Origin: Gammaproteobacteria bacterium | GTDB taxonomy: Bacteria > Pseudomonadota > Gammaproteobacteria > GCA-001735895 | Direction of reading: 5' to 3' | DNA: 64,000 nt | NCBI GenBank assembly: GCA_014382695.1 | Contig: JACNJF010000194.1 | Coordinates: 861 to 64,860 of the forward strand | Shown here: positions 1 through 64,000 of the stretch, in pieces | How the letters are laid out: each line of letters begins with the position of its first letter | Position numbering within the stretch: position 1 is the first letter of the stretch | Position numbers and translations under genes: made by a program | Notes under the pieces: generated by a model | What the model was told of the DNA's origin: nothing | The model's input: only the letters and a program-made list of their open reading frames with translations | The model's database searches: none

Positions 1-284
1 GTAGTGCGGTATTCATGGAAGAGCAAGGCCATGCTTTGAATATGCGATATAGCCGACGCAAACACAATATTATCTGGTCCGATGATGTGCTGACGCAGGA
101 GGCGCTGGATTGTCTGGATGGGTTTCTGGAGTCGGACTCACCCTACCATGTACGCTACCGTCTGAATCAGGGCGAAGGTGTTATGTGTAATAATGTATTG
201 CATACACGCACTGCCTTTACCGACAGTGCTGAACATAAGCGAGTTTATTATCGGGCTCGATACTACAACCGAATTGAATGTTAG
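1..284 (+). CDS. 3' end of a TauD/TfdA-type Fe(II)/2-oxoglutarate dioxygenase-like gene; the 5' end lies upstream of the window
   Basis: The frame of ORF 15..284 stays open back to the window edge. The C-terminal '...GVMCNNVLHTRTAF...YYRARY' resembles the distal His/Arg region of TauD / gamma-butyrobetaine-hydroxylase-type enzymes. The call rests on motif recall only. Confidence 0.4.
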   Translation, partial: SAVFMEEQGHALNMRYSRRKHNIIWSDDVLTQEALDCLDGFLESDSPYHVRYRLNQGEGVMCNNVLHTRTAFTDSAEHKRVYYRARYYNRIEC

Positions 285-296
285 AGAGAGAATTTT

Positions 297-485
297 ATGC
301 TGTGGCTAAGTGAAGTACTACTGCAAAACCCGCAACTGGAGTCGTTTGAAGATCTACAGGATGTCATTTCTAAGCGCGCGGCTGCGGGAGAGCGTTTTTT
401 CAGAATGGATTTAAAACCGCCGTTCAGCGATACCCCCGGAAACTGGGAAGATCGCCTGGAAGCTGTTTTTACCGCAGTACGCTAA
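297..485 (+). CDS. hypothetical small protein (62 aa)
   Basis: The ORF sits 12 nt after the preceding stop and 18 nt before the next gene on the same strand. I recognise no motif. Confidence 0.35.
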   Translation: MLWLSEVLLQNPQLESFEDLQDVISKRAAAGERFFRMDLKPPFSDTPGNWEDRLEAVFTAVR

Positions 486-503
486 AGCAGGGGAGTCAAT
501 TCT

Positions 504-1196
504 ATGTACTGGCAGGAAGATCAGGATAAAGGTGAGCACTTCGTTGTTCCAGATGATGTAGTGGACCTACTGTTCAGTATCGAGTGCAGAGATCTGCCGC
601 TGGATCATGGCTTTGTACTGTCACAGCAGATCATAAAAAATCTGCCCTGGATACAGGAAGAGCCGCAGGCAGGCATCCATCAGATACATGTGGCCGAATC
701 GGCGAATGGCTGGATGCGTCCGGAAAATACTGAAACCGAAGTGCTGTGTGTTTCTCGTCGTACTAAAATGACACTACGATTGCCAGCCAGCAGACTGGAT
801 GAGGCAACAGCATTGACTGGAAAAACGCTCGACATACAGGGCCATGCGTTGACGGTAGGGCGTTTCTCTACCCGCAAACTGAGTCGATTAACCACTATAT
901 TTGCGCGTTATGTGGATACCCTCGGTAGCGATGACGAAACCGAGTTCCTGGAGTCGATGCAGCAACAACTGTTGCAGAAAGGCATCCGGGTTAAGAAGAT
1001 GATGAGTGGAAGGCTGCTCACCCATCAAAGCGATGAAGGCATCATCCTCACCCGTAAACTGATGGTTAGCGACCTGACCGTTGAAGAGTCTGTGCTGCTG
1101 CAGGAGCAGGGCATAGGCGACCGAAAATTAATGGGAATGGGTATCTTTATGCCACATAAGGGCATAGATGCGGTGAATAAAAAGCAGGAAGGCTAG
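504..1196 (+). CDS. stand-alone Cas6/Cmx6-like RAMP protein (no CRISPR context)
   Basis: This 230-aa ORF ends near its C-terminus with 'GIGDRKLMGMGIF', an exact GhGxxxxxGhG glycine-rich loop as in Cas6 RAMPs. The N-terminus 'MYWQEDQD..VVPDDVVDLLFSIECRDLPLDH' resembles what I recall of the Cas6/Cmx6 (MYXAN subtype) family. That it is a CDS is near certain; the family call is moderate. Confidence 0.5.
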   Translation: MYWQEDQDKGEHFVVPDDVVDLLFSIECRDLPLDHGFVLSQQIIKNLPWIQEEPQAGIHQIHVAESANGWMRPENTETEVLCVSRRTKMTLRLPASRLDEATALTGKTLDIQGHALTVGRFSTRKLSRLTTIFARYVDTLGSDDETEFLESMQQQLLQKGIRVKKMMSGRLLTHQSDEGIILTRKLMVSDLTVEESVLLQEQGIGDRKLMGMGIFMPHKGIDAVNKKQEG

Positions 1197-1230
1197 TCAC
1201 TTACTATAACCAATGGGATAAGTGACTTTT
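1196..1230 (+). terminator. weak hairpin with a short T-run after the Cas6-like gene (possible attenuator or partial terminator)
   Basis: GTCACTTA (1196-1203) pairs with TAAGTGAC (1219-1226) around a 15-nt loop, followed by TTTT. The long loop and short stem make it weak. Confidence 0.25.
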
Positions 1231-1301
1231 CTAAAAACTTGTGGGAAAGTACTGCCCGAATTATTCCATTGATAACAACTTAACGATATTGAGGCATACC
1301 T

Positions 1302-1622
1302 ATGGCACTTGAGTCAGTCGAAAGAACAGAAAAAGGTTACCTGGTCAATTCAAATGACTGGAATGAAGAAATCGCAGCAGAGCTTTTTGCAGAAGAAGGC
1401 ATTACTCCTACCAAAGAACACTGGGATATCATCAAGTACGTGCGTGAGGAAACGCTGGGTGGAGATGAGCCGAATGAGCGTAGCATCATGAAAGCGATGG
1501 GCAAGATCTGGGGGCGCAAGGTGAGCTCGAAGGAAATGTATGAAATGTTTCCCCTTATGCCGTCCAAGCAGGGTCTGAAGATTGGTGGTTGTCCGCAAAG
1601 TACCCGTAAAGGCGGTTATTGA
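1302..1622 (+). CDS. DsrC/TusE-family protein, non-canonical (C-terminal arm lacks the conserved cysteines)
   Basis: At 106 aa it has the length and layout of E. coli TusE ('..EGYL...W.E..A..LA..EGI.L...HW..I.F.R..Y...P..R...K......KG.S..LY.LFP..P.KQ..KI.G'). The arm ends 'KQGLKIGGCPQSTRKGGY' instead of '..AGLPKPxxC-x'. Confidence 0.8.
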   Translation: MALESVERTEKGYLVNSNDWNEEIAAELFAEEGITPTKEHWDIIKYVREETLGGDEPNERSIMKAMGKIWGRKVSSKEMYEMFPLMPSKQGLKIGGCPQSTRKGGY

Positions 1623-1769
1623 TTCAAGATTTTCTGTGAGAGTATTGCTGAAGTAGTGGATAAAAAGGTATTTTCTACCACCTTAGTAATAGTGACGTAA
1701 AGCGACTATTCGCTTACTCTTTCGCCATCTTACAGGTTTATTAGCACACAGTTTGCAGAGGAAGAATTT

Positions 1770-1973
1770 ATGAGCGACAAAGCGGCAAAGATTCAAGAGC
1801 TGATCGAAATGCAGAAAAAATTTATTGCATACGAACAAAAAAATGGCGTTAACTTCAAAGACTATTTCACACCAGAAGCTGGTCATGAGTTAGATGGTTA
1901 CCGTCAATCTTATATGGATAAGGCGATGGAACTGGTCGATATTGCGCATGCGGAAAAAGGATCGCATCGTTAA
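1770..1973 (+). CDS. hypothetical small protein (67 aa)
   Basis: The ORF is preceded by 'gaggaagaattt' (an SD-like GAGGA) and followed directly by a strong intrinsic terminator. I recognise no family. Confidence 0.5.
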   Translation: MSDKAAKIQELIEMQKKFIAYEQKNGVNFKDYFTPEAGHELDGYRQSYMDKAMELVDIAHAEKGSHR

Positions 1974-1998
1974 TCTACAATTTAATACCTGGTCCCAG

Positions 1999-2025
1999 AA
2001 AAGCCGCTTTCTAGCGGCTTTTTTT
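1999..2025 (+). terminator. rho-independent terminator
   Basis: AAAAGCCGC (1999-2007), loop TTTCTA, then GCGGCTTTT followed by a T-run. Confidence 0.8.
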
Positions 2026-2190
2026 ATGGCTGGCTCAAAAAGTTTTAAGCTTTATCTATAGCTCCTGTTATATGGTCAAAAGGGTGGGAATATAAATCAG
2101 ACGTGATTTAAGGTCTTTGTTCTATACTTTATTTATCTAAACCTGTTTACTCAGACTGGAACAACCTGAATCACACTAAAAACGGCACGT

Positions 2191-5100
2191 ATGATTTTAG
2201 CGCAACCATTAACTCGACCGGATATAGGGATGCATCAGTCTATCTCTGTTGGCATCAATGGCTTATTCCATGATCTCGAATATAGTTTAAGTTTACTTTT
2301 CAATATATTGATTTATTTAGTATTTGTATCAATATTTCTGCTGTCTTCTGTTGCATTTGCCAATCAGGCACCTGGTTTTGTGGCAACCTCTTTACTACGC
2401 GTAGCCCTCGATGATAACTATCCACCATACGTCATGCGTAGGACTGATGGTTCAGTTGAAGGTTACCTGATCGATGAATGGAAGTTGTGGGAAGCTAAAA
2501 CCGGTGTCAAAGTCGAGCTGATTGCGACGGACTGGGCGCAGGCAAAAAAAAACATGGCAGAGGGCCGCTCCGATGTGATTGATACTATCTTCCGCACGTC
2601 TGAGAGGGAAACCCGACTGGAATTCAGTGCGCCATACGCGACCTTGCCCGTTTCCATCTATACGATTTCGAAACTGCTCGGTATCAATGATATCAACGGA
2701 CTGGAAGGCTTTCGGGTGGGTGTAAAGGATGGTGATGCCTGTGTCGACAGGCTGCGTGCCGGCGGAATTACCGATATAAAGCCTTATACCGATTATGAAA
2801 CCCTGTTGCAGGCAGTTCTGGCTGAGAAGGTGCATGTTTTCTGTATGGATGATCCCCCTGCCAATTATCTTATTTTCCGGGCTGGAGCCGAACACAAGCT
2901 ACTCAAGGCTTTTAGCCTGTATAGCGGAGAGTTTCATCGTGCCGTGCGCAAAGGTGATAGCGCGACTCTGGCTCTGGTTGAGTCGGGATTTGCAGCGATT
3001 ACAGCGCCTGAGCGTGAAGCGTTGCAGGATAAGTGGATGGGACAGAGCCTGCAAAATCCATTGCTACGCAATCTCATTTATTACCTTGTTATTGCTGCGA
3101 TCCTGGCGGTGTTACTGCTGGTCGTATCACTCATACTTCGCCATCTGGTGAGAGTACGCACAGCCGCTCTGGTCACTTCACAAAATAAACTGCAGGCGAC
3201 ACTGGATGCGTTACCGGACCTCTTGTTTGAGATGGATATCAACGGGTGTTATCTCGCTTACCACTCTCCCCGCACCGATTTACTGGCGCTTCCTGTCGAG
3301 CATTTTCTGGGCAAGAAAAACGATGAATTATTGCCGCCCGAAGTGGCTAAAATTGGCATGGAGGCAATACAAGAAGCCGCACAAATGGGCTTTTCCTCGG
3401 GCCGCCAGTTTGAGTTAAGGCTCGGTGGTGTGATTCACTGGTTTGAGCTATCGGTTGCTCGAAAATCGGGTGAGGCTGGCAAACTTCCTTCCTTCGTCGT
3501 ACTTTCTCGTGATATCACCTCACGTAAGCTGGCAGAGTTACAGGTTGCCCGTTTGACCCGTCTATACGCAGCCTTAAGTCAGTGCAACCAGGCGATAGTA
3601 CGTTGCACAACTGAAGCTGAGCTGTTTACCCAGATTTGCCGCGATGCGGTGAATTTTGGTGGGATGAAAATGGCCTGGATCGGTTTGATGGACGAAACCA
3701 CCAACAGTGTTAATCCAGTGGCCGCTTTTGGCGAGGGAATTAAGTATCTGGAGGGACTGGAGATTTCCCTGGATGCGAATTCAGCCAGTGGTCGTGGCCC
3801 GACCGGAATCGCCTTACGCGAAGACCGGCCTTACTGGTGCCAGGATTTTGAGCAGGATCCGGCTACTGCACTTTGGCATGAGCGCGCTGCAGAGTTTGGC
3901 TGGAAATCATCGGCGGCATTACCTCTTTACCGCAACAATATCATCATCGGTGCCTTTAATCTGTATGAAGATAGTGTCGATGCGTTTGATGAGGCCGCGC
4001 AAAACCTGCTGGTCGAAATGGCAACCGATATCAGCTATGCGCTGACCAATTTTGCCCATCAGCAAGCGCGCCAGCAGGCGGAACATGAACGTGAACAGTT
4101 GCTGCAACGAGAACAGCAGGCACGCAATGAAGCCGATAAAACGCGCCGGACCATCAGCGATATCATCGGTAGAATCAGTGATGGCTTCGTCGCACTGGAC
4201 AGAAACTGGTGCTACACCTATGTCAATTCTCAGGCTGCTGAGATGTTTGATCGTAGCGTAGAACAACTAGTCGGTAAGCATATCTGGACAGAGTTCCCCG
4301 AAGGGGTGGGGCAAAAATTTCAACTGGCCTACGAAAAAGCGATGCATGAGCAGAAACCAGCTTTTTTTGAGGAGTATTATCCACCTTATAAGCGCTGGTT
4401 TGAGAATCACATCTATCCATCCCCGGATGGGATATCGATTTACTTTCACGATGTCACCGAACGCAAGCGCATAGAGCAGGCATTACGCGAAAGTGAACAG
4501 GCTTACCGCGCTACTTTTGAGCAGGCCGCTGTGGGTATTGCAAATGTAGCAGCCGATGGGACCTGGCTCGAGGTTAATAACCGGCTGGCTGAGATTGTCG
4601 GCTATACGCATGATGAGTTACTCGAGTTGACCTTTCAGGACATCACGCATCCGGCTGATCTACAGAAAGATCTGGACAGTGTGCATCGGTTACTGGCTGG
4701 AGAAATCGATACCTACAAAATGGAGAAGCGCTATATCCGTAAGTCAGGTGACTTCATATGGATACAGTTAACTGCTTCGCTGGTGAAAAATGATGACGGA
4801 TCGCCCAAATACTTTATTTCAGTAATAGAGGATATCCATCAGCGTAAACTTGATGAGGTTCAATTGCATAAATTGTCGATCGTGGTTGAGCAAAGCCCCA
4901 ATCCCATCATGATTACCGATCTGGACACCAAGATTGAGTATGTGAATGCAGCTTTCAATCAAGTCTCCGGTTACAGTTCAGACGAAGCGCTGGGGAAAAC
5001 ACCGCAATTATTAAAATCAGGCGAGACTCCCATCGAGGTCTATCAGGATATGTGGGCACATCTTTTACGCGGTGAGGTATGGCGTGGAGAACTAACCAAT

Positions 5101-6531
5101 CAACGCAAGGATGGCAGCGTGTATGACGAGCTGGCGATCATTTCGCCGGTGCGTGATGCCAATGGAACTATCACCAATTATCTCGGCATCAAGGAAAACA
5201 TTACCGAGAAAAAGCATGCTGAAGCGCGCATTCAGCAACTGGCCTATTTTGACCAACTCACCGGCCTGCCCAATCGCAGCCAGTTGATTGACCGCTTCAA
5301 TTCTGCACTCAGTTTTGCGCAACGTAATACTGAGAAATTGGCGCTCATGTTTCTGGATCTGGATCATTTCAAGAATATCAATGACACCCTGGGGCATAGT
5401 ATTGGAGATAAATTACTGGTAAAGGTTGCGCACCGGCTTAAACGTATCCTGCGCGAAGAGGACACTTTATCGAGGCTGGGCGGTGATGAGTTCATCCTGT
5501 TATTGCCAAATACCGAGGAAGATGAAGCGCGCCAGATTGCGATTAAACTGATTGAAGCGATTGCTCTACCGTTTCAGCTTGATCAGTATGAACTGGGAAG
5601 TACGCTGTCGATAGGTATTGCGATCTACCCGCTTGATGGCGAAGACTTTGAAACACTGCTACGCAATGCGGATACCGCAATGTACCGGGTGAAACAGGCC
5701 GCGCGTAACGATTTCTGTTTCTTTACCGAGGAGATGCAACTGCATTCTGCGCGCGCATTGAAACTACTGAATGCATTACGTCATGCGCTGGCACGGAATG
5801 AACTGCAGCTACATTATCAGCCACAAATAGAGTTGGTCAGTGGAAGGGTGATTGGTGCGGAAGCCTTACTGCGTTGGAACAATGCTGAGCTGGGTATGAT
5901 TTCACCGGCTGAGTTTATCCCGATTGCGGAAGAGAGTGGACTGATTTTACCGATCGGTGAATGGGTGTTGCGCAGCGCAGTGACTCAGATGAAGCGCTGG
6001 ATGGATGACGGCCTGGCACCGATTGTCGTAGCCGTGAATCTGTCCGTGGTGCAGTTTCGTCATCCTAATCTGACCGACCTGGTCACACGGATACTGAAAC
6101 AGGCTGGTTTGCCGGCGCAGTATCTGGAGCTGGAGTTGACCGAGGCGGTTGCGATGAAAGATCCACAGGGTGCTATTGGAGTGATGAACCGATTGCATGA
6201 GCAAGGTATCCAGATGTCGATCGATGACTTTGGAACCGGTTATTCCAGTTTGAGTTATCTAAAGAAATTCAAGATTGCCAAACTCAAAATCGACCAGTCA
6301 TTTGTACGCGATATTATTGATGATCCGGATGATAGGGCGATTGTGGTTGCGATCATCAATCTGGCCCGTAGTCTGGGTATCCAAACCCTTGCCGAAGGGG
6401 TCGAAACGGAGCATCAGCAGTCACTCCTGCAGGCCCAGGGCTGTGATGAAGTGCAGGGTTATTACTACAGCAGACCGCTGCCGGCGGATCAGTTTGAAGC
6501 CTATGTGCGGAATAAGACAGGCTTAAATTGA
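2191..6531 (+). CDS. multi-sensor c-di-GMP protein: periplasmic solute-binding (PBPb) domain, TM, PAS, GAF, three PAS, GGDEF, EAL
   Basis: N-terminal TM, then an SBP-type-3-like segment ('LRVALDDNYPPYV..GYLIDEW') and a second TM ('LIYYLVIAAILAVLLLVV'). PAS/GAF segments follow. GGDEF reads 'REEDTLSRLGGDEF', giving an RxxD I-site plus an intact GGDEF. EAL reads 'GAEALLRW', 'DDFGTGYSSL', 'KIDQSFV'. An alternative start lies at the Met of 'MHQSIS'. Confidence 0.9.
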   Translation: MILAQPLTRPDIGMHQSISVGINGLFHDLEYSLSLLFNILIYLVFVSIFLLSSVAFANQAPGFVATSLLRVALDDNYPPYVMRRTDGSVEGYLIDEWKLWEAKTGVKVELIATDWAQAKKNMAEGRSDVIDTIFRTSERETRLEFSAPYATLPVSIYTISKLLGINDINGLEGFRVGVKDGDACVDRLRAGGITDIKPYTDYETLLQAVLAEKVHVFCMDDPPANYLIFRAGAEHKLLKAFSLYSGEFHRAVRKGDSATLALVESGFAAITAPEREALQDKWMGQSLQNPLLRNLIYYLVIAAILAVLLLVVSLILRHLVRVRTAALVTSQNKLQATLDALPDLLFEMDINGCYLAYHSPRTDLLALPVEHFLGKKNDELLPPEVAKIGMEAIQEAAQMGFSSGRQFELRLGGVIHWFELSVARKSGEAGKLPSFVVLSRDITSRKLAELQVARLTRLYAALSQCNQAIVRCTTEAELFTQICRDAVNFGGMKMAWIGLMDETTNSVNPVAAFGEGIKYLEGLEISLDANSASGRGPTGIALREDRPYWCQDFEQDPATALWHERAAEFGWKSSAALPLYRNNIIIGAFNLYEDSVDAFDEAAQNLLVEMATDISYALTNFAHQQARQQAEHEREQLLQREQQARNEADKTRRTISDIIGRISDGFVALDRNWCYTYVNSQAAEMFDRSVEQLVGKHIWTEFPEGVGQKFQLAYEKAMHEQKPAFFEEYYPPYKRWFENHIYPSPDGISIYFHDVTERKRIEQALRESEQAYRATFEQAAVGIANVAADGTWLEVNNRLAEIVGYTHDELLELTFQDITHPADLQKDLDSVHRLLAGEIDTYKMEKRYIRKSGDFIWIQLTASLVKNDDGSPKYFISVIEDIHQRKLDEVQLHKLSIVVEQSPNPIMITDLDTKIEYVNAAFNQVSGYSSDEALGKTPQLLKSGETPIEVYQDMWAHLLRGEVWRGELTNQRKDGSVYDELAIISPVRDANGTITNYLGIKENITEKKHAEARIQQLAYFDQLTGLPNRSQLIDRFNSALSFAQRNTEKLALMFLDLDHFKNINDTLGHSIGDKLLVKVAHRLKRILREEDTLSRLGGDEFILLLPNTEEDEARQIAIKLIEAIALPFQLDQYELGSTLSIGIAIYPLDGEDFETLLRNADTAMYRVKQAARNDFCFFTEEMQLHSARALKLLNALRHALARNELQLHYQPQIELVSGRVIGAEALLRWNNAELGMISPAEFIPIAEESGLILPIGEWVLRSAVTQMKRWMDDGLAPIVVAVNLSVVQFRHPNLTDLVTRILKQAGLPAQYLELELTEAVAMKDPQGAIGVMNRLHEQGIQMSIDDFGTGYSSLSYLKKFKIAKLKIDQSFVRDIIDDPDDRAIVVAIINLARSLGIQTLAEGVETEHQQSLLQAQGCDEVQGYYYSRPLPADQFEAYVRNKTGLN

Positions 6532-6547
6532 TGTTGTCTCGATCCGC

Positions 6548-7219
6548 TTAAAGTTCGACCCAGCGCCGCACCAGATTATTAAAGGTAGCACTAATCTTAC
6601 GGGTCGCTTCTGAGTTGGGTAATTCTTTATACAGCATTTCACGTGCCTGATTCAGCTCGTAAAGCATTTCGCGTTTTGCTGGATCGCGCACGGTACTTTG
6701 TGACCAGGTGACCGCAACCAGTCGAACTCCACTGGTAACCGGCGCGACATAATGACGACTATGCGACGGGTACATCACTGCAGAACCGGCTTGCAGCTTG
6801 ATCTGCCTTTCACCATAGCTATCCATGATGGTCAGTTCGCCCCCTTCATAGTCTTCCGGATCGGATAAGAAAATGGTGGTTGAGACATCGGTGCGGTAGA
6901 GTTCTCCCTGACCCATGATCGGATCATCGACATGTTCACCATACGCCATACCCTGTTCATAACGCACATAAAACGGGGCCGCGACACGTTTTGGCCACAC
7001 CACCGCCTTAAATTTCGGGTGGCGCACCAGGTTACCCATTACCAATTCATTGAGTTCATTAAAATGGCTCGATTGCGGATTCATTTCCTGATTATTTTTG
7101 ACCCCCCTGGCCATCATGCCTGCAGAAAGCCTGCCATCGACGAAAGGGGAATCCTGCAGTAACTGCCTTATTTTAGTCAGGTTTTGTGCGGATATAAGGT
7201 GATCAATAGAAGCTAACAT
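6548..7219 (-). CDS. ybiX: PKHD-type Fe(II)/2OG hydroxylase (YbiX/PiuC family)
   Basis: End-to-end resemblance to E. coli YbiX: 'VKNNQE', 'HVDDP', 'TDVSTTIFLSDPEDYEGGEL', 'YPSHSRHYVAPVTSGVRLV'. Confidence 0.85.
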   Translation of the reverse strand: MLASIDHLISAQNLTKIRQLLQDSPFVDGRLSAGMMARGVKNNQEMNPQSSHFNELNELVMGNLVRHPKFKAVVWPKRVAAPFYVRYEQGMAYGEHVDDPIMGQGELYRTDVSTTIFLSDPEDYEGGELTIMDSYGERQIKLQAGSAVMYPSHSRHYVAPVTSGVRLVAVTWSQSTVRDPAKREMLYELNQAREMLYKELPNSEATRKISATFNNLVRRWVEL

Positions 7220-7222
7220 AGG

Positions 7223-7228
7223 TATAAT
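7223..7228 (+). promoter_or_regulatory. candidate -10 hexamer (TATAAT) for the 7254 gene
   Basis: A perfect TATAAT sits 26 nt upstream of ATG 7254, with an AGGA Shine-Dalgarno between them. The -35 is poor (TGATCA at 7200-7205). Confidence 0.3.
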
Positions 7229-7253
7229 GACTCAAAAATTGACAGGAAAACGC

Positions 7254-7574
7254 ATGATACTGAATATCCTAATTGAAGACCAAAGTTATCCCGTGGAAGT
7301 GCCGGAGGCGATTGTGATGGAAGCCGGTGATTATTTTCAGACTCTGGACAAAGATATGGACAAGGGCTGGCAGATGAGTCGAAGCTGGGTGGATAAGCCC
7401 AATGTCGAGCAGCGTTGTCAGATCGTGGCCGACCGGATTCTGGGTGCATTTGAGCAGGAAAATAAAGCCTCACTGGTGATGCTGTCGGCGTATATCCTGT
7501 CGCGCTACCCGAGCGTGAAGAGCGTTTCGATTAGTACCGATGGTGAAATGCAGGAAACTTCTTTCGACTTTTAA
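7254..7574 (+). CDS. hypothetical protein (106 aa from ATG 7254; the ORF is open from 7227)
   Basis: ATG 7254 is preceded by 'caggaaaacgc' (SD). ATG 7227 overlaps the TATAAT and leaves only 7 nt to the divergent ybiX start. No family recognised. Confidence 0.6.
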   Translation: MILNILIEDQSYPVEVPEAIVMEAGDYFQTLDKDMDKGWQMSRSWVDKPNVEQRCQIVADRILGAFEQENKASLVMLSAYILSRYPSVKSVSISTDGEMQETSFDF

Positions 7575-7655
7575 AGGTTTTTTTTAAATCCAGGCTGCGC
7601 TGTCTTGCTAACCCGCTTAGCAATGCTGTTCTGACGGTGCCCATCGAAACGGTGT

Positions 7656-8657
7656 ATGGTGTTGAAGCAAATTTACCTCTCTCTGATATTCCTGTTCAGC
7701 GTGCCGTTAAGCGCGCAGACGGCTTGCTGGGAGATAGAAAATAACGACCAGCGTCTGGCTTGCTACGACCAGCAGGAACAAGCTGCCGAAGACGCGCTAC
7801 CTCTGGACCGGATCAAAAGCCGGAAAACACCGGAGGAGGGTGAATACTCGCTGTTGAATGAGCGCTGGGAGCTGGATCAGGATCTGGTGCAATACGCCTT
7901 TCGTGCCTATAAACCGGTTTATTTTCTGCCTATTGCCTACAGCTCAGATGTGAATACATCACCACGCACCAATAATCCCATCACAAGCGTTACCGATGAA
8001 CTCAACATCGATCATCTGGAAGCGCGACTGCAGCTCAGTTTCAAAACCAAATTGATCAACGATGTGATTGGTGATAATGGGGATCTGTGGTTCGGCTATA
8101 CCCAGTCATCACACTGGCAACTGTACAATACCGCAGAGTCGCGCGCGTTCCGTGAAACCAATCATGAGCCCGAGTTCATGTTTGTGTGGCGTACCGATTA
8201 CAGCCTGTTCGGTTTTCATGGCAGGATGCTCAGTTTGAGCCTGAATCATCAATCCAACGGTCAGGATGAACCCCTTTCACGTAGCTGGAACCGCATTATT
8301 CTGACCGTCGGTTTTGACCGTCCGGACTGGGTGGTGCAACTGCGCCCCTGGTGGCGGATACCGGAACGGTCTGCGGAAGAGGATGAAAACCCGGATATTG
8401 AAGATAGTATTGGGCGTGGCGAACTGCTGATCGTTCACCGCAAGAAAAACTCACATCAGATTGCGACCCAGATACGTCACTCATTCGAGCGTCTGGAACA
8501 GGCTCAGGGGTCGATTAAGGTGGACTGGTCTTATCCCTGTTTTCATCGACTGCGCTGTCATGCTCAGGTCTTTCACGGCTATGGTGAAAGCCTGATCGAC
8601 TTTAATCATAAAACCACCAGTGTTGGCCTCGGTGTCGCCTTAGTGGAATGGTTTTAA
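7656..8657 (+). CDS. pldA: outer-membrane phospholipase A (OMPLA)
   Basis: Signal peptide 'MVLKQIYLSLIFLFSVPLSAQT', 'YKPVYFLP', and the catalytic 'HQSNG' (His-x-Ser-Asn-Gly) motif. Confidence 0.85.
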   Translation: MVLKQIYLSLIFLFSVPLSAQTACWEIENNDQRLACYDQQEQAAEDALPLDRIKSRKTPEEGEYSLLNERWELDQDLVQYAFRAYKPVYFLPIAYSSDVNTSPRTNNPITSVTDELNIDHLEARLQLSFKTKLINDVIGDNGDLWFGYTQSSHWQLYNTAESRAFRETNHEPEFMFVWRTDYSLFGFHGRMLSLSLNHQSNGQDEPLSRSWNRIILTVGFDRPDWVVQLRPWWRIPERSAEEDENPDIEDSIGRGELLIVHRKKNSHQIATQIRHSFERLEQAQGSIKVDWSYPCFHRLRCHAQVFHGYGESLIDFNHKTTSVGLGVALVEWF

Positions 8658-9034
8658 GTTTTTCTCAATAGCGCTTACGTGCGATAGTTTATTGTTTAAA
8701 ACGACCACTTCAGTGCAAAGCTGACAGTCTATTTTAAGAAAGTCTGGTTATTTAAATTACTCACGCTTCCAGAGGTGCGCCATTTAATTCTGGATGTTAT
8801 AGGAAACAGGGGTTTCAGGCATTATCGCCAGGTGTCTACTATCTACCAATGGCTCTTTCTTCTTTTATCCACGTTAAGCCCTGTAATTTTCAATTTAACA
8901 GTGGTTTAAACTCTAAATGTCTCACTACATGAAGGCGTTCAACAAAATTATTAGCAAGTAGCCACAAGTTATTAGAACAGGAATAAGTCTCATTTATACT
9001 GCATCCATTCATAGTCACCCACCAGGTATACAGT

Positions 9035-11302
9035 ATGTCCGAAGATTTTCGCGAAAAAGCACTTGAATACCATCAATTTCCAACCCCCGGTAAATTATGT
9101 ATTCAGTCTACCGTACCTTTAACCACTCAGCGGGATCTGGCGCTAGCGTATTCGCCCGGAGTGGCTTATGCCTGTGAAGAGATTGAAAAGGATCCGTTGA
9201 AAGCGAGTGACTATACCGCGCGTGCCAATCTGGTTGGCGTCATAACGAATGGTACTGCAGTACTGGGTCTGGGTGCTATTGGCCCACTGGCCTCCAAGCC
9301 GGTGATGGAAGGGAAGGCGGTACTATTCAAGAAATTTGCCAATATCGATGTGTTTGATATCGAGATCAAGGAAGAGGATCCGATCAAGCTGGCGCAGACG
9401 ATCGAACGTCTGGAGCCTACCTTCGGCGGCATCAATCTGGAAGATATCAAGGCACCCGAATGCTTCATCGTGGAAGAGTATCTGCGTAAACATATGTCGA
9501 TACCGGTATTTCATGATGATCAGCATGGTACCGCGATCGTGGTTGCTGCCGCTTTAACCAGCGCCCTGGAGCTGGTTGGCAAGCCGATCGATAAGATCAA
9601 GCTGGTCTCATCCGGCGCAGGTGCAGCCGCGTTGGCCTGTCTTAACCTGCTGGTTTCGATGGGGCTGCCACGCGAAAATGTGATTGTCACGGATATCGAT
9701 GGCGTAGTTTATAAGGGCCGGGTGAAAGGGGCCGATCCGTATAAAGATCGCTATGCGGTGGACACTCCACATCGTACCCTGGCCGATGCCATCGCAGGTG
9801 CCGATGTATTTCTTGGCCTGTCAGCGGCGAATGTGCTGAAGCCTGCAATGCTGAAAACTATGGCCGAGCAGCCGGTCGTGTTCGCACTGGCGAATCCTAA
9901 CCCGGAAATTAATCCACTCGATGCGGTCAAGGTGCGTGATGATTTAATCATTGCAACCGGCCGTTCAGATTTTCCAAATCAGGTTAATAACGTGCTGTGT
10001 TTTCCTTTTCTTTTCCGCGGTGCGCTCGATGTCGGGGCCACCGAAATCAATGAAGAAATGAAGATTGCAGCGGTACATGCCATCTCGCGTCTGGCACGCG
10101 CCGGCAGTACTTCGGATATCGTCAGTTCTGCGTATGCGGGACAGTCACTACGCTTTGGACGCGAGTACCTGATACCAAAGCCGTTTGACCCACGTCTGAT
10201 CATTGAAATCGCGAGTGCAGTGGCACAGGCCGCGATGGACTCTGGTGTAGCCACCCGACCCATTGCTAATATGGCTGAGTATCGCGATAAGTTAACCAGT
10301 TTTGTGTATCGCTCTGGTTTGATCATGAAGCCAGTCTTTGAGCTGGCCAGAAACAGCCAGAAAAAGGTCGTTTTCCCAGAAGGTGAAAACCTGAAGGTGT
10401 TACAGGCGGTTGAAAATATTGTGCAGGATCGGCTCGCATTTCCGATTTTGTTAGGTCGCCCCGAGATCATCAAGGCGCAGATCAGCGAATATGGTTTGAG
10501 CATGCAGGAAGGGCGTGATTTTCAGATTATTTACGATACTGATGTCGAGAAATACGCCAGCAGCTATTACCAGATCATGCACAGACGAGGCGTCACCCTG
10601 ATGGAAGCAGAATCTCTGGTGCTGTCGAGTACTACGCTACAGGCCGCATTGATGGTTAAGCTGGGCGAAGCGGATACCTTTATCTGTGGTTCGATCGGTC
10701 GTTTCAATCAGCACCTGAAGCAGGTGATGGATGTTGCCGAACAACCGGATGGTGAGCAGCATATCTCGACTTTGAATGTGCATATATTAAATACCGGCAC
10801 TATCTTCATCTGCGATACCCAGGTCACGGTAAATCCGGCTGCTGAAGATATTGCTCAAATGGCGATAGCGGGTGCACGTGAAGTCGAACGTTTTGGAATC
10901 AAGCCACAGGTGGCGCTGCTATCGCACTCCAATTTTGGTAACCGAGATTCTGCTTCGGCCAGAAAAATGCGTGAAGCACTGGCTATCATTCGTAAACTGG
11001 ATCCAACGCTGGAAGTTGATGGTGAAATGCAAGCTGAATCGGCACTCTCTGCGGCTAAGCGCGGTGAAAAATTTGCCGATTCCAATCTGCAGGGTGCGGC
11101 TAATTTACTGGTGATGCCAAATCTGGACGCGGGTAATATCACCTCTAGCGTGTTACATGTGCTGGGCGGCGGAGTTTCCATCGGTCCTATTTTGATGGGC
11201 TGCAAGCTGGCCGGACATGTGGTGAATTCATCGATCAGTGTACGCGGCCTGGTGAATATGACCGTGGTTGCAGTGGCGCAGACTATTCAAGCTGCAAACT
11301 AA
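9035..11302 (+). CDS. maeB: NADP-dependent malic enzyme (malic enzyme domain plus C-terminal phosphotransacetylase-like domain)
   Basis: 755 aa. 'ALEYHQFPTPGK', 'LALAYSPGVA', 'VITNGTAVLGLG', 'FHDDQHGTAIV', then a PTA-like C-terminal half. Confidence 0.9.
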   Translation: MSEDFREKALEYHQFPTPGKLCIQSTVPLTTQRDLALAYSPGVAYACEEIEKDPLKASDYTARANLVGVITNGTAVLGLGAIGPLASKPVMEGKAVLFKKFANIDVFDIEIKEEDPIKLAQTIERLEPTFGGINLEDIKAPECFIVEEYLRKHMSIPVFHDDQHGTAIVVAAALTSALELVGKPIDKIKLVSSGAGAAALACLNLLVSMGLPRENVIVTDIDGVVYKGRVKGADPYKDRYAVDTPHRTLADAIAGADVFLGLSAANVLKPAMLKTMAEQPVVFALANPNPEINPLDAVKVRDDLIIATGRSDFPNQVNNVLCFPFLFRGALDVGATEINEEMKIAAVHAISRLARAGSTSDIVSSAYAGQSLRFGREYLIPKPFDPRLIIEIASAVAQAAMDSGVATRPIANMAEYRDKLTSFVYRSGLIMKPVFELARNSQKKVVFPEGENLKVLQAVENIVQDRLAFPILLGRPEIIKAQISEYGLSMQEGRDFQIIYDTDVEKYASSYYQIMHRRGVTLMEAESLVLSSTTLQAALMVKLGEADTFICGSIGRFNQHLKQVMDVAEQPDGEQHISTLNVHILNTGTIFICDTQVTVNPAAEDIAQMAIAGAREVERFGIKPQVALLSHSNFGNRDSASARKMREALAIIRKLDPTLEVDGEMQAESALSAAKRGEKFADSNLQGAANLLVMPNLDAGNITSSVLHVLGGGVSIGPILMGCKLAGHVVNSSISVRGLVNMTVVAVAQTIQAAN

Positions 11303-11352
11303 ACTCAGGCACAGGGATCAGCTTGACAATATAAGTAAATACTAATATTGTT

Positions 11353-11382
11353 ATAGCCTTTTACGGATCTGTAAAAGGCTAT
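11353..11382 (+). promoter_or_regulatory. perfect 11-bp stem-loop covering the SD and start codon of the 11381 gene
   Basis: ATAGCCTTTTA (11353-11363) pairs with TAAAAGGCTAT (11372-11382) around an 8-nt loop. The right arm contains AAAGG and the A and U of the AUG at 11381. Confidence 0.4.
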
Positions 11383-12769
11383 GGCATCCACCCATCAGGA
11401 TTCGCTTCAGGCGAAACGAATCGCTGGAATTATCAGCGTTGTTATCTTCATTCTGGTCGGCATCAACGGCATCTTCACCTATTCAGGCGCGCATCTGTTT
11501 ATCAAGGAGATGCTGTTTGCGATATTGTTTGCGATTGCGGTGCAGTTTTCTATCGCCATCAGCCTGATTGCACTGCCGTATGTTAAGGGCGTCGGTAAGC
11601 TGGTGTTGCTAGTGGTGTATGTCGCTGCCCTGACCCTTTCCACGCTATCGGCCTATACCTTCATCTACAATGCCGGATTGCCGGGTACCATTGGCGATAG
11701 TAATGCCGTTAATACCCAGCTGAAGGCGCGTGTGGCCAATCAGTTAAGCGAAGTGATACTGCTGGAACAGGGCTTTATCGATGCGCAGACCGAACGTCTT
11801 GCCTTTCTCAAGCGCCAGGCTGAAGAAGAAGCACTGCGTGGCTTTCGTTCCGGTCTGGGAGCAGGCAAAGGGCCTGAGTATTATCAGAAGATAGAAATGC
11901 TACAGGCGGATGAAGTCCGTTTTGAAGCACAAAAACGCAAGTATGCAGAAGCAAAAACCATCTATGCCGAGATGGATAGTGCGTTGATGCAAAACACTCA
12001 GGGCCAGCGTGAAATACTGATCCTGTTGCTGTCTCGGCTGAAGTCTGTTGTCATCACGGATGAATCGAAACAGATACTGTCGGATATTTCACAAAGCAAA
12101 CTGGCGATCATTCAAAGTCCAATCGAAACCGCGATGGGGGTCATCATGGATCGTGATGCCTATTCGATACAGCTCGCAGTGAGCATTATCTGGGCCGCTG
12201 TCTTTGACTTGCTGGCATTGTTTCTGGGCATTATCCGTTACTATATCCTGCGCCCGAATTATTCTATCCTGTCGGTTATTTACGATACTATTTCAGCCTT
12301 CGTGACCTTCATCATCCGGCTTGGCTATCTGAAAAAAGATGCGCGCCAGAAGTACAATCAGGAGCTGCAGAACCAGAGCCACGGTACCCCGCTAAACTCT
12401 TCAGAAATGCAGTCTTTTGCGACCTATGTGATGGCGGGCAGTTTATTCTCCGCCGGTGAAGATCAGAATGCGATTGAGCCTTTGCAGAATTTAATCAGCC
12501 ATATTGAGCCGCTGAAGCTGGCCAGTGATCCGCGCGGCGTCGGTATTCCGTTTGCGGTAGTGGATGAGCAGAAGGCGATGAAAACCCTGATGGCGATGTT
12601 GATTCAGAGTCAGGTATTTCTGTCTGATGTGGAAAACGGGGTGTATGTGATGAACCCTGGCAGCGAAATGGCGCAGAAGATTCTGGTGTTCATCAAGATG
12701 GGGCTGAAAGATCCGAGCAAACAAAAAGAACTATCGCGTTTTGCGATTCCAGCAGAGGCTAATGCCTAG
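11381..12769 (+). CDS. hypothetical integral membrane protein with a central coiled-coil segment
   Basis: 462 aa. About three N-terminal TM helices, a charged heptad-like region ('LAFLKRQAEEEALRG...RFEAQKRKYAEAK'), two more TM helices, and a soluble C-terminal portion of about 130 aa. No family recognised. Confidence 0.7.
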   Translation: MASTHQDSLQAKRIAGIISVVIFILVGINGIFTYSGAHLFIKEMLFAILFAIAVQFSIAISLIALPYVKGVGKLVLLVVYVAALTLSTLSAYTFIYNAGLPGTIGDSNAVNTQLKARVANQLSEVILLEQGFIDAQTERLAFLKRQAEEEALRGFRSGLGAGKGPEYYQKIEMLQADEVRFEAQKRKYAEAKTIYAEMDSALMQNTQGQREILILLLSRLKSVVITDESKQILSDISQSKLAIIQSPIETAMGVIMDRDAYSIQLAVSIIWAAVFDLLALFLGIIRYYILRPNYSILSVIYDTISAFVTFIIRLGYLKKDARQKYNQELQNQSHGTPLNSSEMQSFATYVMAGSLFSAGEDQNAIEPLQNLISHIEPLKLASDPRGVGIPFAVVDEQKAMKTLMAMLIQSQVFLSDVENGVYVMNPGSEMAQKILVFIKMGLKDPSKQKELSRFAIPAEANA

Positions 12770-12855
12770 ATCAATTCCTGGATCAATAATAGTGTCTGCT
12801 GGTATCCATTCTGAGCAGCGTTTAGAATGGACGGATTGACTGGACTCACTCAATT

Positions 12856-13023
12856 ATGCAATTTCTGATTATACTACTGCTGGTACTCTCTTTTTTTCTG
12901 TATCAAACCTTCCGATTATGGCCCAAGGTCGAATTACGTCGTTATCTGGTGCTGTTATTGATTGTCGATACCTGGCTGAGCATCGTACTGATGTATCTGT
13001 TTTATAGTGCGCTTTTTGATTAA
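12856..13023 (+). CDS. possible small membrane protein (55 aa; below the ORF-track cutoff)
   Basis: Hand translation gives MQFLIILLLVLSFFLYQTFRLWPKVELRRYLVLLLIVDTWLSIVLMYLFYSALFD, which has two hydrophobic helices. There is no convincing SD. Confidence 0.3.
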   Translation: MQFLIILLLVLSFFLYQTFRLWPKVELRRYLVLLLIVDTWLSIVLMYLFYSALFD

Positions 13024-13033
13024 TAGAGCGTTT

Positions 13034-13408
13034 TCAATCAAGATGTAACTCGGAACTTTTGAGAATGGCCTCAATACGGTCTTCAAAATCGGCTCCTATC
13101 GGCTTTGAGATGTAGTTATCGCAGCCGGATTTAATCGCCTTCTGACTATCGGCGCTCATCACCGAAGCGGTTACGGCAATAATCAGTCCGCCATAGCCAC
13201 TCTCACGTAGCTTGCGTGTAGCCTGATGCCCATCCATGACCGGCATATGCATATCCATCAGCACCAGGTCAAAATCGCCCGCAGGCGCTTTTTCGACCGC
13301 TTGCTGACCATTGAACGCCAGCTCAACCTGATGTTTGCGCAGGGTCAGTCTCATGTTAATCATGCGGCTGATGAATTCATCATCCTCGACCAGTAAGATT
13401 TTAGCCAT
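13034..13408 (-). CDS. single-domain response regulator (CheY-like receiver)
   Basis: 'KILLVEDDEF', 'DLVLMDMHMPVMDG', 'IIAVTAS', 'KPI'. Confidence 0.9.
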   Translation of the reverse strand: MAKILLVEDDEFISRMINMRLTLRKHQVELAFNGQQAVEKAPAGDFDLVLMDMHMPVMDGHQATRKLRESGYGGLIIAVTASVMSADSQKAIKSGCDNYISKPIGADFEDRIEAILKSSELHLD

Positions 13409-13413
13409 TCTGT

Positions 13414-15969
13414 TTACTCCTGCTTAAGCGTGAAAGAAAAAGTGGTGCCTGAACCATAGATGCTCTCCACCTGTATGTTGCCACCATGTAACTCGACTAG
13501 ACGTTTTGTAATGGCCAGACCAAGCCCCGAACCGCCCACATTGCGGGTGGATGAATCATCGACCTGATGAAAGGTATCAAATATGAATGGCAGTTCCTTC
13601 TGTGGGATGCCAATACCAGTATCGGCCACGCTGAAGGTAACCCGTTTATCCTGTTGCACCGCCGATATTTTTATACTGCCCTGGCGGGTAAATTTAAGCG
13701 CATTTCCGAGCAGGTTGATCAAAATCTGACGCAGGCGACGTGCATCGACCTGAAACTCAAAATCTTGCGCATCGGTCATCAGCTCAATCGACTTGCGCTC
13801 GGCCAGGTTTTCAAACTTGCGTATCATCTCCTGGATTAGCGGGAGGCTGTGGATTGTTTCCAGTTGAAGATCCATCTGGCCGGCTTCTATCTTGGAGATG
13901 TCGAGTAGATCGTTGATCATTTCGAGTAGATGGTTGCCGGAAATATCCATATCGTTGGCGATCTGTGCAATGATTTCAGCAGATGGCATCTGTTCCAGGT
14001 TTTTTAGCATGGGCAGATAACCCAGAATGACGGTGAGAGGGGTACGCAGCTCATGACTCATCACGTTCAGAAACGCTGACTTTTGCCGGTTAGCATCTTC
14101 GGCGGCCAGCTTTGCCCTGAGCATGGCCTGTTCCGAGCGTTTTTGCTCGGTAATATCCAGGTTCACCCCGATCATGCGCTGGGCACGCTTTTGATCATCC
14201 AGCACTACCAGTGCAGAGGCCTTGATATGGCGTTCTTCATGATTCGGCCACAGGATACGAAACTCCGTTTCGAAAGACTTGCCATTCTGAATCGCGTCAT
14301 TCAGTTCTGCTTTGGTGCGCAGTAGATCATCCGGATGCAGCGCTCCCTGCCAGGCTTCGTAGGCATCAGGAAACTGATCTTTGGTGAGGCCATACAGGTC
14401 GAACATACGTTTATCCCAGTTCAGGGTGTTCTGGATCACATCAAAATCCCATACCCCAATACTACCGGCACGAGCGGCCAGCTCCAGACGATCATTAAAT
14501 TCCTTTAACTCGTTTTCCTGCTGTTTCATATCGGTCAGGTCCTTAACTGTACCGATAAACAGTGTGCCCCCATTCACCTGAGCCTGTCCGACCGACAGGT
14601 TCATCGGGAAGGTGAGCCCTGATTTTCTTTTACCGACCACTTCACGTCCGATACCAATGATGCGCTTTTCATGGGTTTGCTGATAATGATCCAGATAACC
14701 GTCATGCTCAGAATGGTATGGCTCAGGCATCAGGATTTTAATATTCTGACCGATCACTTCTTCGGCACTATATCCAAACATTTTTTCAGCCGCAGGGCTG
14801 AATAGACTGACAATACCCAGAGGATTGATCGTGATCACGGCATCGACGGCATTCTCAACGATTGTCCGGTTCATCTTTTCACTTTCAACCAGTTGCCGAC
14901 TGCGCTGGTTAACCAGTTTTTTAATGACAACCTCGCGGTTAATCAGATTGCGTAGATAAAAGCTGATCAGCAGGGTGAAGGTTATACCCACCGCTAACAC
15001 CAGCCACTCGGTCTGTTTGGAATGCAGCTGGGCAAACTGGGTGGTGGCGATACTGGTGATGCGCCAGGTACGGTTAGCAATCTGGATATCCCTGGCATAG
15101 CGCCAGCGCCAGCCTGGCAGGGGTTCCAGTTGCGCCGAAGATTTCATGCTATAGAGTAGTTCGGTATCTGCCAGATCAGTGATATCGATGATCTTTATCA
15201 TCAGTGGATCGAGTAATGCCTTGAGTGGCTGAATGGCCGATTTAAACAGGTCGCCCACGCGAAATACGCCTAACACATAGCCATTAAATCTTTCCTGCGA
15301 CAGGGTCTGGTTTTTTTCTAGCGGTACAAATATGGGTTGAATAATCAAAAATCCCTTTTGTCGGGCGGATGCCTGAATCAGGGTAATGCTTGAGGTTGCC
15401 TGCGTTTGCCGGCTTAGACGTGCCATTTGCAGACTGGCCATGCGCTCGGGACTGGTTGCAAGATCAAACCCTAATACCGCCATGTTTCTGGCCAGGGGTT
15501 CAACATAAAACACCGGGTAATATACCCAGTGATCCTGGGTTGGGATTAGTTTTCCTTCGGCGTTTTGTGACCTGAACTCAAAATCAGTCAGGCCGTCCGC
15601 AAGCGCATTTAAGCGATAGGTTTCACGTTCGCTGGCCATCACCTGCGGAACCCATTCCATGGCATGGATTGAAGCGTTATCCCTGATCAGGGATTCGGTA
15701 AAGCGGAAGAAGTCTTCCCGGCTGACCTCGGGAGACACCATAAAAAACCGTTGTATACCGGATAGTCTGCTCTGATTGATTTCGAGTTCCTTACTCAGCG
15801 CATCGATGGCGAGCTGAGTGGCGCTTTCGTGTTCGACCTGAATGGTGCGGTTTTCCAGCTCTACTGCGACCCGAAACGCCAGAAAACTTAAGCCTAATCC
15901 TGTAAATAGAACCAGCCAGTGAATAAAGCTATTGCGCTGTTCCCGGTAAGGCTGCTGCATGGTTAACAT
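13414..15969 (-). CDS. sensor histidine kinase: CHASE, TM, two PAS, HisKA, HATPase (no receiver domain)
   Basis: A CHASE-like periplasmic domain lies between two TM helices. H-box 'SHELRTPLT'. N, G1 and G2 boxes read 'LINLLGNALKFT', 'DTGIGI', 'GGSGLGLAI'. Its start overlaps the stop of the upstream gene by 7 nt (gaATGTTAAcc). Confidence 0.9.
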   Translation of the reverse strand: MLTMQQPYREQRNSFIHWLVLFTGLGLSFLAFRVAVELENRTIQVEHESATQLAIDALSKELEINQSRLSGIQRFFMVSPEVSREDFFRFTESLIRDNASIHAMEWVPQVMASERETYRLNALADGLTDFEFRSQNAEGKLIPTQDHWVYYPVFYVEPLARNMAVLGFDLATSPERMASLQMARLSRQTQATSSITLIQASARQKGFLIIQPIFVPLEKNQTLSQERFNGYVLGVFRVGDLFKSAIQPLKALLDPLMIKIIDITDLADTELLYSMKSSAQLEPLPGWRWRYARDIQIANRTWRITSIATTQFAQLHSKQTEWLVLAVGITFTLLISFYLRNLINREVVIKKLVNQRSRQLVESEKMNRTIVENAVDAVITINPLGIVSLFSPAAEKMFGYSAEEVIGQNIKILMPEPYHSEHDGYLDHYQQTHEKRIIGIGREVVGKRKSGLTFPMNLSVGQAQVNGGTLFIGTVKDLTDMKQQENELKEFNDRLELAARAGSIGVWDFDVIQNTLNWDKRMFDLYGLTKDQFPDAYEAWQGALHPDDLLRTKAELNDAIQNGKSFETEFRILWPNHEERHIKASALVVLDDQKRAQRMIGVNLDITEQKRSEQAMLRAKLAAEDANRQKSAFLNVMSHELRTPLTVILGYLPMLKNLEQMPSAEIIAQIANDMDISGNHLLEMINDLLDISKIEAGQMDLQLETIHSLPLIQEMIRKFENLAERKSIELMTDAQDFEFQVDARRLRQILINLLGNALKFTRQGSIKISAVQQDKRVTFSVADTGIGIPQKELPFIFDTFHQVDDSSTRNVGGSGLGLAITKRLVELHGGNIQVESIYGSGTTFSFTLKQE

Positions 15970-17609
15970 TCATCATGAATAATAGTTTTGTTACGGCCAC
16001 TTTCCTTGGCCTGATAAAGGGCTTCATCCGCCGCTTCTATCAGCTTATTTTCCTGGCTGAAAGTGGTGCTGCCGGATATCCCTGCGCTAAAACTGCACTT
16101 AAACTCTTCCTTGTCACTCTTGAACGTTAGCTGAGAAAAAGAAACACGCAGTTTTTCAATGATTTCGAAGGCGGCATCCGGACTGGTATTCGGCATGATA
16201 ATACCAAATTCTTCGCCACCGTAACGCCCAATCAGATCGGATTTACGCAGGCGATCTGTCAGCAATTGCGCAAGAGATTTGAGTACTCGGTCGCCAATCG
16301 AATGGCCGAAACGGTCATTAACCTGTTTAAACAGGTCTATATCCAGCATCAGGTAACTGAGTGGTTCATTTTGACGCTGGCTACGAGCCAGTTCGGATTC
16401 AACCCGGCGTTTAAGGGTGATCTGATTGAGTAAGCCGGTCAGGCCATCGTGATACATCAGCTCGCTGAGGGTGCGCGAACGCTCTATTCTCGACTCAATG
16501 GTACTGATCAACTGTTTATCATCGATCGGTTTTACCAGAAAATCATCGCCCTGTTGCAGGGTCTGCAGCTGGATTTTACGGTTGGTTTCGGTCGACAGAA
16601 AAACAATCGGTGTACTGAAGTAGGTTTGATGCTGGCGCAATACGCTGGCGACTTCAAGACCGGTGATGCCTGGAAAATAAAAATCAAGCAACACCAGTTC
16701 CGGCTGAAACAAGGACATTTGCTCAAGGATGTGTTCTGGATCTGCTAATACGCTGGTATGCATACCCGCCTGACGTAATACCAGGCTGTAGTGCTGGGCC
16801 AGTTCTTCGGTATCGTCTACCACCAGCACCCGGTAGGGCTCGCGCCGGACCCGTTGCGTGATCAGATCCAGGTGATTCACCAGTTCGGAAATATCCAGTG
16901 GTTTTTCCAGGTAAGCGGAGCCACCTGCGCGCACCGCGGCGAGCCGGGATTCCCAGTCCTTGCGTTGAGAGATGAACAGAGCAGGTACCGGTTGCTGTAA
17001 AAGCTGGCGTATCTCGGAGGCAAACTGAGTGCCCGCTAATACACCTTCGGGCAAAATGATATCGAGTACCAGTGCATCCGGTATCTGCATTTCTACCATT
17101 TTTCTGGCGTCAGTCGCGGATGAAAATAAATGGGTTCTAAATCCATAATGTTGCAACTGCAGGCACAGATCCTGTCCCTGAAAAGCTTCATCTTCCACGA
17201 TATATATCAGACGCTGGGCCATGATGGATGGGGTAGTCAGCTGTTCCAACGGCTCAATAATCGAGGTGTTTTCAGGCCCGTTCTCAATCAGGGTATGCAA
17301 TGCCTGCAATCCCCGAACGAGATATTTTGTGGTTTTGCTATCCAGCGTATTTTTCTGGTTTATCGCCTCTTTGAGGATTAATTCCAGTTGGCGCGACTGC
17401 TCACTTAACTGAAAAAATCCGAAGGTACCGGCTGATCCACTCAGACTATGGATCTGGCGGAATATGTCATGCAGCATGGTTGCCGGGTCCGAATGATCGA
17501 CCAAACCATTCAGATCCGCAATCATCTGATCTACGCGAATCCCAAGATTAGCGGCAAACTCCAGCCTGAGAGCCGCTAACTGTTGCTGTATGTCATCCTG
17601 TCCGGGCAT
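15963..17609 (-). CDS. Hpt-REC-REC-GGDEF response regulator / diguanylate cyclase
   Basis: N-terminal Hpt motif 'HSLSGSAGTFG'. Two receiver domains ('YIVEDE...LVLDIILP' and 'VLVVDD...LVLLDFYFP'). 'RKSDLIGRYGGEEF' gives an RxxD I-site plus GGEEF. Confidence 0.9.
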   Translation of the reverse strand: MPGQDDIQQQLAALRLEFAANLGIRVDQMIADLNGLVDHSDPATMLHDIFRQIHSLSGSAGTFGFFQLSEQSRQLELILKEAINQKNTLDSKTTKYLVRGLQALHTLIENGPENTSIIEPLEQLTTPSIMAQRLIYIVEDEAFQGQDLCLQLQHYGFRTHLFSSATDARKMVEMQIPDALVLDIILPEGVLAGTQFASEIRQLLQQPVPALFISQRKDWESRLAAVRAGGSAYLEKPLDISELVNHLDLITQRVRREPYRVLVVDDTEELAQHYSLVLRQAGMHTSVLADPEHILEQMSLFQPELVLLDFYFPGITGLEVASVLRQHQTYFSTPIVFLSTETNRKIQLQTLQQGDDFLVKPIDDKQLISTIESRIERSRTLSELMYHDGLTGLLNQITLKRRVESELARSQRQNEPLSYLMLDIDLFKQVNDRFGHSIGDRVLKSLAQLLTDRLRKSDLIGRYGGEEFGIIMPNTSPDAAFEIIEKLRVSFSQLTFKSDKEEFKCSFSAGISGSTTFSQENKLIEAADEALYQAKESGRNKTIIHDEC

Positions 17610-17756
17610 AGGGCTTTTATACTCACGATTAAAAAAATACGATAAATTAGATTAATAAATCAGTATAAACTTGTTTTATAGTTCTGTACTAGGCGTCAGA
17701 TTCATATTAATGTAATGTCCAGTTTTTATGTGGTTTTAAGGTAAGAGAGAGCAGCA

Positions 17757-19847
17757 TTGGAAAGCGCTAATATCCTGATCGTAGAAGATGACCTTTTCGA
17801 GGCAGAGCATCTTAAACTACACCTGCAACAGGCAGGTCATCATATCGTAGATATCCTCAGCTCTGGCGAAGAAGCTATCGCCAGAGTTAACCACAATGGG
17901 ATCGATATCATGTTGGTGGATATCGTACTATCCGGAGAGCTGGATGGTATCGAGGCGGTACAACAAATCCGTAATAAACAGGATATTCCTGTCATTTTTC
18001 TGACCGCACATGTGAATGCTGATTTGCTGTTAAGGGCAGAACGAGCACGACCTTTCGCTTATCTACTCAAGCCCTATCGTCAGCTTGAGCTCGAATTCAT
18101 GATTAACATGAGTCTGGCCCGGAAGCGCGTTGAACAGGAATTGGCAACCCAGAAAGATCTGGCTGAAGCTGAATTACGTCAGGCTCAGGCCATTATTCAT
18201 CATACCAATGAAGGGGTGATGATTACGAACTCAGAAAGAATTATTATGTTCGTAAATCCGGCATTCAGCCGGATCACAGGTTATGAGCTGGATGACTGTA
18301 TCGGACAGAAAACGAGCATTCTGAATTCAGGCCGGCATGATGATGCGTTTTATGCCGATATCTGGTTTTCCATAGAGCATTACGGTCACTGGCAGGGTGA
18401 GCTATGGAACCGGCGTAAAAATGGTGAAATTTATCCGGAATGGTTGACGATAAATCCTATAGCTGAGCGTGATGGCAGTATCCGTCGTTATGTGGGTATC
18501 TTTTCTGATATCTCCAGCATCAAGCAGTCTGAAGCGGAGCTGGAACATCTCGCGCATCACGACCCGCTGACCAATCTGCCCAATCGCCTGTTATTGATGA
18601 CACGATTGCGCTATTCGCTACGCACCGCTTCCCGTCACCGACTGATGTGTGCGGTGCTGTATATCGATCTGGATCGTTTCAAGTTGATCAATGACAGCCT
18701 CGGGCATGAAATCGGGGATGTGGTTTTACAGACGGTTGCACGGCGATTCGAGAATCAGGTGCGCGAAGCCGATATGGTGGCACGTCTGGGCGGTGATGAA
18801 TTCGTGGTACTGCTGGAAGGCATCACTGATCCGGTCGATGCTTCGCTGATTGCACAAAAAATCATTCAGTCTCTGGAGCAACCGGTGATGGTGAATGACC
18901 ATCGTTTTTCGATCAGTTGCTCCATCGGTATTGCGATTTACCCGAAGGATGGGAATACGGTGGAGGACCTGTTACGTGATGCCGATTCGGCCATGTATCA
19001 GGCCAAAAAAATGGGTATGAACAATATCGTTTTTTACACCGAAGATATGACGCGTAAGGCTTATCGACGCATCAAACTCTACAGTGAGTTACGTCAGGCG
19101 CTGGTTAATCAGGAATTCAGACTCCATTATCAACCCCAGATCAATATGAAGTCAGCCAGCTTAATCGGGGTAGAAGCCCTGATCCGCTGGAAGCATCCTG
19201 AGAAAGGATTGATGGGGCCGAAGCATTTTATCCAGGAAGCCGAAGATACCGGACTGATCATTCCGATTGGAATATGGGTGTTGCAACAGGCCTGCCGGGA
19301 TATGAAGTCCTGGCTCGATAAGGGCCTGAAGTTTGGACGCGTATCGGTGAATGTCGCCGGTCCGCAGCTACAACGTGGTGATTTACTAACCGTGGTGAAT
19401 ATGGCGCTGGCAAAAGCGGAATTAAAACCGCAGTATCTGGAACTGGAGCTGACCGAGACCTATGCCATGGAACTGATAGAATCGCATCTACAGACACTCA
19501 ATGACCTCAACACCATGGGCGTCAGCATCGCTATCGACGATTTCGGTACCGGCACATCATCACTGAGTAAGCTGAAAAATCTGCACATCGACAAACTCAA
19601 GATTGATCGCTCATTTGTCACCGATATCCCGATGGATAAAAACGATGAAGCGATTACCCGTGCAATTATCGGGATGAGTCACACGCTGGGTCTGAGTGTG
19701 ATCGCGGAAGGGGTCGAGACGAAATCACAGGAACAGTTTCTGATTCGTGAAAACTGCCTGTTTGCTCAGGGCTTTCTATACAGCAAGCCGCTCAATATTA
19801 TTGAATTTGAAAAATTTGCGGCGAAATACAATCCACTACCGGATTGA
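17757..19847 (+). CDS. REC-PAS-GGDEF-EAL response regulator
   Basis: The TTG start gives 'MESANILIVEDD'. 'IMLVDIVL', a PAS segment, 'READMVARLGGDEF', then EAL 'GVEALIRW', 'DDFGTGTSSL', 'KIDRSFV'. Confidence 0.9.
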   Translation: MESANILIVEDDLFEAEHLKLHLQQAGHHIVDILSSGEEAIARVNHNGIDIMLVDIVLSGELDGIEAVQQIRNKQDIPVIFLTAHVNADLLLRAERARPFAYLLKPYRQLELEFMINMSLARKRVEQELATQKDLAEAELRQAQAIIHHTNEGVMITNSERIIMFVNPAFSRITGYELDDCIGQKTSILNSGRHDDAFYADIWFSIEHYGHWQGELWNRRKNGEIYPEWLTINPIAERDGSIRRYVGIFSDISSIKQSEAELEHLAHHDPLTNLPNRLLLMTRLRYSLRTASRHRLMCAVLYIDLDRFKLINDSLGHEIGDVVLQTVARRFENQVREADMVARLGGDEFVVLLEGITDPVDASLIAQKIIQSLEQPVMVNDHRFSISCSIGIAIYPKDGNTVEDLLRDADSAMYQAKKMGMNNIVFYTEDMTRKAYRRIKLYSELRQALVNQEFRLHYQPQINMKSASLIGVEALIRWKHPEKGLMGPKHFIQEAEDTGLIIPIGIWVLQQACRDMKSWLDKGLKFGRVSVNVAGPQLQRGDLLTVVNMALAKAELKPQYLELELTETYAMELIESHLQTLNDLNTMGVSIAIDDFGTGTSSLSKLKNLHIDKLKIDRSFVTDIPMDKNDEAITRAIIGMSHTLGLSVIAEGVETKSQEQFLIRENCLFAQGFLYSKPLNIIEFEKFAAKYNPLPD

Positions 19848-20489
19848 AAAATTTGTAAGCAGTGTTTCAAACTCTGCCCGCGTTATATCGACGGCCCCCA
19901 TGTTGACCAGATGGCGAGTATTCATCTGACAGTCGATGATCCGATACAGGCCTGACTCCACCAGCGCTTTGAGACAGCATTTAGACGCGTTTTCGGCATG
20001 GCTGAACATCGATTCACCATAGAAAAACTGCCCGATCGCAACCCCATATAGCCCCCCCACCAGTATCTTGTCGGCACTCCAGCATTCATAGGAGTGCGCA
20101 TAACCAGCGTTGAATAGCGCGCTATAGGCATCGATCATGGCTGGGCTAATCCAGCTGCGCGGTTGATTCTTGCGCGGTTCTGAGCAGGCTTGCATCACAG
20201 CGCGAAAGCTCTGGTCGCGGGTAATCAGATAGGGTGACTTTTTGAGGAATTTCCGAAACGAGCGGTTGATGTGAAAATTCTGTGGAAACAGCACCGTGCG
20301 CGGAGCCGGTGACCACCACAGTATCGGTTCATGTTCATTGAACCAGGGGAAAATGCCGTGTCCGTAGGCTTCCAGCAACCACTCTACATTCAGCTGTCCA
20401 CCGGCGGCCAGCAGGCCATTCGGTTCCGTTAGTGCGCTGCCGGTGGGCGGAAAGTGCGCAGCTGATAGCGGGTTCAGCCAGGGGATCAA
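19836..20489 (-). CDS. aat: leucyl/phenylalanyl-tRNA--protein transferase
   Basis: 'FPPTGSALTEPNGLLAAGGQLNVEWLLEAYGHGIFPWF' aligns with the E. coli Aat N-terminus. The TTG start overlaps the upstream stop (TTGA). Confidence 0.9.
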   Translation of the reverse strand: MIPWLNPLSAAHFPPTGSALTEPNGLLAAGGQLNVEWLLEAYGHGIFPWFNEHEPILWWSPAPRTVLFPQNFHINRSFRKFLKKSPYLITRDQSFRAVMQACSEPRKNQPRSWISPAMIDAYSALFNAGYAHSYECWSADKILVGGLYGVAIGQFFYGESMFSHAENASKCCLKALVESGLYRIIDCQMNTRHLVNMGAVDITRAEFETLLTNFSIR

Positions 20490-21637
20490 GCGTTTTTCCG
20501 GTAGGGCGATTTTGCCAGCATTTCGGTACAGTACTGATCGATATACTGTTCTTCCTGTTGCAGGTAATGGCCAATGGCCTGCTGAAACTGTTGGTCGACA
20601 AACCAGTGTGCGGAACAGGTGCGTTGTGGCAGAAAACCACGACTGATCTTATGCTCACCCTGAGCGCCCGGATCAAAATGCTGCAGCCTGTTTTCGATAC
20701 AGAAATCGATGCCCTGATAGTAACAGCACTCAAAATGCAGATGGTTGTAATACTCTTCGCAGCCCCATAGACGACCGTACAGCGTGCTGTCGCTAACGAA
20801 AAACAGCGAAGCGGCAATGATCTCTTCCTGCTTTAGTGCCAGCACCACCATTACCCGCTGTTTCAGTGCCCGACCGATGCGACGGAAAAAATCTTCACTG
20901 AGGGTGGCGGTTCCATATTTACGCTGAAAAATGCCGGCGTAGAGTTGATGTACTCTGTGCCATTCGGCATCCGTTAGCTGATCCCCGTATTTGCGGCAGA
21001 TGGTGAGGTCTTCAGCGGCTACGGCAGCCCGTTCCTTGCGGATATTTTTACGCTTTCTGGAGCTCAGTTGTGCCAGGAAGTCAGCAAAGTTCTGGTAACT
21101 TTGGTTATGCCAGTGATACTGACAGTCATAGCGCAGCAGCAGTTGATGATTGGTAAACGATTTCACAATGCTTTCCCGTTCAAACAGTAAATGCCAGCCA
21201 CTAAGTTGATGAGTCTGGCAAAACTGCTGGATCAGTTGAATCAGTTGCAGCCTCAACTGATGCGCCTGTTGCGCATCACTAATCTGCCGGTGAATCAGAA
21301 AGCGTGGGCCGGTGGCCGGTGTATAGGGGATGGCGGTCACCAGTTTTGGATAATAGTTCTGGCCCGAGCGTTCGTAAGCCTGGGCCCAGGTGTGATCGAA
21401 CACCAGTTCGCCATACGAGTTGGACTTGATGTAGCAGGGTGTCGCCGCAAGCAGCGAAGCGCCATCATGCAGTAGAAAGTAAACCGGCTGCCAGCCGTAT
21501 TCGAGCAGACAGTGGTGCTGTTCCAGCGCCAGCAGAAACTCATGCCGGGTAAACGGGTAATCAGCCTCACCGAGTTGATTCCATTCGCTTTCTTCAATCT
21601 CGGTCAGGCTCTGTTTTATCGTTACCTCAAGCTTCAT
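20486..21637 (-). CDS. FemAB-like / DUF482 GNAT-fold protein
   Basis: 'YPFTRHEFLLALEQ', 'GWQPVYFLL', 'YIKSNSYGELVFDHTWAQAYERSGQNYYPKLVTAIPYTPATGPRFL' match my recollection of the DUF482 (FemAB_like) family. Confidence 0.75.
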   Translation of the reverse strand: MKLEVTIKQSLTEIEESEWNQLGEADYPFTRHEFLLALEQHHCLLEYGWQPVYFLLHDGASLLAATPCYIKSNSYGELVFDHTWAQAYERSGQNYYPKLVTAIPYTPATGPRFLIHRQISDAQQAHQLRLQLIQLIQQFCQTHQLSGWHLLFERESIVKSFTNHQLLLRYDCQYHWHNQSYQNFADFLAQLSSRKRKNIRKERAAVAAEDLTICRKYGDQLTDAEWHRVHQLYAGIFQRKYGTATLSEDFFRRIGRALKQRVMVVLALKQEEIIAASLFFVSDSTLYGRLWGCEEYYNHLHFECCYYQGIDFCIENRLQHFDPGAQGEHKISRGFLPQRTCSAHWFVDQQFQQAIGHYLQQEEQYIDQYCTEMLAKSPYRKNA

Positions 21638-21689
21638 GTAGGCTCTGGCTCACACTCGGTAGATGGCATTCCCCGGGCTAATTCGCGGC

Positions 21690-22688
<999 letters not shown>

Positions 22689-22857
22689 TTACATCAAAAA
22701 GCCGGCCGTATTGTGGTGAAATTTATAGGAAAATCAGGGTGAGATTTATTTAATACCCAAGTATCAAATTGCAAGGTTTCGTTTTGGGCGGGTTACTGTA
22801 AAATGATGCGAATTCGAGATGTAATCTTTCCCACTTCTATCCAGCATAAGGTCCACT

Positions 22858-25191
22858 TTGGCACAGGCAAAAGCAAAACCCCCGGTTAATTCGCAGGCAG
22901 ACGGCCAGATTCTGAGCAGTCAGTTTGATCAGCGCCTGCGTGAAGCTGGCATGCTGATCTCGTTTGCGCTGGCGATCTATATGCTGGTTGCACTGCTCAG
23001 CTATGATCCGGCCGATGCGGCGTGGTCGCATAGCGGACTGAATCAGCGTGCCACCAATTTTGGCGGTTCGGCGGGTGCCTGGCTATCCGATCTGCTGCTG
23101 TATCTGTTCGGTTATATGGCCCTGCTGCTGCCGGTGATGCTGTTTTATAACGGCTTCATTCTAGTGCGTGCAAAAATCAGCAGTGCTGAAGACCGTTATC
23201 AGATGCTGGCGGTGCGCTGGAGCGGATTTGCGCTGACCCTGATCTCCGGCTGCGCGCTGTCCAGCCTGCATTTTGCAATGGATAAATCGATGATGCCGCT
23301 GGATGCTGGTGGCATTCTGGGTCAGCTGGCGGGGCATAATTTTTCTCTTAGCATGGGTTTTCTGGGCGCGACCGTGCTCCATCTGGCGCTGTTTTTGTCC
23401 GGTCTCACCCTGTTTACGGGCCTGTCCTGGCTGGCGGTTCTGGATTATACGGGGAAGGGGACTCTGCGCGCTTTTGACTGGTTGAGCGATCAGTATTACC
23501 TTCTCAAGGATAGGCGTATCGGCAGTAAGCTACGTCATCAACGGGAACAGATTTTTACTGAGCATCTTCTGAAAAAGGAAACGCGCAAGCCAGTACGCAT
23601 CGAACCGGTGGTGAAACAGCTGGAACCGAGTGAGCGGGTGCTTAAGGAGCAACAGATTCCGCTATTCAATAAGTCCGATAATGAAAGCTTTATGCCATCG
23701 CTGTCACTGCTGGACAACCCGCCACCGCGTACCCAGGGCTATAGCCCGGAAGCGCTGATGGCGATGTCACAGCAGCTCGAATCCAAGCTGCTGGATTTTG
23801 GTATCGAGATTCAGGTTGAGTCGGTTCATCCCGGCCCGGTTATCACGCGTTTTGAAATCATGCCGGCGGCAGGGGTCAAGGTCAGTCAGATCTCCAATCT
23901 GGCAAAGGATCTGGCGCGATCACTTTCAGTGATTGCGGTCCGTGTGGTGGAAGTCATTCCGGGTAAATCGGTGATGGGGCTGGAGATACCCAACGAGCAT
24001 CGTGAAATCGTGGTACTCAGCGAGATTCTAAAGTCGAAAGCCTACGATCAATCACACTCGCCTTTGACACTCGCGCTGGGCAAGGATATCGGTGGTGAAG
24101 CGGTGGTAGCGGATCTGGCCAAAATGCCGCATTTGCTGGTGGCGGGTACCACCGGTTCCGGTAAGTCGGTGGCGGTGAACGCAATGCTGCTAAGCCTGCT
24201 GTTCAAGTCTACTCCGGAGCAGGTGCGGCTGATCATGATCGATCCGAAGATGCTGGAGCTGAGCGTGTACGATGGCATTCCGCATCTACTGGCTCCGGTG
24301 GTGACCGACATGAAGGATGCGGCGAATGGTCTGCGCTGGTGTGTAGCGGAGATGGAACGGCGCTACAAATTGATGTCCGCTCTCGGTGTGCGCAATATCG
24401 CGGGCTATAACAAAAAGGTTAAAGATGCCATCGCTGCGGGTGAACCGATCAAAGATCCGCTGTTTAATCGCGAGCAGGCGATGTTGATGAATCCGGATGC
24501 CGTACCGGAAGATCTGGACAAGCTGCCTTATATTGTGGTTGTGGTGGATGAGTTTGCCGACATGATGATGGTGGTGGGCAAGAAGGTGGAAGAGTTGATC
24601 GCGCGTCTGGCGCAAAAGGCACGTGCTTCTGGTATCCATCTGATACTGGCCACCCAGCGTCCGTCGGTGGATGTGATCACCGGCCTGATTAAATCGAATA
24701 TCCCGACCCGTATTGCGTTTCAGGTCTCATCCAAGATCGACTCACGCACGATACTGGATCAGATGGGCGCGGAAAACCTGCTCGGGCATGGCGATATGCT
24801 CTATCTGCCACCCGGTACCAGCCTGCCGGAACGTATCCACGGTGCGTTTGTGGATGATCATGAAGTTCATGATGTGGTCGCTGAAATCAAGAAGCAGGGG
24901 AAACCAAACTACGTGGAAGGGGTCTTACAGGAGCAGACTGCTCCGGTGTTACCGGGAGAAGTCGGTCAGGATTCGACCGGTGCCGATCAGGATGCGCTGT
25001 ACGATGAAGCGGTCGCAATCGTGACGGAAACCCGTAAGGCATCGATTTCGTATGTGCAGCGTCGCCTCAAGATTGGCTATAACCGGGCGGCTCGTATGAT
25101 TGAAGAAATGGAAGCCTCTGGAGTCGTGACTCCGGTGCAGTCGAATGGCAGTCGTGAAGTGCTGGCGCCTGCGCCACCCTCTATGGATTAA
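22858..25191 (+). CDS. ftsK: DNA translocase FtsK
   Basis: N-terminal TM region, Walker A 'GTTGSGKS', '[11 protein letters not shown]', 'ATQRPS', and a C-terminal gamma domain 'YDEAVAIV...[21 protein letters not shown]'. The TTG start is uncertain. Confidence 0.9.
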
Positions 25192-25209
25192 CCCTTGAAT
25201 ATTAAAACC

Positions 25210-25836
25210 ATGAAAAATAGTTTAGTGATGTTAATGAGCCTGCTGCCAGCATTATCTTTGCCAGTGAGCGCGACAGAAGTTGAAGACCGGCTGAACCGTG
25301 CCATGGCTTCGCTCGATAATCTGCAGGCTGAGTTCAAACAGACTCTGATTGATGACAATAAGAAGATAGTGCAGCAGTCGATGGGGCGGGTTTCGATCCA
25401 GCGCCCTGGTAAATTCCTATGGATCTATGAACAGCCCTACGAGCAGCAGATCATTGCCGATGGTAAAGAGTTATGGGTCTACGATGTGGATCTGGATCAG
25501 GCCACGGTGAAGCCGATGGAAGCAGGGCTGGCTTCGGCACCGATCATGGTGTTGATGAAGCAGCAAAAGGTCGAAACCGAATTCGATGTGAGTGAAGTCG
25601 GTCAGCACAAATACCTGTACTGGATTGAGCTGACGCCGAAGAACACGGATATGGAATACACCCGAATCTATATCGGAATGGAGAATGAAACCATCAAGGC
25701 ATTGGAGTTGCGTGACAGCTTCGGTCAGAGTACCCAGATCGTGTTTGAGAATCAGCGCAATAATGTAATTTTCAAGCCGGATACCTTCAAGTTTGTGCCG
25801 CCTGCCGGAGTCGATGTGTTCGGGGTCGGTGGTTAA
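25210..25836 (+). CDS. lolA: outer-membrane lipoprotein carrier LolA
   Basis: Signal peptide 'MKNSLVMLMSLLPALSLPVSA', 'LQAEFKQT', 'G.V.IQRPGKF.W.Y..PYEQ.I.ADGK.LW.YD.DL.Q'. The ORF is open from TTG 25195. Confidence 0.85.
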   Translation: MKNSLVMLMSLLPALSLPVSATEVEDRLNRAMASLDNLQAEFKQTLIDDNKKIVQQSMGRVSIQRPGKFLWIYEQPYEQQIIADGKELWVYDVDLDQATVKPMEAGLASAPIMVLMKQQKVETEFDVSEVGQHKYLYWIELTPKNTDMEYTRIYIGMENETIKALELRDSFGQSTQIVFENQRNNVIFKPDTFKFVPPAGVDVFGVGG

Positions 25837-25845
25837 GCCTCTGTG

Positions 25846-27150
25846 ATGCAGGATCTGTTTGCCGTCGAGCATGCCTATCAGCCTCTGGCGGATCGTATGC
25901 GACCGCAGAATCTGCAACAGATGATCGGGCAGTCGCATCTGCTGGCGGCAGGAAAACCACTGCGCCAGGCGATAGAATCCGGGAAACTGCATTCGATGCT
26001 GTTCTGGGGACCTCCCGGCACCGGCAAGACCACCCTGGCCAGGCTGATCGCGCGCTACAGTGATGCTCAGTTTCTATCGGTATCAGCCGTGTTATCCGGC
26101 GTTAAGGACATCCGAGCAGCGGTCGATCAGGCCAGACAGTTCAGCGGTTTAACGGTTTTGTTTGTAGATGAGGTACACCGCTTTAATAAATCCCAGCAGG
26201 ATGCCTTTCTGCCGCATATCGAAGATGGCACCCTGATTTTTGTTGGGGCCACCACTGAAAACCCTTCGTTCGAGCTGAACAATGCGTTGTTATCGCGAAC
26301 TCGAACCTATCTGCTGAAGTCTTTCACGGAAGCGGAGCTATCGGCACTGGTGGATATGGCTTTGCAGGACAGTGAACGCGGTCTCGGCCAGTTACAGTTA
26401 AACATAGCAGATGATGCACGCGCGCTGCTGATCCGAGCTGCCGATGGCGATGCACGGCGTGTGCTGACCTTTCTTGAGATACTGGCCGATCTTGAAATCG
26501 ATGGACAGATCGGCGCAGAGCAGGTGTCCGAAGTGGTCAGTCATGGGCATCGACGGTTTGATAACAAGGGCGATATCTTCTATGAGCAGATCTCCGCGTT
26601 ACATAAGTCGGTACGCGGATCCGATCCAGATGCCGCGCTCTACTGGTTATGCCGGATGCTGGATGGCGGCTGCGACCCGCTGTATATCGCGCGCCGGGTG
26701 GTGCGTATGGCTTCAGAAGATATTGGCAATGCCGATCCGCGCGCTCTTGAAATCAGTCTCAATGCCTGGTCCTGTTTTGAGCGACTGGGTAGTCCGGAAG
26801 GTGATCTGGCGATTGCCCATGCGGTGATTTATCTGGCCTGTGCGGCGAAGAGTAATGCGGTATACAATGCTTTCAAACAGGCCATGAGTGCGGCGCGCGA
26901 AACCGGCAGTCTGGATGTGCCTGCGCATCTGCGCAATGCGCCCACGCAGTTTATGAAGGAACTGGGTTACGGGAAGGATTATCGTTATGCCCACGATGAA
27001 ATGGAAGCCTTTGCGGCTGGAGAAAAATATTTTCCGGATGAGATGCCTGTATCTCATTACTATCAGCCGGTCGAGCGTGGACTGGAAACTCGAATTGCAG
27101 AAAAACTACGTTATCTGCGCAACCTGAATAAACAACATGATGTTGAATAA
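25846..27150 (+). CDS. rarA: replication-associated recombination protein A
   Basis: 'PLADRMRPQ', Walker A '[11 protein letters not shown]', '[11 protein letters not shown]', '[10 protein letters not shown]', '[20 protein letters not shown]'. Confidence 0.9.
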
Positions 27151-27739
27151 ACCCTTTTCTGAATCCTGTGAGCAAAACAGGCTGCCCATCCGACAGGTAC
27201 TGGAACGCTATCTGGAAGGCCGTCGTACGCTACTGGAAATTGGCAGTGGTACCGGTCAGCATGCCATCTATTTCGCTACTGAGTTTCCAGCTCTGGTCTG
27301 GCAAACCAGTGATCTTGCGGAAAATCATTCGGGCATTGCGGCCTGGATCAAGGATAGCGGTCTTTACAACGTGCTATATCCACTGACACTCGATGCAGGC
27401 AGCGACTGGCCGGATCAGCAATATGATCTGTTGTTTTCGGCAAACACGCTGCATATCATGTCGCAATCGGCTGCTGAGCAGTTCATGCGCAGGGTTTCCG
27501 GCTGTATGCATGCGCAATCTGTGCTGCTGCTGTATGGACCGTTTAATTATCAGAATCTTTATACCTCAGACAGTAATGCACGCTTCGATCAGTGGTTGAA
27601 GCAGCGTGACCCTGCCAGCGGAATAAAAAACTTTGAATGGCTAAAAGACATAGCCGATCAGTCTGGTTTAGAATGCACGGAAGATTTCGCGATGCCCGCC
27701 AATAATCGACTGTTGGTATGGCAAAAAACAGGCGGTTGA
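27137..27739 (+). CDS. DUF938-type SAM-dependent methyltransferase-like protein
   Basis: '[13 protein letters not shown]....[28 protein letters not shown]' is typical of DUF938. It overlaps the rarA stop by 14 nt. Confidence 0.7.
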
Positions 27740-27834
27740 AAACCTTAAGAAACTAAATCAGGCATTGCAGGACTAATTATTTAATCGCTGTACTGTCCAT
27801 AGAATTTAACTAACTTTACTTATTGAGAACCTCG

Positions 27835-28575
27835 ATGAAACCTATAAAACTTTACTTAAGCGCTGGATTATTGTCCTGTATGTCGCTCGCTTTCGCAGCC
27901 GAAAACGCTCCGGCTCCAGATGTTGATATCACCCAGCTACTCAAATCCAGACTTGGTGATGCAGAGGTGAGCGTGGCTCAGAAAACCCCGGCTGAAGGCA
28001 TCTATCAGACCAGCTTCGGCTCCAAAATTGCCTACCTGACCGGGGATGGCCGTTTCGTCATTGTCGGCGATATGATTGATCTACAAACTCAGGTCAATCT
28101 GACCGAGCTTTCGCGCAGAACGGTAAGCAAAAACGCGATCGATAAATTTGCCACCTCTGATCTGGCCATTTTCCCATCCATGAAAGAAACCACCGCTGCG
28201 GTATTGAATATTTTTACCGACTCTTCCTGCCCATACTGCAAAAAGCTGCACGAAGAAGTGCCAGAGTTACAGAAGGCCGGAATTGAAGTACGTTATTTCC
28301 CGTTTCCGCGCGGTGGTAACAGAGGGCCTGGCTATCAGACATTGAAGCAGGTCTGGTGCGCTGAAGACCGGGCGGCGGGGATGGATATTGCAAAAGAAAC
28401 TGCTGTTGGTGAATTACCTCCAGGAACCTGTGAGAATGCCAAAATTGTTGATCGAGGCTACTTACTGGGTAATGAAGTGGGTGTGACCGGTACCCCGGCA
28501 CTTTTTACCGAGAATGGAAAGAAAATTGATGGCTATGTGCCCTATCAAAACCTTATCCCGATGGTATTAAATTAA
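27835..28575 (+). CDS. dsbC: periplasmic thiol:disulfide interchange protein, DsbC family
   Basis: Signal peptide, an N-terminal dimerisation-like domain, a thioredoxin-fold 'CPYC' active site, and 'GTPA'. I cannot separate DsbC from DsbG. Confidence 0.75.
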   Translation: MKPIKLYLSAGLLSCMSLAFAAENAPAPDVDITQLLKSRLGDAEVSVAQKTPAEGIYQTSFGSKIAYLTGDGRFVIVGDMIDLQTQVNLTELSRRTVSKNAIDKFATSDLAIFPSMKETTAAVLNIFTDSSCPYCKKLHEEVPELQKAGIEVRYFPFPRGGNRGPGYQTLKQVWCAEDRAAGMDIAKETAVGELPPGTCENAKIVDRGYLLGNEVGVTGTPALFTENGKKIDGYVPYQNLIPMVLN

Positions 28576-28752
28576 TACTATCTTCAGCGTTTTGGGAGTC
28601 CCGGCGTTGTAAGCCGAGGCTCCTGAACGTTAATCAGATTTACTAATAACAAAATGTTCTTAATTTAATAAGCTTATTCGCATAACTTTGTAGCACATTA
28701 GCCTTATAAAAAGCACAATCTCAAAGCTACCGTTAATCACCGAGACAAAACT

Positions 28753-29136
28753 ATGCAGTCATCAGATGGTCGGCCGATCTATCTTGATTTAAAGAATATC
28801 AAACTTCCAATATCGGGCATTATTTCGATTATGCACCGTGCCTTTGGAATTATTCTTTCTTTCTCCATACCCGTTTTAACATATCTATTTACCCTCAGTT
28901 TGCAAAGTGAGGATGGCTTTAATCAGGTTGCAGGCATGCTTGATTCTGGCTGGTTGTTCCCCGTTTATTTTTTCTTTATCTGGTCCTTCGTACATCATCT
29001 GTTTGCCGGTATTCGCTACCTGCTGATCGATCTCGAGATCGGTGTCGAGAAGCAGATCGCTACGAAAAGTTCTCAGGTGGTTTTAGTCGCCGCTCTGGTG
29101 GTGTCTTTTCTGCTTACGCTGGGAGTGGTGCTATGA
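28753..29136 (+). CDS. sdhC: succinate dehydrogenase cytochrome b556 subunit
   Basis: 127 aa with 3 TM helices and 'SIMHRAFG'. It is the first gene of the sdh block. Confidence 0.85.
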   Translation: MQSSDGRPIYLDLKNIKLPISGIISIMHRAFGIILSFSIPVLTYLFTLSLQSEDGFNQVAGMLDSGWLFPVYFFFIWSFVHHLFAGIRYLLIDLEIGVEKQIATKSSQVVLVAALVVSFLLTLGVVL

Positions 29137-29474
29137 GTGGTTTTTCAGGAATGCAGGCCTGGCTGCTACAGCGTTTTAGCGCCATCTATATCGTATTGTT
29201 TGCCATCATATTGACCATGATACTGTGGGGTGGTGAAGAATTAAGCTACCCCACCTGGGTGGCATTATTTGCCCAGCCATGGCTGCAGGTGATGTCGAGC
29301 CTGTTTGTGGTCGCGTTACTTTTTCATGCCTGGATCGGGCTAAGAGATGTCATCCTGGATTATATCAAACCCGTTGGAATCAAAATGCTGGTTATGTCGG
29401 CGATAGTTTTTATGCTGCTAGCATCAGGATTCTGGTTATTACGTGCACTGTTACTAGTTGAAGTGATCTCATGA
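29133..29474 (+). CDS. sdhD: succinate dehydrogenase membrane anchor subunit
   Basis: 113 aa with 3 TM helices, 'WLLQRFSA', 'HAWIGLRDVILDY'. 4-nt overlaps with both neighbours. Confidence 0.85.
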   Translation: MSGFSGMQAWLLQRFSAIYIVLFAIILTMILWGGEELSYPTWVALFAQPWLQVMSSLFVVALLFHAWIGLRDVILDYIKPVGIKMLVMSAIVFMLLASGFWLLRALLLVEVIS

Positions 29475-31234
29475 GTTTAATAAGAAGAAAATTTGATGCC
29501 TTAATCATCGGCGCTGGCGGCGGCGGCTTACGCGCAGCGTTACAGCTTTCCCGCGCAGATGCCAACGTGGCCGTTGTTTCCAAAGTTTTCCCGACCCGTT
29601 CGCATACCGTTGCGGCGCAGGGTGGTGTGAATGCGGCGCTGGCGAATGTGCTGCCGGATAACTGGCACTGGCACATGTTTGATACCGTAAAGGGTAGCGA
29701 TTACCTGGGTGATCAGGACGCTATCGAGTATATGTGTCGAGTCGCACCGAAACTGGTGTATGAACTGGAACATTACGGGGTGCCTTTCTCACGCCTGGAT
29801 AACGGTAAGATTTATCAGCGTGCTTTCGGTGGGCAGAGTCAGAACTTTGGTGAAAAGCAGGCTGCCAGAACCTGTGCAGCGGCGGATCGAACCGGACATG
29901 CGATGCTGCATGCGCTGTATCAACAAAACATCCGTGCAAAAACCCATTTCTTTGATGAGTATTTTGCGACGGACATCATCAAGAACGAAGACGGTGTTGT
30001 ACTCGGTGCCATCATCGTCAGTATTCAAACCGGTGAAGCAATGCTGATCGAAGCCCGTACTACACTGCTGGCTACCGGCGGCGCTGGTCAGATTTACCGC
30101 ACCAATTCGAATGCATTGATCAATACTGGCGACGGTCTGGGTATGGTGTTAAGAGCCGATATTCCGTTGCAGGATATGGAATTTGTACAGTTTCACCCGA
30201 CTGGTATTGCCGGTATCGGCATGCTGATTACCGAAGGTTGTCGTGGCGAAGGTGGTTATCTGGTGAATGGCGATGGCGAACGCTTTATGGAGCGTTATGC
30301 ACCGAATGCCAAAGATCTGGCCAGTCGTGACGTGGTCAGTCGTTCTATCTTTCTTGAAGTGAAAGAGGGTAGAGGCTGCGGACCGGAAAAAGATTATGTG
30401 TTACTCAAACTGGATCATCTGGGTGCCGATACCATAATGAAACGCCTGCCGGGTATCCGTCAGTCCTGCATCACGTTCCTCGGTATAGACCCGATCAAAG
30501 AGCCGATTCCGGTTTATCCAACCTGTCATTATTTTATGGGTGGAATTCCGACCAACCGTAAGGGTGAAGTCGTGATGCCGGTTAAAGATACGCCGGAAGA
30601 AACCGTTCCCGGCCTGTATGCGGCGGGTGAATGTGCCTGCGTATCGGTGCATGGCGCGAACCGTCTGGGTGGCAACTCATTGCTCGATATCATTGTCTTT
30701 GGACGTGCTGCGGCGAATGAAATGATCAGCTATATGAAAGAAAACCAGTATCGCCTGCCGATGGATGAAAAAGCGGTGGAGAAGGCGATGGATCGTTTAC
30801 ATCGCTGGGATCGCAAGGGTAAGGGCGAAACCGTGGATGGACTGAAAGACGACCTGAAAAAAGTGATGGAGGATTACTGTGGCGTATACCGCACCCAGGA
30901 ATTACTCGATCAGGGTGTGATCGAAATGAAGAAAATTCGTGAACGCCTGCCGAATGTTTATATTGAAGACTTTTCCAGAACCTTCAATACGGCTCGTATA
31001 GAAGCCCTTGAGCTGGAAAATCTGGTCGATGTGGCGATGTGTACCGTAGTTGCTGCTGCCGCCAGACAGGAAAGTCGTGGAGCGCATTCACGTGTAGATT
31101 ATCCGGACCGGGATGATCAGAAGTGGATGAAACATAGCCTGTATTTCAAGAAAGATGACCGGATGGATTACAAACCCGTTCGCACCAAGCCATTGACGGT
31201 AGAATCATTTCCGCCTAAAGAACGCGTCTACTAG
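29471..31234 (+). CDS. sdhA: succinate dehydrogenase flavoprotein subunit
   Basis: 'FDALIIGAGGGGLRAA', 'RSHTVAAQGG', 'VQFHPTG', 'EGCRGEGG', 'HGANRLGGNSL'. Confidence 0.95.
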   Translation: MSLIRRKFDALIIGAGGGGLRAALQLSRADANVAVVSKVFPTRSHTVAAQGGVNAALANVLPDNWHWHMFDTVKGSDYLGDQDAIEYMCRVAPKLVYELEHYGVPFSRLDNGKIYQRAFGGQSQNFGEKQAARTCAAADRTGHAMLHALYQQNIRAKTHFFDEYFATDIIKNEDGVVLGAIIVSIQTGEAMLIEARTTLLATGGAGQIYRTNSNALINTGDGLGMVLRADIPLQDMEFVQFHPTGIAGIGMLITEGCRGEGGYLVNGDGERFMERYAPNAKDLASRDVVSRSIFLEVKEGRGCGPEKDYVLLKLDHLGADTIMKRLPGIRQSCITFLGIDPIKEPIPVYPTCHYFMGGIPTNRKGEVVMPVKDTPEETVPGLYAAGECACVSVHGANRLGGNSLLDIIVFGRAAANEMISYMKENQYRLPMDEKAVEKAMDRLHRWDRKGKGETVDGLKDDLKKVMEDYCGVYRTQELLDQGVIEMKKIRERLPNVYIEDFSRTFNTARIEALELENLVDVAMCTVVAAAARQESRGAHSRVDYPDRDDQKWMKHSLYFKKDDRMDYKPVRTKPLTVESFPPKERVY

Positions 31235-31245
31235 GAGTCTGGGCC

Positions 31246-31941
31246 ATGAAATTCAATATTTTTAGATTTAATCCGGAAACCGATACAAAACCCTACATTC
31301 AGAGTTATGAATTACCGGGTGTGAATCCGGAAATGATGTTACTCGATGCTATTTTGACCCTGAAGAAAAAGGACCCGACACTTGGCTTTAGAAAGTCCTG
31401 TCGTGAAGGGGTGTGTGGTTCCGATGGGATGAATGTGAATGGGGTTAATCGTCTGGCCTGTGTAACGCGCCTGTCTGAATTGAGTGACCCGATTGAACTG
31501 CGTCCATTACCTGGATTGCCGGTTATTCGTGATCTGATCATCGATATGGAGCAGTTTTATAAGCAGTATCGCGCGGTTAAGCCGTATCTGATCGGCTCTG
31601 AACCAGAGCCTGAAGTGGAACGCCTGCAAACACCAAAGCAGCGCGAGTTACTGGATGGTCTGTATGAATGTATTCTGTGTGGCTGTTGCTCGACGGCCTG
31701 TCCGTCGTTCTGGTGGAACCCGGATAAATTCCTGGGTCCTGCAGCGCTGCTACAGGCGTCACGTTTTATCGAAGACAGTCGTGATGAAGCCACGGTTGAG
31801 CGTCTGGAACAGCTGGATGATGCTTACAAGCTATATCGTTGCCATACCATCATGAACTGTGTACAGGTTTGCCCGAAAGAGTTGAATCCAACCAAAGCTA
31901 TCGGTCGAATCAAAGAACGCATGGTACAGAAAAAACTATAG
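31246..31941 (+). CDS. sdhB: succinate dehydrogenase iron-sulfur subunit
   Basis: Cys clusters 'CREGVCGSD', 'CILCGCCSTACP', 'CHTIMNCVQVCP'. Confidence 0.95.
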   Translation: MKFNIFRFNPETDTKPYIQSYELPGVNPEMMLLDAILTLKKKDPTLGFRKSCREGVCGSDGMNVNGVNRLACVTRLSELSDPIELRPLPGLPVIRDLIIDMEQFYKQYRAVKPYLIGSEPEPEVERLQTPKQRELLDGLYECILCGCCSTACPSFWWNPDKFLGPAALLQASRFIEDSRDEATVERLEQLDDAYKLYRCHTIMNCVQVCPKELNPTKAIGRIKERMVQKKL

Positions 31942-32196
31942 ATGAAAAAAAAATACGAAACACTGTCTGAGTTAAGATGGCAGTGCCGTCGTGGCATGCT
32001 GGAGCTGGATGTATTTCTACAGAAATTCGTCCAGCATGGCTATAGCAAACTGAATGAACAGGAACGCCAGGATTTCTATGAACTGCTGGAATATCCTGAT
32101 CAGGAGTTACTGGAACTATTATTAGCCCAGGTCTCATCAACGGAGCAGCATATCAATGACATCGCCGGCAAAATCCGACAATGTGCTGCGCTATAA
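31942..32196 (+). CDS. sdhE: FAD assembly factor SdhE
   Basis: 84 aa with 'RWQCRRGMLELD' (the RGxxE motif). Its ATG abuts the sdhB stop codon. Confidence 0.85.
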   Translation: MKKKYETLSELRWQCRRGMLELDVFLQKFVQHGYSKLNEQERQDFYELLEYPDQELLELLLAQVSSTEQHINDIAGKIRQCAAL

Positions 32197-32599
32197 ACTT
32201 CGTTATTCTCGATTCCTGTTTAAACTCGAAGTCCTAACTTCGCTAATACTTCTGGCCAGCCTGCTGGCCGGTCGCTTCGACCTCTGGCTGTTGCCGGCAC
32301 TCTGTATTTATCTGCTACTCATCTTCATTTTTTTTGCAAAATACTCCATTATCCGACAGTTTGGATCGCACTCTGCCGTTGAATTCAGATCTTCACCGGA
32401 GCGCCTGATCTGGTATGATCAAAACACCGAAACCGATTTTCTACAGGAAGAAATAGACGTTATAATAACTCGGTGGTTTGTGCTGTTAAAACTGGGAAAA
32501 AGACCCAATCAAATGAATCGGGTAATGCTAAAGGATAGCTTCGATGATATGAACCACTACTCCAGTTTTAGAAGGCAAATATTACTTAAGCTCAGGTGA
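32156..32599 (+). CDS. YgfX (CptA)-like inner-membrane protein
   Basis: Two TM helices are followed by 'VMLKDSFDDMNHYSSFRRQIL', which parallels E. coli YgfX 'LWLAADSMDEAEWRDLRRILL'. It sits downstream of sdhE, as in E. coli. The start could be GTG 32183. Confidence 0.6.
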   Translation: MTSPAKSDNVLRYKLRYSRFLFKLEVLTSLILLASLLAGRFDLWLLPALCIYLLLIFIFFAKYSIIRQFGSHSAVEFRSSPERLIWYDQNTETDFLQEEIDVIITRWFVLLKLGKRPNQMNRVMLKDSFDDMNHYSSFRRQILLKLR

Positions 32600-33072
32600 A
32601 TTTACGCATGCTCGCTGATTTTGGATCGATCAATTCTGCTCACATAGTTAAGCCGAAAACCTTTTCGGGCCTGATGGATGTTTACGAACAGAACTATATC
32701 CGACTAAAAAAAATTGTCCCTGATCTTGGCATCGCTGATGAAATGATTTCAGTGACACCGGGCCATCTTGATCTTTATCTTTCGGTTAGCATGCGCTGCA
32801 AATTCACCACCATGTTACGCCTGACCTACCGCTTTCATGACGCGGATAAAGTAATCTGCCAGCCGGATATGCATATCCGTATTTACCATGATGCCCGGAT
32901 CGCAGAGGTTCAGGATCGTCTCGATAGAAAACGGCATCGAATCTACAGTGGGAATAGTCTGCAGCAAAAATGGCATCTCAACCGTTTTCTTTATAAATGG
33001 CTGGGTTACTGTATTTATCAGGGCCATTATTTCCATCCAGTGTCAAATTTGAAGCAATTTTCAAAGTTGTAG
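32596..33072 (+). CDS. DUF1249 (YqiB-like) protein
   Basis: 'LMDVYEQNYIRLKKIVPDL' and the size fit my recollection of DUF1249. A GTGA overlap links it to the previous gene. Confidence 0.6.
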   Translation: MNLRMLADFGSINSAHIVKPKTFSGLMDVYEQNYIRLKKIVPDLGIADEMISVTPGHLDLYLSVSMRCKFTTMLRLTYRFHDADKVICQPDMHIRIYHDARIAEVQDRLDRKRHRIYSGNSLQQKWHLNRFLYKWLGYCIYQGHYFHPVSNLKQFSKL

Positions 33073-33151
33073 TTAATTCTAGATAAGCTCTGTAAGTGTC
33101 TGTAAATTAATAAAATATAGCCGATAAAGTTATTGTCAATATAATTAGGCC

Positions 33152-33180
33152 TTGACGTAAACCTGAGCTTCAGATAAATT
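33152..33180 (+). promoter_or_regulatory. candidate sigma70 promoter of iscR
   Basis: TTGACG (33152-33157), a 17-nt spacer, then TAAATT (33175-33180), 36 nt upstream of the iscR ATG. Confidence 0.45.
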
Positions 33181-33202
33181 CCTGACTAAATTAGTCGGGA
33201 AT
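33178..33202 (+). promoter_or_regulatory. type-1 IscR binding site
   Basis: ATTCCTGACTAAATTAGTCGGGAAT is a near-perfect palindrome. It fits the type-1 consensus ATASYYGACTRWWWYAGTCRRSTAT and overlaps the -10 and the predicted transcription start. Confidence 0.6.
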
Positions 33203-33215
33203 TAAGAGGAAGCAC

Positions 33216-33686
33216 ATGAAACTATCAACAAAAGGTCGTTATGCGGTAACTGCGATGATGGATATTGCACTTCACGAAAAAGTAGGTCCTGTTACTTTGG
33301 CCGATATCTCTCAATGTCAGGGCATTTCACTGTCCTACCTGGAACAGTTGTTTTCTAAATTACGTAATAATGGACTGGTGAAAGGTGTCAGAGGTCCTGG
33401 CGGTGGCTATAGACTAGCCAAACCGGCGCATCAAATCTCTGTTGCCGATATCATCGATTCTGTCGATGAAAAGCTGGATCTGACTAAATGTGGTGGTAAG
33501 GGTAATTGTAACAAGGGTGAAAAGTGTTTAACCCACAAACTCTGGTATGACCTGACCTGTGATTTGCATCGTTATCTGGGCGGTATCAAGCTCGATCAAT
33601 ACGTTAACCGTCCTCAGATCAGTGAATTAGTTAAAAAACAGGATGTACAATACGGCAGATTTTTGAATCGCCGTTCGGCAGCCTGA
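33216..33686 (+). CDS. iscR: Fe-S cluster assembly transcriptional regulator IscR (Rrf2 family)
   Basis: 'MKLSTKGRYAVTAMMDIAL', 'ISLSYLEQLFSKLR', and a Cys cluster 'C..GNCNKGEKCLTH'. Confidence 0.9.
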   Translation: MKLSTKGRYAVTAMMDIALHEKVGPVTLADISQCQGISLSYLEQLFSKLRNNGLVKGVRGPGGGYRLAKPAHQISVADIIDSVDEKLDLTKCGGKGNCNKGEKCLTHKLWYDLTCDLHRYLGGIKLDQYVNRPQISELVKKQDVQYGRFLNRRSAA

Positions 33687-33737
33687 AGGTTGCGATTTAT
33701 AAACCCAATTTAATGATAAAGCTAAAGAGTATTATTG

Positions 33738-34961
33738 ATGAGTAATTTAAGACTTCCAATTTATCTGGATTACAGTGCTACAACGCCAATTGATCAGCGC
33801 GTCGCTGCTAAAATGGCAGAATATCTGACTATAGAGGGTCAGTTTGGTAACCCTGCCTCGCGCAGTCATGCGTTTGGCTGGAAAGCAGAAGAAGCGGTAG
33901 AGCTTGCCCGTAAGCAGGTTGCTGAGCTGGTGAATGCCGATCCACGTGAAATTATCTGGACCAGTGGAGCCACCGAGTCTGATAATCTGGCGATTAAGGG
34001 TGCTGCACACTTTTATAAGAAAAAAGGTAACCATATCATTACTGTTAAAACCGAGCATAAAGCGGTTTTAGATACCACCAGACAACTGGAACGAGAAGGT
34101 TTCGAAGTTACTTATCTGACCCCGGAAGACAATGGCTTGCTGGATCTGGAAAAGCTCAGGGCTGCAATGCGTGATAGCACGATCATTGTTTCTGTGATGC
34201 ATGTTAATAATGAAATCGGTGTGATTCAGGATATCGCCACTATTGGTGAAATATGCCGCGAAAAAGGGATTATTTTTCATGTCGATGCAGCGCAGTCACC
34301 CGGCAAGGTGACGATCGATCTGGCTGAATTGAAGGTTGATCTGATGTCGTTTTCCGGTCATAAGATTTATGGACCAAAAGGTATTGGCGCCCTGTATGTG
34401 AGGCGCAAGCCACGCATCCGTCTGGAAGCCCAGATGCATGGTGGTGGACATGAACGAGGATTGCGCTCTGGAACACTGGCTACCCATCAAATCGTCGGTA
34501 TGGGTGAAGCGTTCCGAATCGCCAAGGAAGAGATGGCGACCGAAAATGAGCGTATCCGTATGCTACGTGATCGGCTGTATAACGGCCTTAACGATATGGA
34601 AGAGGTTTACCTGAATGGTGATCTGGAGCATCGTATTGCCGGCAATCTGAATATCAGTTTTAATTTTGTGGAAGGCGAGTCGCTGATTATGGCTTTACGT
34701 GATCTTGCGGTTTCATCAGGCTCTGCCTGTACTTCTGCCAGTCTGGAGCCATCCTATGTGCTGAGAGCATTAGGACGTAACGATGAGCTGGCGCATAGTT
34801 CCATCCGCTTTACGCTGGGACGCTATACGACGGTTGAAGAAGTGGATTACACCATTGAGCTGGTGAGAAAGGCAGTGACCAAGCTGCGAGAGCTTTCACC
34901 CCTGTGGGATATGTATAAGGCAGGTATAGATTTAAACTCCGTTGAATGGGTTGCCCATTAA
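33738..34961 (+). CDS. iscS: cysteine desulfurase IscS
   Basis: '[11 protein letters not shown]', 'SGATESDN', '[12 protein letters not shown]', 'SSGSACTS', and the C-terminal 'WDMYK.GIDL..VEW'. Confidence 0.95.
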
Positions 34962-34985
34962 CGCAAAACTATTGAGGTAATCGAA

Positions 34986-35363
34986 ATGGCATATAGTGAA
35001 AAAGTACTGGATCATTATGAGAATCCGCGCAACGTCGGCGTAATCGATGAAGATGACAGTGTAGGCACCGGTATGGTTGGTGCTCCTGCCTGTGGTGATG
35101 TGATGAAGCTACAGATCAAGGTTAGTAAAGATGGCATTATTGAAGATGCTAAATTTAAAACCTATGGCTGTGGTTCAGCGATTGCATCCAGCTCGCTGGT
35201 AACCGAATGGGTAAAGGGTAAAACCCTGGATCAGGCGGCAGAAATCAAAAATACCCATATTGCTGAAGAGCTGGCCTTACCACCGGTTAAGATCCATTGC
35301 TCGGTACTGGCAGAAGATGCGATTGCTGCTGCAATCTCCAACTACCGACAGAAACATCAGTAA
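34986..35363 (+). CDS. iscU: Fe-S cluster scaffold IscU
   Basis: 'MAYSEKVLDHYENPRNVG', 'GAPACGDVMKLQ', 'KTYGCGSAIASSS', 'LPPVKIHCSVLAEDA'. Confidence 0.95.
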   Translation: MAYSEKVLDHYENPRNVGVIDEDDSVGTGMVGAPACGDVMKLQIKVSKDGIIEDAKFKTYGCGSAIASSSLVTEWVKGKTLDQAAEIKNTHIAEELALPPVKIHCSVLAEDAIAAAISNYRQKHQ

Positions 35364-35374
35364 ATGTGAGACAG

Positions 35375-35403
35375 AAAAAGCCTGCGTAAGCAGGCTTTTT
35401 TTT
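35375..35403 (+). terminator. rho-independent terminator immediately after iscU
   Basis: AAAAAGCCTGC, loop GTAA, GCAGGCTTTTT, then a T-run of 8. Confidence 0.85.
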
Positions 35404-35414
35404 GAGCTGAATCC

Positions 35415-35606
35415 ATGCTAACGAACAACTTGCCGAACTGGGCCAGATGGATTGCGATGGATGAAGATGGTTGCTGGTGGTGTTATGAAGCCGAACCGCA
35501 GCAGCATGATCGTGGGTGGTATGAGAATGAAGTGGGGCGAACTCAGCGTTTAAAATTAATACGCCAGACAGACTGGCAACATAGTCTGCAAAAAGTGCCT
35601 GGCTAA
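35415..35606 (+). CDS. hypothetical Trp-rich small protein (63 aa)
   Basis: The ORF begins just after the terminator. It has 7 Trp in 63 aa ('WARWIAMDEDGCWWCYE'). No family recognised. Confidence 0.4.
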   Translation: MLTNNLPNWARWIAMDEDGCWWCYEAEPQQHDRGWYENEVGRTQRLKLIRQTDWQHSLQKVPG

Positions 35607-35611
35607 AACGG

Positions 35612-36166
35612 TTAGAGTGTAGTGTTTCCTGCGGGCCCGATATTCATTCCTATCGACAGTCGATAGTGCTCGGATCTGTTTTCAGTGACACGATGGGGAG
35701 TCGCGGGGTCAAAAAAGATGAAATTCCCGCTAACTGGTTTGATGACGATGCTCTGTTCTGGTGTTTCGAGTACCAGGTCACCCGAATTTTCAGGCACCGA
35801 CAGATAGATAACCCCGGAAATTAATTCGTCAAAATCATCATGTCGATGCAGTGTTGTGACATGCCCGGGTTGCATCAGGTTGAACCAGTAGCCGATCTTT
35901 AACTCATCTGTGCACATGCCAAGTAGTTCTGCACAGTAGCCCAGGCTTTCTTCGAGTAGCCTTTCTAAATCGGTATTTTGAATGGTTTTCAGATAGATAT
36001 TTTCAAACCGTTGATGAAAATAATGGGTCTTTTTGAGGTTATTAGCATTCTGCTCCAGCTGTTGCTGCAGGTAGCGATCGATAGCACTAAGCTGGGAGGC
36101 GCTTAACTGGCTGATTCGCCGGATATAGGGGGTTTGGCTAAATAATCTCGGTGTGACGAGTGACAC
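35612..36166 (-). CDS. putative 2OG-Fe(II) oxygenase-fold protein (TIGR02466-like)
   Basis: 'LHRHDDFD...SGVIYLSVPENSGDLVL...FFDPATPHRVTEN' supplies an HxD...H facial triad in a double-stranded beta-helix context. Confidence 0.55.
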   Translation of the reverse strand: MSLVTPRLFSQTPYIRRISQLSASQLSAIDRYLQQQLEQNANNLKKTHYFHQRFENIYLKTIQNTDLERLLEESLGYCAELLGMCTDELKIGYWFNLMQPGHVTTLHRHDDFDELISGVIYLSVPENSGDLVLETPEQSIVIKPVSGNFIFFDPATPHRVTENRSEHYRLSIGMNIGPAGNTTL

Positions 36167-36239
36167 GACAGTATCAAAGGTAGAGTACGGATAAATAAAT
36201 GCGGGTCAGAGTTTTCTGGCCCGCATTGTGTCGACCCGA

Positions 36240-36431
36240 TTACTTCCAGTTTTCGAAGTTATCCGTTGATTTTTCCTGACCATCTTCGTAACCAGCAGAA
36301 TAGGCATCGTTAACCTGTTGCTCTTCTCTTTCCGGATGACCCAGGTAACCACCCTGCCAGCCGATTATGTATTGTTCCTGTAAACCCATTTCTTCCATTT
36401 TAGTCGTTGCATCACGATAAGCTTGATCCAT
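36240..36431 (-). CDS. hypothetical acidic small protein (63 aa)
   Basis: The ORF has 'gaggagaatgtt' (GAGGAG) just upstream of the ATG. No family recognised. Confidence 0.45.
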   Translation of the reverse strand: MDQAYRDATTKMEEMGLQEQYIIGWQGGYLGHPEREEQQVNDAYSAGYEDGQEKSTDNFENWK

Positions 36432-36597
36432 AACATTCTCCTCAAATTCAGACGATAAAAAAAGATTATTTGGCGCTGTAGCGCACTCGTAAGAATTGCC
36501 ACAGGCCGAAAAATGTGAGTATTTTACTAGAAAAAACGCAGTTTATAATATCTCTATTGGGAGTATGCGTGGATTTACGTCCCATCAGGGATATTCG

Positions 36598-36623
36598 AAT
36601 AATAATGAATAATGATTATTATT
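36598..36623. repeat. AT-only inverted repeat upstream of the Sel1 gene
   Basis: AATAATAAT (36598-36606), an 8-nt spacer, then ATTATTATT (36615-36623), about 35 nt upstream of ATG 36657. Confidence 0.5.
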
Positions 36624-36656
36624 ATCAACAGTTTATTTATCAGGAGTATATATTTG

Positions 36657-37082
36657 ATGACTACCGATGCTGATATGAATTTTATTAGTGGTATGTCGGC
36701 CTTTGAATCTAAAGAGTTCATCCGCGCCGTACAGTTTTTACTACCCTTTGCCGAAAAAGGTGACCCGGATGCCCAGCACCGTGTTGCTATCATGTACCAA
36801 AATGGTCTGGGCATGGTGAAAAAGGAAGCACTGGCTTTCAAGTGGATGAAAGCGGCCGCTGACCAGGGCCATGCGGTTGCACAGCATGGACTCGGGTTTA
36901 TGTATATGGATGGCGATTGTGTTGAAAAGGATGGCGCCAAAGCGGTTGAATGGTTTAGCAAGGCTGCCGATCAGGGGCTGGTCGGCTCGATGACGACACT
37001 TGCCATGATGTATGAATCTGGTGATGGGATTGAGAAAGACCCAGAGAAAGCAAAAGAACTTTACGCGAAGGCGGGGTTTTAA
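36657..37082 (+). CDS. Sel1-repeat (TPR-like) protein
   Basis: Three to four Sel1 repeats ('GDPDAQHRVAIMYQNGLGMVKKEALAFKWMKAAADQGHAVAQHGLGFMYMDG..V.KD..KAVEWFSKAADQG'). An AGGAG SD precedes ATG 36657; the ORF is open from 36612. Confidence 0.8.
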   Translation: MTTDADMNFISGMSAFESKEFIRAVQFLLPFAEKGDPDAQHRVAIMYQNGLGMVKKEALAFKWMKAAADQGHAVAQHGLGFMYMDGDCVEKDGAKAVEWFSKAADQGLVGSMTTLAMMYESGDGIEKDPEKAKELYAKAGF

Positions 37083-38125
37083 TGCGTCCTGCGTTTTTGT
37101 CCAAAGTTCTGGAAGAAGAACTACTGGGAACGCTTAAAGGTCATCACACACCGGTGATGGTATGGGGCCCGCCAGGGGTTGGCAAATCACAGATCGTGCT
37201 GCAGATTGGGCAAACCCATAAGCTGCCGGTGATCGATATCCGGCTATCTCAGATGGAACCGAGCGATTTGCGCGGTATCCCGTTTAAACAGGGCAGTAAG
37301 GTTGAATGGGCGGTACCTTCGATGTTGCCCGATGCTAAAACCCATGGCAGTTCAGGCATTCTGTTTCTGGATGAAATAAATTCGGCAGCCCCTTCGGTGT
37401 CAGCAGCGGCCTATCAGCTTATCCTGGATCGCCGACTGGGGAACTATGAAGTACCGCAGGGCTGGGCCATCTTTGCTGCCGGCAACCGACAGGGCGATCG
37501 TGGAGTGACCTATGCGATGCCTGCACCACTGGCGAATCGCTTCTCACATTATGAAATCGATCTGCATCTGGATGACTGGGTGGCCTGGGCCTATAAAAAC
37601 GGTATCGATGAACGCATCATCGGTTTTTTACGTTTTCGCCCGGAGTTACTGTTTGATTTTGATCCGGCGCACAACCCGGTCGCTTTTCCATCACCGCGTT
37701 CCTGGGAGTTTGCTCATCGCGCATTACAAAAATTTATCGATTACCCGAATCTGTTGCTGGGTTCGTTACAGGCCTGTGTTGGTCCTGCGGCAGGAATCGA
37801 ATGTCATGCGTTTATTGAAAGTCTGGATCAAATGCCGGATCTGGATAAGATTATCAATGGTGAAGACATCAAGGCACCGGATGAAATCGACCTGCAATAT
37901 GCAGTGGCTTCTGCACTGGTAGGCCGTGCGATTCGTGCTCAGTCGAGCGCGCAGTCGGCGACTATCTATGGCAATATCCTTAACTATGCGGGTCGTTTTC
38001 CGCAGCGTGAAATGGGTGTAATGCTGGTATCGGATATGCATCGGGCGATTGGTAATGATCTGTTTGAACTGACCGAATTTGCCAGCTGGGCCGATTCTAT
38101 TGCCGATCTGATTCTGTACGACTGA
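37082..38125 (+). CDS. MoxR/AAA_5-type AAA+ ATPase
   Basis: Walker A 'GPPGVGKS', Walker B 'ILFLDEIN', 'AAGNRQGDRG', 'PLANRF'. Its start overlaps the Sel1 stop (TAATG). Confidence 0.85.
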   Translation: MRPAFLSKVLEEELLGTLKGHHTPVMVWGPPGVGKSQIVLQIGQTHKLPVIDIRLSQMEPSDLRGIPFKQGSKVEWAVPSMLPDAKTHGSSGILFLDEINSAAPSVSAAAYQLILDRRLGNYEVPQGWAIFAAGNRQGDRGVTYAMPAPLANRFSHYEIDLHLDDWVAWAYKNGIDERIIGFLRFRPELLFDFDPAHNPVAFPSPRSWEFAHRALQKFIDYPNLLLGSLQACVGPAAGIECHAFIESLDQMPDLDKIINGEDIKAPDEIDLQYAVASALVGRAIRAQSSAQSATIYGNILNYAGRFPQREMGVMLVSDMHRAIGNDLFELTEFASWADSIADLILYD

Positions 38126-38134
38126 TGACGGTTC

Positions 38135-39505
38135 GTGGATAGTTCACTCGAAGCAATTGAAAACAAATTGAGTGCAGCGCGCACTCGATTGATCCTGGAT
38201 AAACCATTTTTGGGGGCGCTGGTGTTGCGTCTGCCGTTGCAGGCGGCCGATCCGAGCTGGTGTGCAACCACCGGTACCGATGCCCGAAAGTTCTATTACA
38301 ATCCGGCCTATATTCAGGAGCTGCGCGCCGATGAAACCCAGTTTGTGCTGGCACACGAAGCCCTGCATTGCGCGCTGTCGCATTTTGCACGGCGCGGTCA
38401 TCGGGTTAAACACCGCTGGGATATCGCCTGTGATTATGCGATTAATCCGCTGCTGTTAGATGAAGGGCTGAAGCCGCCACCCGGCTCTCTGATGCTGCGT
38501 GAGTACCGTGGGATGACGGCGGAGGAAATCTATCCGATGATTCAGGATAACGATATGTCCGAGTCGCTGGATCAGCATCTGTACGATAAACAGGAGCAAA
38601 CCGAAGGCGGGCAGGATAAACAGCAAAATCCACTCGATCAGAAGGATTCAAAAAGTCAGTCTGGTGGTGAAGGTCAGGTGCAACGGCAGGATCAGTCGAA
38701 TAAACCTGCACAGGGCAATCAGCCTGACGAACCGGCGGATAGCGAAAAAAATCCGCAGCAGGATGAAAGCGCGGGCCTGCCGAGACAGAGCAACGATCAG
38801 TTACCCGGAAAAGCCAGCGGTGCCGCCAGTAAAGACCTGCAAAGCAGTGCACCGCAGCCGTTAACCGAATCAGAAAAATCAGATCTGCATGTGCAGTGGC
38901 AGCAGCGACTGGCTGGTTCGGCACAACAGGCGCAGCAGGCCGGTAAGCTGGGTGAAGGCATCGCGCGCATGATCGATTTTTTTCTGCAGCCGACCTTACC
39001 CTGGCGTGTATTACTGGCACGCCATATGAACAGTATTTCGCGCGACGATTACAGCTACACGCGGCCTTCCAGCCGGCGTGGCGATCCGGCGATCTATCCC
39101 AGCCTGCGTAGCCCGCAGATGAACGTGGTGGTCGCTGTCGATGTCAGTGGTTCGATCGACAAGGATGAGCTGGATGAGTTTGTGGCGGAAGTCGATTCAC
39201 TCAAATCCCAGGTTCGGGCGCGTGTCACTTTTCTGACCTGTGATTCAAAGATAACCGGTGATAGTCCTCAGATTTTTGAAGCCTGGGAGTATTGCCGCCT
39301 GCCGGAACGTATTATGGGTGGAGGCAGCACCGATTTTAACCCGGTGTTTGAGTGGGTCGAACGGCATGATGTGAAGCCGGATCTGCTGGTTTACTTTACC
39401 GACGCGGATGGACGATTCCCTCGCTGTCAGGCGCCTTATCCGGTGATCTGGCTGGTGAAAGGCCGTAAGGCCGTTCCCTGGGGCCAGAGAATTCAATTAA
39501 ATTAA
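38135..39505 (+). CDS. fusion of a putative metallopeptidase-like domain (HExxH), a disordered linker and a vWA domain (DUF2201-type)
   Basis: The N-terminus 'LILDKPFLGALVLRL...TDARKFYYNP...FVLAHEALHCALSHF...WDIACDYAINP' carries HEALH at 38354-38368. A Q/D/S/P-rich linker of about 110 aa follows. The C-terminal vWA has the MIDAS 'DVSGS' at 39140-39154. Confidence 0.8.
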   Translation: MDSSLEAIENKLSAARTRLILDKPFLGALVLRLPLQAADPSWCATTGTDARKFYYNPAYIQELRADETQFVLAHEALHCALSHFARRGHRVKHRWDIACDYAINPLLLDEGLKPPPGSLMLREYRGMTAEEIYPMIQDNDMSESLDQHLYDKQEQTEGGQDKQQNPLDQKDSKSQSGGEGQVQRQDQSNKPAQGNQPDEPADSEKNPQQDESAGLPRQSNDQLPGKASGAASKDLQSSAPQPLTESEKSDLHVQWQQRLAGSAQQAQQAGKLGEGIARMIDFFLQPTLPWRVLLARHMNSISRDDYSYTRPSSRRGDPAIYPSLRSPQMNVVVAVDVSGSIDKDELDEFVAEVDSLKSQVRARVTFLTCDSKITGDSPQIFEAWEYCRLPERIMGGGSTDFNPVFEWVERHDVKPDLLVYFTDADGRFPRCQAPYPVIWLVKGRKAVPWGQRIQLN

Positions 39506-39513
39506 GCGGTCTT

Positions 39514-40632
39514 ATGCAATTATCCAATGAAGATAACCTGCGCCTGAATGTGTTGCTGGCGCAGGACCTGAAAGCGGTTCGCATCGATGAATCGAAAATG
39601 ATCGTGTATGCCTTATCCAGTCGCGGGGATGCCAAAATCCAGCTCAATCCGACTGGCAAGGATGAAAAATATATCCGCCTGGTAAAAGAGCTGCTGTCGA
39701 ACAAGATTATGGGTTCTCCTGGCGGTTATCCGGTGTATATCAAGCGCTGGACACGCATGGGGCAGGAACGTCAGCAGGAAAGCCTGGCGCAATTGCTGTT
39801 ACTGGGTGAGCCGGAAGCGGTGGTGGCGGTGGTGCATGCTCCAACCCTGAGTACCGATATCGCACGCCATGCGTGGTGGGCATTCCCGTCCTCTGAAAAT
39901 GCGCGCCGGTTACTGGAAAAAAAATCCATCGTGGATTCCGATCTGGCGCGAGAGCTGGTCGAGTTTTTACTCGAGTTCCTGCCGTTTGAGATAGAGCACA
40001 GAGACATGATCGATTCGGTTCGATTATGCCTGCAAAATGACCTGTTAACCGCTGCTGAAATCGACGATCTGTGGAAACGGGCGCGGCGTAAACAGAGTCT
40101 GTATGTCGGGTTTTTACACAGCCAGCCGGATGCTCTGCCGGATCAGGCCGGTGCACATCCGCTGTATAAACCGTTGCAGCAGTCTTTGCAGCCACTGGTC
40201 GAGCAGGGCAATGTGTACGCGATCCAGCTATTGCGCTACCTGTCGGAGCCGGGGCAGGGCTTTCTCAGAACCATCATCCGGGTGCTTGAAAAAGCCGCCA
40301 GCCAGGATACGATCGTTTCACTGTTTCAGGCGCTGTCAAACTATAACCGCCTGTTACCTCTGGCATCGGTGAAGCAGCGCGATATCAAGAATGCGGAGCA
40401 GCTGGTCACGGTATGGATAAGTGGCAAGCAGGATGAGCAACTGGTGAGCTGTCTTGAGGCCTGTGCACAATATAGCGATCAGATTCGAGCCATGCTGGTC
40501 ATATCTCAGCTGGATGAAGTGACGCTGTTTCCGATTTTTGGCCTGACCGATGCACTGGGCACGGTGATGCGCAAAAAACTTGAGCCGGTCACCGGCCCTT
40601 TATTGCAACATATCCGGCAGCTGTTACATTAG
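39514..40632 (+). CDS. hypothetical protein (372 aa), last gene of the Sel1/AAA/vWA cassette
   Basis: It starts 8 nt after the previous stop. It is predominantly helical and leucine-rich by eye, with no TM helix and no catalytic motif I can name. Confidence 0.8.
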   Translation: MQLSNEDNLRLNVLLAQDLKAVRIDESKMIVYALSSRGDAKIQLNPTGKDEKYIRLVKELLSNKIMGSPGGYPVYIKRWTRMGQERQQESLAQLLLLGEPEAVVAVVHAPTLSTDIARHAWWAFPSSENARRLLEKKSIVDSDLARELVEFLLEFLPFEIEHRDMIDSVRLCLQNDLLTAAEIDDLWKRARRKQSLYVGFLHSQPDALPDQAGAHPLYKPLQQSLQPLVEQGNVYAIQLLRYLSEPGQGFLRTIIRVLEKAASQDTIVSLFQALSNYNRLLPLASVKQRDIKNAEQLVTVWISGKQDEQLVSCLEACAQYSDQIRAMLVISQLDEVTLFPIFGLTDALGTVMRKKLEPVTGPLLQHIRQLLH

Positions 40633-40731
40633 GCGAAGTTCGTGGAGTGCAACTATCGGTTGCGCGATGTTTTCTATATAATGATTTCCTTATATTAAAT
40701 TTAAGGCCTCCAACTGGAGCGGGTGTATGCG

Positions 40732-42132
40732 ATGAAGTACCTTCCGATATTTTATGAAATCACCGATAAGCCCTGTGTAGTGATCGGAGGCGGGGGGATT
40801 GCCGCACGTAAAGCCGACCTGTTACATCAGGCGGGTGCCAGAGTCAGTGTGATTTCCCCCGAGCTGGGCGATGAAATGTCGCGCTTTCAACAACAGGGTA
40901 AGATTAGCTGGCAGCAACGTAATTTTGAGGCAGGTGATCTGACCGATTATTTTCTGGTGATCGCCGCAACCAGTGACAGGCGGGTCAATGAACAGGCTGC
41001 GGCTGAAGCACTGGTGCTGAAGATTCCCTGTAATGTGGTGGATAACCCAGAGCTATGCAGTTTCATCATGCCTTCGATTATCAACCGGGATCCAGTACAG
41101 ATTGCGGTATCTACCGGTGGCGCATCACCGGTGCTAGCACGTCTGATTCGGACCAATCTGGAAAGCTGTACGCCATCGGCCTATGGCAAGCTGGCGAAGC
41201 TGGTCGAAAAGTATCGTGACCGGGTCAAAAGTACCTTCCCACGCGTGGTCGAGCGTCGTAAATTCTGGGAGTCTATTCTGGAAGGGCCGGTGGCTGAACA
41301 TATCTTTGCCGGTCGTAACGACGATGCCCGACAGTTGATTGAACAACTGATCGACAAGGCCGATTCCAACCCGTCCTATAAAGGTGAAGTGTTTCTGGTA
41401 GGTGCCGGTCCGGGAGACCCCGACCTGCTCACCTTTCGCGCCTTACGCCTGATGCAAAAGGCCGATGTCATCGTCTACGATCGACTGGTTTCGCAACCGA
41501 TCATGGATCTGGTGCGGCGTGACGCGGAGCGCATCTACGCCGGCAAGGAACGCTCCCATCATGCGATACCCCAGGAAAACATCAATCAGTTGCTGGTGCG
41601 GTTGGCCAAAGAAGGCAAACGTGTACTACGCCTGAAAGGTGGCGATAACTTCATTTTCGGACGCGGTGGTGAAGAAATATCTGAATTGATCGATGAAGAT
41701 ATCCCGTTTCAGGTCGTGCCCGGTATAACTGCCGCTTCCGGTTGTACAACCTACGCAGGTATTCCGTTAACCCACCGTGATTATGCGCAGGCCTGTATCT
41801 TTGTGACCGGCCACCTGAAGGATGGCTCCAGTGATCTGAACTGGGATATGTTGTCGCATGCGAATCAAACGGTGGTTTTTTACATGGGGCTGGTGAATGT
41901 TCAGTCGATCTGCGATTCACTCAAACAACATGGCCGAGCCGCCTCTACACCGGCTGCGTTGATCGAAAAAGGTACAACGCCGGAACAACGGGTTTTTATC
42001 GGTGATCTGGATACCTTACCGGGGCTGGTGAACCAGAATAATGTCAAGGCCCCGACCCTGATTGTGGTCGGTGAAGTGGTGGAGTTGCATAAGAAACTGC
42101 ACTGGTTCAAGCCGGGCGAAGAGATTAAATAG
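40732..42132 (+). CDS. cysG: siroheme synthase (multifunctional CysG)
   Basis: 'LPIFYEI..K.CVVIGGGGIAARKA' aligns with the E. coli CysG N-terminus. The methyltransferase half has 'VFLVGAGPGDPDLLT', 'RLKGGD..IFGRGGEE'. Confidence 0.9.
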   Translation: MKYLPIFYEITDKPCVVIGGGGIAARKADLLHQAGARVSVISPELGDEMSRFQQQGKISWQQRNFEAGDLTDYFLVIAATSDRRVNEQAAAEALVLKIPCNVVDNPELCSFIMPSIINRDPVQIAVSTGGASPVLARLIRTNLESCTPSAYGKLAKLVEKYRDRVKSTFPRVVERRKFWESILEGPVAEHIFAGRNDDARQLIEQLIDKADSNPSYKGEVFLVGAGPGDPDLLTFRALRLMQKADVIVYDRLVSQPIMDLVRRDAERIYAGKERSHHAIPQENINQLLVRLAKEGKRVLRLKGGDNFIFGRGGEEISELIDEDIPFQVVPGITAASGCTTYAGIPLTHRDYAQACIFVTGHLKDGSSDLNWDMLSHANQTVVFYMGLVNVQSICDSLKQHGRAASTPAALIEKGTTPEQRVFIGDLDTLPGLVNQNNVKAPTLIVVGEVVELHKKLHWFKPGEEIK

Positions 42133-42257
42133 CCCCGTAGAGTGTTCCTGTAGGACTATGATGGCAATCATGCTTCTTCCTGAGGTGTATTACCTGGCGT
42201 TGCCAATTACATTGAAAACTAGTTTGTACCATCTCAGTGCTGATTTCCGAGTATCCG

Positions 42258-42812
42258 ATGCTTAAAAGCTATTTTAAAAGGATGTGTGGTCAGGGCGATA
42301 AATGCCGTGAAACTTATACCCCTGTCTGGTTACTGTGGTCAGTTGTGGGGGGATCGCTTGCCATACTGATCATCTCCTTTACCCATCAGTGGATACCGAT
42401 TTCGCATGCCAGCAGTCTGTTTTTGATCGGCTCTTTTGGTGCCTCTTCGGTTCTCATTTTCGGCACACCGAATGTACCCTATGCCCAGCCCAGGAACCTG
42501 CTCGGAGGGCATCTGATCTCTGCCCTGATCGGGGTGACGATCGCTCAATATGTGATTTTACCGATTGAATTTCAGGCGGCGCTGGTGGTTTCGCTGGCGA
42601 TACTGTTTATGCTGCTCACCAATACGGTGCATCCACCCGGCGGGGCAACCGGGCTGATCGCCGTAATCGGACATGATGGAGTGCATGAAATGGGTTACCA
42701 CTTCGTGTTGCAACCAGTACTGTCAGGCCTGTTGATCATGCTGGTGATTGCGTTGCTGTTCAATAATCTGAGTTCTGATTGTGAACGTCATTATCCCCGG
42801 CACTGGTGGTAG
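42258..42812 (+). CDS. HPP-family membrane protein
   Basis: Four or five TM helices and 'HPPGGAT' (the HPP motif). Confidence 0.75.
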   Translation: MLKSYFKRMCGQGDKCRETYTPVWLLWSVVGGSLAILIISFTHQWIPISHASSLFLIGSFGASSVLIFGTPNVPYAQPRNLLGGHLISALIGVTIAQYVILPIEFQAALVVSLAILFMLLTNTVHPPGGATGLIAVIGHDGVHEMGYHFVLQPVLSGLLIMLVIALLFNNLSSDCERHYPRHWW

Positions 42813-42822
42813 GACCGCGTAT

Positions 42823-42855
42823 TAATTGCTAAGTATCCGGACATATTAGCAATTA
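42823..42855. promoter_or_regulatory. perfect 10-bp inverted repeat overlapping the candidate SulP promoter
   Basis: TAATTGCTAA (42823-42832), a 13-nt spacer, then TTAGCAATTA (42846-42855). The right arm overlaps a -35-like TTAGCA, and TAGAAT lies 18 nt downstream (42870-42875). Confidence 0.5.
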
Positions 42856-42906
42856 CTTATATATTCGGGTAGAATCCGCGCCTTTTAATCTGTGCAAGGC
42901 GAATCT

Positions 42907-44463
42907 ATGTTCCAACTCACCTGTCCTGGTAAACAATGTGTAAAAAATGATGTGTTATCCGGTCTGACCGTCGCGTTGGCGCTGGTTCCGGAAGCAGTCG
43001 CTTTTGCCTTTGTCGCGGGTGTCGAACCTCTGGTAGGCCTGTACGGCGCCTTTATGATGGGAATCATCACCGCTTTTATCGGCGGTCGTCCCGGTATGAT
43101 TTCTGGAGCCACCGGTGCGATGGCGGTGGTGATGGTGTCGCTGGTTGCTCAGCATGGGGTCGAGTATCTGTTTGCCGCGATTATCGTCACCGGTTTGATC
43201 CAGATGAGTGCCGGTGTGCTGCGCCTGGGCAAGTTTATCCGTCTGGTGCCTTTCCCGGTAATGCTGGGTTTCGTGAATGGTCTCGCCATCGTTATTTTTC
43301 TGGCCCAGTTACAGCAGTTCAAGGTGATTTCAGCCGATGGTGGGCTGGAGTGGATGAGCGGACAGTCATTGTTGATTATGCTGGGTCTGATTGCGCTGAC
43401 CATGGCGATCATCCACTTTTTACCTCGTTTTACGGTTGCTGTTCCAGCTTCTTTGGCTGCCATTATTACAGTGACTCTGCTGGTCATCGGACTGGACCTG
43501 GATAGCCGCTCGGTGGTTGATGTATTGCGTGATATGACGGGCGATATGCAGGCCACGATTGCGGGTGGTCTACCTTCGTTTCATCTACCCGTTGTGCCGT
43601 TTAACTGGGAAACACTGCGGATCATTCTGCCTTACAGCATTATTCTGGCTGGTGTTGGCCTGATTGAGTCGCTGCTGACGCTGAATCTGGTGGATGATCT
43701 GACCGAAACCCGTGGGCGTGGTAATCAGGAGTGTGTCGGGCAGGGAATCGGTAATACCGTCAATGGCCTGTTTGGCGGAATGGGCGGCTGTGCCATGATC
43801 GGACAGTCCATGATCAATATCAATTCGGGAGGCAAGGGCCGCCTGTCAGGCATCAGCGCGGCGCTGTTTCTGCTGGGATTTATTCTGTTCGCTTCCGGCC
43901 TGATCGAAATCATCCCGGTCGCAGCGCTGGTCGGGGTGATGTTCATGGTGGTGCTTGGCACCTTTGAATGGGCCACCTTTCGCATGATCGGTAAAGTGCC
44001 GTTGGCGGATATTCTGATTACCATTCTGGTTGCGGCTGTCACCGTTATATCGGATCTGGCGATCGCCGTTATCGTCGGCGTCATCGTGTCGGCACTGGTA
44101 TTTGCCTGGGAGCATGCCAAGCACATGAACGCGAAGTCTTTTATCGATGAAAATGGCAGTAAAATCTATGAGCTAAACGGGCCGCTGTTCTTTGGTTCGG
44201 TGCATGCCTTTCATGAACTGTTTAATCCACGCGAAGACCCGGATGATGTAATCATCGATTTTTATAATTCACGGGTTGCCGATCATTCCGGCATCGAAGC
44301 CATCGATAGTCTGGCTGAGCGTTATCAGCGTAACGGTAAAACACTGCATCTCAAGCATCTGAGCGAAGAATGCAAGCTGCTGCTACATACGGCCGGAAAC
44401 CTGGTAGAAGTGAATGTAATGGAAGATCCGGTATACCATGTGGCGGATGATCTGCTGGATTAG
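42907..44463 (+). CDS. SulP-family anion (sulfate) permease with a C-terminal STAS domain
   Basis: '[20 protein letters not shown]', multiple TM helices, and a C-terminal STAS-like '[12 protein letters not shown]...'. AAGG lies 7 nt upstream of ATG 42907. Confidence 0.9.
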
Positions 44464-45083
44464 CGAGCAATCCATTCGGCCTGTGAGATCACTGCACCAC
44501 GCAGGGTTATTTTTCCATTATAACGTTCACCCGGCTGGATGATGCCGACGCCTTTCGGGGTTCCTGTCATCACGATATCGCCGTCATTCAGCGTCATAAA
44601 ACGACTGATTTCGTTTAAAATGGTGGCTGGTTTATACAGCATCAGACTGGTATCGGCCTTTTGTACGGTGGTGCCGTTTATCTCCAGTTCCAGAGTCAAC
44701 GCCGGATCAACCTCGGATATCCTCACAAACGGGCTAAACAGTGCTGCGCCATCAAACGCTTTGGCCCGTTCCCACGGTAAGCCTTTAGCCTTGAGTTTAT
44801 CCTGCAGTGCGCGTTTGGTTAGATCAAGCCCAAACCCTACCGCTGCAAAACGCCCGTCCTCAACCACAAAACACAGCTCACCTTCGTAATTGATAGCTTC
44901 CTGATGGATCGCGTGCAGTTGATCGGATATGGCTGAATTAGGTTTGCTGAACACGACCATTTCATCGGCGACTTCATTCTTCAATTCTTCAATGTGGGCC
45001 GCATAGTTACGCCCAACGCAGACAATTTTTCCGGGAGTCAGTTGTTGCTGGCCTATTTGAATCTTGTTCATTGCTTTGCTCAT
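44460..45083 (-). CDS. fumarylacetoacetate hydrolase (FAH) family protein
   Basis: '[12 protein letters not shown]', 'P..F.K', 'INYEGEL', '[13 protein letters not shown]'. Confidence 0.85.
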
Positions 45084-45407
45084 GTTAGTTTCTCTGCAGT
45101 CGGAGTGGCGCTAAAGGTGGCGAAATAGTCTAGCAGTAACTCGATAAATAAGCGCCATTTTAGCAGCATGATGCGTCAGTAATCGACTAGTAGTGGACTA
45201 CTGAATTCACGAGGGGAGGTTGGGTGCTCCGTTAGTATGCGATCCGGCTGACTGTCTTCAAAACAGAAACAGTGTATCAATAATTTCACATATTGTTTTT
45301 ATTCGGTGCAGGCCTAATACTTTATTTCAATCAGATGAAGTTTCATAACAAAACTTTTGGTTGACCTGTAAACACTAAATAACAACGAATCCGTAGAGGA
45401 AAATTGA

Positions 45408-46001
45408 ATGAATAAATTTGTCAAAAAATCTTTAACTGTCATGACTTTATTGGGCACCCTGAGCCTGACCCAACCGGTTATGGCTGAAATGGCTTCAGCT
45501 GGAAATTATACGATCGACCCAGGTCATACTTTCGTCACTTTCAGTGTCAGTCACCTTGGTTTCAGTGAATTACAGGGTCGTTTTAACACCGTTGAAGGTA
45601 GCATGAAATATACACCTAATGGCGCATCGAGTGTTGAAGTCACGATCGATGCCGCCAGTGTGGATAGCAACCATCAGAAACGTGATGATCATTTGCGTGG
45701 TCCTGATTTCTTCAACGCGAAGCAGTTTCCTCAGATCAAGTTTGCATCCAGCAAAGTCCATTACGGCGCTTCCGGAGAACCCAGTCGTGTCGATGGAAAC
45801 TTCACTTTACACGGTGTTACCAAAGCGGTGTCTCTGGATGTGACTCCAGTCGGTGCAGGTAGCGATCCCTGGGGTGGTTACCGTTCTGGCTACAATGCCT
45901 CTACCAAGATCAAACGCAGTGACTACGGGATGAACTATATGCCTGGTGGTATCGGTGATGAGATTTCAATCAAACTTTATATCGAACTGACAAAGAATTA
46001 A
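45408..46001 (+). CDS. YceI-family periplasmic polyisoprenoid-binding protein
   Basis: Signal peptide, 'YTIDPGHTFVTFSVSHLGFSELQGRFN', 'RDDHLRGPDFF', 'G.FTLHGVTK'. Confidence 0.85.
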   Translation: MNKFVKKSLTVMTLLGTLSLTQPVMAEMASAGNYTIDPGHTFVTFSVSHLGFSELQGRFNTVEGSMKYTPNGASSVEVTIDAASVDSNHQKRDDHLRGPDFFNAKQFPQIKFASSKVHYGASGEPSRVDGNFTLHGVTKAVSLDVTPVGAGSDPWGGYRSGYNASTKIKRSDYGMNYMPGGIGDEISIKLYIELTKN

Positions 46002-46057
46002 TGGAGTGCTGGCTATTCGTCAAGCATGACGAGTAGCCATTGACTCTGGTGACCCGG

Positions 46058-46843
46058 ATGAATCTTCAATTACAACTTGCCCTTCAGGTTTTGCTGCTAC
46101 CGCTGGTACTGTCTTTTGTGGTGTGGCATGCGGGCTTAAAAAGTCATCGATTTAACCTGCTAGCATTGTTTCTAATCTGGGTTATCAGTTTTGTGTGGAT
46201 AAAAGGCATGCCAGCTTTTCCACCTGCAGAAGCGGTAGAGTGGGTGGTATTAATCGGCCTGCTGTATGCCATTATCAGTATCAGCTTTAAATCTGCCGTC
46301 ATTCCATTGCTGCTGAATGCCGCCATTTTGTTGCTTGGAATTGTAATCTTGACCTGGCCGGTACTGATCCGTGCTTCAGACCCACAGTTTTTTTTAGAAC
46401 TCTTTTTGTTTGCTTCACTCGGAATAATAATACCCCTCCTCTTGAAACGCGCTTCTCCTTCCAGTCCAGCTTTAACAGTGGGAATCAGCAATGCTGGTCT
46501 CGCTGCGATATCTGGGCTGGGTGGGAGTCTTTTAATTGGACAACTGGCTGGGGTCGCGGCCTCGTTGCTGGGTGCTTTTATACTGTATGAGCTGCTTTCA
46601 AAACTGCACAATTCTGAATTACCACCTCGATCCCTTAATCTGATGGTGAACCTGCATATCTGGCTTGCGCTAATCGCTAGAGTATATGCGGAAGTGGCAC
46701 TTATTCCCGTTGTACTGGTTAGTCTGTCGTTGTTGTTTGGTTTGACCGTTCGCTGGCGCTACGCCTCTGTAGTGTCGTTACTGTTGAGTTTGGGAGCTTT
46801 GGGCTGGTTGTTAGCGACCAGCGATAACTCCAGCTATTACTAG
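46058..46843 (+). CDS. hypothetical polytopic membrane protein
   Basis: About 7 hydrophobic helices. The ORF is open from TTG 46040, and ATG 46058 gives 'MNLQLQLALQVLLLPL'. No family recognised. Confidence 0.6.
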   Translation: MNLQLQLALQVLLLPLVLSFVVWHAGLKSHRFNLLALFLIWVISFVWIKGMPAFPPAEAVEWVVLIGLLYAIISISFKSAVIPLLLNAAILLLGIVILTWPVLIRASDPQFFLELFLFASLGIIIPLLLKRASPSSPALTVGISNAGLAAISGLGGSLLIGQLAGVAASLLGAFILYELLSKLHNSELPPRSLNLMVNLHIWLALIARVYAEVALIPVVLVSLSLLFGLTVRWRYASVVSLLLSLGALGWLLATSDNSSYY

Positions 46844-46918
46844 TCCGATTCTTTGTGGCAGCAAGGTTTCTGTATGTATAGCATTTCTTTTCTTTAAATT
46901 TTTATTTCAGGTAGCCCG

Positions 46919-47875
46919 ATGTTAGTTAATGGAAAATGGAGCAAGGACTTTGATCCTGTACAGGCGGTCGATGAAGATGGCCGCTTTATCCGTCAGGATT
47001 CCCAGTTTCGCAACTGGATAACTCCCGATGGAAGTGCTGGAATAACCGGCAAAGCCGGTTTTAAAGCAGAGTCGGAACGCTATCATCTGTATGTTGCTTT
47101 AATCTGCCCCTGGGCCTGCCGCACACTGATGGCTCGCAAAATTAAAAAGCTGGAAGCTCTAATTTCGGTCAGTGTGGTGGAGCCTTATCTGCAGGATGAA
47201 TGCTGGAGTTTTGGCGCATACCCAGGCGCTGACATTGAGCCTCTGTATGGTTTTAAGTATGCCCACCAGCTCTACACCCGTGCCGATGGCAACTACAGTG
47301 GTCAGGTCACCGTACCCGTGCTGTGGGATAAACAACAGCATACCATTGTGAATAATGAGTCGGCCGATATCGTGCGCATGCTGAACAGTGGTTTTGGTGA
47401 TCTGGCTGATAATACGGTTGATCTGTACCCATTGGATCTGAGAGCTGAAATCGATGCCGTCAATGAACGTCTTTACGATAGCTTTAACAATGGCGTGTAT
47501 CAGGCTGGATTTGCTTCTACCCAGTTTGCATATGAGGAGGCGGTCGCAAAAGTATTCGACAGTCTGGCTTTTTTACAGCAGCAACTGGAAGGGCAGGATT
47601 ACCTGGTTGGTAATCGTCTGACCGAGGCTGATATTCGTGCGTTTGTGACGCTGATTCGTTTTGATACTGCTTATTACGGCCTGTTTAAAACCAATCTGGC
47701 CCAGGTCAGGGATTACCCGACTATTCTGGCGTATATGCAACGAATCTATGCGTTACCGGGGGTGGCTGAAACCGTAAATTTTGATCATATCAAGCAGGGA
47801 TACTACTCGATTAAAATGTTGAACCCTCTGGGAATAATTCCGCAAGGGCCTGATCTGTCCTATATAACGGGGTAA
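46919..47875 (+). CDS. yqjG: Xi-class glutathione transferase / glutathionyl-hydroquinone reductase (YqjG-like)
   Basis: 'RYHLYVALICPWACRTL' (the CPWA active site), 'VPVLWDK', 'IVNNESADI'. Confidence 0.85.
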   Translation: MLVNGKWSKDFDPVQAVDEDGRFIRQDSQFRNWITPDGSAGITGKAGFKAESERYHLYVALICPWACRTLMARKIKKLEALISVSVVEPYLQDECWSFGAYPGADIEPLYGFKYAHQLYTRADGNYSGQVTVPVLWDKQQHTIVNNESADIVRMLNSGFGDLADNTVDLYPLDLRAEIDAVNERLYDSFNNGVYQAGFASTQFAYEEAVAKVFDSLAFLQQQLEGQDYLVGNRLTEADIRAFVTLIRFDTAYYGLFKTNLAQVRDYPTILAYMQRIYALPGVAETVNFDHIKQGYYSIKMLNPLGIIPQGPDLSYITG

Positions 47876-47943
47876 TGCTGGCATCTGGAAAATGTGACGC
47901 GCGCTGGTTCGATCCAGTAGCCAAAAGCATTTAACCGGGTAAT

Positions 47944-48390
47944 TCAGCTATTCTGCGTTAGAATTCTGTCCAGGTGGTTGGCAAAGGTCTTCCGATCGCT
48001 CTGATTGAGTGGCGGCGGCCCTCCGGTATCGACTCCACTGGAGCGCAGGCTATCCATAAAATCGCGCATATTCAGACGCGAGCGGATATTTTCGACGGTA
48101 TACAGTTCACCACGTGGGCTAAGCGAAGTTCCGCCTTTATCAATCACTTCTGCTGCTAGTGGTATATCACTGGTAATCACCAGATCCCCACTTTGCATGC
48201 GCTTTACGATTTCATTATCGGCTACATCAAAACCACTCTGCACACGAATCGATTTAATATATTTCGATGGAGGCACCGCAACCGACTGATTGGCAATCAG
48301 CGTTAGCTGGGTTGCGGTACGGTTGGCCGCTTTAAACAGTATGTCCTTGATGACAACAGGACAGGCATCGGCATCACACCAGATTTTCAT
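47944..48390 (-). CDS. yaiI: YaiI/YqxD family protein (UPF0178)
   Basis: '[22 protein letters not shown]', 'DVADNEIV', '[13 protein letters not shown]'. Confidence 0.85.
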
Positions 48391-48527
48391 AGCTTCGAAT
48401 TCACGGGGTTAAATGAGAGGCTGGAATTAGCCTTGAGCGGGCAGCGAGTTTACCTCACGCTATGCTAGCTGAACAGCGAGGATCGGAGTAAAGTTAACCT
48501 GAAGAAGGTTAGATCGGAGGACACATC

Positions 48528-50525
48528 ATGCCTATCCGCAGGCAGGCCAGGGTATTAAAGATTGTATTCGTGCTGTTATTTGCTATCCCGTTGCTGGGAT
48601 GCTTTAACTCTGACTCTGAGTCCCCGCCAACGTTTGAGTATCGCGCCGCACTCAAGCCTTTTTCCAGCTGTGATGCACTCGCCACCTATCTACAGGATAC
48701 GGCCGAGCAGCAGAATCGTCTGAGTCAGTATTATTATGCGCTGCCGGGCATCAGTAATGCCGTGCAGGATAATGTCATCGGTATTCCGGGTGGAAATGTC
48801 GCGCTAAGTGCGGATGCTATTGCGCCGGCCATAGAAACTACCCGTACAATCAGCGAGTTTACCCAGACCAATAATCAGGTGAGTGGGGTCGATGAAGCCG
48901 ACTTCATCAAAACCGATGGCGACTATAGCTATATCGTGAGCGGTGGCTTTCTGGTCGTAGTGGATAACTGGCCAGCCGATCAAAGCTCAATACTGGCTCG
49001 GATAGCGGTGAAAGGCTTGTCTTCCAATCTGTTTGTGTATCAGGATACGGTGTGGGTCGTGAGTGATTTAATGAGCACCGACCTGTCCGCCAGTCAGATG
49101 GCCTTTGCACCCCGGGTCAATCAGTTAACCCTGATTTCAATGTTCGATATCACCGATCGCAGCAATCCGCTGTTGCTGCGTGAAACAACACTGGAAGGTT
49201 ACTATGTCGATGCCAGACGTATTGATAACCGGGTGTATCTGGTCACTTCCGCTTACTTTGATCTGTATCCGTTACTTTCTGATAATGCCAGTCCTGCGAT
49301 TGATACGTTGCTACCGAAGCTGTCCGACCGAGTGTATAACGCAGGAATCAGTAGCGTCAGTGAACAGCTGATCAGCCCCTGTGAACAGATCTATCAACCG
49401 GGTACCGCAAATGGCACCGGTACCATCACCCTGTCGACGTTTGATTTACTGACACCTCGGTCTGAGATCAAACGCCAGACCATCATCAGTAATTCAGGAA
49501 CCATCTATGCCAGTCGTGAGCATCTTTATCTGGCCACGGTAGAGGATAACTTCTGGACCTGGTTGCCCGTGCTGGAAGGCGATGAAGTTCCCAGTCCTGG
49601 TACTACCTTGCATAAATTTAGCCTGTTGCAGGAACCGGTGTATCTGGCCAGTGGACGAGTCGACGGTTATCTGTTGAATCAGTTTGCGCTGGATGAACAT
49701 AACGATTTATTGCGCATAACTACTACCAGTTTTGCGTGGTGGAACAACCAGCCGCCGCAGAACAGGCTGTATATCCTTGAGCAGCAGGGTGAGCGACTGG
49801 TGCAACGCAGTCAGCTAGATGGGCTGGGTAAGCCCGGAGAGCGCATCTATGCCACACGCTTTTTTGGTGATCAGGGTTTTGTCGTGACTTTCCAGCAGAT
49901 TGACCCGTTGTATACGCTGGATCTGAGTGATCCGGATAATCCGCAAGTTGCTGGCGAACTGGAGGTTCCTGGATTTTCCACCTATCTGCATCCTCTGGAG
50001 GATGGTCTGCTGCTGGCGATTGGACGCAACCAGAGCAATAACGCCACCGATGTCAGTCTGTTTGATACCACGGATTTTTCTCAACCGGCACTGCTGCATC
50101 GGATCTCTATCGGCAAGGACAGTTATTCGGAAGCTGAATACAATCATAAGGCCTTTACCTGGTATCCACGTGAACAGTTGTTGGCGCTGCCGGTCACGCG
50201 TTGGTCGGGTGATTTGGTGCGGGATGGTTACTCGGGCTACCGACTGTTCAACGGTCTGCAATTATATCGGGCCGACCGAGTAAATGGTTTCGCTGATGTT
50301 GGGCTGGTCGATCATAGTTCGCTGTATCAAAATAGTACGGGCCAGTTCTGGTATCAGCCGGAAAATATCCGTAGAAGTTTTTTTGTGGCTGATGACGCAA
50401 ATCAGAGTTACCTGTACTCGGTCAGCAGTCGTGGCATCAAGATCAATGCACTCGGCGATCTGGCAACGGATCTGGCGGTACTAGAATTACCCGTGTATGA
50501 CAGGCAGAATGTTCTTTTTTATTAA
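48528..50525 (+). CDS. secreted beta-propeller domain lipoprotein (Beta_propel / COG4880-like)
   Basis: Lipobox 'LLGC' and 'VSGVDEADFIKTDGDYSYIV' (the family hallmark), then 'DPLYTLDLSDPDNPQVAGELEVPGFSTYLHP'. Confidence 0.7.
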   Translation: MPIRRQARVLKIVFVLLFAIPLLGCFNSDSESPPTFEYRAALKPFSSCDALATYLQDTAEQQNRLSQYYYALPGISNAVQDNVIGIPGGNVALSADAIAPAIETTRTISEFTQTNNQVSGVDEADFIKTDGDYSYIVSGGFLVVVDNWPADQSSILARIAVKGLSSNLFVYQDTVWVVSDLMSTDLSASQMAFAPRVNQLTLISMFDITDRSNPLLLRETTLEGYYVDARRIDNRVYLVTSAYFDLYPLLSDNASPAIDTLLPKLSDRVYNAGISSVSEQLISPCEQIYQPGTANGTGTITLSTFDLLTPRSEIKRQTIISNSGTIYASREHLYLATVEDNFWTWLPVLEGDEVPSPGTTLHKFSLLQEPVYLASGRVDGYLLNQFALDEHNDLLRITTTSFAWWNNQPPQNRLYILEQQGERLVQRSQLDGLGKPGERIYATRFFGDQGFVVTFQQIDPLYTLDLSDPDNPQVAGELEVPGFSTYLHPLEDGLLLAIGRNQSNNATDVSLFDTTDFSQPALLHRISIGKDSYSEAEYNHKAFTWYPREQLLALPVTRWSGDLVRDGYSGYRLFNGLQLYRADRVNGFADVGLVDHSSLYQNSTGQFWYQPENIRRSFFVADDANQSYLYSVSSRGIKINALGDLATDLAVLELPVYDRQNVLFY

Positions 50526-50538
50526 AGTGAGTTTCGAC

Positions 50539-50901
50539 ATGCTCAGAGCCTTCATTATATTCACGCTTGTCTTTATTCAAAACGCCTGTGTGACCAGCAG
50601 TACTGTAATCACCGGCGAAGTCAGGGAGCGGATTGAGTTTGAGGCCGTGGAAGTGTTTTTTAATACTGCGCCTGACTGTGATTTCGATGTCATCGCCCAT
50701 ATCAATATCCCAGGTACCTATTTCAACCGCGCATCGCTGATCGACGCGTTTCGCTGGAAAGCCGCTTCGGTTGGCGCTAATGCAATACAGATCCTCGATA
50801 TTCAGCCGGTTGGTGTTAACGAGATGATGGGTTCAGCCAGAGCCTTACGTTGCGAGCGTGCAGTCCCTCTGTTCAATCCGATCGAGAAAGTTGACCTTTA
50901 A
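50539..50901 (+). CDS. hypothetical small lipoprotein
   Basis: ATG 50539 gives 'MLRAFIIFTLVFIQNAC', a lipobox-like sequence. It starts 13 nt after the beta-propeller stop. Confidence 0.5.
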   Translation: MLRAFIIFTLVFIQNACVTSSTVITGEVRERIEFEAVEVFFNTAPDCDFDVIAHINIPGTYFNRASLIDAFRWKAASVGANAIQILDIQPVGVNEMMGSARALRCERAVPLFNPIEKVDL

Positions 50902-50943
50902 TGATTTAGCGTTAAGCTTACACAAACTATAACAAACGGCTTC

Positions 50944-52416
50944 ATGTTCTCTTTTTCCTCCCAGTTCTCAGATGGTGAAAACAGTTACCGGCTGATTGCC
51001 GCACTGTTTCTGCGCCTGCTCGCCATCATTTATTTCATGGCCTTCTTTTCTCTCAGCTTTCAGATTACCGGGCTGGTGGGAGAGCAGGGCATACTGCCAC
51101 TCAGCCCCTGGCTGGATAGCCTGCTGAGTGAAATGGGCGGCTCGGCTTTTGTCTACTTTCCGATGTTGTTCTGGTTTGAGCAGAGCGATTTTTTCCTGCA
51201 GGCAGTAGCCTGGTCGGGTTGTGTTGTTTCAATTTCGCTATTGCTTAATATCTGGCCCAGACTGAGCCTGATCCTGCTGTTCATTTTCTATCTGTCGCTG
51301 GTTAAGGCAGGGCAGACCTTTATGAACTTTCAGTGGGATGGCTTACTGCTGGAGGCTGGATTTCTGGCAATTTTTCTACGTCCGGATTCCAGAATCCTGA
51401 TCCTGTTATTCCGCTGGTTACTGTTTCGCTTACGCTTCATGTCCGGTATTTCAAAACTGGTGATGGGCGATCCGTCCTGGCTGGGCATGACGGCGCTGAT
51501 CTATTACTTTGAAACCCAGCCGTTACCGCATGTAGGGGCCTGGTATTTTGATAACCTGCCGCAGATACTACTGATCGCCGCTACCGTTCTGGTGCTGATC
51601 ATTGAGATCATAGTGCCTTTTATGATGTTTTTACCCCGGCGTTATCGTCTGATAGCCGCCTGGGCCACGCTCGCGCTGCAAGTGCTGATTATGCTCAGCA
51701 GTAATCACAACTGGTTTAACTTTCTGACCATCGCGTTATGCCTTTTTCTGTTCGATGATAAAGCCGTGCGACGCATCGTACCGGGTGGGCTGGAACGCTG
51801 GTTGACCATGAGCTGGGCGCAACGCCTGCAAAACCCGCGCGCTCGACGTTCGGTGGCGGCGAGTTATCTGCTGGCGGGAGTGGTTACGCTGGGCGGTATC
51901 CTGAGCATCCATAAATTGGTCACCAACAGGAGTCTGGGCACTGTTGCCGATACCCTGCAGGATATCCTGCAGCAATGGCATATCGTGAATACCTATCATG
52001 TTTTCCCAACCATGACGACGCGTCAGATCGAACTTAAAATTGAAGGCTCTATCGATGGGATTAACTGGAAAGAGTATGAGTTTATCCATCGCCCAAATGC
52101 GCTATCGAAAGCACCGACGATCGTTTTCCCGCATCATCCGCGACTCGACTGGATGATGTGGTTTGTGCCGTTTCATCCACGCTTTTTACCCTGGTTTGAT
52201 GCTTTCCTGCAAACCCTGCTGGAAAACTCAGCGCAGGTAACGGCATTGCTAAAGGATAATCCGTTCAAGGACCAGGCTCCCCGCTATCTGCGTGTGAATG
52301 CCTGGCACTATGAGTTTACCAGTCCCGCCGAGCGTGAGCAGACTGGCAACTGGTGGAAACGCAGTTATCTGGGACCCTTTTACCCGCTACCCGGTAAATA
52401 CAGGATCGCGCCCTGA
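50944..52416 (+). CDS. lipase maturation factor (LMF1)-family polytopic membrane protein
   Basis: 'YRLIAALFLRLLAIIYFMAFFSLSFQITGLVGEQGILP', many TM helices, and a C-terminal soluble domain 'YEFIHRPN...HHPRLDWMMWF', as I recall for LMF-family proteins. Confidence 0.7.
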   Translation: MFSFSSQFSDGENSYRLIAALFLRLLAIIYFMAFFSLSFQITGLVGEQGILPLSPWLDSLLSEMGGSAFVYFPMLFWFEQSDFFLQAVAWSGCVVSISLLLNIWPRLSLILLFIFYLSLVKAGQTFMNFQWDGLLLEAGFLAIFLRPDSRILILLFRWLLFRLRFMSGISKLVMGDPSWLGMTALIYYFETQPLPHVGAWYFDNLPQILLIAATVLVLIIEIIVPFMMFLPRRYRLIAAWATLALQVLIMLSSNHNWFNFLTIALCLFLFDDKAVRRIVPGGLERWLTMSWAQRLQNPRARRSVAASYLLAGVVTLGGILSIHKLVTNRSLGTVADTLQDILQQWHIVNTYHVFPTMTTRQIELKIEGSIDGINWKEYEFIHRPNALSKAPTIVFPHHPRLDWMMWFVPFHPRFLPWFDAFLQTLLENSAQVTALLKDNPFKDQAPRYLRVNAWHYEFTSPAEREQTGNWWKRSYLGPFYPLPGKYRIAP

Positions 52417-52420
52417 TGCC

Positions 52421-52588
52421 TCACTTGTGTAACTTGCCTTTATCAGTATTGGATGGTTTTTCCTGTTTATGCTCTGCCTGAGCAGGGGGATACAGACTAT
52501 CCATCATTTCCCCGGTGGTTAAAATAACCGTTATATCGTCATCGACTTCGTCGTCGTTGGCTGTTTCTCTGGGTTGCTTATCACGCAT
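52421..52588 (-). CDS. possible small acidic protein (55 aa; below the ORF-track cutoff)
   Basis: Hand translation gives MRDKQPRETANDDEVDDDITVILTTGEMMDSLYPPAQAEHKQEKPSNTDKGKLHK. AGAGG lies 6 nt upstream of the ATG, and the ORF starts 22 nt after the stop of the 386-aa gene. Confidence 0.4.
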   Translation of the reverse strand: MRDKQPRETANDDEVDDDITVILTTGEMMDSLYPPAQAEHKQEKPSNTDKGKLHK

Positions 52589-52610
52589 TCTGGACCTCTA
52601 TTCTCAGTAA

Positions 52611-53771
52611 TCATGCTGGCCAGTATTCCGTCTGTATGGATTCTCCTAAATCGGCATCGATCAGACGCTGTCTGACTTCGAGCAGTTTTTTAATTAATGC
52701 TGGTTCCGCCTTCTCATAGGCGGCTGCATCCGGCGCACGCTTAACAACCACGCCGAGTAATTCTGTAATCGCATTGCCTATCGAGTTCTGGCTGATGGTG
52801 ACGACCCATTTGCCACTATCGTTACGATAGATAAGCTGCTTGAAAGCCGGCTGCCAGCGTATCGCGTTGGCATATTGCGCGTTTTTAATGCACTGGTCAC
52901 GTACAATCTTGGCGGTGCTCAAAAAATCATTATTAAAGAGCAGCTTTTCTGTTACCTGTTGCGGGAAATTGACATTTTTTGGGATGGCAGCATTGCGCGT
53001 TGAAACCTGGCTGAAAAAAGTGCGGTAAAAATCGATAAACCCTTTTAGAATGATATCGTACTCTTGCCAGAATTTAACCTCCTTTATGGAATCCAGACCA
53101 CCACTAATCTCCCAGCAGGGAAGTCCCTGCGGGTAACCGGTCAACATCAGCTGCGACGAATCGCCAGTCATCGGTTTTAGTATTTCCAGCTCCAGGGTGT
53201 CGAAAAAAGCACAATAGGCATCATGCATATAGCTTTGAAACAGACTGTGCTGGCCACCATCGGTGAGGTTTGGGTTGTTAGTTTCAGCCAGCGGAGCATC
53301 ACGCAGTTGCTGTTTATCGAATACGATGAAATGATTGTGCAGCATGCGGATGCTGGGAACTCCAGCGGAGGTCAGCGGCCAGGTTGCATCCAGACTGGCT
53401 TCACCACACAGCAGCAGATGATTTTTCGGGTTGGGGAAAATCTCGTGCATGTAGCTGATCAGAATCTGGTTCATGCGGTTCCAGACATTGCGTACATTTT
53501 CCGGTACCTGAGTGCGCCTTACCGGACGACCCAGCGGATCCAGTATAACCTTGGATGTGTTGTAAATGATGGAGGCGTCGAATACATTGGAGTGTCCCAG
53601 CGCCTTCCGATACATTAACAGGTTTTCATCGTTGCGTAACAGACCGTTGTTATGCTCAAGATCATTCAGGTTTTCTGTGCTGTTGAAAAATTCATTCGGT
53701 TTCATACCTTCTGGCACATCCAGTGGAATGGGCCGGAATGGCGTGGTTATTTCTCTTGGTCCGGTGGTCAT
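52611..53771 (-). CDS. hypothetical protein (386 aa); no family assignable
   Basis: A long ORF with non-repetitive, soluble-looking sequence. The only motif-like element is 'GVPSIRMLHNHFIVF', a weak resemblance to a HIT-type His-x-His strand. Confidence 0.8.
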   Translation of the reverse strand: MTTGPREITTPFRPIPLDVPEGMKPNEFFNSTENLNDLEHNNGLLRNDENLLMYRKALGHSNVFDASIIYNTSKVILDPLGRPVRRTQVPENVRNVWNRMNQILISYMHEIFPNPKNHLLLCGEASLDATWPLTSAGVPSIRMLHNHFIVFDKQQLRDAPLAETNNPNLTDGGQHSLFQSYMHDAYCAFFDTLELEILKPMTGDSSQLMLTGYPQGLPCWEISGGLDSIKEVKFWQEYDIILKGFIDFYRTFFSQVSTRNAAIPKNVNFPQQVTEKLLFNNDFLSTAKIVRDQCIKNAQYANAIRWQPAFKQLIYRNDSGKWVVTISQNSIGNAITELLGVVVKRAPDAAAYEKAEPALIKKLLEVRQRLIDADLGESIQTEYWPA

Positions 53772-53862
53772 ACAGGGATACTCTGAGCTTTAAAATGTGC
53801 ATTAGGATACAGCAAAGAGAATGATTTTAGTCTTCAAAAAAACTTGGGTAGATATTCAATAG

Positions 53863-54720
53863 ATGAATCTTACGGCAAACAGTAAAGGAATTTTACTGGC
53901 CTTTAGCGGAATCGTCCTGTTGAGCCCCGACAGTCTGTTGATTCGTCTGATTGATACCGATCTGTGGAGCTTGATGTTTCTACGTGGTCTGTTTATGGGT
54001 GTTTCATTATTACTGCTCAATTTTGTGCTGCATCGGGGGCAGGCCGTACAGCAGTTTAAGATGCTGGATCGTTATGCCTGGGGCATTATTGTATTGACCG
54101 CCATCAGTTCCTTCTTCTTTGTGGCATCGATCCAGACCACAAGTGTTGCGCATACGCTGATTATCGTCGGTTCGACCCCGGTGGTGGCGGCTGTGCTGGC
54201 GCTGTATTTTCTGCACGAAAAAGTATCGCAGAATACCTGGATAACCATTTTTATCGTGGTTACAGGTCTGGCGGTGGTGGTTTATGATGATCAGCAAAGT
54301 ACCTTAAAGGGCGATGTATATGCGTTGATCGCCTGCCTGTTATGGTCGGTAAATTTTTTGCTGGCGCGACTGACACGCATGGCCGATATGGTGGCTTCGA
54401 TGTGTATCGGTGGTTTTATGATGGCTTTACTCAGTCTGCCACTGGCACAGCTTGATACGGTTTCCATTACTCAGTTGCTACTGAGTCTATTGCTCGGGCT
54501 GCTGGTGGGTGTATCGCTGTCACTGATTACATTGGCGCCACGCTATATTCTGGCTGCCGAAGTAGCAGTATTTCTTCCACTGGAGTCTGTTTTTGGTTCG
54601 TTGCTGGTGTGGTGGTTAGTGGGAGAATATCCCGGGTCCGTTTCACTGACGGCGGGTCTGGTCATCGTGCTGGCGATTATGCTAAACAGTTACCTGCAAA
54701 TCAGCAGGTCAACGAAGTGA
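53863..54720 (+). CDS. DMT-superfamily (EamA) transporter
   Basis: Ten hydrophobic helices in two EamA-like halves, with 'GILLAFSGIVLLSPDSLLIRL'. Confidence 0.85.
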   Translation: MNLTANSKGILLAFSGIVLLSPDSLLIRLIDTDLWSLMFLRGLFMGVSLLLLNFVLHRGQAVQQFKMLDRYAWGIIVLTAISSFFFVASIQTTSVAHTLIIVGSTPVVAAVLALYFLHEKVSQNTWITIFIVVTGLAVVVYDDQQSTLKGDVYALIACLLWSVNFLLARLTRMADMVASMCIGGFMMALLSLPLAQLDTVSITQLLLSLLLGLLVGVSLSLITLAPRYILAAEVAVFLPLESVFGSLLVWWLVGEYPGSVSLTAGLVIVLAIMLNSYLQISRSTK

Positions 54721-54760
54721 GTTTTTCTGGGCATGAATTTTTAACAATACAGGTATTTAC

Positions 54761-56155
54761 ATGACACAAAAAACACGTACCGAGACAGACAGCATGGGTG
54801 AACTACAGGTTCCGCTTGATGCACTGTATCGCGCTCAAACACAGCGTGCGGTAGAAAATTTTCCGCTCAGTGGGATTCCATTGCCGCGCCAGATGATACG
54901 TGCACTGGGGCTGATCAAGGTCGCCTGCGCGCGTACAAATCGGCAACTCGGTTTGCTGGATAATCCGATTGCGCGTGCGATCGAGCAGGCGGGGAAGCAG
55001 GTGGTGAGTGGTGACGTCGATGCGCATTTTCCGGTCGATATTTTTCAGACCGGTTCAGGCACCAGCAGTAACATGAATGCAAACGAAGTCATCGCCTCGC
55101 TGGCGAGTTCGCCAAAGCTTAAGGTGCATCCGAACGATCATGTGAATATGGGACAGAGCTCTAACGATGTGTTTCCTTCGGCCATCCATGTCAGTGCCTG
55201 CCTGGCGATTCATGAACAGCTATTGCCTGCGTTGTCACATCTGGAAAAAACCCTCAACCAGAAAGCCGATGAACTGAAGGATGTGGTGAAGACCGGTCGT
55301 ACTCATCTGATGGATGCGATGCCGCTTACCTTCGGCCAGGAAATTGGCGCCTGGGCGGCACAGATTAAACAGGGGATGTACCGGATTCAATCCAGCCTGA
55401 CGCGGTTGCAGAAGCTGGCACAGGGCGGCACTGCCGTCGGTACCGGGATCAATGCGCATGCAGAGTTTTCTTTGCGCGTGTGTGCTGAACTCAAGTTGCT
55501 GAGCGGGATCCAGTTCGCTCCCAAAGACAATCTGTTTGAAGGCCTGAGTAGCCAGGATTCTGCGGTTGAAATGAGCGGGCAGTTAAAGACGCTGGCGGTG
55601 GCATTGATGAAGATATCAAATGACCTGCGCTGGATGAATTCGGGACCGCTCGCCGGCCTCGCAGAGATTTCTCTACCGGCTCTGCAGCCCGGCAGTTCGA
55701 TCATGCCGGGTAAGGTCAATCCGGTCATTCCTGAAGCCGTTGCGATGGTTTGTGCGCAGGTCATCGGCAATGACAGTACCATTACCATTGCGGGCCAGTC
55801 GGGTAATTTTCAGCTGAATGTGATGTTGCCGGTGATCGCCTATAACCTGATTCAGAGCATTGAGCTGCTGGCGAATGCGGCGAAGCTACTGGCGGATAAG
55901 GCTATTCATGGGCTGACGGTCAATCACGAACAGATCGAACGGGCGCTATCGGTGAATCCGATACTGGTTACGGCTTTAAATCCGGTCATCGGTTATGAAC
56001 TGGGGGTGAAAATTGCCAGGGCAGCCTATGCACAGAAAAGACCAGTCTTCGATGTGGCTCGAGAATTATGCGACTTGAGTGAAGAAGAACTGCGGAAATT
56101 ACTCGATCCAGCCCGTTTGACCCAGGGCGGACCTGGCAAGGGAGGGATCGGCTAG
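54761..56155 (+). CDS. fumC: class II fumarate hydratase
   Basis: 'TETDSMGELQVP', 'TGSGTSSNMNANEV', and the signature 'GSSIMPGKVNP'. Confidence 0.95.
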   Translation: MTQKTRTETDSMGELQVPLDALYRAQTQRAVENFPLSGIPLPRQMIRALGLIKVACARTNRQLGLLDNPIARAIEQAGKQVVSGDVDAHFPVDIFQTGSGTSSNMNANEVIASLASSPKLKVHPNDHVNMGQSSNDVFPSAIHVSACLAIHEQLLPALSHLEKTLNQKADELKDVVKTGRTHLMDAMPLTFGQEIGAWAAQIKQGMYRIQSSLTRLQKLAQGGTAVGTGINAHAEFSLRVCAELKLLSGIQFAPKDNLFEGLSSQDSAVEMSGQLKTLAVALMKISNDLRWMNSGPLAGLAEISLPALQPGSSIMPGKVNPVIPEAVAMVCAQVIGNDSTITIAGQSGNFQLNVMLPVIAYNLIQSIELLANAAKLLADKAIHGLTVNHEQIERALSVNPILVTALNPVIGYELGVKIARAAYAQKRPVFDVARELCDLSEEELRKLLDPARLTQGGPGKGGIG

Positions 56156-56736
56156 TGTTGTTAACCTACCAGCAGCAGGATCGAAGTAATTTTCCAGAAA
56201 GCGAAAACTCTGTGTTTGACCGTGTCATTTACTGGTTTGAGAAAAGTGTGCTGGGGCTGAATTTGTGCCCGTTTGCGGCTAAGCCCTACCGCGAAGGGGG
56301 TATCCGTTTCGTGTCAAGCAGTGCCCAGACCGATGTAGATTGCCTGACCGATCTGTTTGACTGTCTAAACCAGCTCGATCAGCAGCCCGATATCGAAACC
56401 ATGGTGTTGATTTGCCCGCATCATCTACAGGATTTTTCTGACTATAACCAGTTTCTCGATTATTGTGATGCTTTACTCGAGCAACAAGGCTGGAGTGGTA
56501 TCTATCAGATCGCAAGTTTCCACCCTGACTATCAGTTTGCCGAAAATCTGCCCGATGATCGGGCCAACTGGACTAACCGTTCACCCAGTCCATTGCTGCA
56601 TTTGATTCGAGAAGCTTCCATCAGCCGGGCAGTGGCTGTTGCGAATAGTGCGGCAATCCCTGCACGCAATATCCAGACGATCGAGGCTTTGTCTGAAGCG
56701 CAGATGATTGAAATATTCGGTGCTCATTTGCGCTAA
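56155..56736 (+). CDS. DUF1415 protein
   Basis: 'LNLCPFAAKP', 'FHPDYQF' and the size fit DUF1415. The GTG start overlaps the fumC stop by 1 nt. Confidence 0.7.
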   Translation: MLLTYQQQDRSNFPESENSVFDRVIYWFEKSVLGLNLCPFAAKPYREGGIRFVSSSAQTDVDCLTDLFDCLNQLDQQPDIETMVLICPHHLQDFSDYNQFLDYCDALLEQQGWSGIYQIASFHPDYQFAENLPDDRANWTNRSPSPLLHLIREASISRAVAVANSAAIPARNIQTIEALSEAQMIEIFGAHLR

Positions 56737-56766
56737 AAAAAACCGGGGAGACACCCGGTTTTTTTG
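56735..56766. terminator. bidirectional rho-independent terminator between convergent genes
   Basis: An A-run, AACCGGG, loop GAGACA, CCCGGTT, then a T-run. It sits between the DUF1415 stop (56736) and the stop of the minus-strand gene (56786). Confidence 0.8.
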
Positions 56767-56785
56767 CTTATGCAAGTGACTATAA

Positions 56786-58369
56786 CTAGTTTTTAATCAG
56801 CTTCAGAACATCACTGTTTGAGATTAAGGCTATTGGCTGAAAGTTGATGTAACGCGGCATCTTGTTGAGCGTTTCGGTAACCTGAGCCTGGTCATCGAAC
56901 TGACCGCCGTAGATCAGGTTGTATTGATCTTTATCATCGATGAAGTAAGCCAGCTCCTGGGTAAAGTAGTGATTGTAACGTTGCGCTATTTCAAACAGTT
57001 CCTGCTTTTTGGCAACCGTGGCAACCTTGATGGAATACTTGTCAGGATTCAGTTTGACCAGCCATTGTGACCCATGAATGGTATTCTTCGAGCCAAAGTT
57101 ATACAGTGGTGCGAGATATTGAACGCGCCCATCCAGGCTTTCGACTTCATCGTTCATTGCTTTCATATCCTGCTGGATCAGCTGGGTTTTTTCCTGCAAA
57201 TCCTGTTGAACCTGATTCAGGTTTTTCTGTAACTCGATGATTTCAGAGTAAAATACCTGCGATGCCATCTGCTCATCCTGCACTCGACTCTCCAGCTGTG
57301 TGACCTGTTCGTTGATGACTTCATTATGCTGAACGGTAACCGCCTGTTGCGTATCACGTTGATATTCTGCGTAAAAAAAGATGGCGATCACGGCCAGCAA
57401 TAACAGTAAACTCGATGCCGCCAGTGCTTTGAAATGCTTTCTCTCCAGACTTGCCAGTGCCAGCAGGGTACGCGTCAGGGAACCGGTTTTGTCACTCAGG
57501 GTATCGATCTGTCCCTGTTGTTCGATATTCTGTTGCTGCAGACGCGCGGTATGTAATTCGAGTGCCTCCACATCTCCAGACAGCTTGCTGGTCAGTATAT
57601 CCAGGGTGTCGGTGGAGTCTTTCAGTGTTTCACTGTCTTCGATCAGTTTGGCAGAAACCGCTTCCAGAGAAGCGGCACGCTTTTCCAGTGCTGCATCGAC
57701 GCTTTGCATCAGCAGCATTTTTGCTTTCTGGCTATCAATCGCTTTATCAGCGGACTTTATCTTGCTGTCCAGCGTATCATCACGCTGTTGAGTCGACTGA
57801 GCGAGTTGCTCTAGTTCAGCGATAATTTTTACTTCCAGTGTAGTAATCGCCTTGCTGTTATCTTTGATGCTTTTGTTCAATTTGGTGCTGATTGTCGATA
57901 CTTTTTTGGATAAAGTTTCGGCACGCGCAATCAGATCCACATGCTGCTGTCTAAATTCGACATTGACTTCAGTCTGGCTTTGAATAGCTTCATTCAGCGC
58001 CTTGCTGGATGATTTTTCGAATGATTTGATCGCGCTGTTGACCGCTTTCAAATCGCTGCTCATCTTATTTGACTGCAGGTTTAATTCCTTAAAGGATGTT
58101 TCGATGATTCCTAGCTGCTTATAAGTGTCAGCTACTTTTTCAGACAGTCCTGCTTCCGATGTTGACAGGCGTTCGACATCGGTATTGATCTGTTTGTTGC
58201 TGCTATTGATTTTTTTATTCAGTTTGGCAATGGTAGCTTCCAGAGCCGACATCTGTTTATTAATTTCCATCACCTGTTTTTCCTTGCCGTTTTCCTGCAA
58301 TGGAACCAGATTACCTTTTGCCACAGGGGCATCGCTGACTTTATCCAGCTTTTTATTTTCTTGAGCCAT
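56786..58369 (-). CDS. long coiled-coil membrane protein with a SPOR-like C-terminal domain
   Basis: About 300 aa of heptad-rich sequence, one TM ('LLLLLAVIAIFFYA'), more coiled coil, then 'YSIKVATVAKKQELFEIAQRY...YNLIYGGQFDDQAQVTETL', resembling a SPOR peptidoglycan-binding domain. Confidence 0.55.
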   Translation of the reverse strand: MAQENKKLDKVSDAPVAKGNLVPLQENGKEKQVMEINKQMSALEATIAKLNKKINSSNKQINTDVERLSTSEAGLSEKVADTYKQLGIIETSFKELNLQSNKMSSDLKAVNSAIKSFEKSSSKALNEAIQSQTEVNVEFRQQHVDLIARAETLSKKVSTISTKLNKSIKDNSKAITTLEVKIIAELEQLAQSTQQRDDTLDSKIKSADKAIDSQKAKMLLMQSVDAALEKRAASLEAVSAKLIEDSETLKDSTDTLDILTSKLSGDVEALELHTARLQQQNIEQQGQIDTLSDKTGSLTRTLLALASLERKHFKALAASSLLLLLAVIAIFFYAEYQRDTQQAVTVQHNEVINEQVTQLESRVQDEQMASQVFYSEIIELQKNLNQVQQDLQEKTQLIQQDMKAMNDEVESLDGRVQYLAPLYNFGSKNTIHGSQWLVKLNPDKYSIKVATVAKKQELFEIAQRYNHYFTQELAYFIDDKDQYNLIYGGQFDDQAQVTETLNKMPRYINFQPIALISNSDVLKLIKN

Positions 58370-58508
58370 GGTTATTAACCCGTTAGTTAAATTGAATTCG
58401 ATAATTAGAATATTAGCATAATCTAATATATAATTAAAGGTGAATCACTACAGCCAGCAAGCGTTGTAGGCTACAATCGCGGATCAAATTATTCTGGATC
58501 ATTAAATT

Positions 58509-58922
58509 ATGCACTTTAGTTTTTCAAGTTTTGGAATGCGTTTTCTTTTTTCAACCATCCTCGTTTTTGCGACCTTCAATCCAGAGGGTTACTCCTATTT
58601 CCACTGGGTAAAATCCGTCTTTCCTTCGGTGACCATTGAGCAGGCTTTTGTGGGTGTTTTACTGATTATTGGCTGGGTTATCTACCTGCGCGCCACGTTC
58701 AGATCACTCGGCGTGATTGGATTGATGCTGGCCTTCGCCTTCTTTGGTCTGCTGCTGTTCATGTTGATCAAGTGGGGCTGGTTGTCACTGGATGCCACCA
58801 GAATGGTAAGCTATGTCATCGAGATTCTGATAGCGGTGGTTCTGGCGGTTGGTATGTCCTGGTCGCATATAAGACGCCGCCTGTCCGGTCAAATGGATAT
58901 GGATGATGTCGATCAGGATTAA
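58509..58922 (+). CDS. hypothetical small membrane protein (4 TM)
   Basis: 137 aa with four hydrophobic helices and an acidic tail 'MDMDDVDQD'. Confidence 0.6.
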   Translation: MHFSFSSFGMRFLFSTILVFATFNPEGYSYFHWVKSVFPSVTIEQAFVGVLLIIGWVIYLRATFRSLGVIGLMLAFAFFGLLLFMLIKWGWLSLDATRMVSYVIEILIAVVLAVGMSWSHIRRRLSGQMDMDDVDQD

Positions 58923-58994
58923 ACCGGTTTTCCTTGCTAGTTCTATAAGTTACTTTTAAAATATAATATAACATAATGAAATTAAAGGTAATTT

Positions 58995-60968
58995 GTGTTT
59001 TGTAAAAAATGGAAGTTAACGACTAAACTGTACCCAAATCTACCGTTAACGGCTCCACTTTTAGCGTTGCTGATTTTTTTGTTATCGGCACCGGTTTTAG
59101 CCTCTATTTCGCCTGTTGAAAAGCAACGGCTTCTTTTTCAGCAGGCGGAAAATGCGCTGTCCGAAAATGATCTGAAACAGTTTGATGATTTGCTTGCAAA
59201 GTTGCATGACTATCCAGTGGTGGCCTACCTGGAATACGATGCCTTAAGTCTCCAGCTTAGCCACACAAACGCTGACGACGTGAAGCTTTTTCTTAACAAA
59301 CATGACGATTATCCTTTTCGCTACGCCTTACTCAGCAAATGGCTGGATTTACTGGCGTCGCGTAAAGACTGGGCTGGTTATCTGGATTTTTATGACGGCC
59401 GAAGTGCGACACGCTACAAATGTCTGGCCTTAACCGCCAGACTGGAGGTCGGTCAGATCGCTGATATCAATCAGGATATCGAAAAGCTGTGGTTGACCGG
59501 ATATTCACAGCCTGACGAGTGTGATATTCCATTCCAGCATTTTCTGCAAACCGGCGATGATGTATACGCTAGCGTGTGGACCCGAATCGAAAAAGCGTTT
59601 GAGGCGAGGCGACCTACGCTATCAACGTATCTGGCCAGAAATCTTTCGGCTGATGACCGTAAGCTGGTCGATGAATGGTATCAGGCACATCGGCATCCGC
59701 AACAGCGCCTGAGTGTACTGGCTGATTTCCCGGATACATTGATCAATCGAAAGATTATTGTGCATGCTATTCAGCGTTTGGCCCGTAAAAACAGCCTGCA
59801 AGCCAAACAGTACTGGGATCAGACTCGTGATTCTTTCCAGTTTTCAGCGCAGCAGGTCGCGCAAATCAATAAGCGCATCGCGCTTTCAGCCGCTTATCAG
59901 CATAAGGCTGAGTCAAAAGAGTTACTGGAGCAACTTCCCGTTGAACAAAAATCAGACAATGCGCATCTGTGGTTAGCCCGGATTTATTTGCGGGATGAAG
60001 ACTGGATCGGACTGATTAAAACGATCGAAGTCATGCCTGAGCACCTGCAGAAAGAGTCCGAGTGGGTTTACTGGCAGGCACGTGCGTATGACAAGGTTGG
60101 ACATCATGTGAAAGCGACCGAAACCTACCGCGGCCTGGCACAGAAAGGCAGCTACTACGGATTTCTGGCGGCTGATCGGATTGCGGTTAGCTATCAGATC
60201 AATCAGCAGCAGGCGGCAGATGAGGCTTCCTTTGATGAAAACTTGCTGCTGGCAAAAAGTGATCATCTGCTGCGCGCACGTGAGTTATTTTTCCTGAATC
60301 GATTACTCGATGCCCGGCGTGAGTGGTTTCAGGGAATCCGTAAGCTCAGTCAGCTGGAAATTCGTCAGGCGGCGAGTATGGCATCTAACTGGAAGTGGCA
60401 TGATAACGCGATCAAGACCGTTGCGAAAACCAGTCATCGAACTGATTACGACCTGCGCTTCCCCATGCCTTACCGCCAACTGATGGTCGAAAACGTGGAG
60501 CAAAATGGGCTGGATTTGTCCGTCATCTATGGCGTAATGCGCAGGGAAAGTCTGTTCGATCCGCTGGCAAAATCCAAAGTGGGCGCGCTTGGCCTTATGC
60601 AGCTGATGCCTTCTACGGCGCGCCATGTGGCCAAATCACTAGGCCTTAAAAAACCGGTTCAGTCTGATATTCTGAATATCGACAATAATATCCGCCTCGG
60701 CACCAGTTATTTTAAATCGGTACTGAAACGTTTCGATGATAATGTTTCTCTGGCGACAGCAGCCTATAATGCCGGCCCTGGAAACGTAAAAAAATGGTTG
60801 CCCGAAAAAGAGTCATTACCGGCCGATTTATGGGTTGAAACAGTGCCTTTTAAAGAGACCAGAAATTATATTCAGGCCGTGTTAGCGTATGCAACAATTT
60901 TTGATAAGCATCTGGGTAAAGAGGTCAATATCTCTAGCAGAATGGCGGATGTAAAGCCTGAGTATTGA
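58995..60968 (+). CDS. slt: soluble lytic murein transglycosylase (Slt70-like)
   Basis: Signal peptide, a long superhelical N-terminal region, and a catalytic domain 'MRRESLFDPLAKSKVGALGLMQLMPSTA', 'AAYNAGPGNV'. The start codon is uncertain (GTG 58995). Confidence 0.9.
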   Translation: MFCKKWKLTTKLYPNLPLTAPLLALLIFLLSAPVLASISPVEKQRLLFQQAENALSENDLKQFDDLLAKLHDYPVVAYLEYDALSLQLSHTNADDVKLFLNKHDDYPFRYALLSKWLDLLASRKDWAGYLDFYDGRSATRYKCLALTARLEVGQIADINQDIEKLWLTGYSQPDECDIPFQHFLQTGDDVYASVWTRIEKAFEARRPTLSTYLARNLSADDRKLVDEWYQAHRHPQQRLSVLADFPDTLINRKIIVHAIQRLARKNSLQAKQYWDQTRDSFQFSAQQVAQINKRIALSAAYQHKAESKELLEQLPVEQKSDNAHLWLARIYLRDEDWIGLIKTIEVMPEHLQKESEWVYWQARAYDKVGHHVKATETYRGLAQKGSYYGFLAADRIAVSYQINQQQAADEASFDENLLLAKSDHLLRARELFFLNRLLDARREWFQGIRKLSQLEIRQAASMASNWKWHDNAIKTVAKTSHRTDYDLRFPMPYRQLMVENVEQNGLDLSVIYGVMRRESLFDPLAKSKVGALGLMQLMPSTARHVAKSLGLKKPVQSDILNIDNNIRLGTSYFKSVLKRFDDNVSLATAAYNAGPGNVKKWLPEKESLPADLWVETVPFKETRNYIQAVLAYATIFDKHLGKEVNISSRMADVKPEY

Positions 60969-61039
60969 GCTGAAAATGGTTTTACACAAAAACGAATTTA
61001 GCGGTTAACTGCATCCATACTTTTAATGAGGGGCTGAAC

Positions 61040-61933
61040 ATGAAAAAGGGAATTGGCATACTATCCATTATCATACTTTTAACGCTACTATCCGCCTGTG
61101 CGGTACATCAGACCCGCACCAAAAGTAGTGTTGTTGATTACCTTTATCCCAAAACAGATACCATCGTGCAGCCATCTGTTCCAGTATTAAAGATTCCGGT
61201 TAGTGTCGGTATTGCGTTTGTTCCTGAGCAGGGTGTGCGAACAAATCAACCTGGACTATGGCCAGGACTGGGAAATTCAGGGATAACGGAATCGCAAAAA
61301 AATGAACTACTTGAAAAGGTCGCTGAAAATTTCCGTAAATATGAATTTGTCGGGAGTATCGAGGTCATTCCATCCGCCTATCTGACCGCTGAAGGCAGTT
61401 TCTCCAATCTGGAACAGATTAAAACGATGTACAACATCGATGTGATTGCGCTGGTTTCTTATGATCAGGTTCAGTTTACCGATGAAGGTCTGCTTTCCCT
61501 GACTTACTGGACGGTGGTAGGTGCTTATGTTGTAAATGGCGAAAAAAATGATACCAGCACTATGTTAGACACCGTCGTGATGGATATTAACAGTCGTAAA
61601 ATGCTGTTTAGAGCTCCGGGAACCAGTGATATAAAAGGCTCTTCCACGCTGATAAACTTATCTGAAAAACTAAGGATTGACCGCTTAAGTGGCTTCGCCG
61701 AAGCGACGGATAAGATGATCGTCAATCTGGATGAACAACTGGCGAGCTTTAAAGAAAAAATTAAAGCTAAACCCGAACAGGTGAAAATTACCTACAGTCC
61801 CGGTTACTCGGGATCTGGCGGTGGCGGCGGTGGAATTCTTAGTATGACCGATATCAGCGCTTTACTGTTATTGCTGTTGCTATCTTCCCACAGGAAAATG
61901 AATTTCAGCCGTAATCTGTCCAGGCTCGGATAA
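61040..61933 (+). CDS. lipoprotein with a GlyGly-CTERM sorting signal (rhombotarget-lipoprotein-like)
   Basis: N-terminal lipobox 'LLSAC'. The C-terminus 'SGSGGGGGGILSMTDISALLLLLLLSSHRK' has a Gly-Gly run, a TM helix and basic residues, which is the GlyGly-CTERM architecture. Confidence 0.6.
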   Translation: MKKGIGILSIIILLTLLSACAVHQTRTKSSVVDYLYPKTDTIVQPSVPVLKIPVSVGIAFVPEQGVRTNQPGLWPGLGNSGITESQKNELLEKVAENFRKYEFVGSIEVIPSAYLTAEGSFSNLEQIKTMYNIDVIALVSYDQVQFTDEGLLSLTYWTVVGAYVVNGEKNDTSTMLDTVVMDINSRKMLFRAPGTSDIKGSSTLINLSEKLRIDRLSGFAEATDKMIVNLDEQLASFKEKIKAKPEQVKITYSPGYSGSGGGGGGILSMTDISALLLLLLLSSHRKMNFSRNLSRLG

Positions 61934-62272
61934 ATGAACAGGGAGAATCTGCTGTTATATAACTCGTTCGCTTTTATGGTGGCCCTGAGCAATTTCAGGG
62001 CTATTGCTTTAACTGTAGTTCTACTCTTCCCGTTGATGGGGTCAGGATTAGCGCTTATTGCGCAGTTTCCGCTACAGATATTTCTTTTTATTCTGTTATC
62101 GCAAATAAGCCTGCTGACTTATTTGCTGATCACAGCAAATAGCAACAAACCTCATACCGTCAATCCAGAAATCCGATCTACCATTGGTAAGGGCTTTGGT
62201 TCTGCCTTTTTAGGTTCTGGCATGGCATCTACATTCACTTCACAAAATAAGGTAATTCATCATGGAAAATAA
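61934..62272 (+). CDS. hypothetical small membrane protein
   Basis: 112 aa with about 3 TM helices. Its ATG abuts the previous stop, and its 3' end overlaps cysC by 11 nt. Confidence 0.5.
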
Positions 62273-62858
62273 AAGTACTAATGTTGTCTGGCATAACGCT
62301 ACCGTGACACGTACACGTCGTGAACAGAAAAATAACCACAAGGGAGCCTTATTCTGGTTCACCGGATTTTCCGGTTCTGGAAAATCAACTCTGGCGCATG
62401 CGGTGGAAGAACGTCTATATCTGAATGGTTATAATACTTACGTACTGGATGGAGACAATGTCAGGCATGGTTTATGTGCGGATCTGGCTTTTTCGGATAA
62501 CGACAGGAAAGAAAATATCCGCCGTATTAGCCATATGAGTAATCTGTTTGTGCAGGCAGGGGTGATCGTGCTCACTGCTTTCATTTCGCCTTTTAGAGTT
62601 GATCGTGACAATGCCCGAAAAATAGCGGGTAAAGACTTCCATGAAATTTTCTGTAATTGCAGCCTCGATGTATGTGAGACCAGAGATGTAAAAGGCCTCT
62701 ATAAAAAAGCCAGAGCCGGACAGATCCCCTTTTTTACCGGCATAGATTCACCTTACGAAGCACCGGAACATGCGGAACTGGTGACTAACACCGACGCCAA
62801 TCTTGAGCAGTCTATCGATCAGGTTTATGACTACATCATGTCGAACGTGAAAGTATGA
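62262..62858 (+). CDS. cysC: adenylyl-sulfate (APS) kinase
   Basis: '[11 protein letters not shown]', P-loop '[13 protein letters not shown]', '[10 protein letters not shown]', 'FISPF', 'FTGIDSPYE'. Confidence 0.95.
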
Positions 62859-62887
62859 GCTGTTAATTTTACGGTTTCTTTATTCTC

Positions 62888-64000
62888 ATGGGATCTCCTG
62901 CCTGGGGGCGCACTGAAAAGCCTCATTCAAATCGCAAAGACTGGGATAACATCAAACAGATGTTCCCGTTCATCTGGACCTATCGTGGGCGTGTATTATT
63001 GGCGCTGGCCAGTCTTATTATTTCAAAACTGGCGATGGTCGGCGTTCCCATTACGCTTAAATATATTGTTGATTCGCTGGATGGGAGCACCGGTCAGACC
63101 GTCGCTTTACCGATAGCACTCCTATTAGCCTATGGCATTTTACGATTTGTTAATTCAGGCTTTAACGAGTTAAGGGATGTTATTTTTGCGCGCGTGCGCT
63201 ATCACGCAATGCGTGAATTATCGGTTGCTGCCTTACAGCATCTGCATGATCTCTCCTTGCGCTTTCATCTTGAGCGTAATACCGGTGCTATTTCGCGTGA
63301 TCTGGAACGGGGGGCACAGAGTTTCAGTTCGATTTTAAACTATCTGGTGTTCAGTATTGTGCCAACCATTGCTGAATTCCTGCTGGTTGCGAGTATTCTG
63401 TTCGGTCAATACGATGTGCAGTTTGCTGTCACAGTATTCACTACGGTACTGTTTTATGTGCTATTCACTTTTCTGGTTACCGAATGGCGTATGCACCACC
63501 GGCATGAAATGAACGCTCTCGATTCCAGTGCCAATGGTAAGGCTATGGACAGTCTGATGAATTATGAAACAGTAAAGTACTTCAATAACGAACGGCATGA
63601 AATCGATCGTTATAAAAAAACCATGACAGGCTGGGAGGATGCGGCCGTTAAAAGCCAGACTACTATGTCAACCCTGAATTTTGGACAGGGTGCGATTATT
63701 GCGGTCGGTGTGACCATCGTTATGTTGTATGCGGCTCATGGTGTGGAGCAGGGGCAATTGTCGATCGGTGATCTAGTACTGATTAATACGATGATGCTAC
63801 AACTGTTCTTACCACTGGGTTTTCTTGGTATCGTTTATCGTTCATTAAAGTATGCTATGGCCGATATGGATATGGTGGTGAAGCTATTGAAAAAGCCTCT
63901 CGAAATTACCGATAGTCCGGCGGCTACTGAGCTTATTATCGATTCTGCCACCGTAGAGTTTGATCATGCCTGCTTTTCCTATAATGACGATCGTCAAATA
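62888..64000 (+). CDS. Atm1/HMT1-type ABC exporter (TMD-NBD half transporter); the 3' end lies beyond the window
   Basis: Hand translation from ATG 62888 stays open to the window edge. 'LRFHLERNTGAISRDLERG', 'TEWRMHHRHEMNALDSSANGKAMDSLMNYETVKYFNNE' is the ABCB7/Atm1-type signature region. Confidence 0.9.
   Translation, partial: MGSPAWGRTEKPHSNRKDWDNIKQMFPFIWTYRGRVLLALASLIISKLAMVGVPITLKYIVDSLDGSTGQTVALPIALLLAYGILRFVNSGFNELRDVIFARVRYHAMRELSVAALQHLHDLSLRFHLERNTGAISRDLERGAQSFSSILNYLVFSIVPTIAEFLLVASILFGQYDVQFAVTVFTTVLFYVLFTFLVTEWRMHHRHEMNALDSSANGKAMDSLMNYETVKYFNNERHEIDRYKKTMTGWEDAAVKSQTTMSTLNFGQGAIIAVGVTIVMLYAAHGVEQGQLSIGDLVLINTMMLQLFLPLGFLGIVYRSLKYAMADMDMVVKLLKKPLEITDSPAATELIIDSATVEFDHACFSYNDDRQI

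What the first reader, a model, noticed from the sequence alone, without database searches (positions are those of the whole stretch)
297..2025. Orphan Cas6/Cmx6-like RAMP protein operonic with a cysteine-less-arm DsrC/TusE homologue; no CRISPR array or other cas genes
- The 230-aa protein ends with GIGDRKLMGMGIF, an exact GhGxxxxxGhG glycine-rich loop diagnostic of Cas6-type RAMPs.
- I find no repeat-spacer array and no cas1, 2, 3, 5, 7 or 8 anywhere in the 64 kb.
- It is flanked by a 62-aa ORF upstream and, 106 nt downstream, by a DsrC/TusE-fold protein. A 67-aa ORF and the only strong terminator of the block (1999-2025) follow.
- The DsrC/TusE arm reads KQGLKIGGCPQSTRKGGY. The penultimate persulfide-carrying Cys of TusE/DsrC is absent, and the second conserved Cys position of DsrC is Leu. 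The single Cys is displaced into 'GGCP'.
- DsrC-family members lacking the arm cysteines have been proposed to be regulatory rather than sulfur carriers.

An RNA-recognising RAMP fold paired with a non-catalytic DsrC-like protein suggests a non-CRISPR role for a Cas6 relative, such as RNA processing or binding tied to sulfur or tRNA-thiolation regulation. This last point is inference.
Basis: partly seen in the sequence, partly recalled or inferred. Interest (0 to 1): 0.6.

Follow-up and report, generated by a model that had tools for sequence, protein, structure and literature searches.

The report
Cas6 relative recruited to sulfur-oxidation genes
A protein with the fold of the CRISPR RNA-cutting enzyme Cas6 has left CRISPR altogether and, with a cysteine-less DsrC look-alike, is a fixed neighbour of the sulfur-oxidation (dsr) operon in hundreds of sulfur bacteria, so it probably has a new, still untested job.

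Summary

The context is what matters. The window starts 829 nt from dsrA. The block TauD-like, orf62, Cas6-like, DsrC-like, orf67 is divergent from dsrABEFHCMKL. That arrangement recurs in Chromatiaceae, Thiotrichales, symbionts and a 35%-identical lineage (dsrA upstream in 43/52 loci, orf62 in 63/71, DsrC-like in 48/64). No CRISPR-like array occurs in 1.38 Mb of loci.

Canonical Cmx6 proteins (23-26% identity) head full cas operons and are basic (pI 9.2-9.6). The dsr-linked clade is acidic (median pI 6.0) and mostly carries an extra GW loop and a PHK tail.

The DsrC paralogue's hallmark is an invariant C-terminal KGGY, not the 'GGCP' cysteine.

Function is inferred, not shown. My best guess is a regulatory, non-catalytic module of the reverse-Dsr pathway, with RNA binding by the Cas6 relative the leading but unproven activity. 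It is a new variant of a known kind.

The parts
15..284 (+). C-terminal third of a TauD/gamma-butyrobetaine-hydroxylase-like Fe(II)/2OG oxygenase. It is 292 aa on the full contig L001, and its 5' part lies off the window.
   Evidence: Pfam TauD 69.7 bits for the full-length protein. It lies upstream in 42/58 loci. A 12-nt gap separates it from orf62.
297..485 (+). orf62: small acidic protein (pI 4.5) of unknown fold family. It is the most constant neighbour of the Cas6-like gene.
504..1196 (+). Cas6-like protein (Cas6/Cmx6 family, dsr-linked clade), 230 aa.
1205..1220. TATAACCAATGGGATA, a degenerate copy of the palindrome TATCCC-N4-GGGATA. The palindrome also lies about 160 nt upstream of dsrA.
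   Evidence: It is conserved in sister lineages and always lies upstream of the DsrC-like gene, whichever way that gene points.
1302..1622 (+). DsrC-family paralogue lacking both arm cysteines, with an invariant C-terminal RKGGY.
   Evidence: dN/dS is 0.06-0.09.
1770..1973 (+). orf67: small conserved protein of unknown function.
   Evidence: Present within 2.5 kb downstream in 29/62 loci. dN/dS is 0.15. No family match.
1997..2027 (+). Intrinsic terminator closing the block.
   Evidence: Fold dG -21.9 kcal/mol, z -3.7, followed by a U-run.
6548..7219 (-). YbiX/PKHD-type Fe(II)/2OG hydroxylase. It belongs to the same module in relatives. Here a PAS-GGDEF-EAL gene separates it from the block.
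   Evidence: NCBIfam NF003974, 249 bits. It lies directly after orf67 in L004 and elsewhere. Present within 5 kb downstream in 19/53 loci.
7254..7571 (+). orf106: conserved unknown protein that travels with the hydroxylase.

Best explanation
The 230-aa gene encodes a genuine Cas6-fold protein of the Cmx6 family that is no longer part of a CRISPR system. It belongs to a large, strongly conserved clade. In sulfur-oxidising Gammaproteobacteria this clade is a fixed accessory of the reverse dissimilatory sulfite reductase (rDsr) locus.

The core module is orf62, the Cas6-like protein and a Cys-less DsrC paralogue ending in KGGY. Aerobic lineages often add two Fe(II)/2OG oxygenases. The module is transcribed divergently from dsrABEFHCMKL.

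Proposed mechanism (inferred, not shown): the module is regulatory rather than catalytic. The DsrC paralogue keeps the DsrC body and flexible arm but cannot carry sulfur, so it would act as a mimic or sensor of the Dsr sulfur relay. The Cas6 derivative would use its retained Cas6 groove (G-rich loop, the His aligned with a His of canonical Cas6, conserved Arg/Lys) to bind a specific structured RNA and set the expression of dsr-related transcripts. It might also cleave that RNA.

The shared palindrome TATCCC-N4-GGGATA, found upstream of dsrA and of the DsrC-like gene, shows the two are co-regulated.

What is shown: identity, fold, synteny, purifying selection and absence of CRISPR. What is inferred: RNA binding, the target and the regulatory role.
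For: Identity and fold:
- The G-rich loop and the LQEQGIG...G.GIF segment are nearly identical to those of a CRISPR Cas6.
- H59 aligns with a His of 8fcj_B. R86 and R92 are invariant, and R135 and K219 are at least 95% conserved, in 376 family members.

Non-CRISPR status:
- No array or cas genes in the window.
- No CRISPR-like array in 92 loci plus the window, 1.38 Mb in total.
- The canonical Cmx6 repeat hairpin is absent.
- As a positive control, canonical Cmx6 genes head complete cas operons with arrays.

Linkage to dsr:
- L001 is the same DNA as the window (1 mismatch in 11,196 nt). It shows dsrA 829 nt left of the window start.
- Relatives occur in 257 species genomes.
- dsrA lies upstream in 43/52 loci, orf62 in 63/71, and the DsrC-like gene downstream in 48/64.
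- The same arrangement, again with a KGGY-ended DsrC paralogue, occurs in a 35%-identical lineage and in L092.

Function is maintained: dN/dS is 0.06-0.16 for all four ORFs.

Co-regulation: the palindrome lies 155-265 nt upstream of dsrA in nearly all loci, and again upstream of the DsrC-like gene.
Against: - The clade is acidic (window protein pI 5.5, family median 6.0, only 8% above 8). Three canonical Cmx6-type Cas6 proteins have pI 9.2-9.6. This is atypical for an RNA-binding endonuclease.
- No RNA element is demonstrably tied to the protein. The palindrome shows no strand bias between G.U and C.A variants, and its half-sites are conserved in sequence. It therefore reads at least as well as a DNA operator.
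- The palindrome is absent next to solitary copies of the gene.
- The window's second copy cannot form a good hairpin on either strand.
- Clade-specific conserved features could equally form a protein- or ligand-binding site. These are the HxxHVAESANGWxRP loop and the PHK tail.
- The putative catalytic position H35 is Asn or Tyr in the distant dsr-linked lineage.
- There are no expression, binding or genetic data.
Confidence: 0.4

Rival explanations
1. A protein-only module. The Cas6 fold has been re-used as a protein or ligand-binding scaffold and has lost RNA binding. With orf62 it holds or presents the Cys-less DsrC paralogue. That paralogue would compete with, or allosterically modulate, DsrAB, DsrEFH or DsrK by inserting its KGGY arm where DsrC's Cys arm normally goes.
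For: - Acidic pI across the clade, against pI 9.2-9.6 for canonical enzymes.
- Conserved clade-specific loop and tail.
- Two constant small protein partners.
- Invariant arm terminus KGGY across very distant lineages.
- A precedent exists for a small Dsr protein acting allosterically on DsrAB: DsrD (PMC8794893).
Against: The G-rich loop is the RAMP RNA-contact element, and it stays at least 95% conserved. Eight Arg/Lys positions are at least 86% conserved, four of them at 95% or more. No direct evidence for any protein-protein contact exists, and no fusion proteins were found.
Confidence: 0.3
2. An RNA or tRNA modification module. The Cas6 relative would supply RNA recognition, the TauD-like and YbiX-like oxygenases the chemistry, and the TusE/DsrC-like protein would act as an adaptor. 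This is.
For: The TusE/DsrC family works with an RNA-modifying enzyme in E. coli (established knowledge). Two Fe(II)/2OG oxygenases travel with the module. One solitary copy lies next to a tRNA-Leu gene and another next to rnc-era.
Against: The linkage is to dsrAB, not to tus, mnmA or other modification genes. The oxygenases are missing from the phototrophic Chromatiaceae versions while the core remains. The DsrC paralogue has no sulfur-carrying Cys. The protein is acidic.
Confidence: 0.1
3. A displaced but ordinary cas6 that serves a CRISPR-Cas locus elsewhere in the genome.
For: It passes the TIGR02807 equivalog cutoff and is named accordingly in GenBank. The rest of the genome could not be inspected.
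Against: - The same dsr-adjacent position is kept across families and down to 35% identity.
- No array lies within 10 kb in more than 80 genomes.
- Identity to CRISPR-linked Cmx6 is only 23-26%, while the dsr-linked proteins compared share 27-64% (mostly 35% or more).
- The cognate repeat hairpin is absent.
- The charge is opposite to that of canonical Cmx6.
Confidence: 0.04

Closest known systems
Type I-MYXAN / I-B Cas6 (Cmx6): PDB 8fcj_B, and cas6 of Synechocystis PCC 6714 pSYLB and Gloeothece PCC 7424
   Different: - Identity is only 23-26%.
- Canonical genes head cas6-cas3-cas8-cas7-cas5-cas4/1-cas2 operons with arrays, whose repeats carry the hairpin GAUGCC-GNAA-GGCGUU.
- Canonical proteins are basic (pI 9.2-9.6).
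- The window protein has no cas or array context and is acidic.
- It carries an inserted HVAESANGWxRP loop, a PHKGI tail and extra invariant Arg/Lys.
[quoted passage not shown]
   Same: The DsrC fold and the conserved body (EHW..I..LR, LFP..P.KQ). A flexible C-terminal arm. It is encoded beside dsr genes.
   Different: Both functional cysteines are absent. The arm ends in an invariant (R/G)KGGY instead of PTGCV. A bona fide DsrC is encoded separately between dsrH and dsrM in the same locus. Whether this clade equals the published RspA group could not be checked.
DsrD, a small allosteric activator of DsrAB in sulfate reducers (PMC8794893)
   Same: A small, non-catalytic, dsr-linked protein once suspected to bind DNA. 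It is a model for protein-level tuning of DsrAB.
   Different: Unrelated fold. It is found in reductive-type organisms and has no Cas6 partner.

Membership tests
Cas6 (RAMP) endoribonuclease, Cmx6 subfamily | Profile match above curated cutoffs (PF09559, TIGR02807) | tested here: met
   194 bits against a 26.7 cutoff, and 123.4 bits against a 98.85 cutoff. PADLOC Cas6 models score 123-191 bits.
Cas6 (RAMP) endoribonuclease, Cmx6 subfamily | Two ferredoxin-like/RRM domains | tested here: met
Cas6 (RAMP) endoribonuclease, Cmx6 subfamily | C-terminal glycine-rich loop GhGxxxxxGhG | tested here: met
   G203-I-G205...G211-M-G213. All four Gly are at least 95% conserved in 376 homologues.
Cas6 (RAMP) endoribonuclease, Cmx6 subfamily | Encoded with a CRISPR array and other cas genes | tested here: not met
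   None in the 64-kb window. No CRISPR-like array in 92 loci plus the window. The control loci have full cas operons and arrays. The rest of the genome was not testable.
Cas6 (RAMP) endoribonuclease, Cmx6 subfamily | Binds and cleaves a repeat hairpin RNA | not testable with these tools
   There are indirect hints only. H59 aligns with a His of 8fcj_B. The cognate Cmx6 repeat hairpin is absent from the window and all dsr-linked loci. The acidic pI argues against generic RNA affinity.
DsrC (dissimilatory sulfite reductase gamma protein / sulfur carrier) | Profile match to PF04358 / TIGR03342 | tested here: met
   84.2 and 70.6 bits. The best solved relative is A. vinosum DsrC 1yx3.
DsrC (dissimilatory sulfite reductase gamma protein / sulfur carrier) | Penultimate Cys (CysA) and the Cys ten residues before it (CysB) on the C-terminal arm | tested here: not met
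   The arm reads ...SKQGLKIGGCPQSTRKGGY where DsrC reads ...AKQACKYAGLPKPTGCV. All linked paralogues seen end in KGGY.
TusE (tRNA 2-thiouridine sulfur relay) | Equivalog score and the conserved persulfide-carrying Cys | tested here: not met
   NF008562 scores 61.8 bits against a 191 cutoff. There is no Cys at the TusE position.
Accessory genes of the oxidative (reverse) dsr locus | Conserved physical linkage to dsrAB-dsrEFH-dsrC-dsrMK across lineages | tested here: met
   dsrA lies divergently upstream in 43/52 loci with enough flank. This includes Chromatiaceae, Thiotrichales, Arenicellales and a 35%-identical lineage.

The most novel reading that the evidence does not exclude
The Cas6 relative would be a domesticated, sequence-specific RNA endonuclease or binder that processes or stabilises transcripts of the sulfur-oxidation (dsr) regulon. 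It would be steered by a cysteine-less DsrC mimic that reports the state of the sulfur relay, and in aerobes by O2-dependent hydroxylases. That would be the first case of a Cas6 recruited to control a core energy-metabolism operon.
Probability: 0.2. Interest if true: 0.85.

Novelty: new variant of a known kind. Interest (0 to 1): 0.62.

Why it matters
Databases label thousands of these proteins 'type I-MYXAN CRISPR-associated Cas6/Cmx6'. This inflates CRISPR censuses in sulfur oxidisers and hides a conserved, unstudied part of the reverse-Dsr locus.

If the module regulates dsr expression or DsrAB activity, it bears on an open question. That question is how sulfur oxidisers, many of them uncultured symbionts and sediment bacteria, tune oxidation of stored sulfur.

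For CRISPR evolution it is a clean, testable example of a Cas protein taken over for a host function. It comes with a natural series: canonical Cmx6, then dsr-linked proteins without the GW loop, then dsr-linked proteins with it.

Tried and rejected
- **Rfam on the window.** Nothing found.
- **Literature.** Ten full-text searches found no paper linking Cas6/Cmx6 with dsr genes. The BBA review on DsrC and the DsrC NMR paper were not held.
- **The palindrome as a Cas6 RNA target.** G.U-compatible and C.A variants are balanced between strands. 'Compensatory' changes fit a symmetric DNA operator equally well. The motif is not beside solitary gene copies. It does not resemble the cognate Cmx6 repeat hairpin. 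The question is left open.
- **Fusion proteins joining the partners.** None found. The long family members look like gene-calling artefacts.
- **afdb50 fold search.** The library was unavailable.
- **Decaying relic.** Rejected on dN/dS of 0.06-0.16.
Full report
**1. What is in the window**

ORFs lie at 297-485 (62 aa), 504-1196 (230 aa), 1302-1622 (106 aa) and 1770-1973 (67 aa), all on the + strand. The 3' end of a TauD-family gene (15-284) precedes them. A strong hairpin plus U-run follows at 1997-2027.

Gaps of 12 and 18 nt link the TauD-like gene, orf62 and the 230-aa gene. A 105-nt spacer precedes the 106-aa gene.

**2. The 230-aa protein is a real Cas6-fold protein**

- It scores 194 bits on Pfam PF09559 and 123 bits on TIGR02807 (cutoff 98.85). 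It scores 123-191 bits on several PADLOC Cas6 models.
- A profile of 35 homologues finds only one solved relative, the type I-B Cas6 8fcj_B (E 5e-15).
- The GhGxxxxxGhG loop (G203...G213) is present and at least 95% conserved over 376 homologues.

**3. The 106-aa protein is DsrC-family, but neither DsrC nor TusE**

It matches PF04358 (84 bits) and TIGR03342 (70.6 bits) but misses the TusE equivalog (61.8 versus 191). Aligned to A. vinosum DsrC, both arm cysteines are replaced.

In every linked paralogue recovered the protein ends in KGGY. That covers about 60 loci from Chromatiaceae to Thiotrichales, and 119 of the 120 closest clusters. The true DsrC in the same loci ends PTGCV.

The Cys in 'GGCP' is kept only in the window's own clade. 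Elsewhere it is Leu or Met.

**4. It is orphan with respect to CRISPR**

- The window has no tandem or spaced repeats and no Rfam hit.
- Pfam annotation of the genes called on near-identical contigs, which together span almost the whole window, shows ordinary chromosomal genes and no cas1/2/3/5/7/8. Examples are ftsK, lolA, sdh, iscRSU, cysG and fumC.
- A scan of 92 fetched loci plus the window (1.38 Mb) for any 16-mer repeated at least three times at CRISPR spacing found nothing.

**5. The decisive context lies just off the window edge**

Contig L001 is the same DNA as the window (1 mismatch in 11,196 nt). It shows dsrA starting 829 nt left of window position 1. dsrABEFHCMKL runs divergently from the TauD-like, orf62, Cas6-like, DsrC-like, orf67 block. 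A homologue at 64% identity has the same layout.

A scan of one genome per species found relatives in 257 genomes. The best 80 include:
- Halochromatium, Thiorhodococcus, Lamprobacter and Lamprocystis;
- Leucothrix and Cocleimonas;
- Ca. Thiosymbion, Poriferihabitaceae and Arenicellales.

tblastn mapping of the neighbours gave these counts in loci with enough flank:

| Neighbour | Loci |
|---|---|
| orf62 upstream | 63/71 |
| dsrA divergent upstream | 43/52 |
| KGGY-DsrC within 2 kb downstream | 48/64 |
| TauD-like upstream | 42/58 |
| orf67 within 2.5 kb downstream | 29/62 |
| YbiX-like hydroxylase within 5 kb downstream | 19/53 |

Further points:
- A much more distant member lacks the GW loop (L089, 35% identity). 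It is again divergent from dsrAB and is followed by a DsrC paralogue ending ...KPYGKGGY, then a rhodanese and a TauD-like gene. L092 repeats the pattern.
- In some Thiotrichales the module stays together but is detached from dsrAB.
- A few copies are solitary (L072, L090).
- All four small or medium ORFs are under strong purifying selection (dN/dS 0.06-0.16).

**6. How the clade differs from canonical Cmx6**

CRISPR-linked Cmx6 genes on cyanobacterial plasmids share 23-26% identity with the window protein. They head complete cas6-cas3-cas8-cas7-cas5-cas4/1-cas2 operons with arrays. Their repeats carry the hairpin GAUGCC-GNAA-GGCGUU. That hairpin is absent from the window and from all dsr-linked loci.

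- Canonical proteins have pI 9.2-9.6. The window protein has pI 5.5, the family median is 6.0, and cultured-species members fall between 6.0 and 6.7.
- The dsr-linked clade has its own conserved features (at least 95% of 376 members; R86 in all): W3, H35, the G69-W70 loop, R86 and K219. It shares D21, P32, H59, R92, R135, F148 and the G-rich loop with canonical Cas6.
- Identity among the dsr-linked proteins compared is 27-64% (mostly 35% or more). Identity to 8fcj_B is 24-31%.
- The TIGR02807 'equivalog' model scores the dsr-linked L089 protein (230 bits) above the structurally characterised CRISPR Cas6 (189 bits). This explains why GenBank names all of them type I-MYXAN Cas6.
- The family is large. 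It has 2,612 clusters at 90% identity (E <= 1e-5) and 866 representatives at 50% identity.

**7. A shared cis element**

The palindrome TATCCC-N4-GGGATA lies 155-265 nt upstream of dsrA in almost every dsr-linked locus. In L001 it is at 8815-8830.

A second, degenerate copy lies in the window at 1205-1220, between the Cas6-like and DsrC-like genes. Relatives also keep a copy upstream of the DsrC-like gene, even where that gene is inverted. So the DsrC paralogue belongs to the dsr regulon.

Is it a DNA operator or a leader-RNA hairpin?
- Half-sites are conserved in sequence and the spacer is free.
- Wobble-compatible variants occur on both strands.
- Predicted promoters place it either inside a dsrA leader or at an activator position.

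I read it as slightly more likely a DNA operator. It does not resemble the Cmx6 repeat hairpin.

**8. Interpretation**

Shown: this is a non-CRISPR, dsr-associated Cas6 derivative, with a constant partner set of orf62 and KGGY-DsrC.

Inferred: the module is regulatory, since the DsrC paralogue cannot carry sulfur. The retained Cas6 groove suggests binding of a specific RNA. The acidic charge and the new conserved loop keep a protein- or ligand-binding role almost as likely.

The two Fe(II)/2OG oxygenases are missing from the phototrophic Chromatiaceae versions, while the core remains. This suggests an O2-dependent accessory layer.

From memory, and not checked here: A. vinosum DsrC has been reported to bind dsr promoter DNA, and DsrR/DsrS to affect dsr expression post-transcriptionally. 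Both would fit a regulatory reading.

**9. Novelty**

No paper in the searchable library connects Cas6/Cmx6 with dsr genes (for a dsr synteny study). I class this as a new variant of a known kind: a known fold and family in a new, conserved, non-defence context with unknown function.

Noticed in passing
window 1205-1220; L001 8815-8830; most dsr-linked loci: The conserved palindrome TATCCC-N4-GGGATA lies 155-265 nt upstream of dsrA and again upstream of the DsrC-like gene. It is either an operator or a leader hairpin of a dsr regulon, and its binding factor is unknown.
   Followed up: partly
window 36578-36593: Another near-match to the palindrome (CGTCCCATCAGGGATA) sits about 20 nt upstream of ORF 36612-37082. 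That ORF heads a MoxR-like AAA+/DUF2201 cluster followed by siroheme synthase cysG. It may belong to the same regulon, since siroheme is the DsrAB cofactor.
   Followed up: no
window 297-485: GenBank names this 62-aa protein (MBC8212616.1) 'sulfur relay protein DsrC'. It shows no detectable similarity to DsrC or to any Pfam, NCBIfam or PDB entry. This looks like an annotation error.
   Followed up: yes
window 2191-6531: A 1446-aa SBP-PAS-GAF-GGDEF-EAL signalling protein sits between orf67 and the YbiX-like hydroxylase. In L004 those two are adjacent, so this is a lineage-specific insertion into the module.
   Followed up: partly
L050 9260-9991; L092 8238-8960: In Chromatiaceae and relatives a conserved protein of about 240 aa, with no family match, is inserted between orf62 and the Cas6-like gene. 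The TauD-like and YbiX-like oxygenases are absent from the Halochromatium and Lamprobacter versions.
   Followed up: partly
L089 8783-12520: The distant dsr-linked version reads DUF6967 (73 aa), Cas6-like, KGGY-DsrC (which keeps the 'QAC' Cys), two-domain rhodanese, a 206-aa unknown protein and TauD-like. DUF6967 takes the place of orf62 with no sequence similarity to it.
   Followed up: partly
L001 8670-8830 (dsrA leader, minus strand): Several further blocks are conserved across the window's clade between the palindrome and the dsrA start codon. They include an 8-bp inverted repeat (CTTGTAAT...ATTACAAG-type) and a hairpin enclosing the Shine-Dalgarno sequence. Together they suggest a long structured leader.
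   Followed up: no
L093 8127-8140; L094 8464-8477 and 15326-15339: In the canonical type I-MYXAN control loci, solitary copies of the repeat-hairpin core (ATGCC-N4-GGCGT) lie outside the arrays. They sit upstream of cas6 and, in L094, just after cas5.
   Followed up: no
TIGR02807 scores: The NCBIfam 'equivalog' model for type I-MYXAN Cas6 scores a dsr-linked, non-CRISPR protein (230 bits) above a structurally characterised CRISPR Cas6 (189 bits). It therefore mislabels the whole dsr-linked clade.
   Followed up: yes

Follow-up and report, generated by a model that had tools for sequence, protein, structure and literature searches.

A cassette of four genes, encoding a Sel1-repeat protein, an AAA+ ATPase, a DUF2201 protein with a vWA domain and a DsrS-family protein, was confirmed and recurs widely among sulfur-oxidising bacteria; the locus is best read as a conserved dsrS neighbourhood of sulfur-oxidising Gammaproteobacteria with an ancient AAA–DUF2201–DsrS core. 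It was analysed within a 64-kb window, the whole stretch of DNA under study, using profile searches, synteny comparisons across related loci and structure prediction.

Organization and conservation of the cassette

All genes of the cassette lie on the forward strand and comprise the Sel1 gene (36657..37082, 141 aa), the ATPase gene (37082..38125, 347 aa, AAA_5 or midasin–MoxR class), the gene for the DUF2201_N/linker/DUF2201 vWA protein (38135..39505, 456 aa) and the DsrS-family gene (39514..40632, 372 aa), followed on the same strand by cysG (40723..42132). The close packing described in the earlier note was found in full in the sequence, with the Sel1 stop and ATPase start overlapping in TAATG, gaps of 9 nt (ATPase to DUF2201) and 8 nt (DUF2201 to DsrS), and 90 nt separating DsrS from cysG. 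The Pfam families that it predicted were all matched, namely Sel1 (3.9e-31, and 2.2e-31 for the protein of 141 aa; three repeats), AAA_5 (7e-9), DUF2201_N (2.7e-43) and DUF2201 (1.1e-23). The Sel1 gene was first listed as an ORF at 36612..37082; its most likely start is the ATG at 36657, since the calls in relatives are of 141 aa and the sequence upstream of this ATG is not conserved as coding. The N-terminus of the resulting protein (MTTDADMNF...) is acidic, not hydrophobic.

The four genes recur in synteny in dozens of genomes, as expected of a conserved unit, and their arrangement is far beyond chance. The four genes are not an ancestral unit; the older core is the AAA–DUF2201–DsrS triad. 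The vWA gene adjoins the DsrS gene in 53 of 67 loci, often with an overlapping or tight junction, and the triad is kept at DsrS identities of 31-36% (loci L085, L086, L088, L089, L096 and L097). The Sel1 gene, upstream of DsrS in 53/67 loci, is absent from the deepest-branching DsrS loci examined and is a later addition. Across the DsrS tree the triad is deeply conserved and has seldom been lost; at least five lineages have no AAA–vWA pair beside DsrS, and some of them retain Sel1 directly adjoining DsrS, so an adjacent pair is not required for DsrS to function.

Upstream, a divergent gene on the reverse strand (36240..36431) encodes a conserved acidic protein of 63 aa (7.4 kDa, pI 4.2) that matched neither Pfam nor PHROG. 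By tblastn it occupies this position in 51 of the 67 loci (48-95% identity), is annotated also in other assemblies and is likewise a later addition to the core. Beyond it, a 2OG-Fe(II) oxygenase-family gene of 184 aa (35612..36166, reverse strand; Pfam 2OG-FeII_Oxy_5, 3.4e-12) keeps its position in close relatives, whereas the upstream flank of more distant loci carries a gene of another 2OG-Fe(II) oxygenase subfamily. The gene is part of the wider conserved neighbourhood and lies outside the core cassette. In the promoter region between the divergent genes, a repeat search detected an inverted repeat (AATATCTCTATTGGGA / TCCCATCAGGGATATT, 36547..36595) whose arms are both conserved in six relatives around a loop of 17 to ~100 nt; although unmatched in Rfam, it is a candidate operator or 5'-UTR hairpin. 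The AT-only inverted repeat to which attention had been drawn (AATAATAAT / ATTATTATT, 36598..36623; arms at 36598-36606 and 36615-36623) is present but, unlike its neighbour, is not conserved in relatives, and the sigma-70-like hexamers overlapping it are no more numerous than in shuffled sequence.

The DsrS-family protein

The fourth protein (42.2 kDa), regarded in the earlier note as an unrecognisable orphan, matched no Pfam family, and no NCBIfam model matched any of 36 members of its family. It nevertheless shares 47% identity over its full length with three NCBI entries named DsrS, so that the comparison with DsrS suggested at the time was correct, and one PGAP-named DsrS sits in an identical Sel1–AAA–DUF2201–DsrS–CysG cassette. 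Clustered at 50% identity, the family makes up at least 404 groups, drawn from 489 species genomes; where a lower-rank taxon is given, it is always one of sulfur oxidisers (Thiohalobacter, Thiohalophilus, Thiothrix, Ca. Parabeggiatoa, Ectothiorhodospiraceae and Thioalkalispiraceae). On sequence comparison, the protein is a DsrS-family member as named in NCBI records, an assignment made through the second-hand names of these entries, a name also borne by A. vinosum DsrS (Alvin_1265). The A. vinosum protein is of similar size (~41 kDa) and likewise comes from sulfur-oxidising Gammaproteobacteria. Its gene is the last of the dsrABEFHCMKLJOPNRS operon and has its own promoter, whereas here dsrS stands outside any dsr operon, between an AAA+/vWA pair and cysG. 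The fourth protein falls partly within characterised territory, in a family that is named and has been studied at the genetic level. Deletion of A. vinosum dsrS reportedly did no more than slow sulfur oxidation, and a role in post-transcriptional control, not in enzyme maturation, is said to have been put forward, points that weigh against the remodelling role proposed below.

DsrS is confidently predicted to fold as an alpha-solenoid preceded by a small beta-sheet at the N-terminus, and the family has no conserved Cys or His. These features suit an adaptor better than an enzyme or a cofactor-binding protein, and DsrS is proposed to be a client-selecting adaptor. A solenoid of this kind might instead bind RNA and control the translation or stability of dsr mRNA, with the AAA+/vWA pair remodelling the ribonucleoprotein, a reading that we consider very unlikely.

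The AAA+ ATPase and its vWA partner

The Walker A (GPPGVGKS) and Walker B (ILFLDEIN) motifs of the ATPase, noted earlier as intact, are present and, like most of the sequence, reach 95% conservation or more across 66 orthologues. Its description as a MoxR-type ATPase stands in the broad sense only: the Pfam model for MoxR proper, AAA_3, stayed below cut-off, and the nearest solved structures are the modules of midasin (profile E 5e-14) and not RavA, CbbQ (1.2e-3) or NorQ (4e-3). The eukaryotic midasin (Rea1/Mdn1), a ribosome biogenesis protein of ~4,700-4,900 residues, shares the working principle of an AAA ring coupled to a client-gripping MIDAS domain, but carries both in a single chain, whereas the present pair divides them between two proteins.

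The DUF2201 protein was confirmed as a fusion of a zincin-like module (HEALH, residues 74-78) with a vWA domain (DVSGS, residues 336-340). The low-complexity linker between them, put at about 110 aa, measures ~105 aa and is rich in Q, D and S; in full-length orthologues it varies from 45 to 132 aa and is acidic or Q-rich. Conservation of the two motifs differs. The MIDAS DxSGS is invariant in 72/72 sequences, as are T399 and D423, whereas H74 is retained in 60 and E75 in 59 of 69 sequences, and HExxH is degenerate in ~14% of orthologues.

These observations bear on whether the machine is a regulated protease, in which an active zincin-like domain would act on proteins unfolded or presented by the ATPase and chosen by DsrS and Sel1 as adaptors, setting the amounts of Dsr proteins, or of others in sulfur metabolism, post-translationally. 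The post-transcriptional control of dsr expression in which DsrS has reportedly been proposed to act would fit such controlled turnover. HExxH is kept together with H83, D100 and E130 in most orthologues and phage homologues, Pfam describes DUF2201_N as a putative metallopeptidase, the minimal gluzincin selecase MJ1213 is matched weakly around the motif in a profile search (E 0.08), and a faint SprT-like match is on record in locus L097. However, at least four lineages have independently substituted the catalytic His and Glu (a clade of seven genomes has KQALH, others QQALH, RAALY or HDALH) and still retain the DUF2201 gene, the MIDAS and synteny; no peptidase activity is documented in the papers found to mention DUF2201_N; and the MoxR-class ATPases characterised to date remodel rather than degrade (PMC13036017, PMC9976466 and PMC3893208). 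A protease is thus unlikely, though it deserves consideration.

Full-length homologues of the pair occur in phage N4 as gp24/gp25, and also in jumbo phages, the ATPase matching phrog_1297 (1.2e-92) and the DUF2201 protein phrog_1314 (1.3e-83). The phage genes are adjacent or near-adjacent and conserve HExxH and MIDAS, but identity to the pair here is only 25-33%, and neither sequence nor fold searches of the phage libraries gave a DsrS-like partner for the phage pairs. The list of N4 core genes gives gene 24 as "unknown" and gene 25 as "vWFA domain" (PMC4193335). A Dsr client is impossible for the phage homologues, so the AAA–vWA pair itself is a generic machine. The defence role raised in the earlier note, whether as an anti-phage or conflict system that arose from a gp24/gp25-like pair or as a prophage remnant, could draw on this homology, which extends to 526 phage records including N4-like core genes, and on the proposed ternary conflict systems that likewise combine a MoxR-class ATPase, a vWA protein and extra partners (Kaur et al. 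2020, PMC7159879). Weak sub-threshold matches to IteA/IetA, DolB and bpMoxR were obtained, but all PADLOC and NCBIfam defence matches were far under threshold, with PADLOC at noise level, and the bpMoxR Pfam match was below threshold. There is no effector, beta-propeller component, integrase or mobile-element gene, the GC content is unremarkable, and DsrS was unmatched on plasmids and in phage sequence and fold libraries. The chromosomal context is instead stable and metabolic, with the same housekeeping flanks across many genomes and a triad deeply conserved in the DsrS tree, which makes a defence role highly improbable.

Sulfur and siroheme context

The downstream gene encodes siroheme synthase CysG (NCBIfam PRK10637, 5.7e-193). 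Its linkage is recurrent but patchy, with cysG at most 1.5 kb downstream of DsrS in 30/74 loci, divergent upstream of the ATPase gene in L085 and L096, and beside DsrS in L094, which has no ATPase pair. The 90 nt ahead of cysG include a weak hairpin (40647-40665) and a string read by eye (TATATAAT), and cysG may have its own promoter. The postulated link to siroheme and sulfur metabolism proved real, as dsrC, sox, rhodanese and thioredoxin genes also flank the deepest branches. A dsrC homologue occurs in 13 loci, L096 carries genes for SoxZ, SoxA, thioredoxins, DsrC, a rhodanese, and cysteine desulfurase-like and DsrE-like proteins, and iscRSU lies nearby in the clade of the window. Neither dsrAB nor any further dsr gene is present in the 64-kb window, so the connection to Dsr is drawn from the naming, from the literature and from distant loci. 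A dsrS gene separate from the dsr cluster is known from Thioalkalivibrio, Sulfurifustis and Sulfuricaulis, and the distance of four locus tags from Sulfuricaulis dsrS (SCL_0781) to a dsrC (SCL_0785) matches the DsrC–CysG–AAA–vWA–DsrS order of L085 and L096.

Proximity to cysG also raises a chelatase-like machine acting on tetrapyrroles, with the AAA+/vWA pair as CobS/CobT or BchI/BchD and DsrS holding sirohydrochlorin or siroheme from CysG. Class I chelatases (CobN/S/T, BchH/I/D) also place an AAA+ protein, a vWA protein and a third subunit beside a tetrapyrrole gene, the ATPase has a weaker match to phrog_249 "porphyrin biosynthesis" (2.4e-9), and in A. vinosum dsrN (siroheme amidation) precedes dsrR and dsrS. 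There is no CobN or BchH homologue, however; DsrS is small, its fold is a generic solenoid and it offers no conserved His or Cys for metal or porphyrin; phage homologues of the pair occur without tetrapyrrole genes; and CysG is full length, including its N-terminal dehydrogenase/ferrochelatase domains (Pfam), so no extra chelatase is needed. We regard a chelatase as very unlikely.

Proposed function

That an AAA+/vWA pair with these added partners fits none of the characterised pairs was borne out. NorQ/NorD, CbbQ/CbbO and RavA/ViaA likewise combine a single-module AAA+ protein with a partner built as N-terminal domain, linker and C-terminal vWA/MIDAS, and genes of the NorQ/NorD type, as here, sit near those of the pathway served. 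The architecture is the kind that NorQ remodels in NorD, where the ATPase acts on the linker of its partner to mature a metalloenzyme (PMC13036017). The present ATPase is only remotely related to CbbQ and NorQ, and the system differs from that class in having a zincin-like DUF2201_N as the N-terminal domain of the partner and two further dedicated partners, DsrS and Sel1. By analogy, there is about an even chance that the cassette encodes a chaperone-like AAA+/vWA remodeller that serves a siroheme-dependent Dsr step, with DsrS as its adaptor and Sel1 as a later one. We infer a physical complex working as a chaperone rather than a protease, in which, as in NorQ/NorD, CbbQ/CbbO and midasin, an ATPase hexamer would grip the vWA domain and pull the linker while the client is held by the MIDAS and N-terminal domain. 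DsrS, joined in later lineages by the Sel1 protein as a proposed adaptor, would pick the client. The most likely client would be a siroheme-dependent step of Dsr-type sulfur oxidation, perhaps one in which reverse dissimilatory sulfite reductase is matured or loaded with its cofactor, or has its activity controlled.

Organization of the cassette and its leader region

The cassette is composed of a Sel1 ORF (36612..37082) and, as taken from the ORF list, an AAA gene (37082..38125), a gene encoding a DUF2201 protein with a vWA domain (38135..39505), and the gene for a 372-aa protein (39514..40632); it is followed by a CysG gene (40723..42132; NCBIfam CysG, 5.7e-193). The tight packing described in the earlier note was borne out, with a TAATG overlap between the first two genes, gaps of 9 and 8 nt at the following junctions, and 90 nt up to cysG. 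The families predicted from the sequence were likewise recovered by Pfam (Sel1, 3.9e-31; AAA_5, 7e-9; DUF2201_N, 2.7e-43; DUF2201, 1.1e-23), the motifs GPPGVGKS, ILFLDEIN, HEALH, and DVSGS were all found, and the low-complexity linker is present as a Q/D/S-rich stretch of ~105 residues. The Sel1 protein, which contains three repeats, scores 107.6 bits against a Pfam Sel1 cut-off of 30.7. The likelier start of its gene is 36657, since relatives carry 141-aa gene calls and the stretch upstream of this position is unconserved.

The AT-only inverted repeat said to precede the cassette exists in the window but lacks conservation in relatives. A second, neighboring inverted repeat (36547-36562 / 36580-36595, AATATCTCTATTGGGA / TCCCATCAGGGATATT), between the Sel1 gene and a divergent gene for a 63-aa protein, is kept in six relatives (L005-L010) with a variable loop of 17 to ~100 nt, and may serve as an operator or a leader hairpin. 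An Rfam scan of the cassette and leader, including this second repeat (36547-36595), returned no match, and promoter and terminator scans gave counts near those of shuffled sequence and were uninformative. The 63-aa protein (36240-36431, minus strand) is acidic, with a pI of 4.2 and no family match, and is probably part of one functional unit with the cassette.

Further upstream, the window carries iscR–iscS–iscU followed by a conserved 63-aa ORF (33216-35606, the ORF at 35415-35606); iscA, hscBA, and fdx do not follow iscRSU, which is also found near the cassette in L003, L007, L009, L016, L019, and L057. Downstream of cysG come genes for a membrane protein of the HPP family and for a SulP/STAS transporter (42237-44463), in an order that is kept in close relatives of the window (L005, L007, and L016). 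Positions 2191-19847 are densely occupied by genes for c-di-GMP and two-component signaling, which encode, among others, a 1446-aa SBP–GAF–PAS–GGDEF–EAL protein, a CHASE–PAS histidine kinase, and Hpt–REC–GGDEF and REC–PAS–GGDEF–EAL proteins.

Assignment of the fourth protein to the DsrS family

The 372-aa protein had been regarded as an orphan, a label that fails because full-length relatives carry the DsrS name. It shares 47% identity over its full length with RUM92587.1, a "sulfur reduction protein DsrS" (E 1e-123), and with MBI3561492.1, "DsrS" (E 3e-114); these DsrS-named NCBI entries surfaced by searching from a distant family member. A further entry named DsrS by PGAP, MEN8129515.1, is encoded in a matching cassette of a 143-aa protein, AAA, DUF2201, DsrS, and CysG. 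No NCBIfam model matches any of 36 family members, so that the naming is not HMM-based in NCBIfam, and the putative orthology of the window protein to Alvin_1265, the A. vinosum DsrS that has been studied by experiment, rests on record names. Ten distant representatives of the family are nameless or hypothetical proteins in their records.

The family is large, with more than 3,700 relatives of the window protein in a word-indexed search and 404 clusters at 50% identity in an exhaustive HMMER scan, nearly all of ~370 aa and matching end to end. A genome scan using a ten-sequence alignment found relatives encoded in 489 species-representative genomes, and the best 80 of these 489 loci were examined. 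All of these 80 belong to Gammaproteobacteria or unclassified Pseudomonadota/Proteobacteria, and the lower ranks, where given, are those of sulfur-oxidizer lineages (Thiohalobacter, Thiohalophilus, Thiothrix, Ca. Parabeggiatoa, Ectothiorhodospiraceae, and Thioalkalispiraceae); none of the best 80 is from Chromatiaceae. A model built from a 36-sequence alignment (pLDDT 93.2, pTM 0.87) predicts an N-terminal sheet of three strands that leads into an alpha-solenoid, a fold for which Foldseek found no viral counterpart. Invariant positions of the family are occupied by Trp, Ala, Leu, Gly, and Arg and include neither Cys nor His, a pattern that would fit a scaffold or adaptor.

In A. vinosum, dsrS is located after dsrN and dsrR as the final gene of the dsr operon and has its own promoter, its function being unresolved in the literature. 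No dsr genes were found among the large ORFs of the window, which is not disqualifying since Thioalkalivibrio, Sulfurifustis, and Sulfuricaulis likewise carry dsrS away from their dsr cluster. In Sulfuricaulis, dsrS (SCL_0781) is four locus tags from a dsrC (SCL_0785), and this spacing agrees with the DsrC–CysG–AAA–vWA–DsrS order of L085 and L096, two distant loci of the present set.

Conservation and history of the gene neighborhood

Window proteins were mapped by tblastn onto ~90 non-redundant loci carrying DsrS homologs (numbered with the prefix L). In the 67 loci that extend 4.5 kb or more 5′ of DsrS, the vWA gene adjoins DsrS in 53, and the AAA, Sel1, and 63-aa genes are present in 54, 53, and 51, respectively. 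A dsrC homolog occurs within 13 loci. The linkage to cysG, the conservation of which had been raised in the earlier note, is recurrent but not obligatory, cysG lying within 1.5 kb downstream of DsrS in 30/74 loci.

When context was mapped onto a DsrS neighbor-joining tree, the ATPase pair (AAA and vWA genes) was present in the deepest branches and absent in at least five separate lineages. Pair-less loci include those in which Sel1 directly abuts DsrS (e.g. L044, from Thiohalobacter thiocyanaticus) and those with DsrS–CysG only (L094, from Thiothrix). The triad of AAA, DUF2201 (vWA), and DsrS genes is intact without Sel1 at 31-36% DsrS identity in L085, L086, L088, L089, and L096, and in L097 a 142-aa gene lies 5′ of the triad. 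At L096, on a 3.56-Mb sequence, the triad sits amid genes for SoxZ, SoxA, thioredoxins, DsrC, a divergent CysG, and a rhodanese, with a cysteine desulfurase-like gene and a DsrE-like gene also around it. Given the presence of the pair in the deepest branches and of a Sel1-less triad at 31-36% identity, the ancestral unit is the triad and not the four-gene set, and the Sel1 and 63-aa genes joined it later. Taken across the window and the ~90 loci, gene order shows that the linkage between DsrS and the AAA+/vWA pair is tight and ancestral, and that siroheme synthase is often linked to DsrS as well.

Several other features of these loci were recorded. A wider conserved neighborhood extends upstream of Sel1 in L055 (1257-7251), L066 (288-5118), L069 (390-7288), and many others, comprising genes for a dsrC-like protein, a 2OG-Fe(II) oxygenase, a DUF6866 protein, a ~190-aa protein, and a glycosyltransferase-family-3-like protein, together with a GNAT-like ORF identified by eye. 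In loci without cysG, a ~180-aa protein is encoded directly 3′ of DsrS, for example in L043 (9294-9836) and L092 (7061-7600). One lineage carries a restriction-modification insertion between iscU and the 63-aa gene (L003, 1569-5723; L004, 1-1416), consisting of two DNA methylases, BpuJI_N/NOV_C proteins, and an HTH gene; this spot tolerates insertions and the cassette itself is intact.

The possibility of a defense role had also been raised for the cassette. A search against PADLOC, a set of models for anti-phage defense systems, gave a best match to DolB at 2e-4 (18.6 bits) restricted to the P-loop region, and no match to the vWA or DsrS proteins. These matches are noise, the flanks of the cassette are stable, and DsrS is absent from phages and plasmids, a plasmid search with DsrS having given no match. 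The defense reading is therefore disfavored and was rejected.

The AAA+/vWA pair and its phage homologs

The ATPase is very strongly conserved, with GPPGVGKS and LFLDE at least 95% conserved among orthologs, and contains one AAA+ module whose Walker A and B motifs are intact; its gene adjoins that of the vWA partner. Its previous description as MoxR-type stands in the broad AAA_5 sense, but the MoxR-proper models AAA_3 and bpMoxR fall below threshold (19.6 and 17.9 bits, respectively, against a cut-off of 27 for each), and CbbQ and NorQ are remote: in a profile search against the PDB the nearest matches were midasin AAA modules (5e-14), followed by CbbQ (1.2e-3) and NorQ (4e-3). By these profile scores, the protein is best described as a member of the AAA_5 / N4 gp24 family that is broadly MoxR-like.

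The vWA protein is well covered by Pfam (DUF2201_N, 148.9 bits against a cut-off of 23.2; DUF2201, 84.1 against 26.4). The conservation of its two motifs, on which the earlier note had laid weight, differs: the MIDAS DxSGS (D336, S338, S340) is invariant in 72/72 sequences, as are T399 and D423, which are retained as MIDAS ligands in phage homologs too, but the HExxH motif, HEALH in the window, is replaced in at least four lineages by KQALH, QQALH, RAALY, or HDALH. Of 69 sequences, 60 retain H74 and 59 retain E75; H83 and D100 are conserved, and any peptidase activity is putative. The KQALH clade comprises seven loci (L066, L071, L076, L077, L082, L083, and L084; vWA gene at ~6770-7999), six of them on sequences of 0.87-2.14 Mb and five of these on sequences of 1.85-2.14 Mb. 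It keeps the MIDAS and the entire cassette, and looks like a natural "peptidase-dead" experiment. A regulated protease is a rival explanation for the cassette; the repeated loss of the catalytic motif while the gene and the MIDAS persist speaks against proteolysis as the essential activity, and stays compatible with proteolysis in most lineages.

Full-length vWA orthologs differ in the length of the linker, which ranges from 45 to 132 residues. PDB sequence and profile searches with the vWA protein found nothing significant, a marginal profile match to the minimal gluzincin MJ1213 falling around the HExxH motif, and a single-sequence structure model was unusable (pLDDT 35.9). An Fe-S site formed by four conserved Cys (C43, C79, C99, and C369) was considered and is not claimed, these residues being only partly shared with phage homologs.

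Both proteins match phage protein families (PHROG) over their full length, the ATPase phrog_1297 (1.2e-92) and the vWA protein phrog_1314 (1.3e-83). By tblastn, homologs of the vWA protein were found in 526 phage records, jumbo and N4-like phages included; homologs of the two genes adjoin in an E. coli jumbo phage, and in Achromobacter phage JWAlpha annotators equate two homologous genes with N4 gp24 and gp25. The set of 14 core genes in N4-like phages includes N4 genes 24 and 25, neither of which has a known function (PMC4193335). The ATPase/vWA pair is thus a generic module that the cassette shares with phages. The phrog_1314 family and many phage records, RefSeq included, tag DUF2201 / N4 gp25-like proteins as "HNH endonuclease" or "homing endonuclease" (e.g. 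NC_023556.1, 15695-16855; NC_071039.1, 238083-239249), a tag that looks spurious and propagating.

Proposed function

DsrS is a predicted solenoid partner that co-occurs tightly with the pair and is often translationally coupled to it, and the context of the cassette is one of sulfur, siroheme, and Fe-S genes. In NorQ/NorD, metal insertion becomes possible when the ATPase, having engaged the vWA domain, remodels the linker of its partner (PMC13036017). The vWA protein of the cassette has a similar domain–linker–vWA architecture. Related working principles are found in CbbQ/CbbO, RavA/ViaA, and midasin. By analogy, an AAA hexamer would act via the vWA protein on a client, which may be selected by DsrS and, in later lineages, also by Sel1. 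The client could be a siroheme-dependent Dsr step, the likeliest being the maturation or cofactor loading of reverse DsrAB; such a client is favored because the fourth protein is identified as DsrS, because genes such as cysG, dsrC, and sox are neighbors, and because dsrS follows dsrN and dsrR in A. vinosum. It is only tentatively, and with considerable doubt, suggested that the triad might be an ATP-driven machine dedicated to the assembly of reverse dissimilatory sulfite reductase, loading or exchanging the siro(haem)amide–[4Fe-4S] cofactor, with DsrS as the client adaptor. A chelatase-like machine is a rival to this reading, but no CobN/BchH-type large subunit is present in the cassette or its flanks and DsrS has no Pfam family match; an RNA-binding regulator is another rival.

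Each component of the cassette is a member of a known family, and MoxR-class/vWA chaperone pairs are already known. In the literature searched, no joint mention of dsrS with MoxR, or of dsrS with a vWA protein, was found, and the ancient, widespread coupling of DsrS to an AAA+/vWA pair seems new and unreported within that literature. It also appears to be new that this pair, anchored in metabolism, is homologous to phage N4 gp24/gp25, and a cellular version is now tied to the gp24/gp25 pair of N4-like and jumbo phages. At the level of annotation, the "hypothetical protein" entry of the window DsrS (MBC8212655.1) is corrected and the spurious endonuclease label on DUF2201 proteins is flagged.

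DsrS has long stood in dsr gene lists with its function unresolved, and its linkage within the cassette gives a testable hypothesis, namely that a MoxR-style machine serves the Dsr pathway in maturation or control. If the triad is indeed an assembly machine, it would be the first known maturation chaperone for reverse dissimilatory sulfite reductase and would give DsrS its first function, as well as providing the first mechanistic handle on the widespread phage N4 gp24/gp25 pair.
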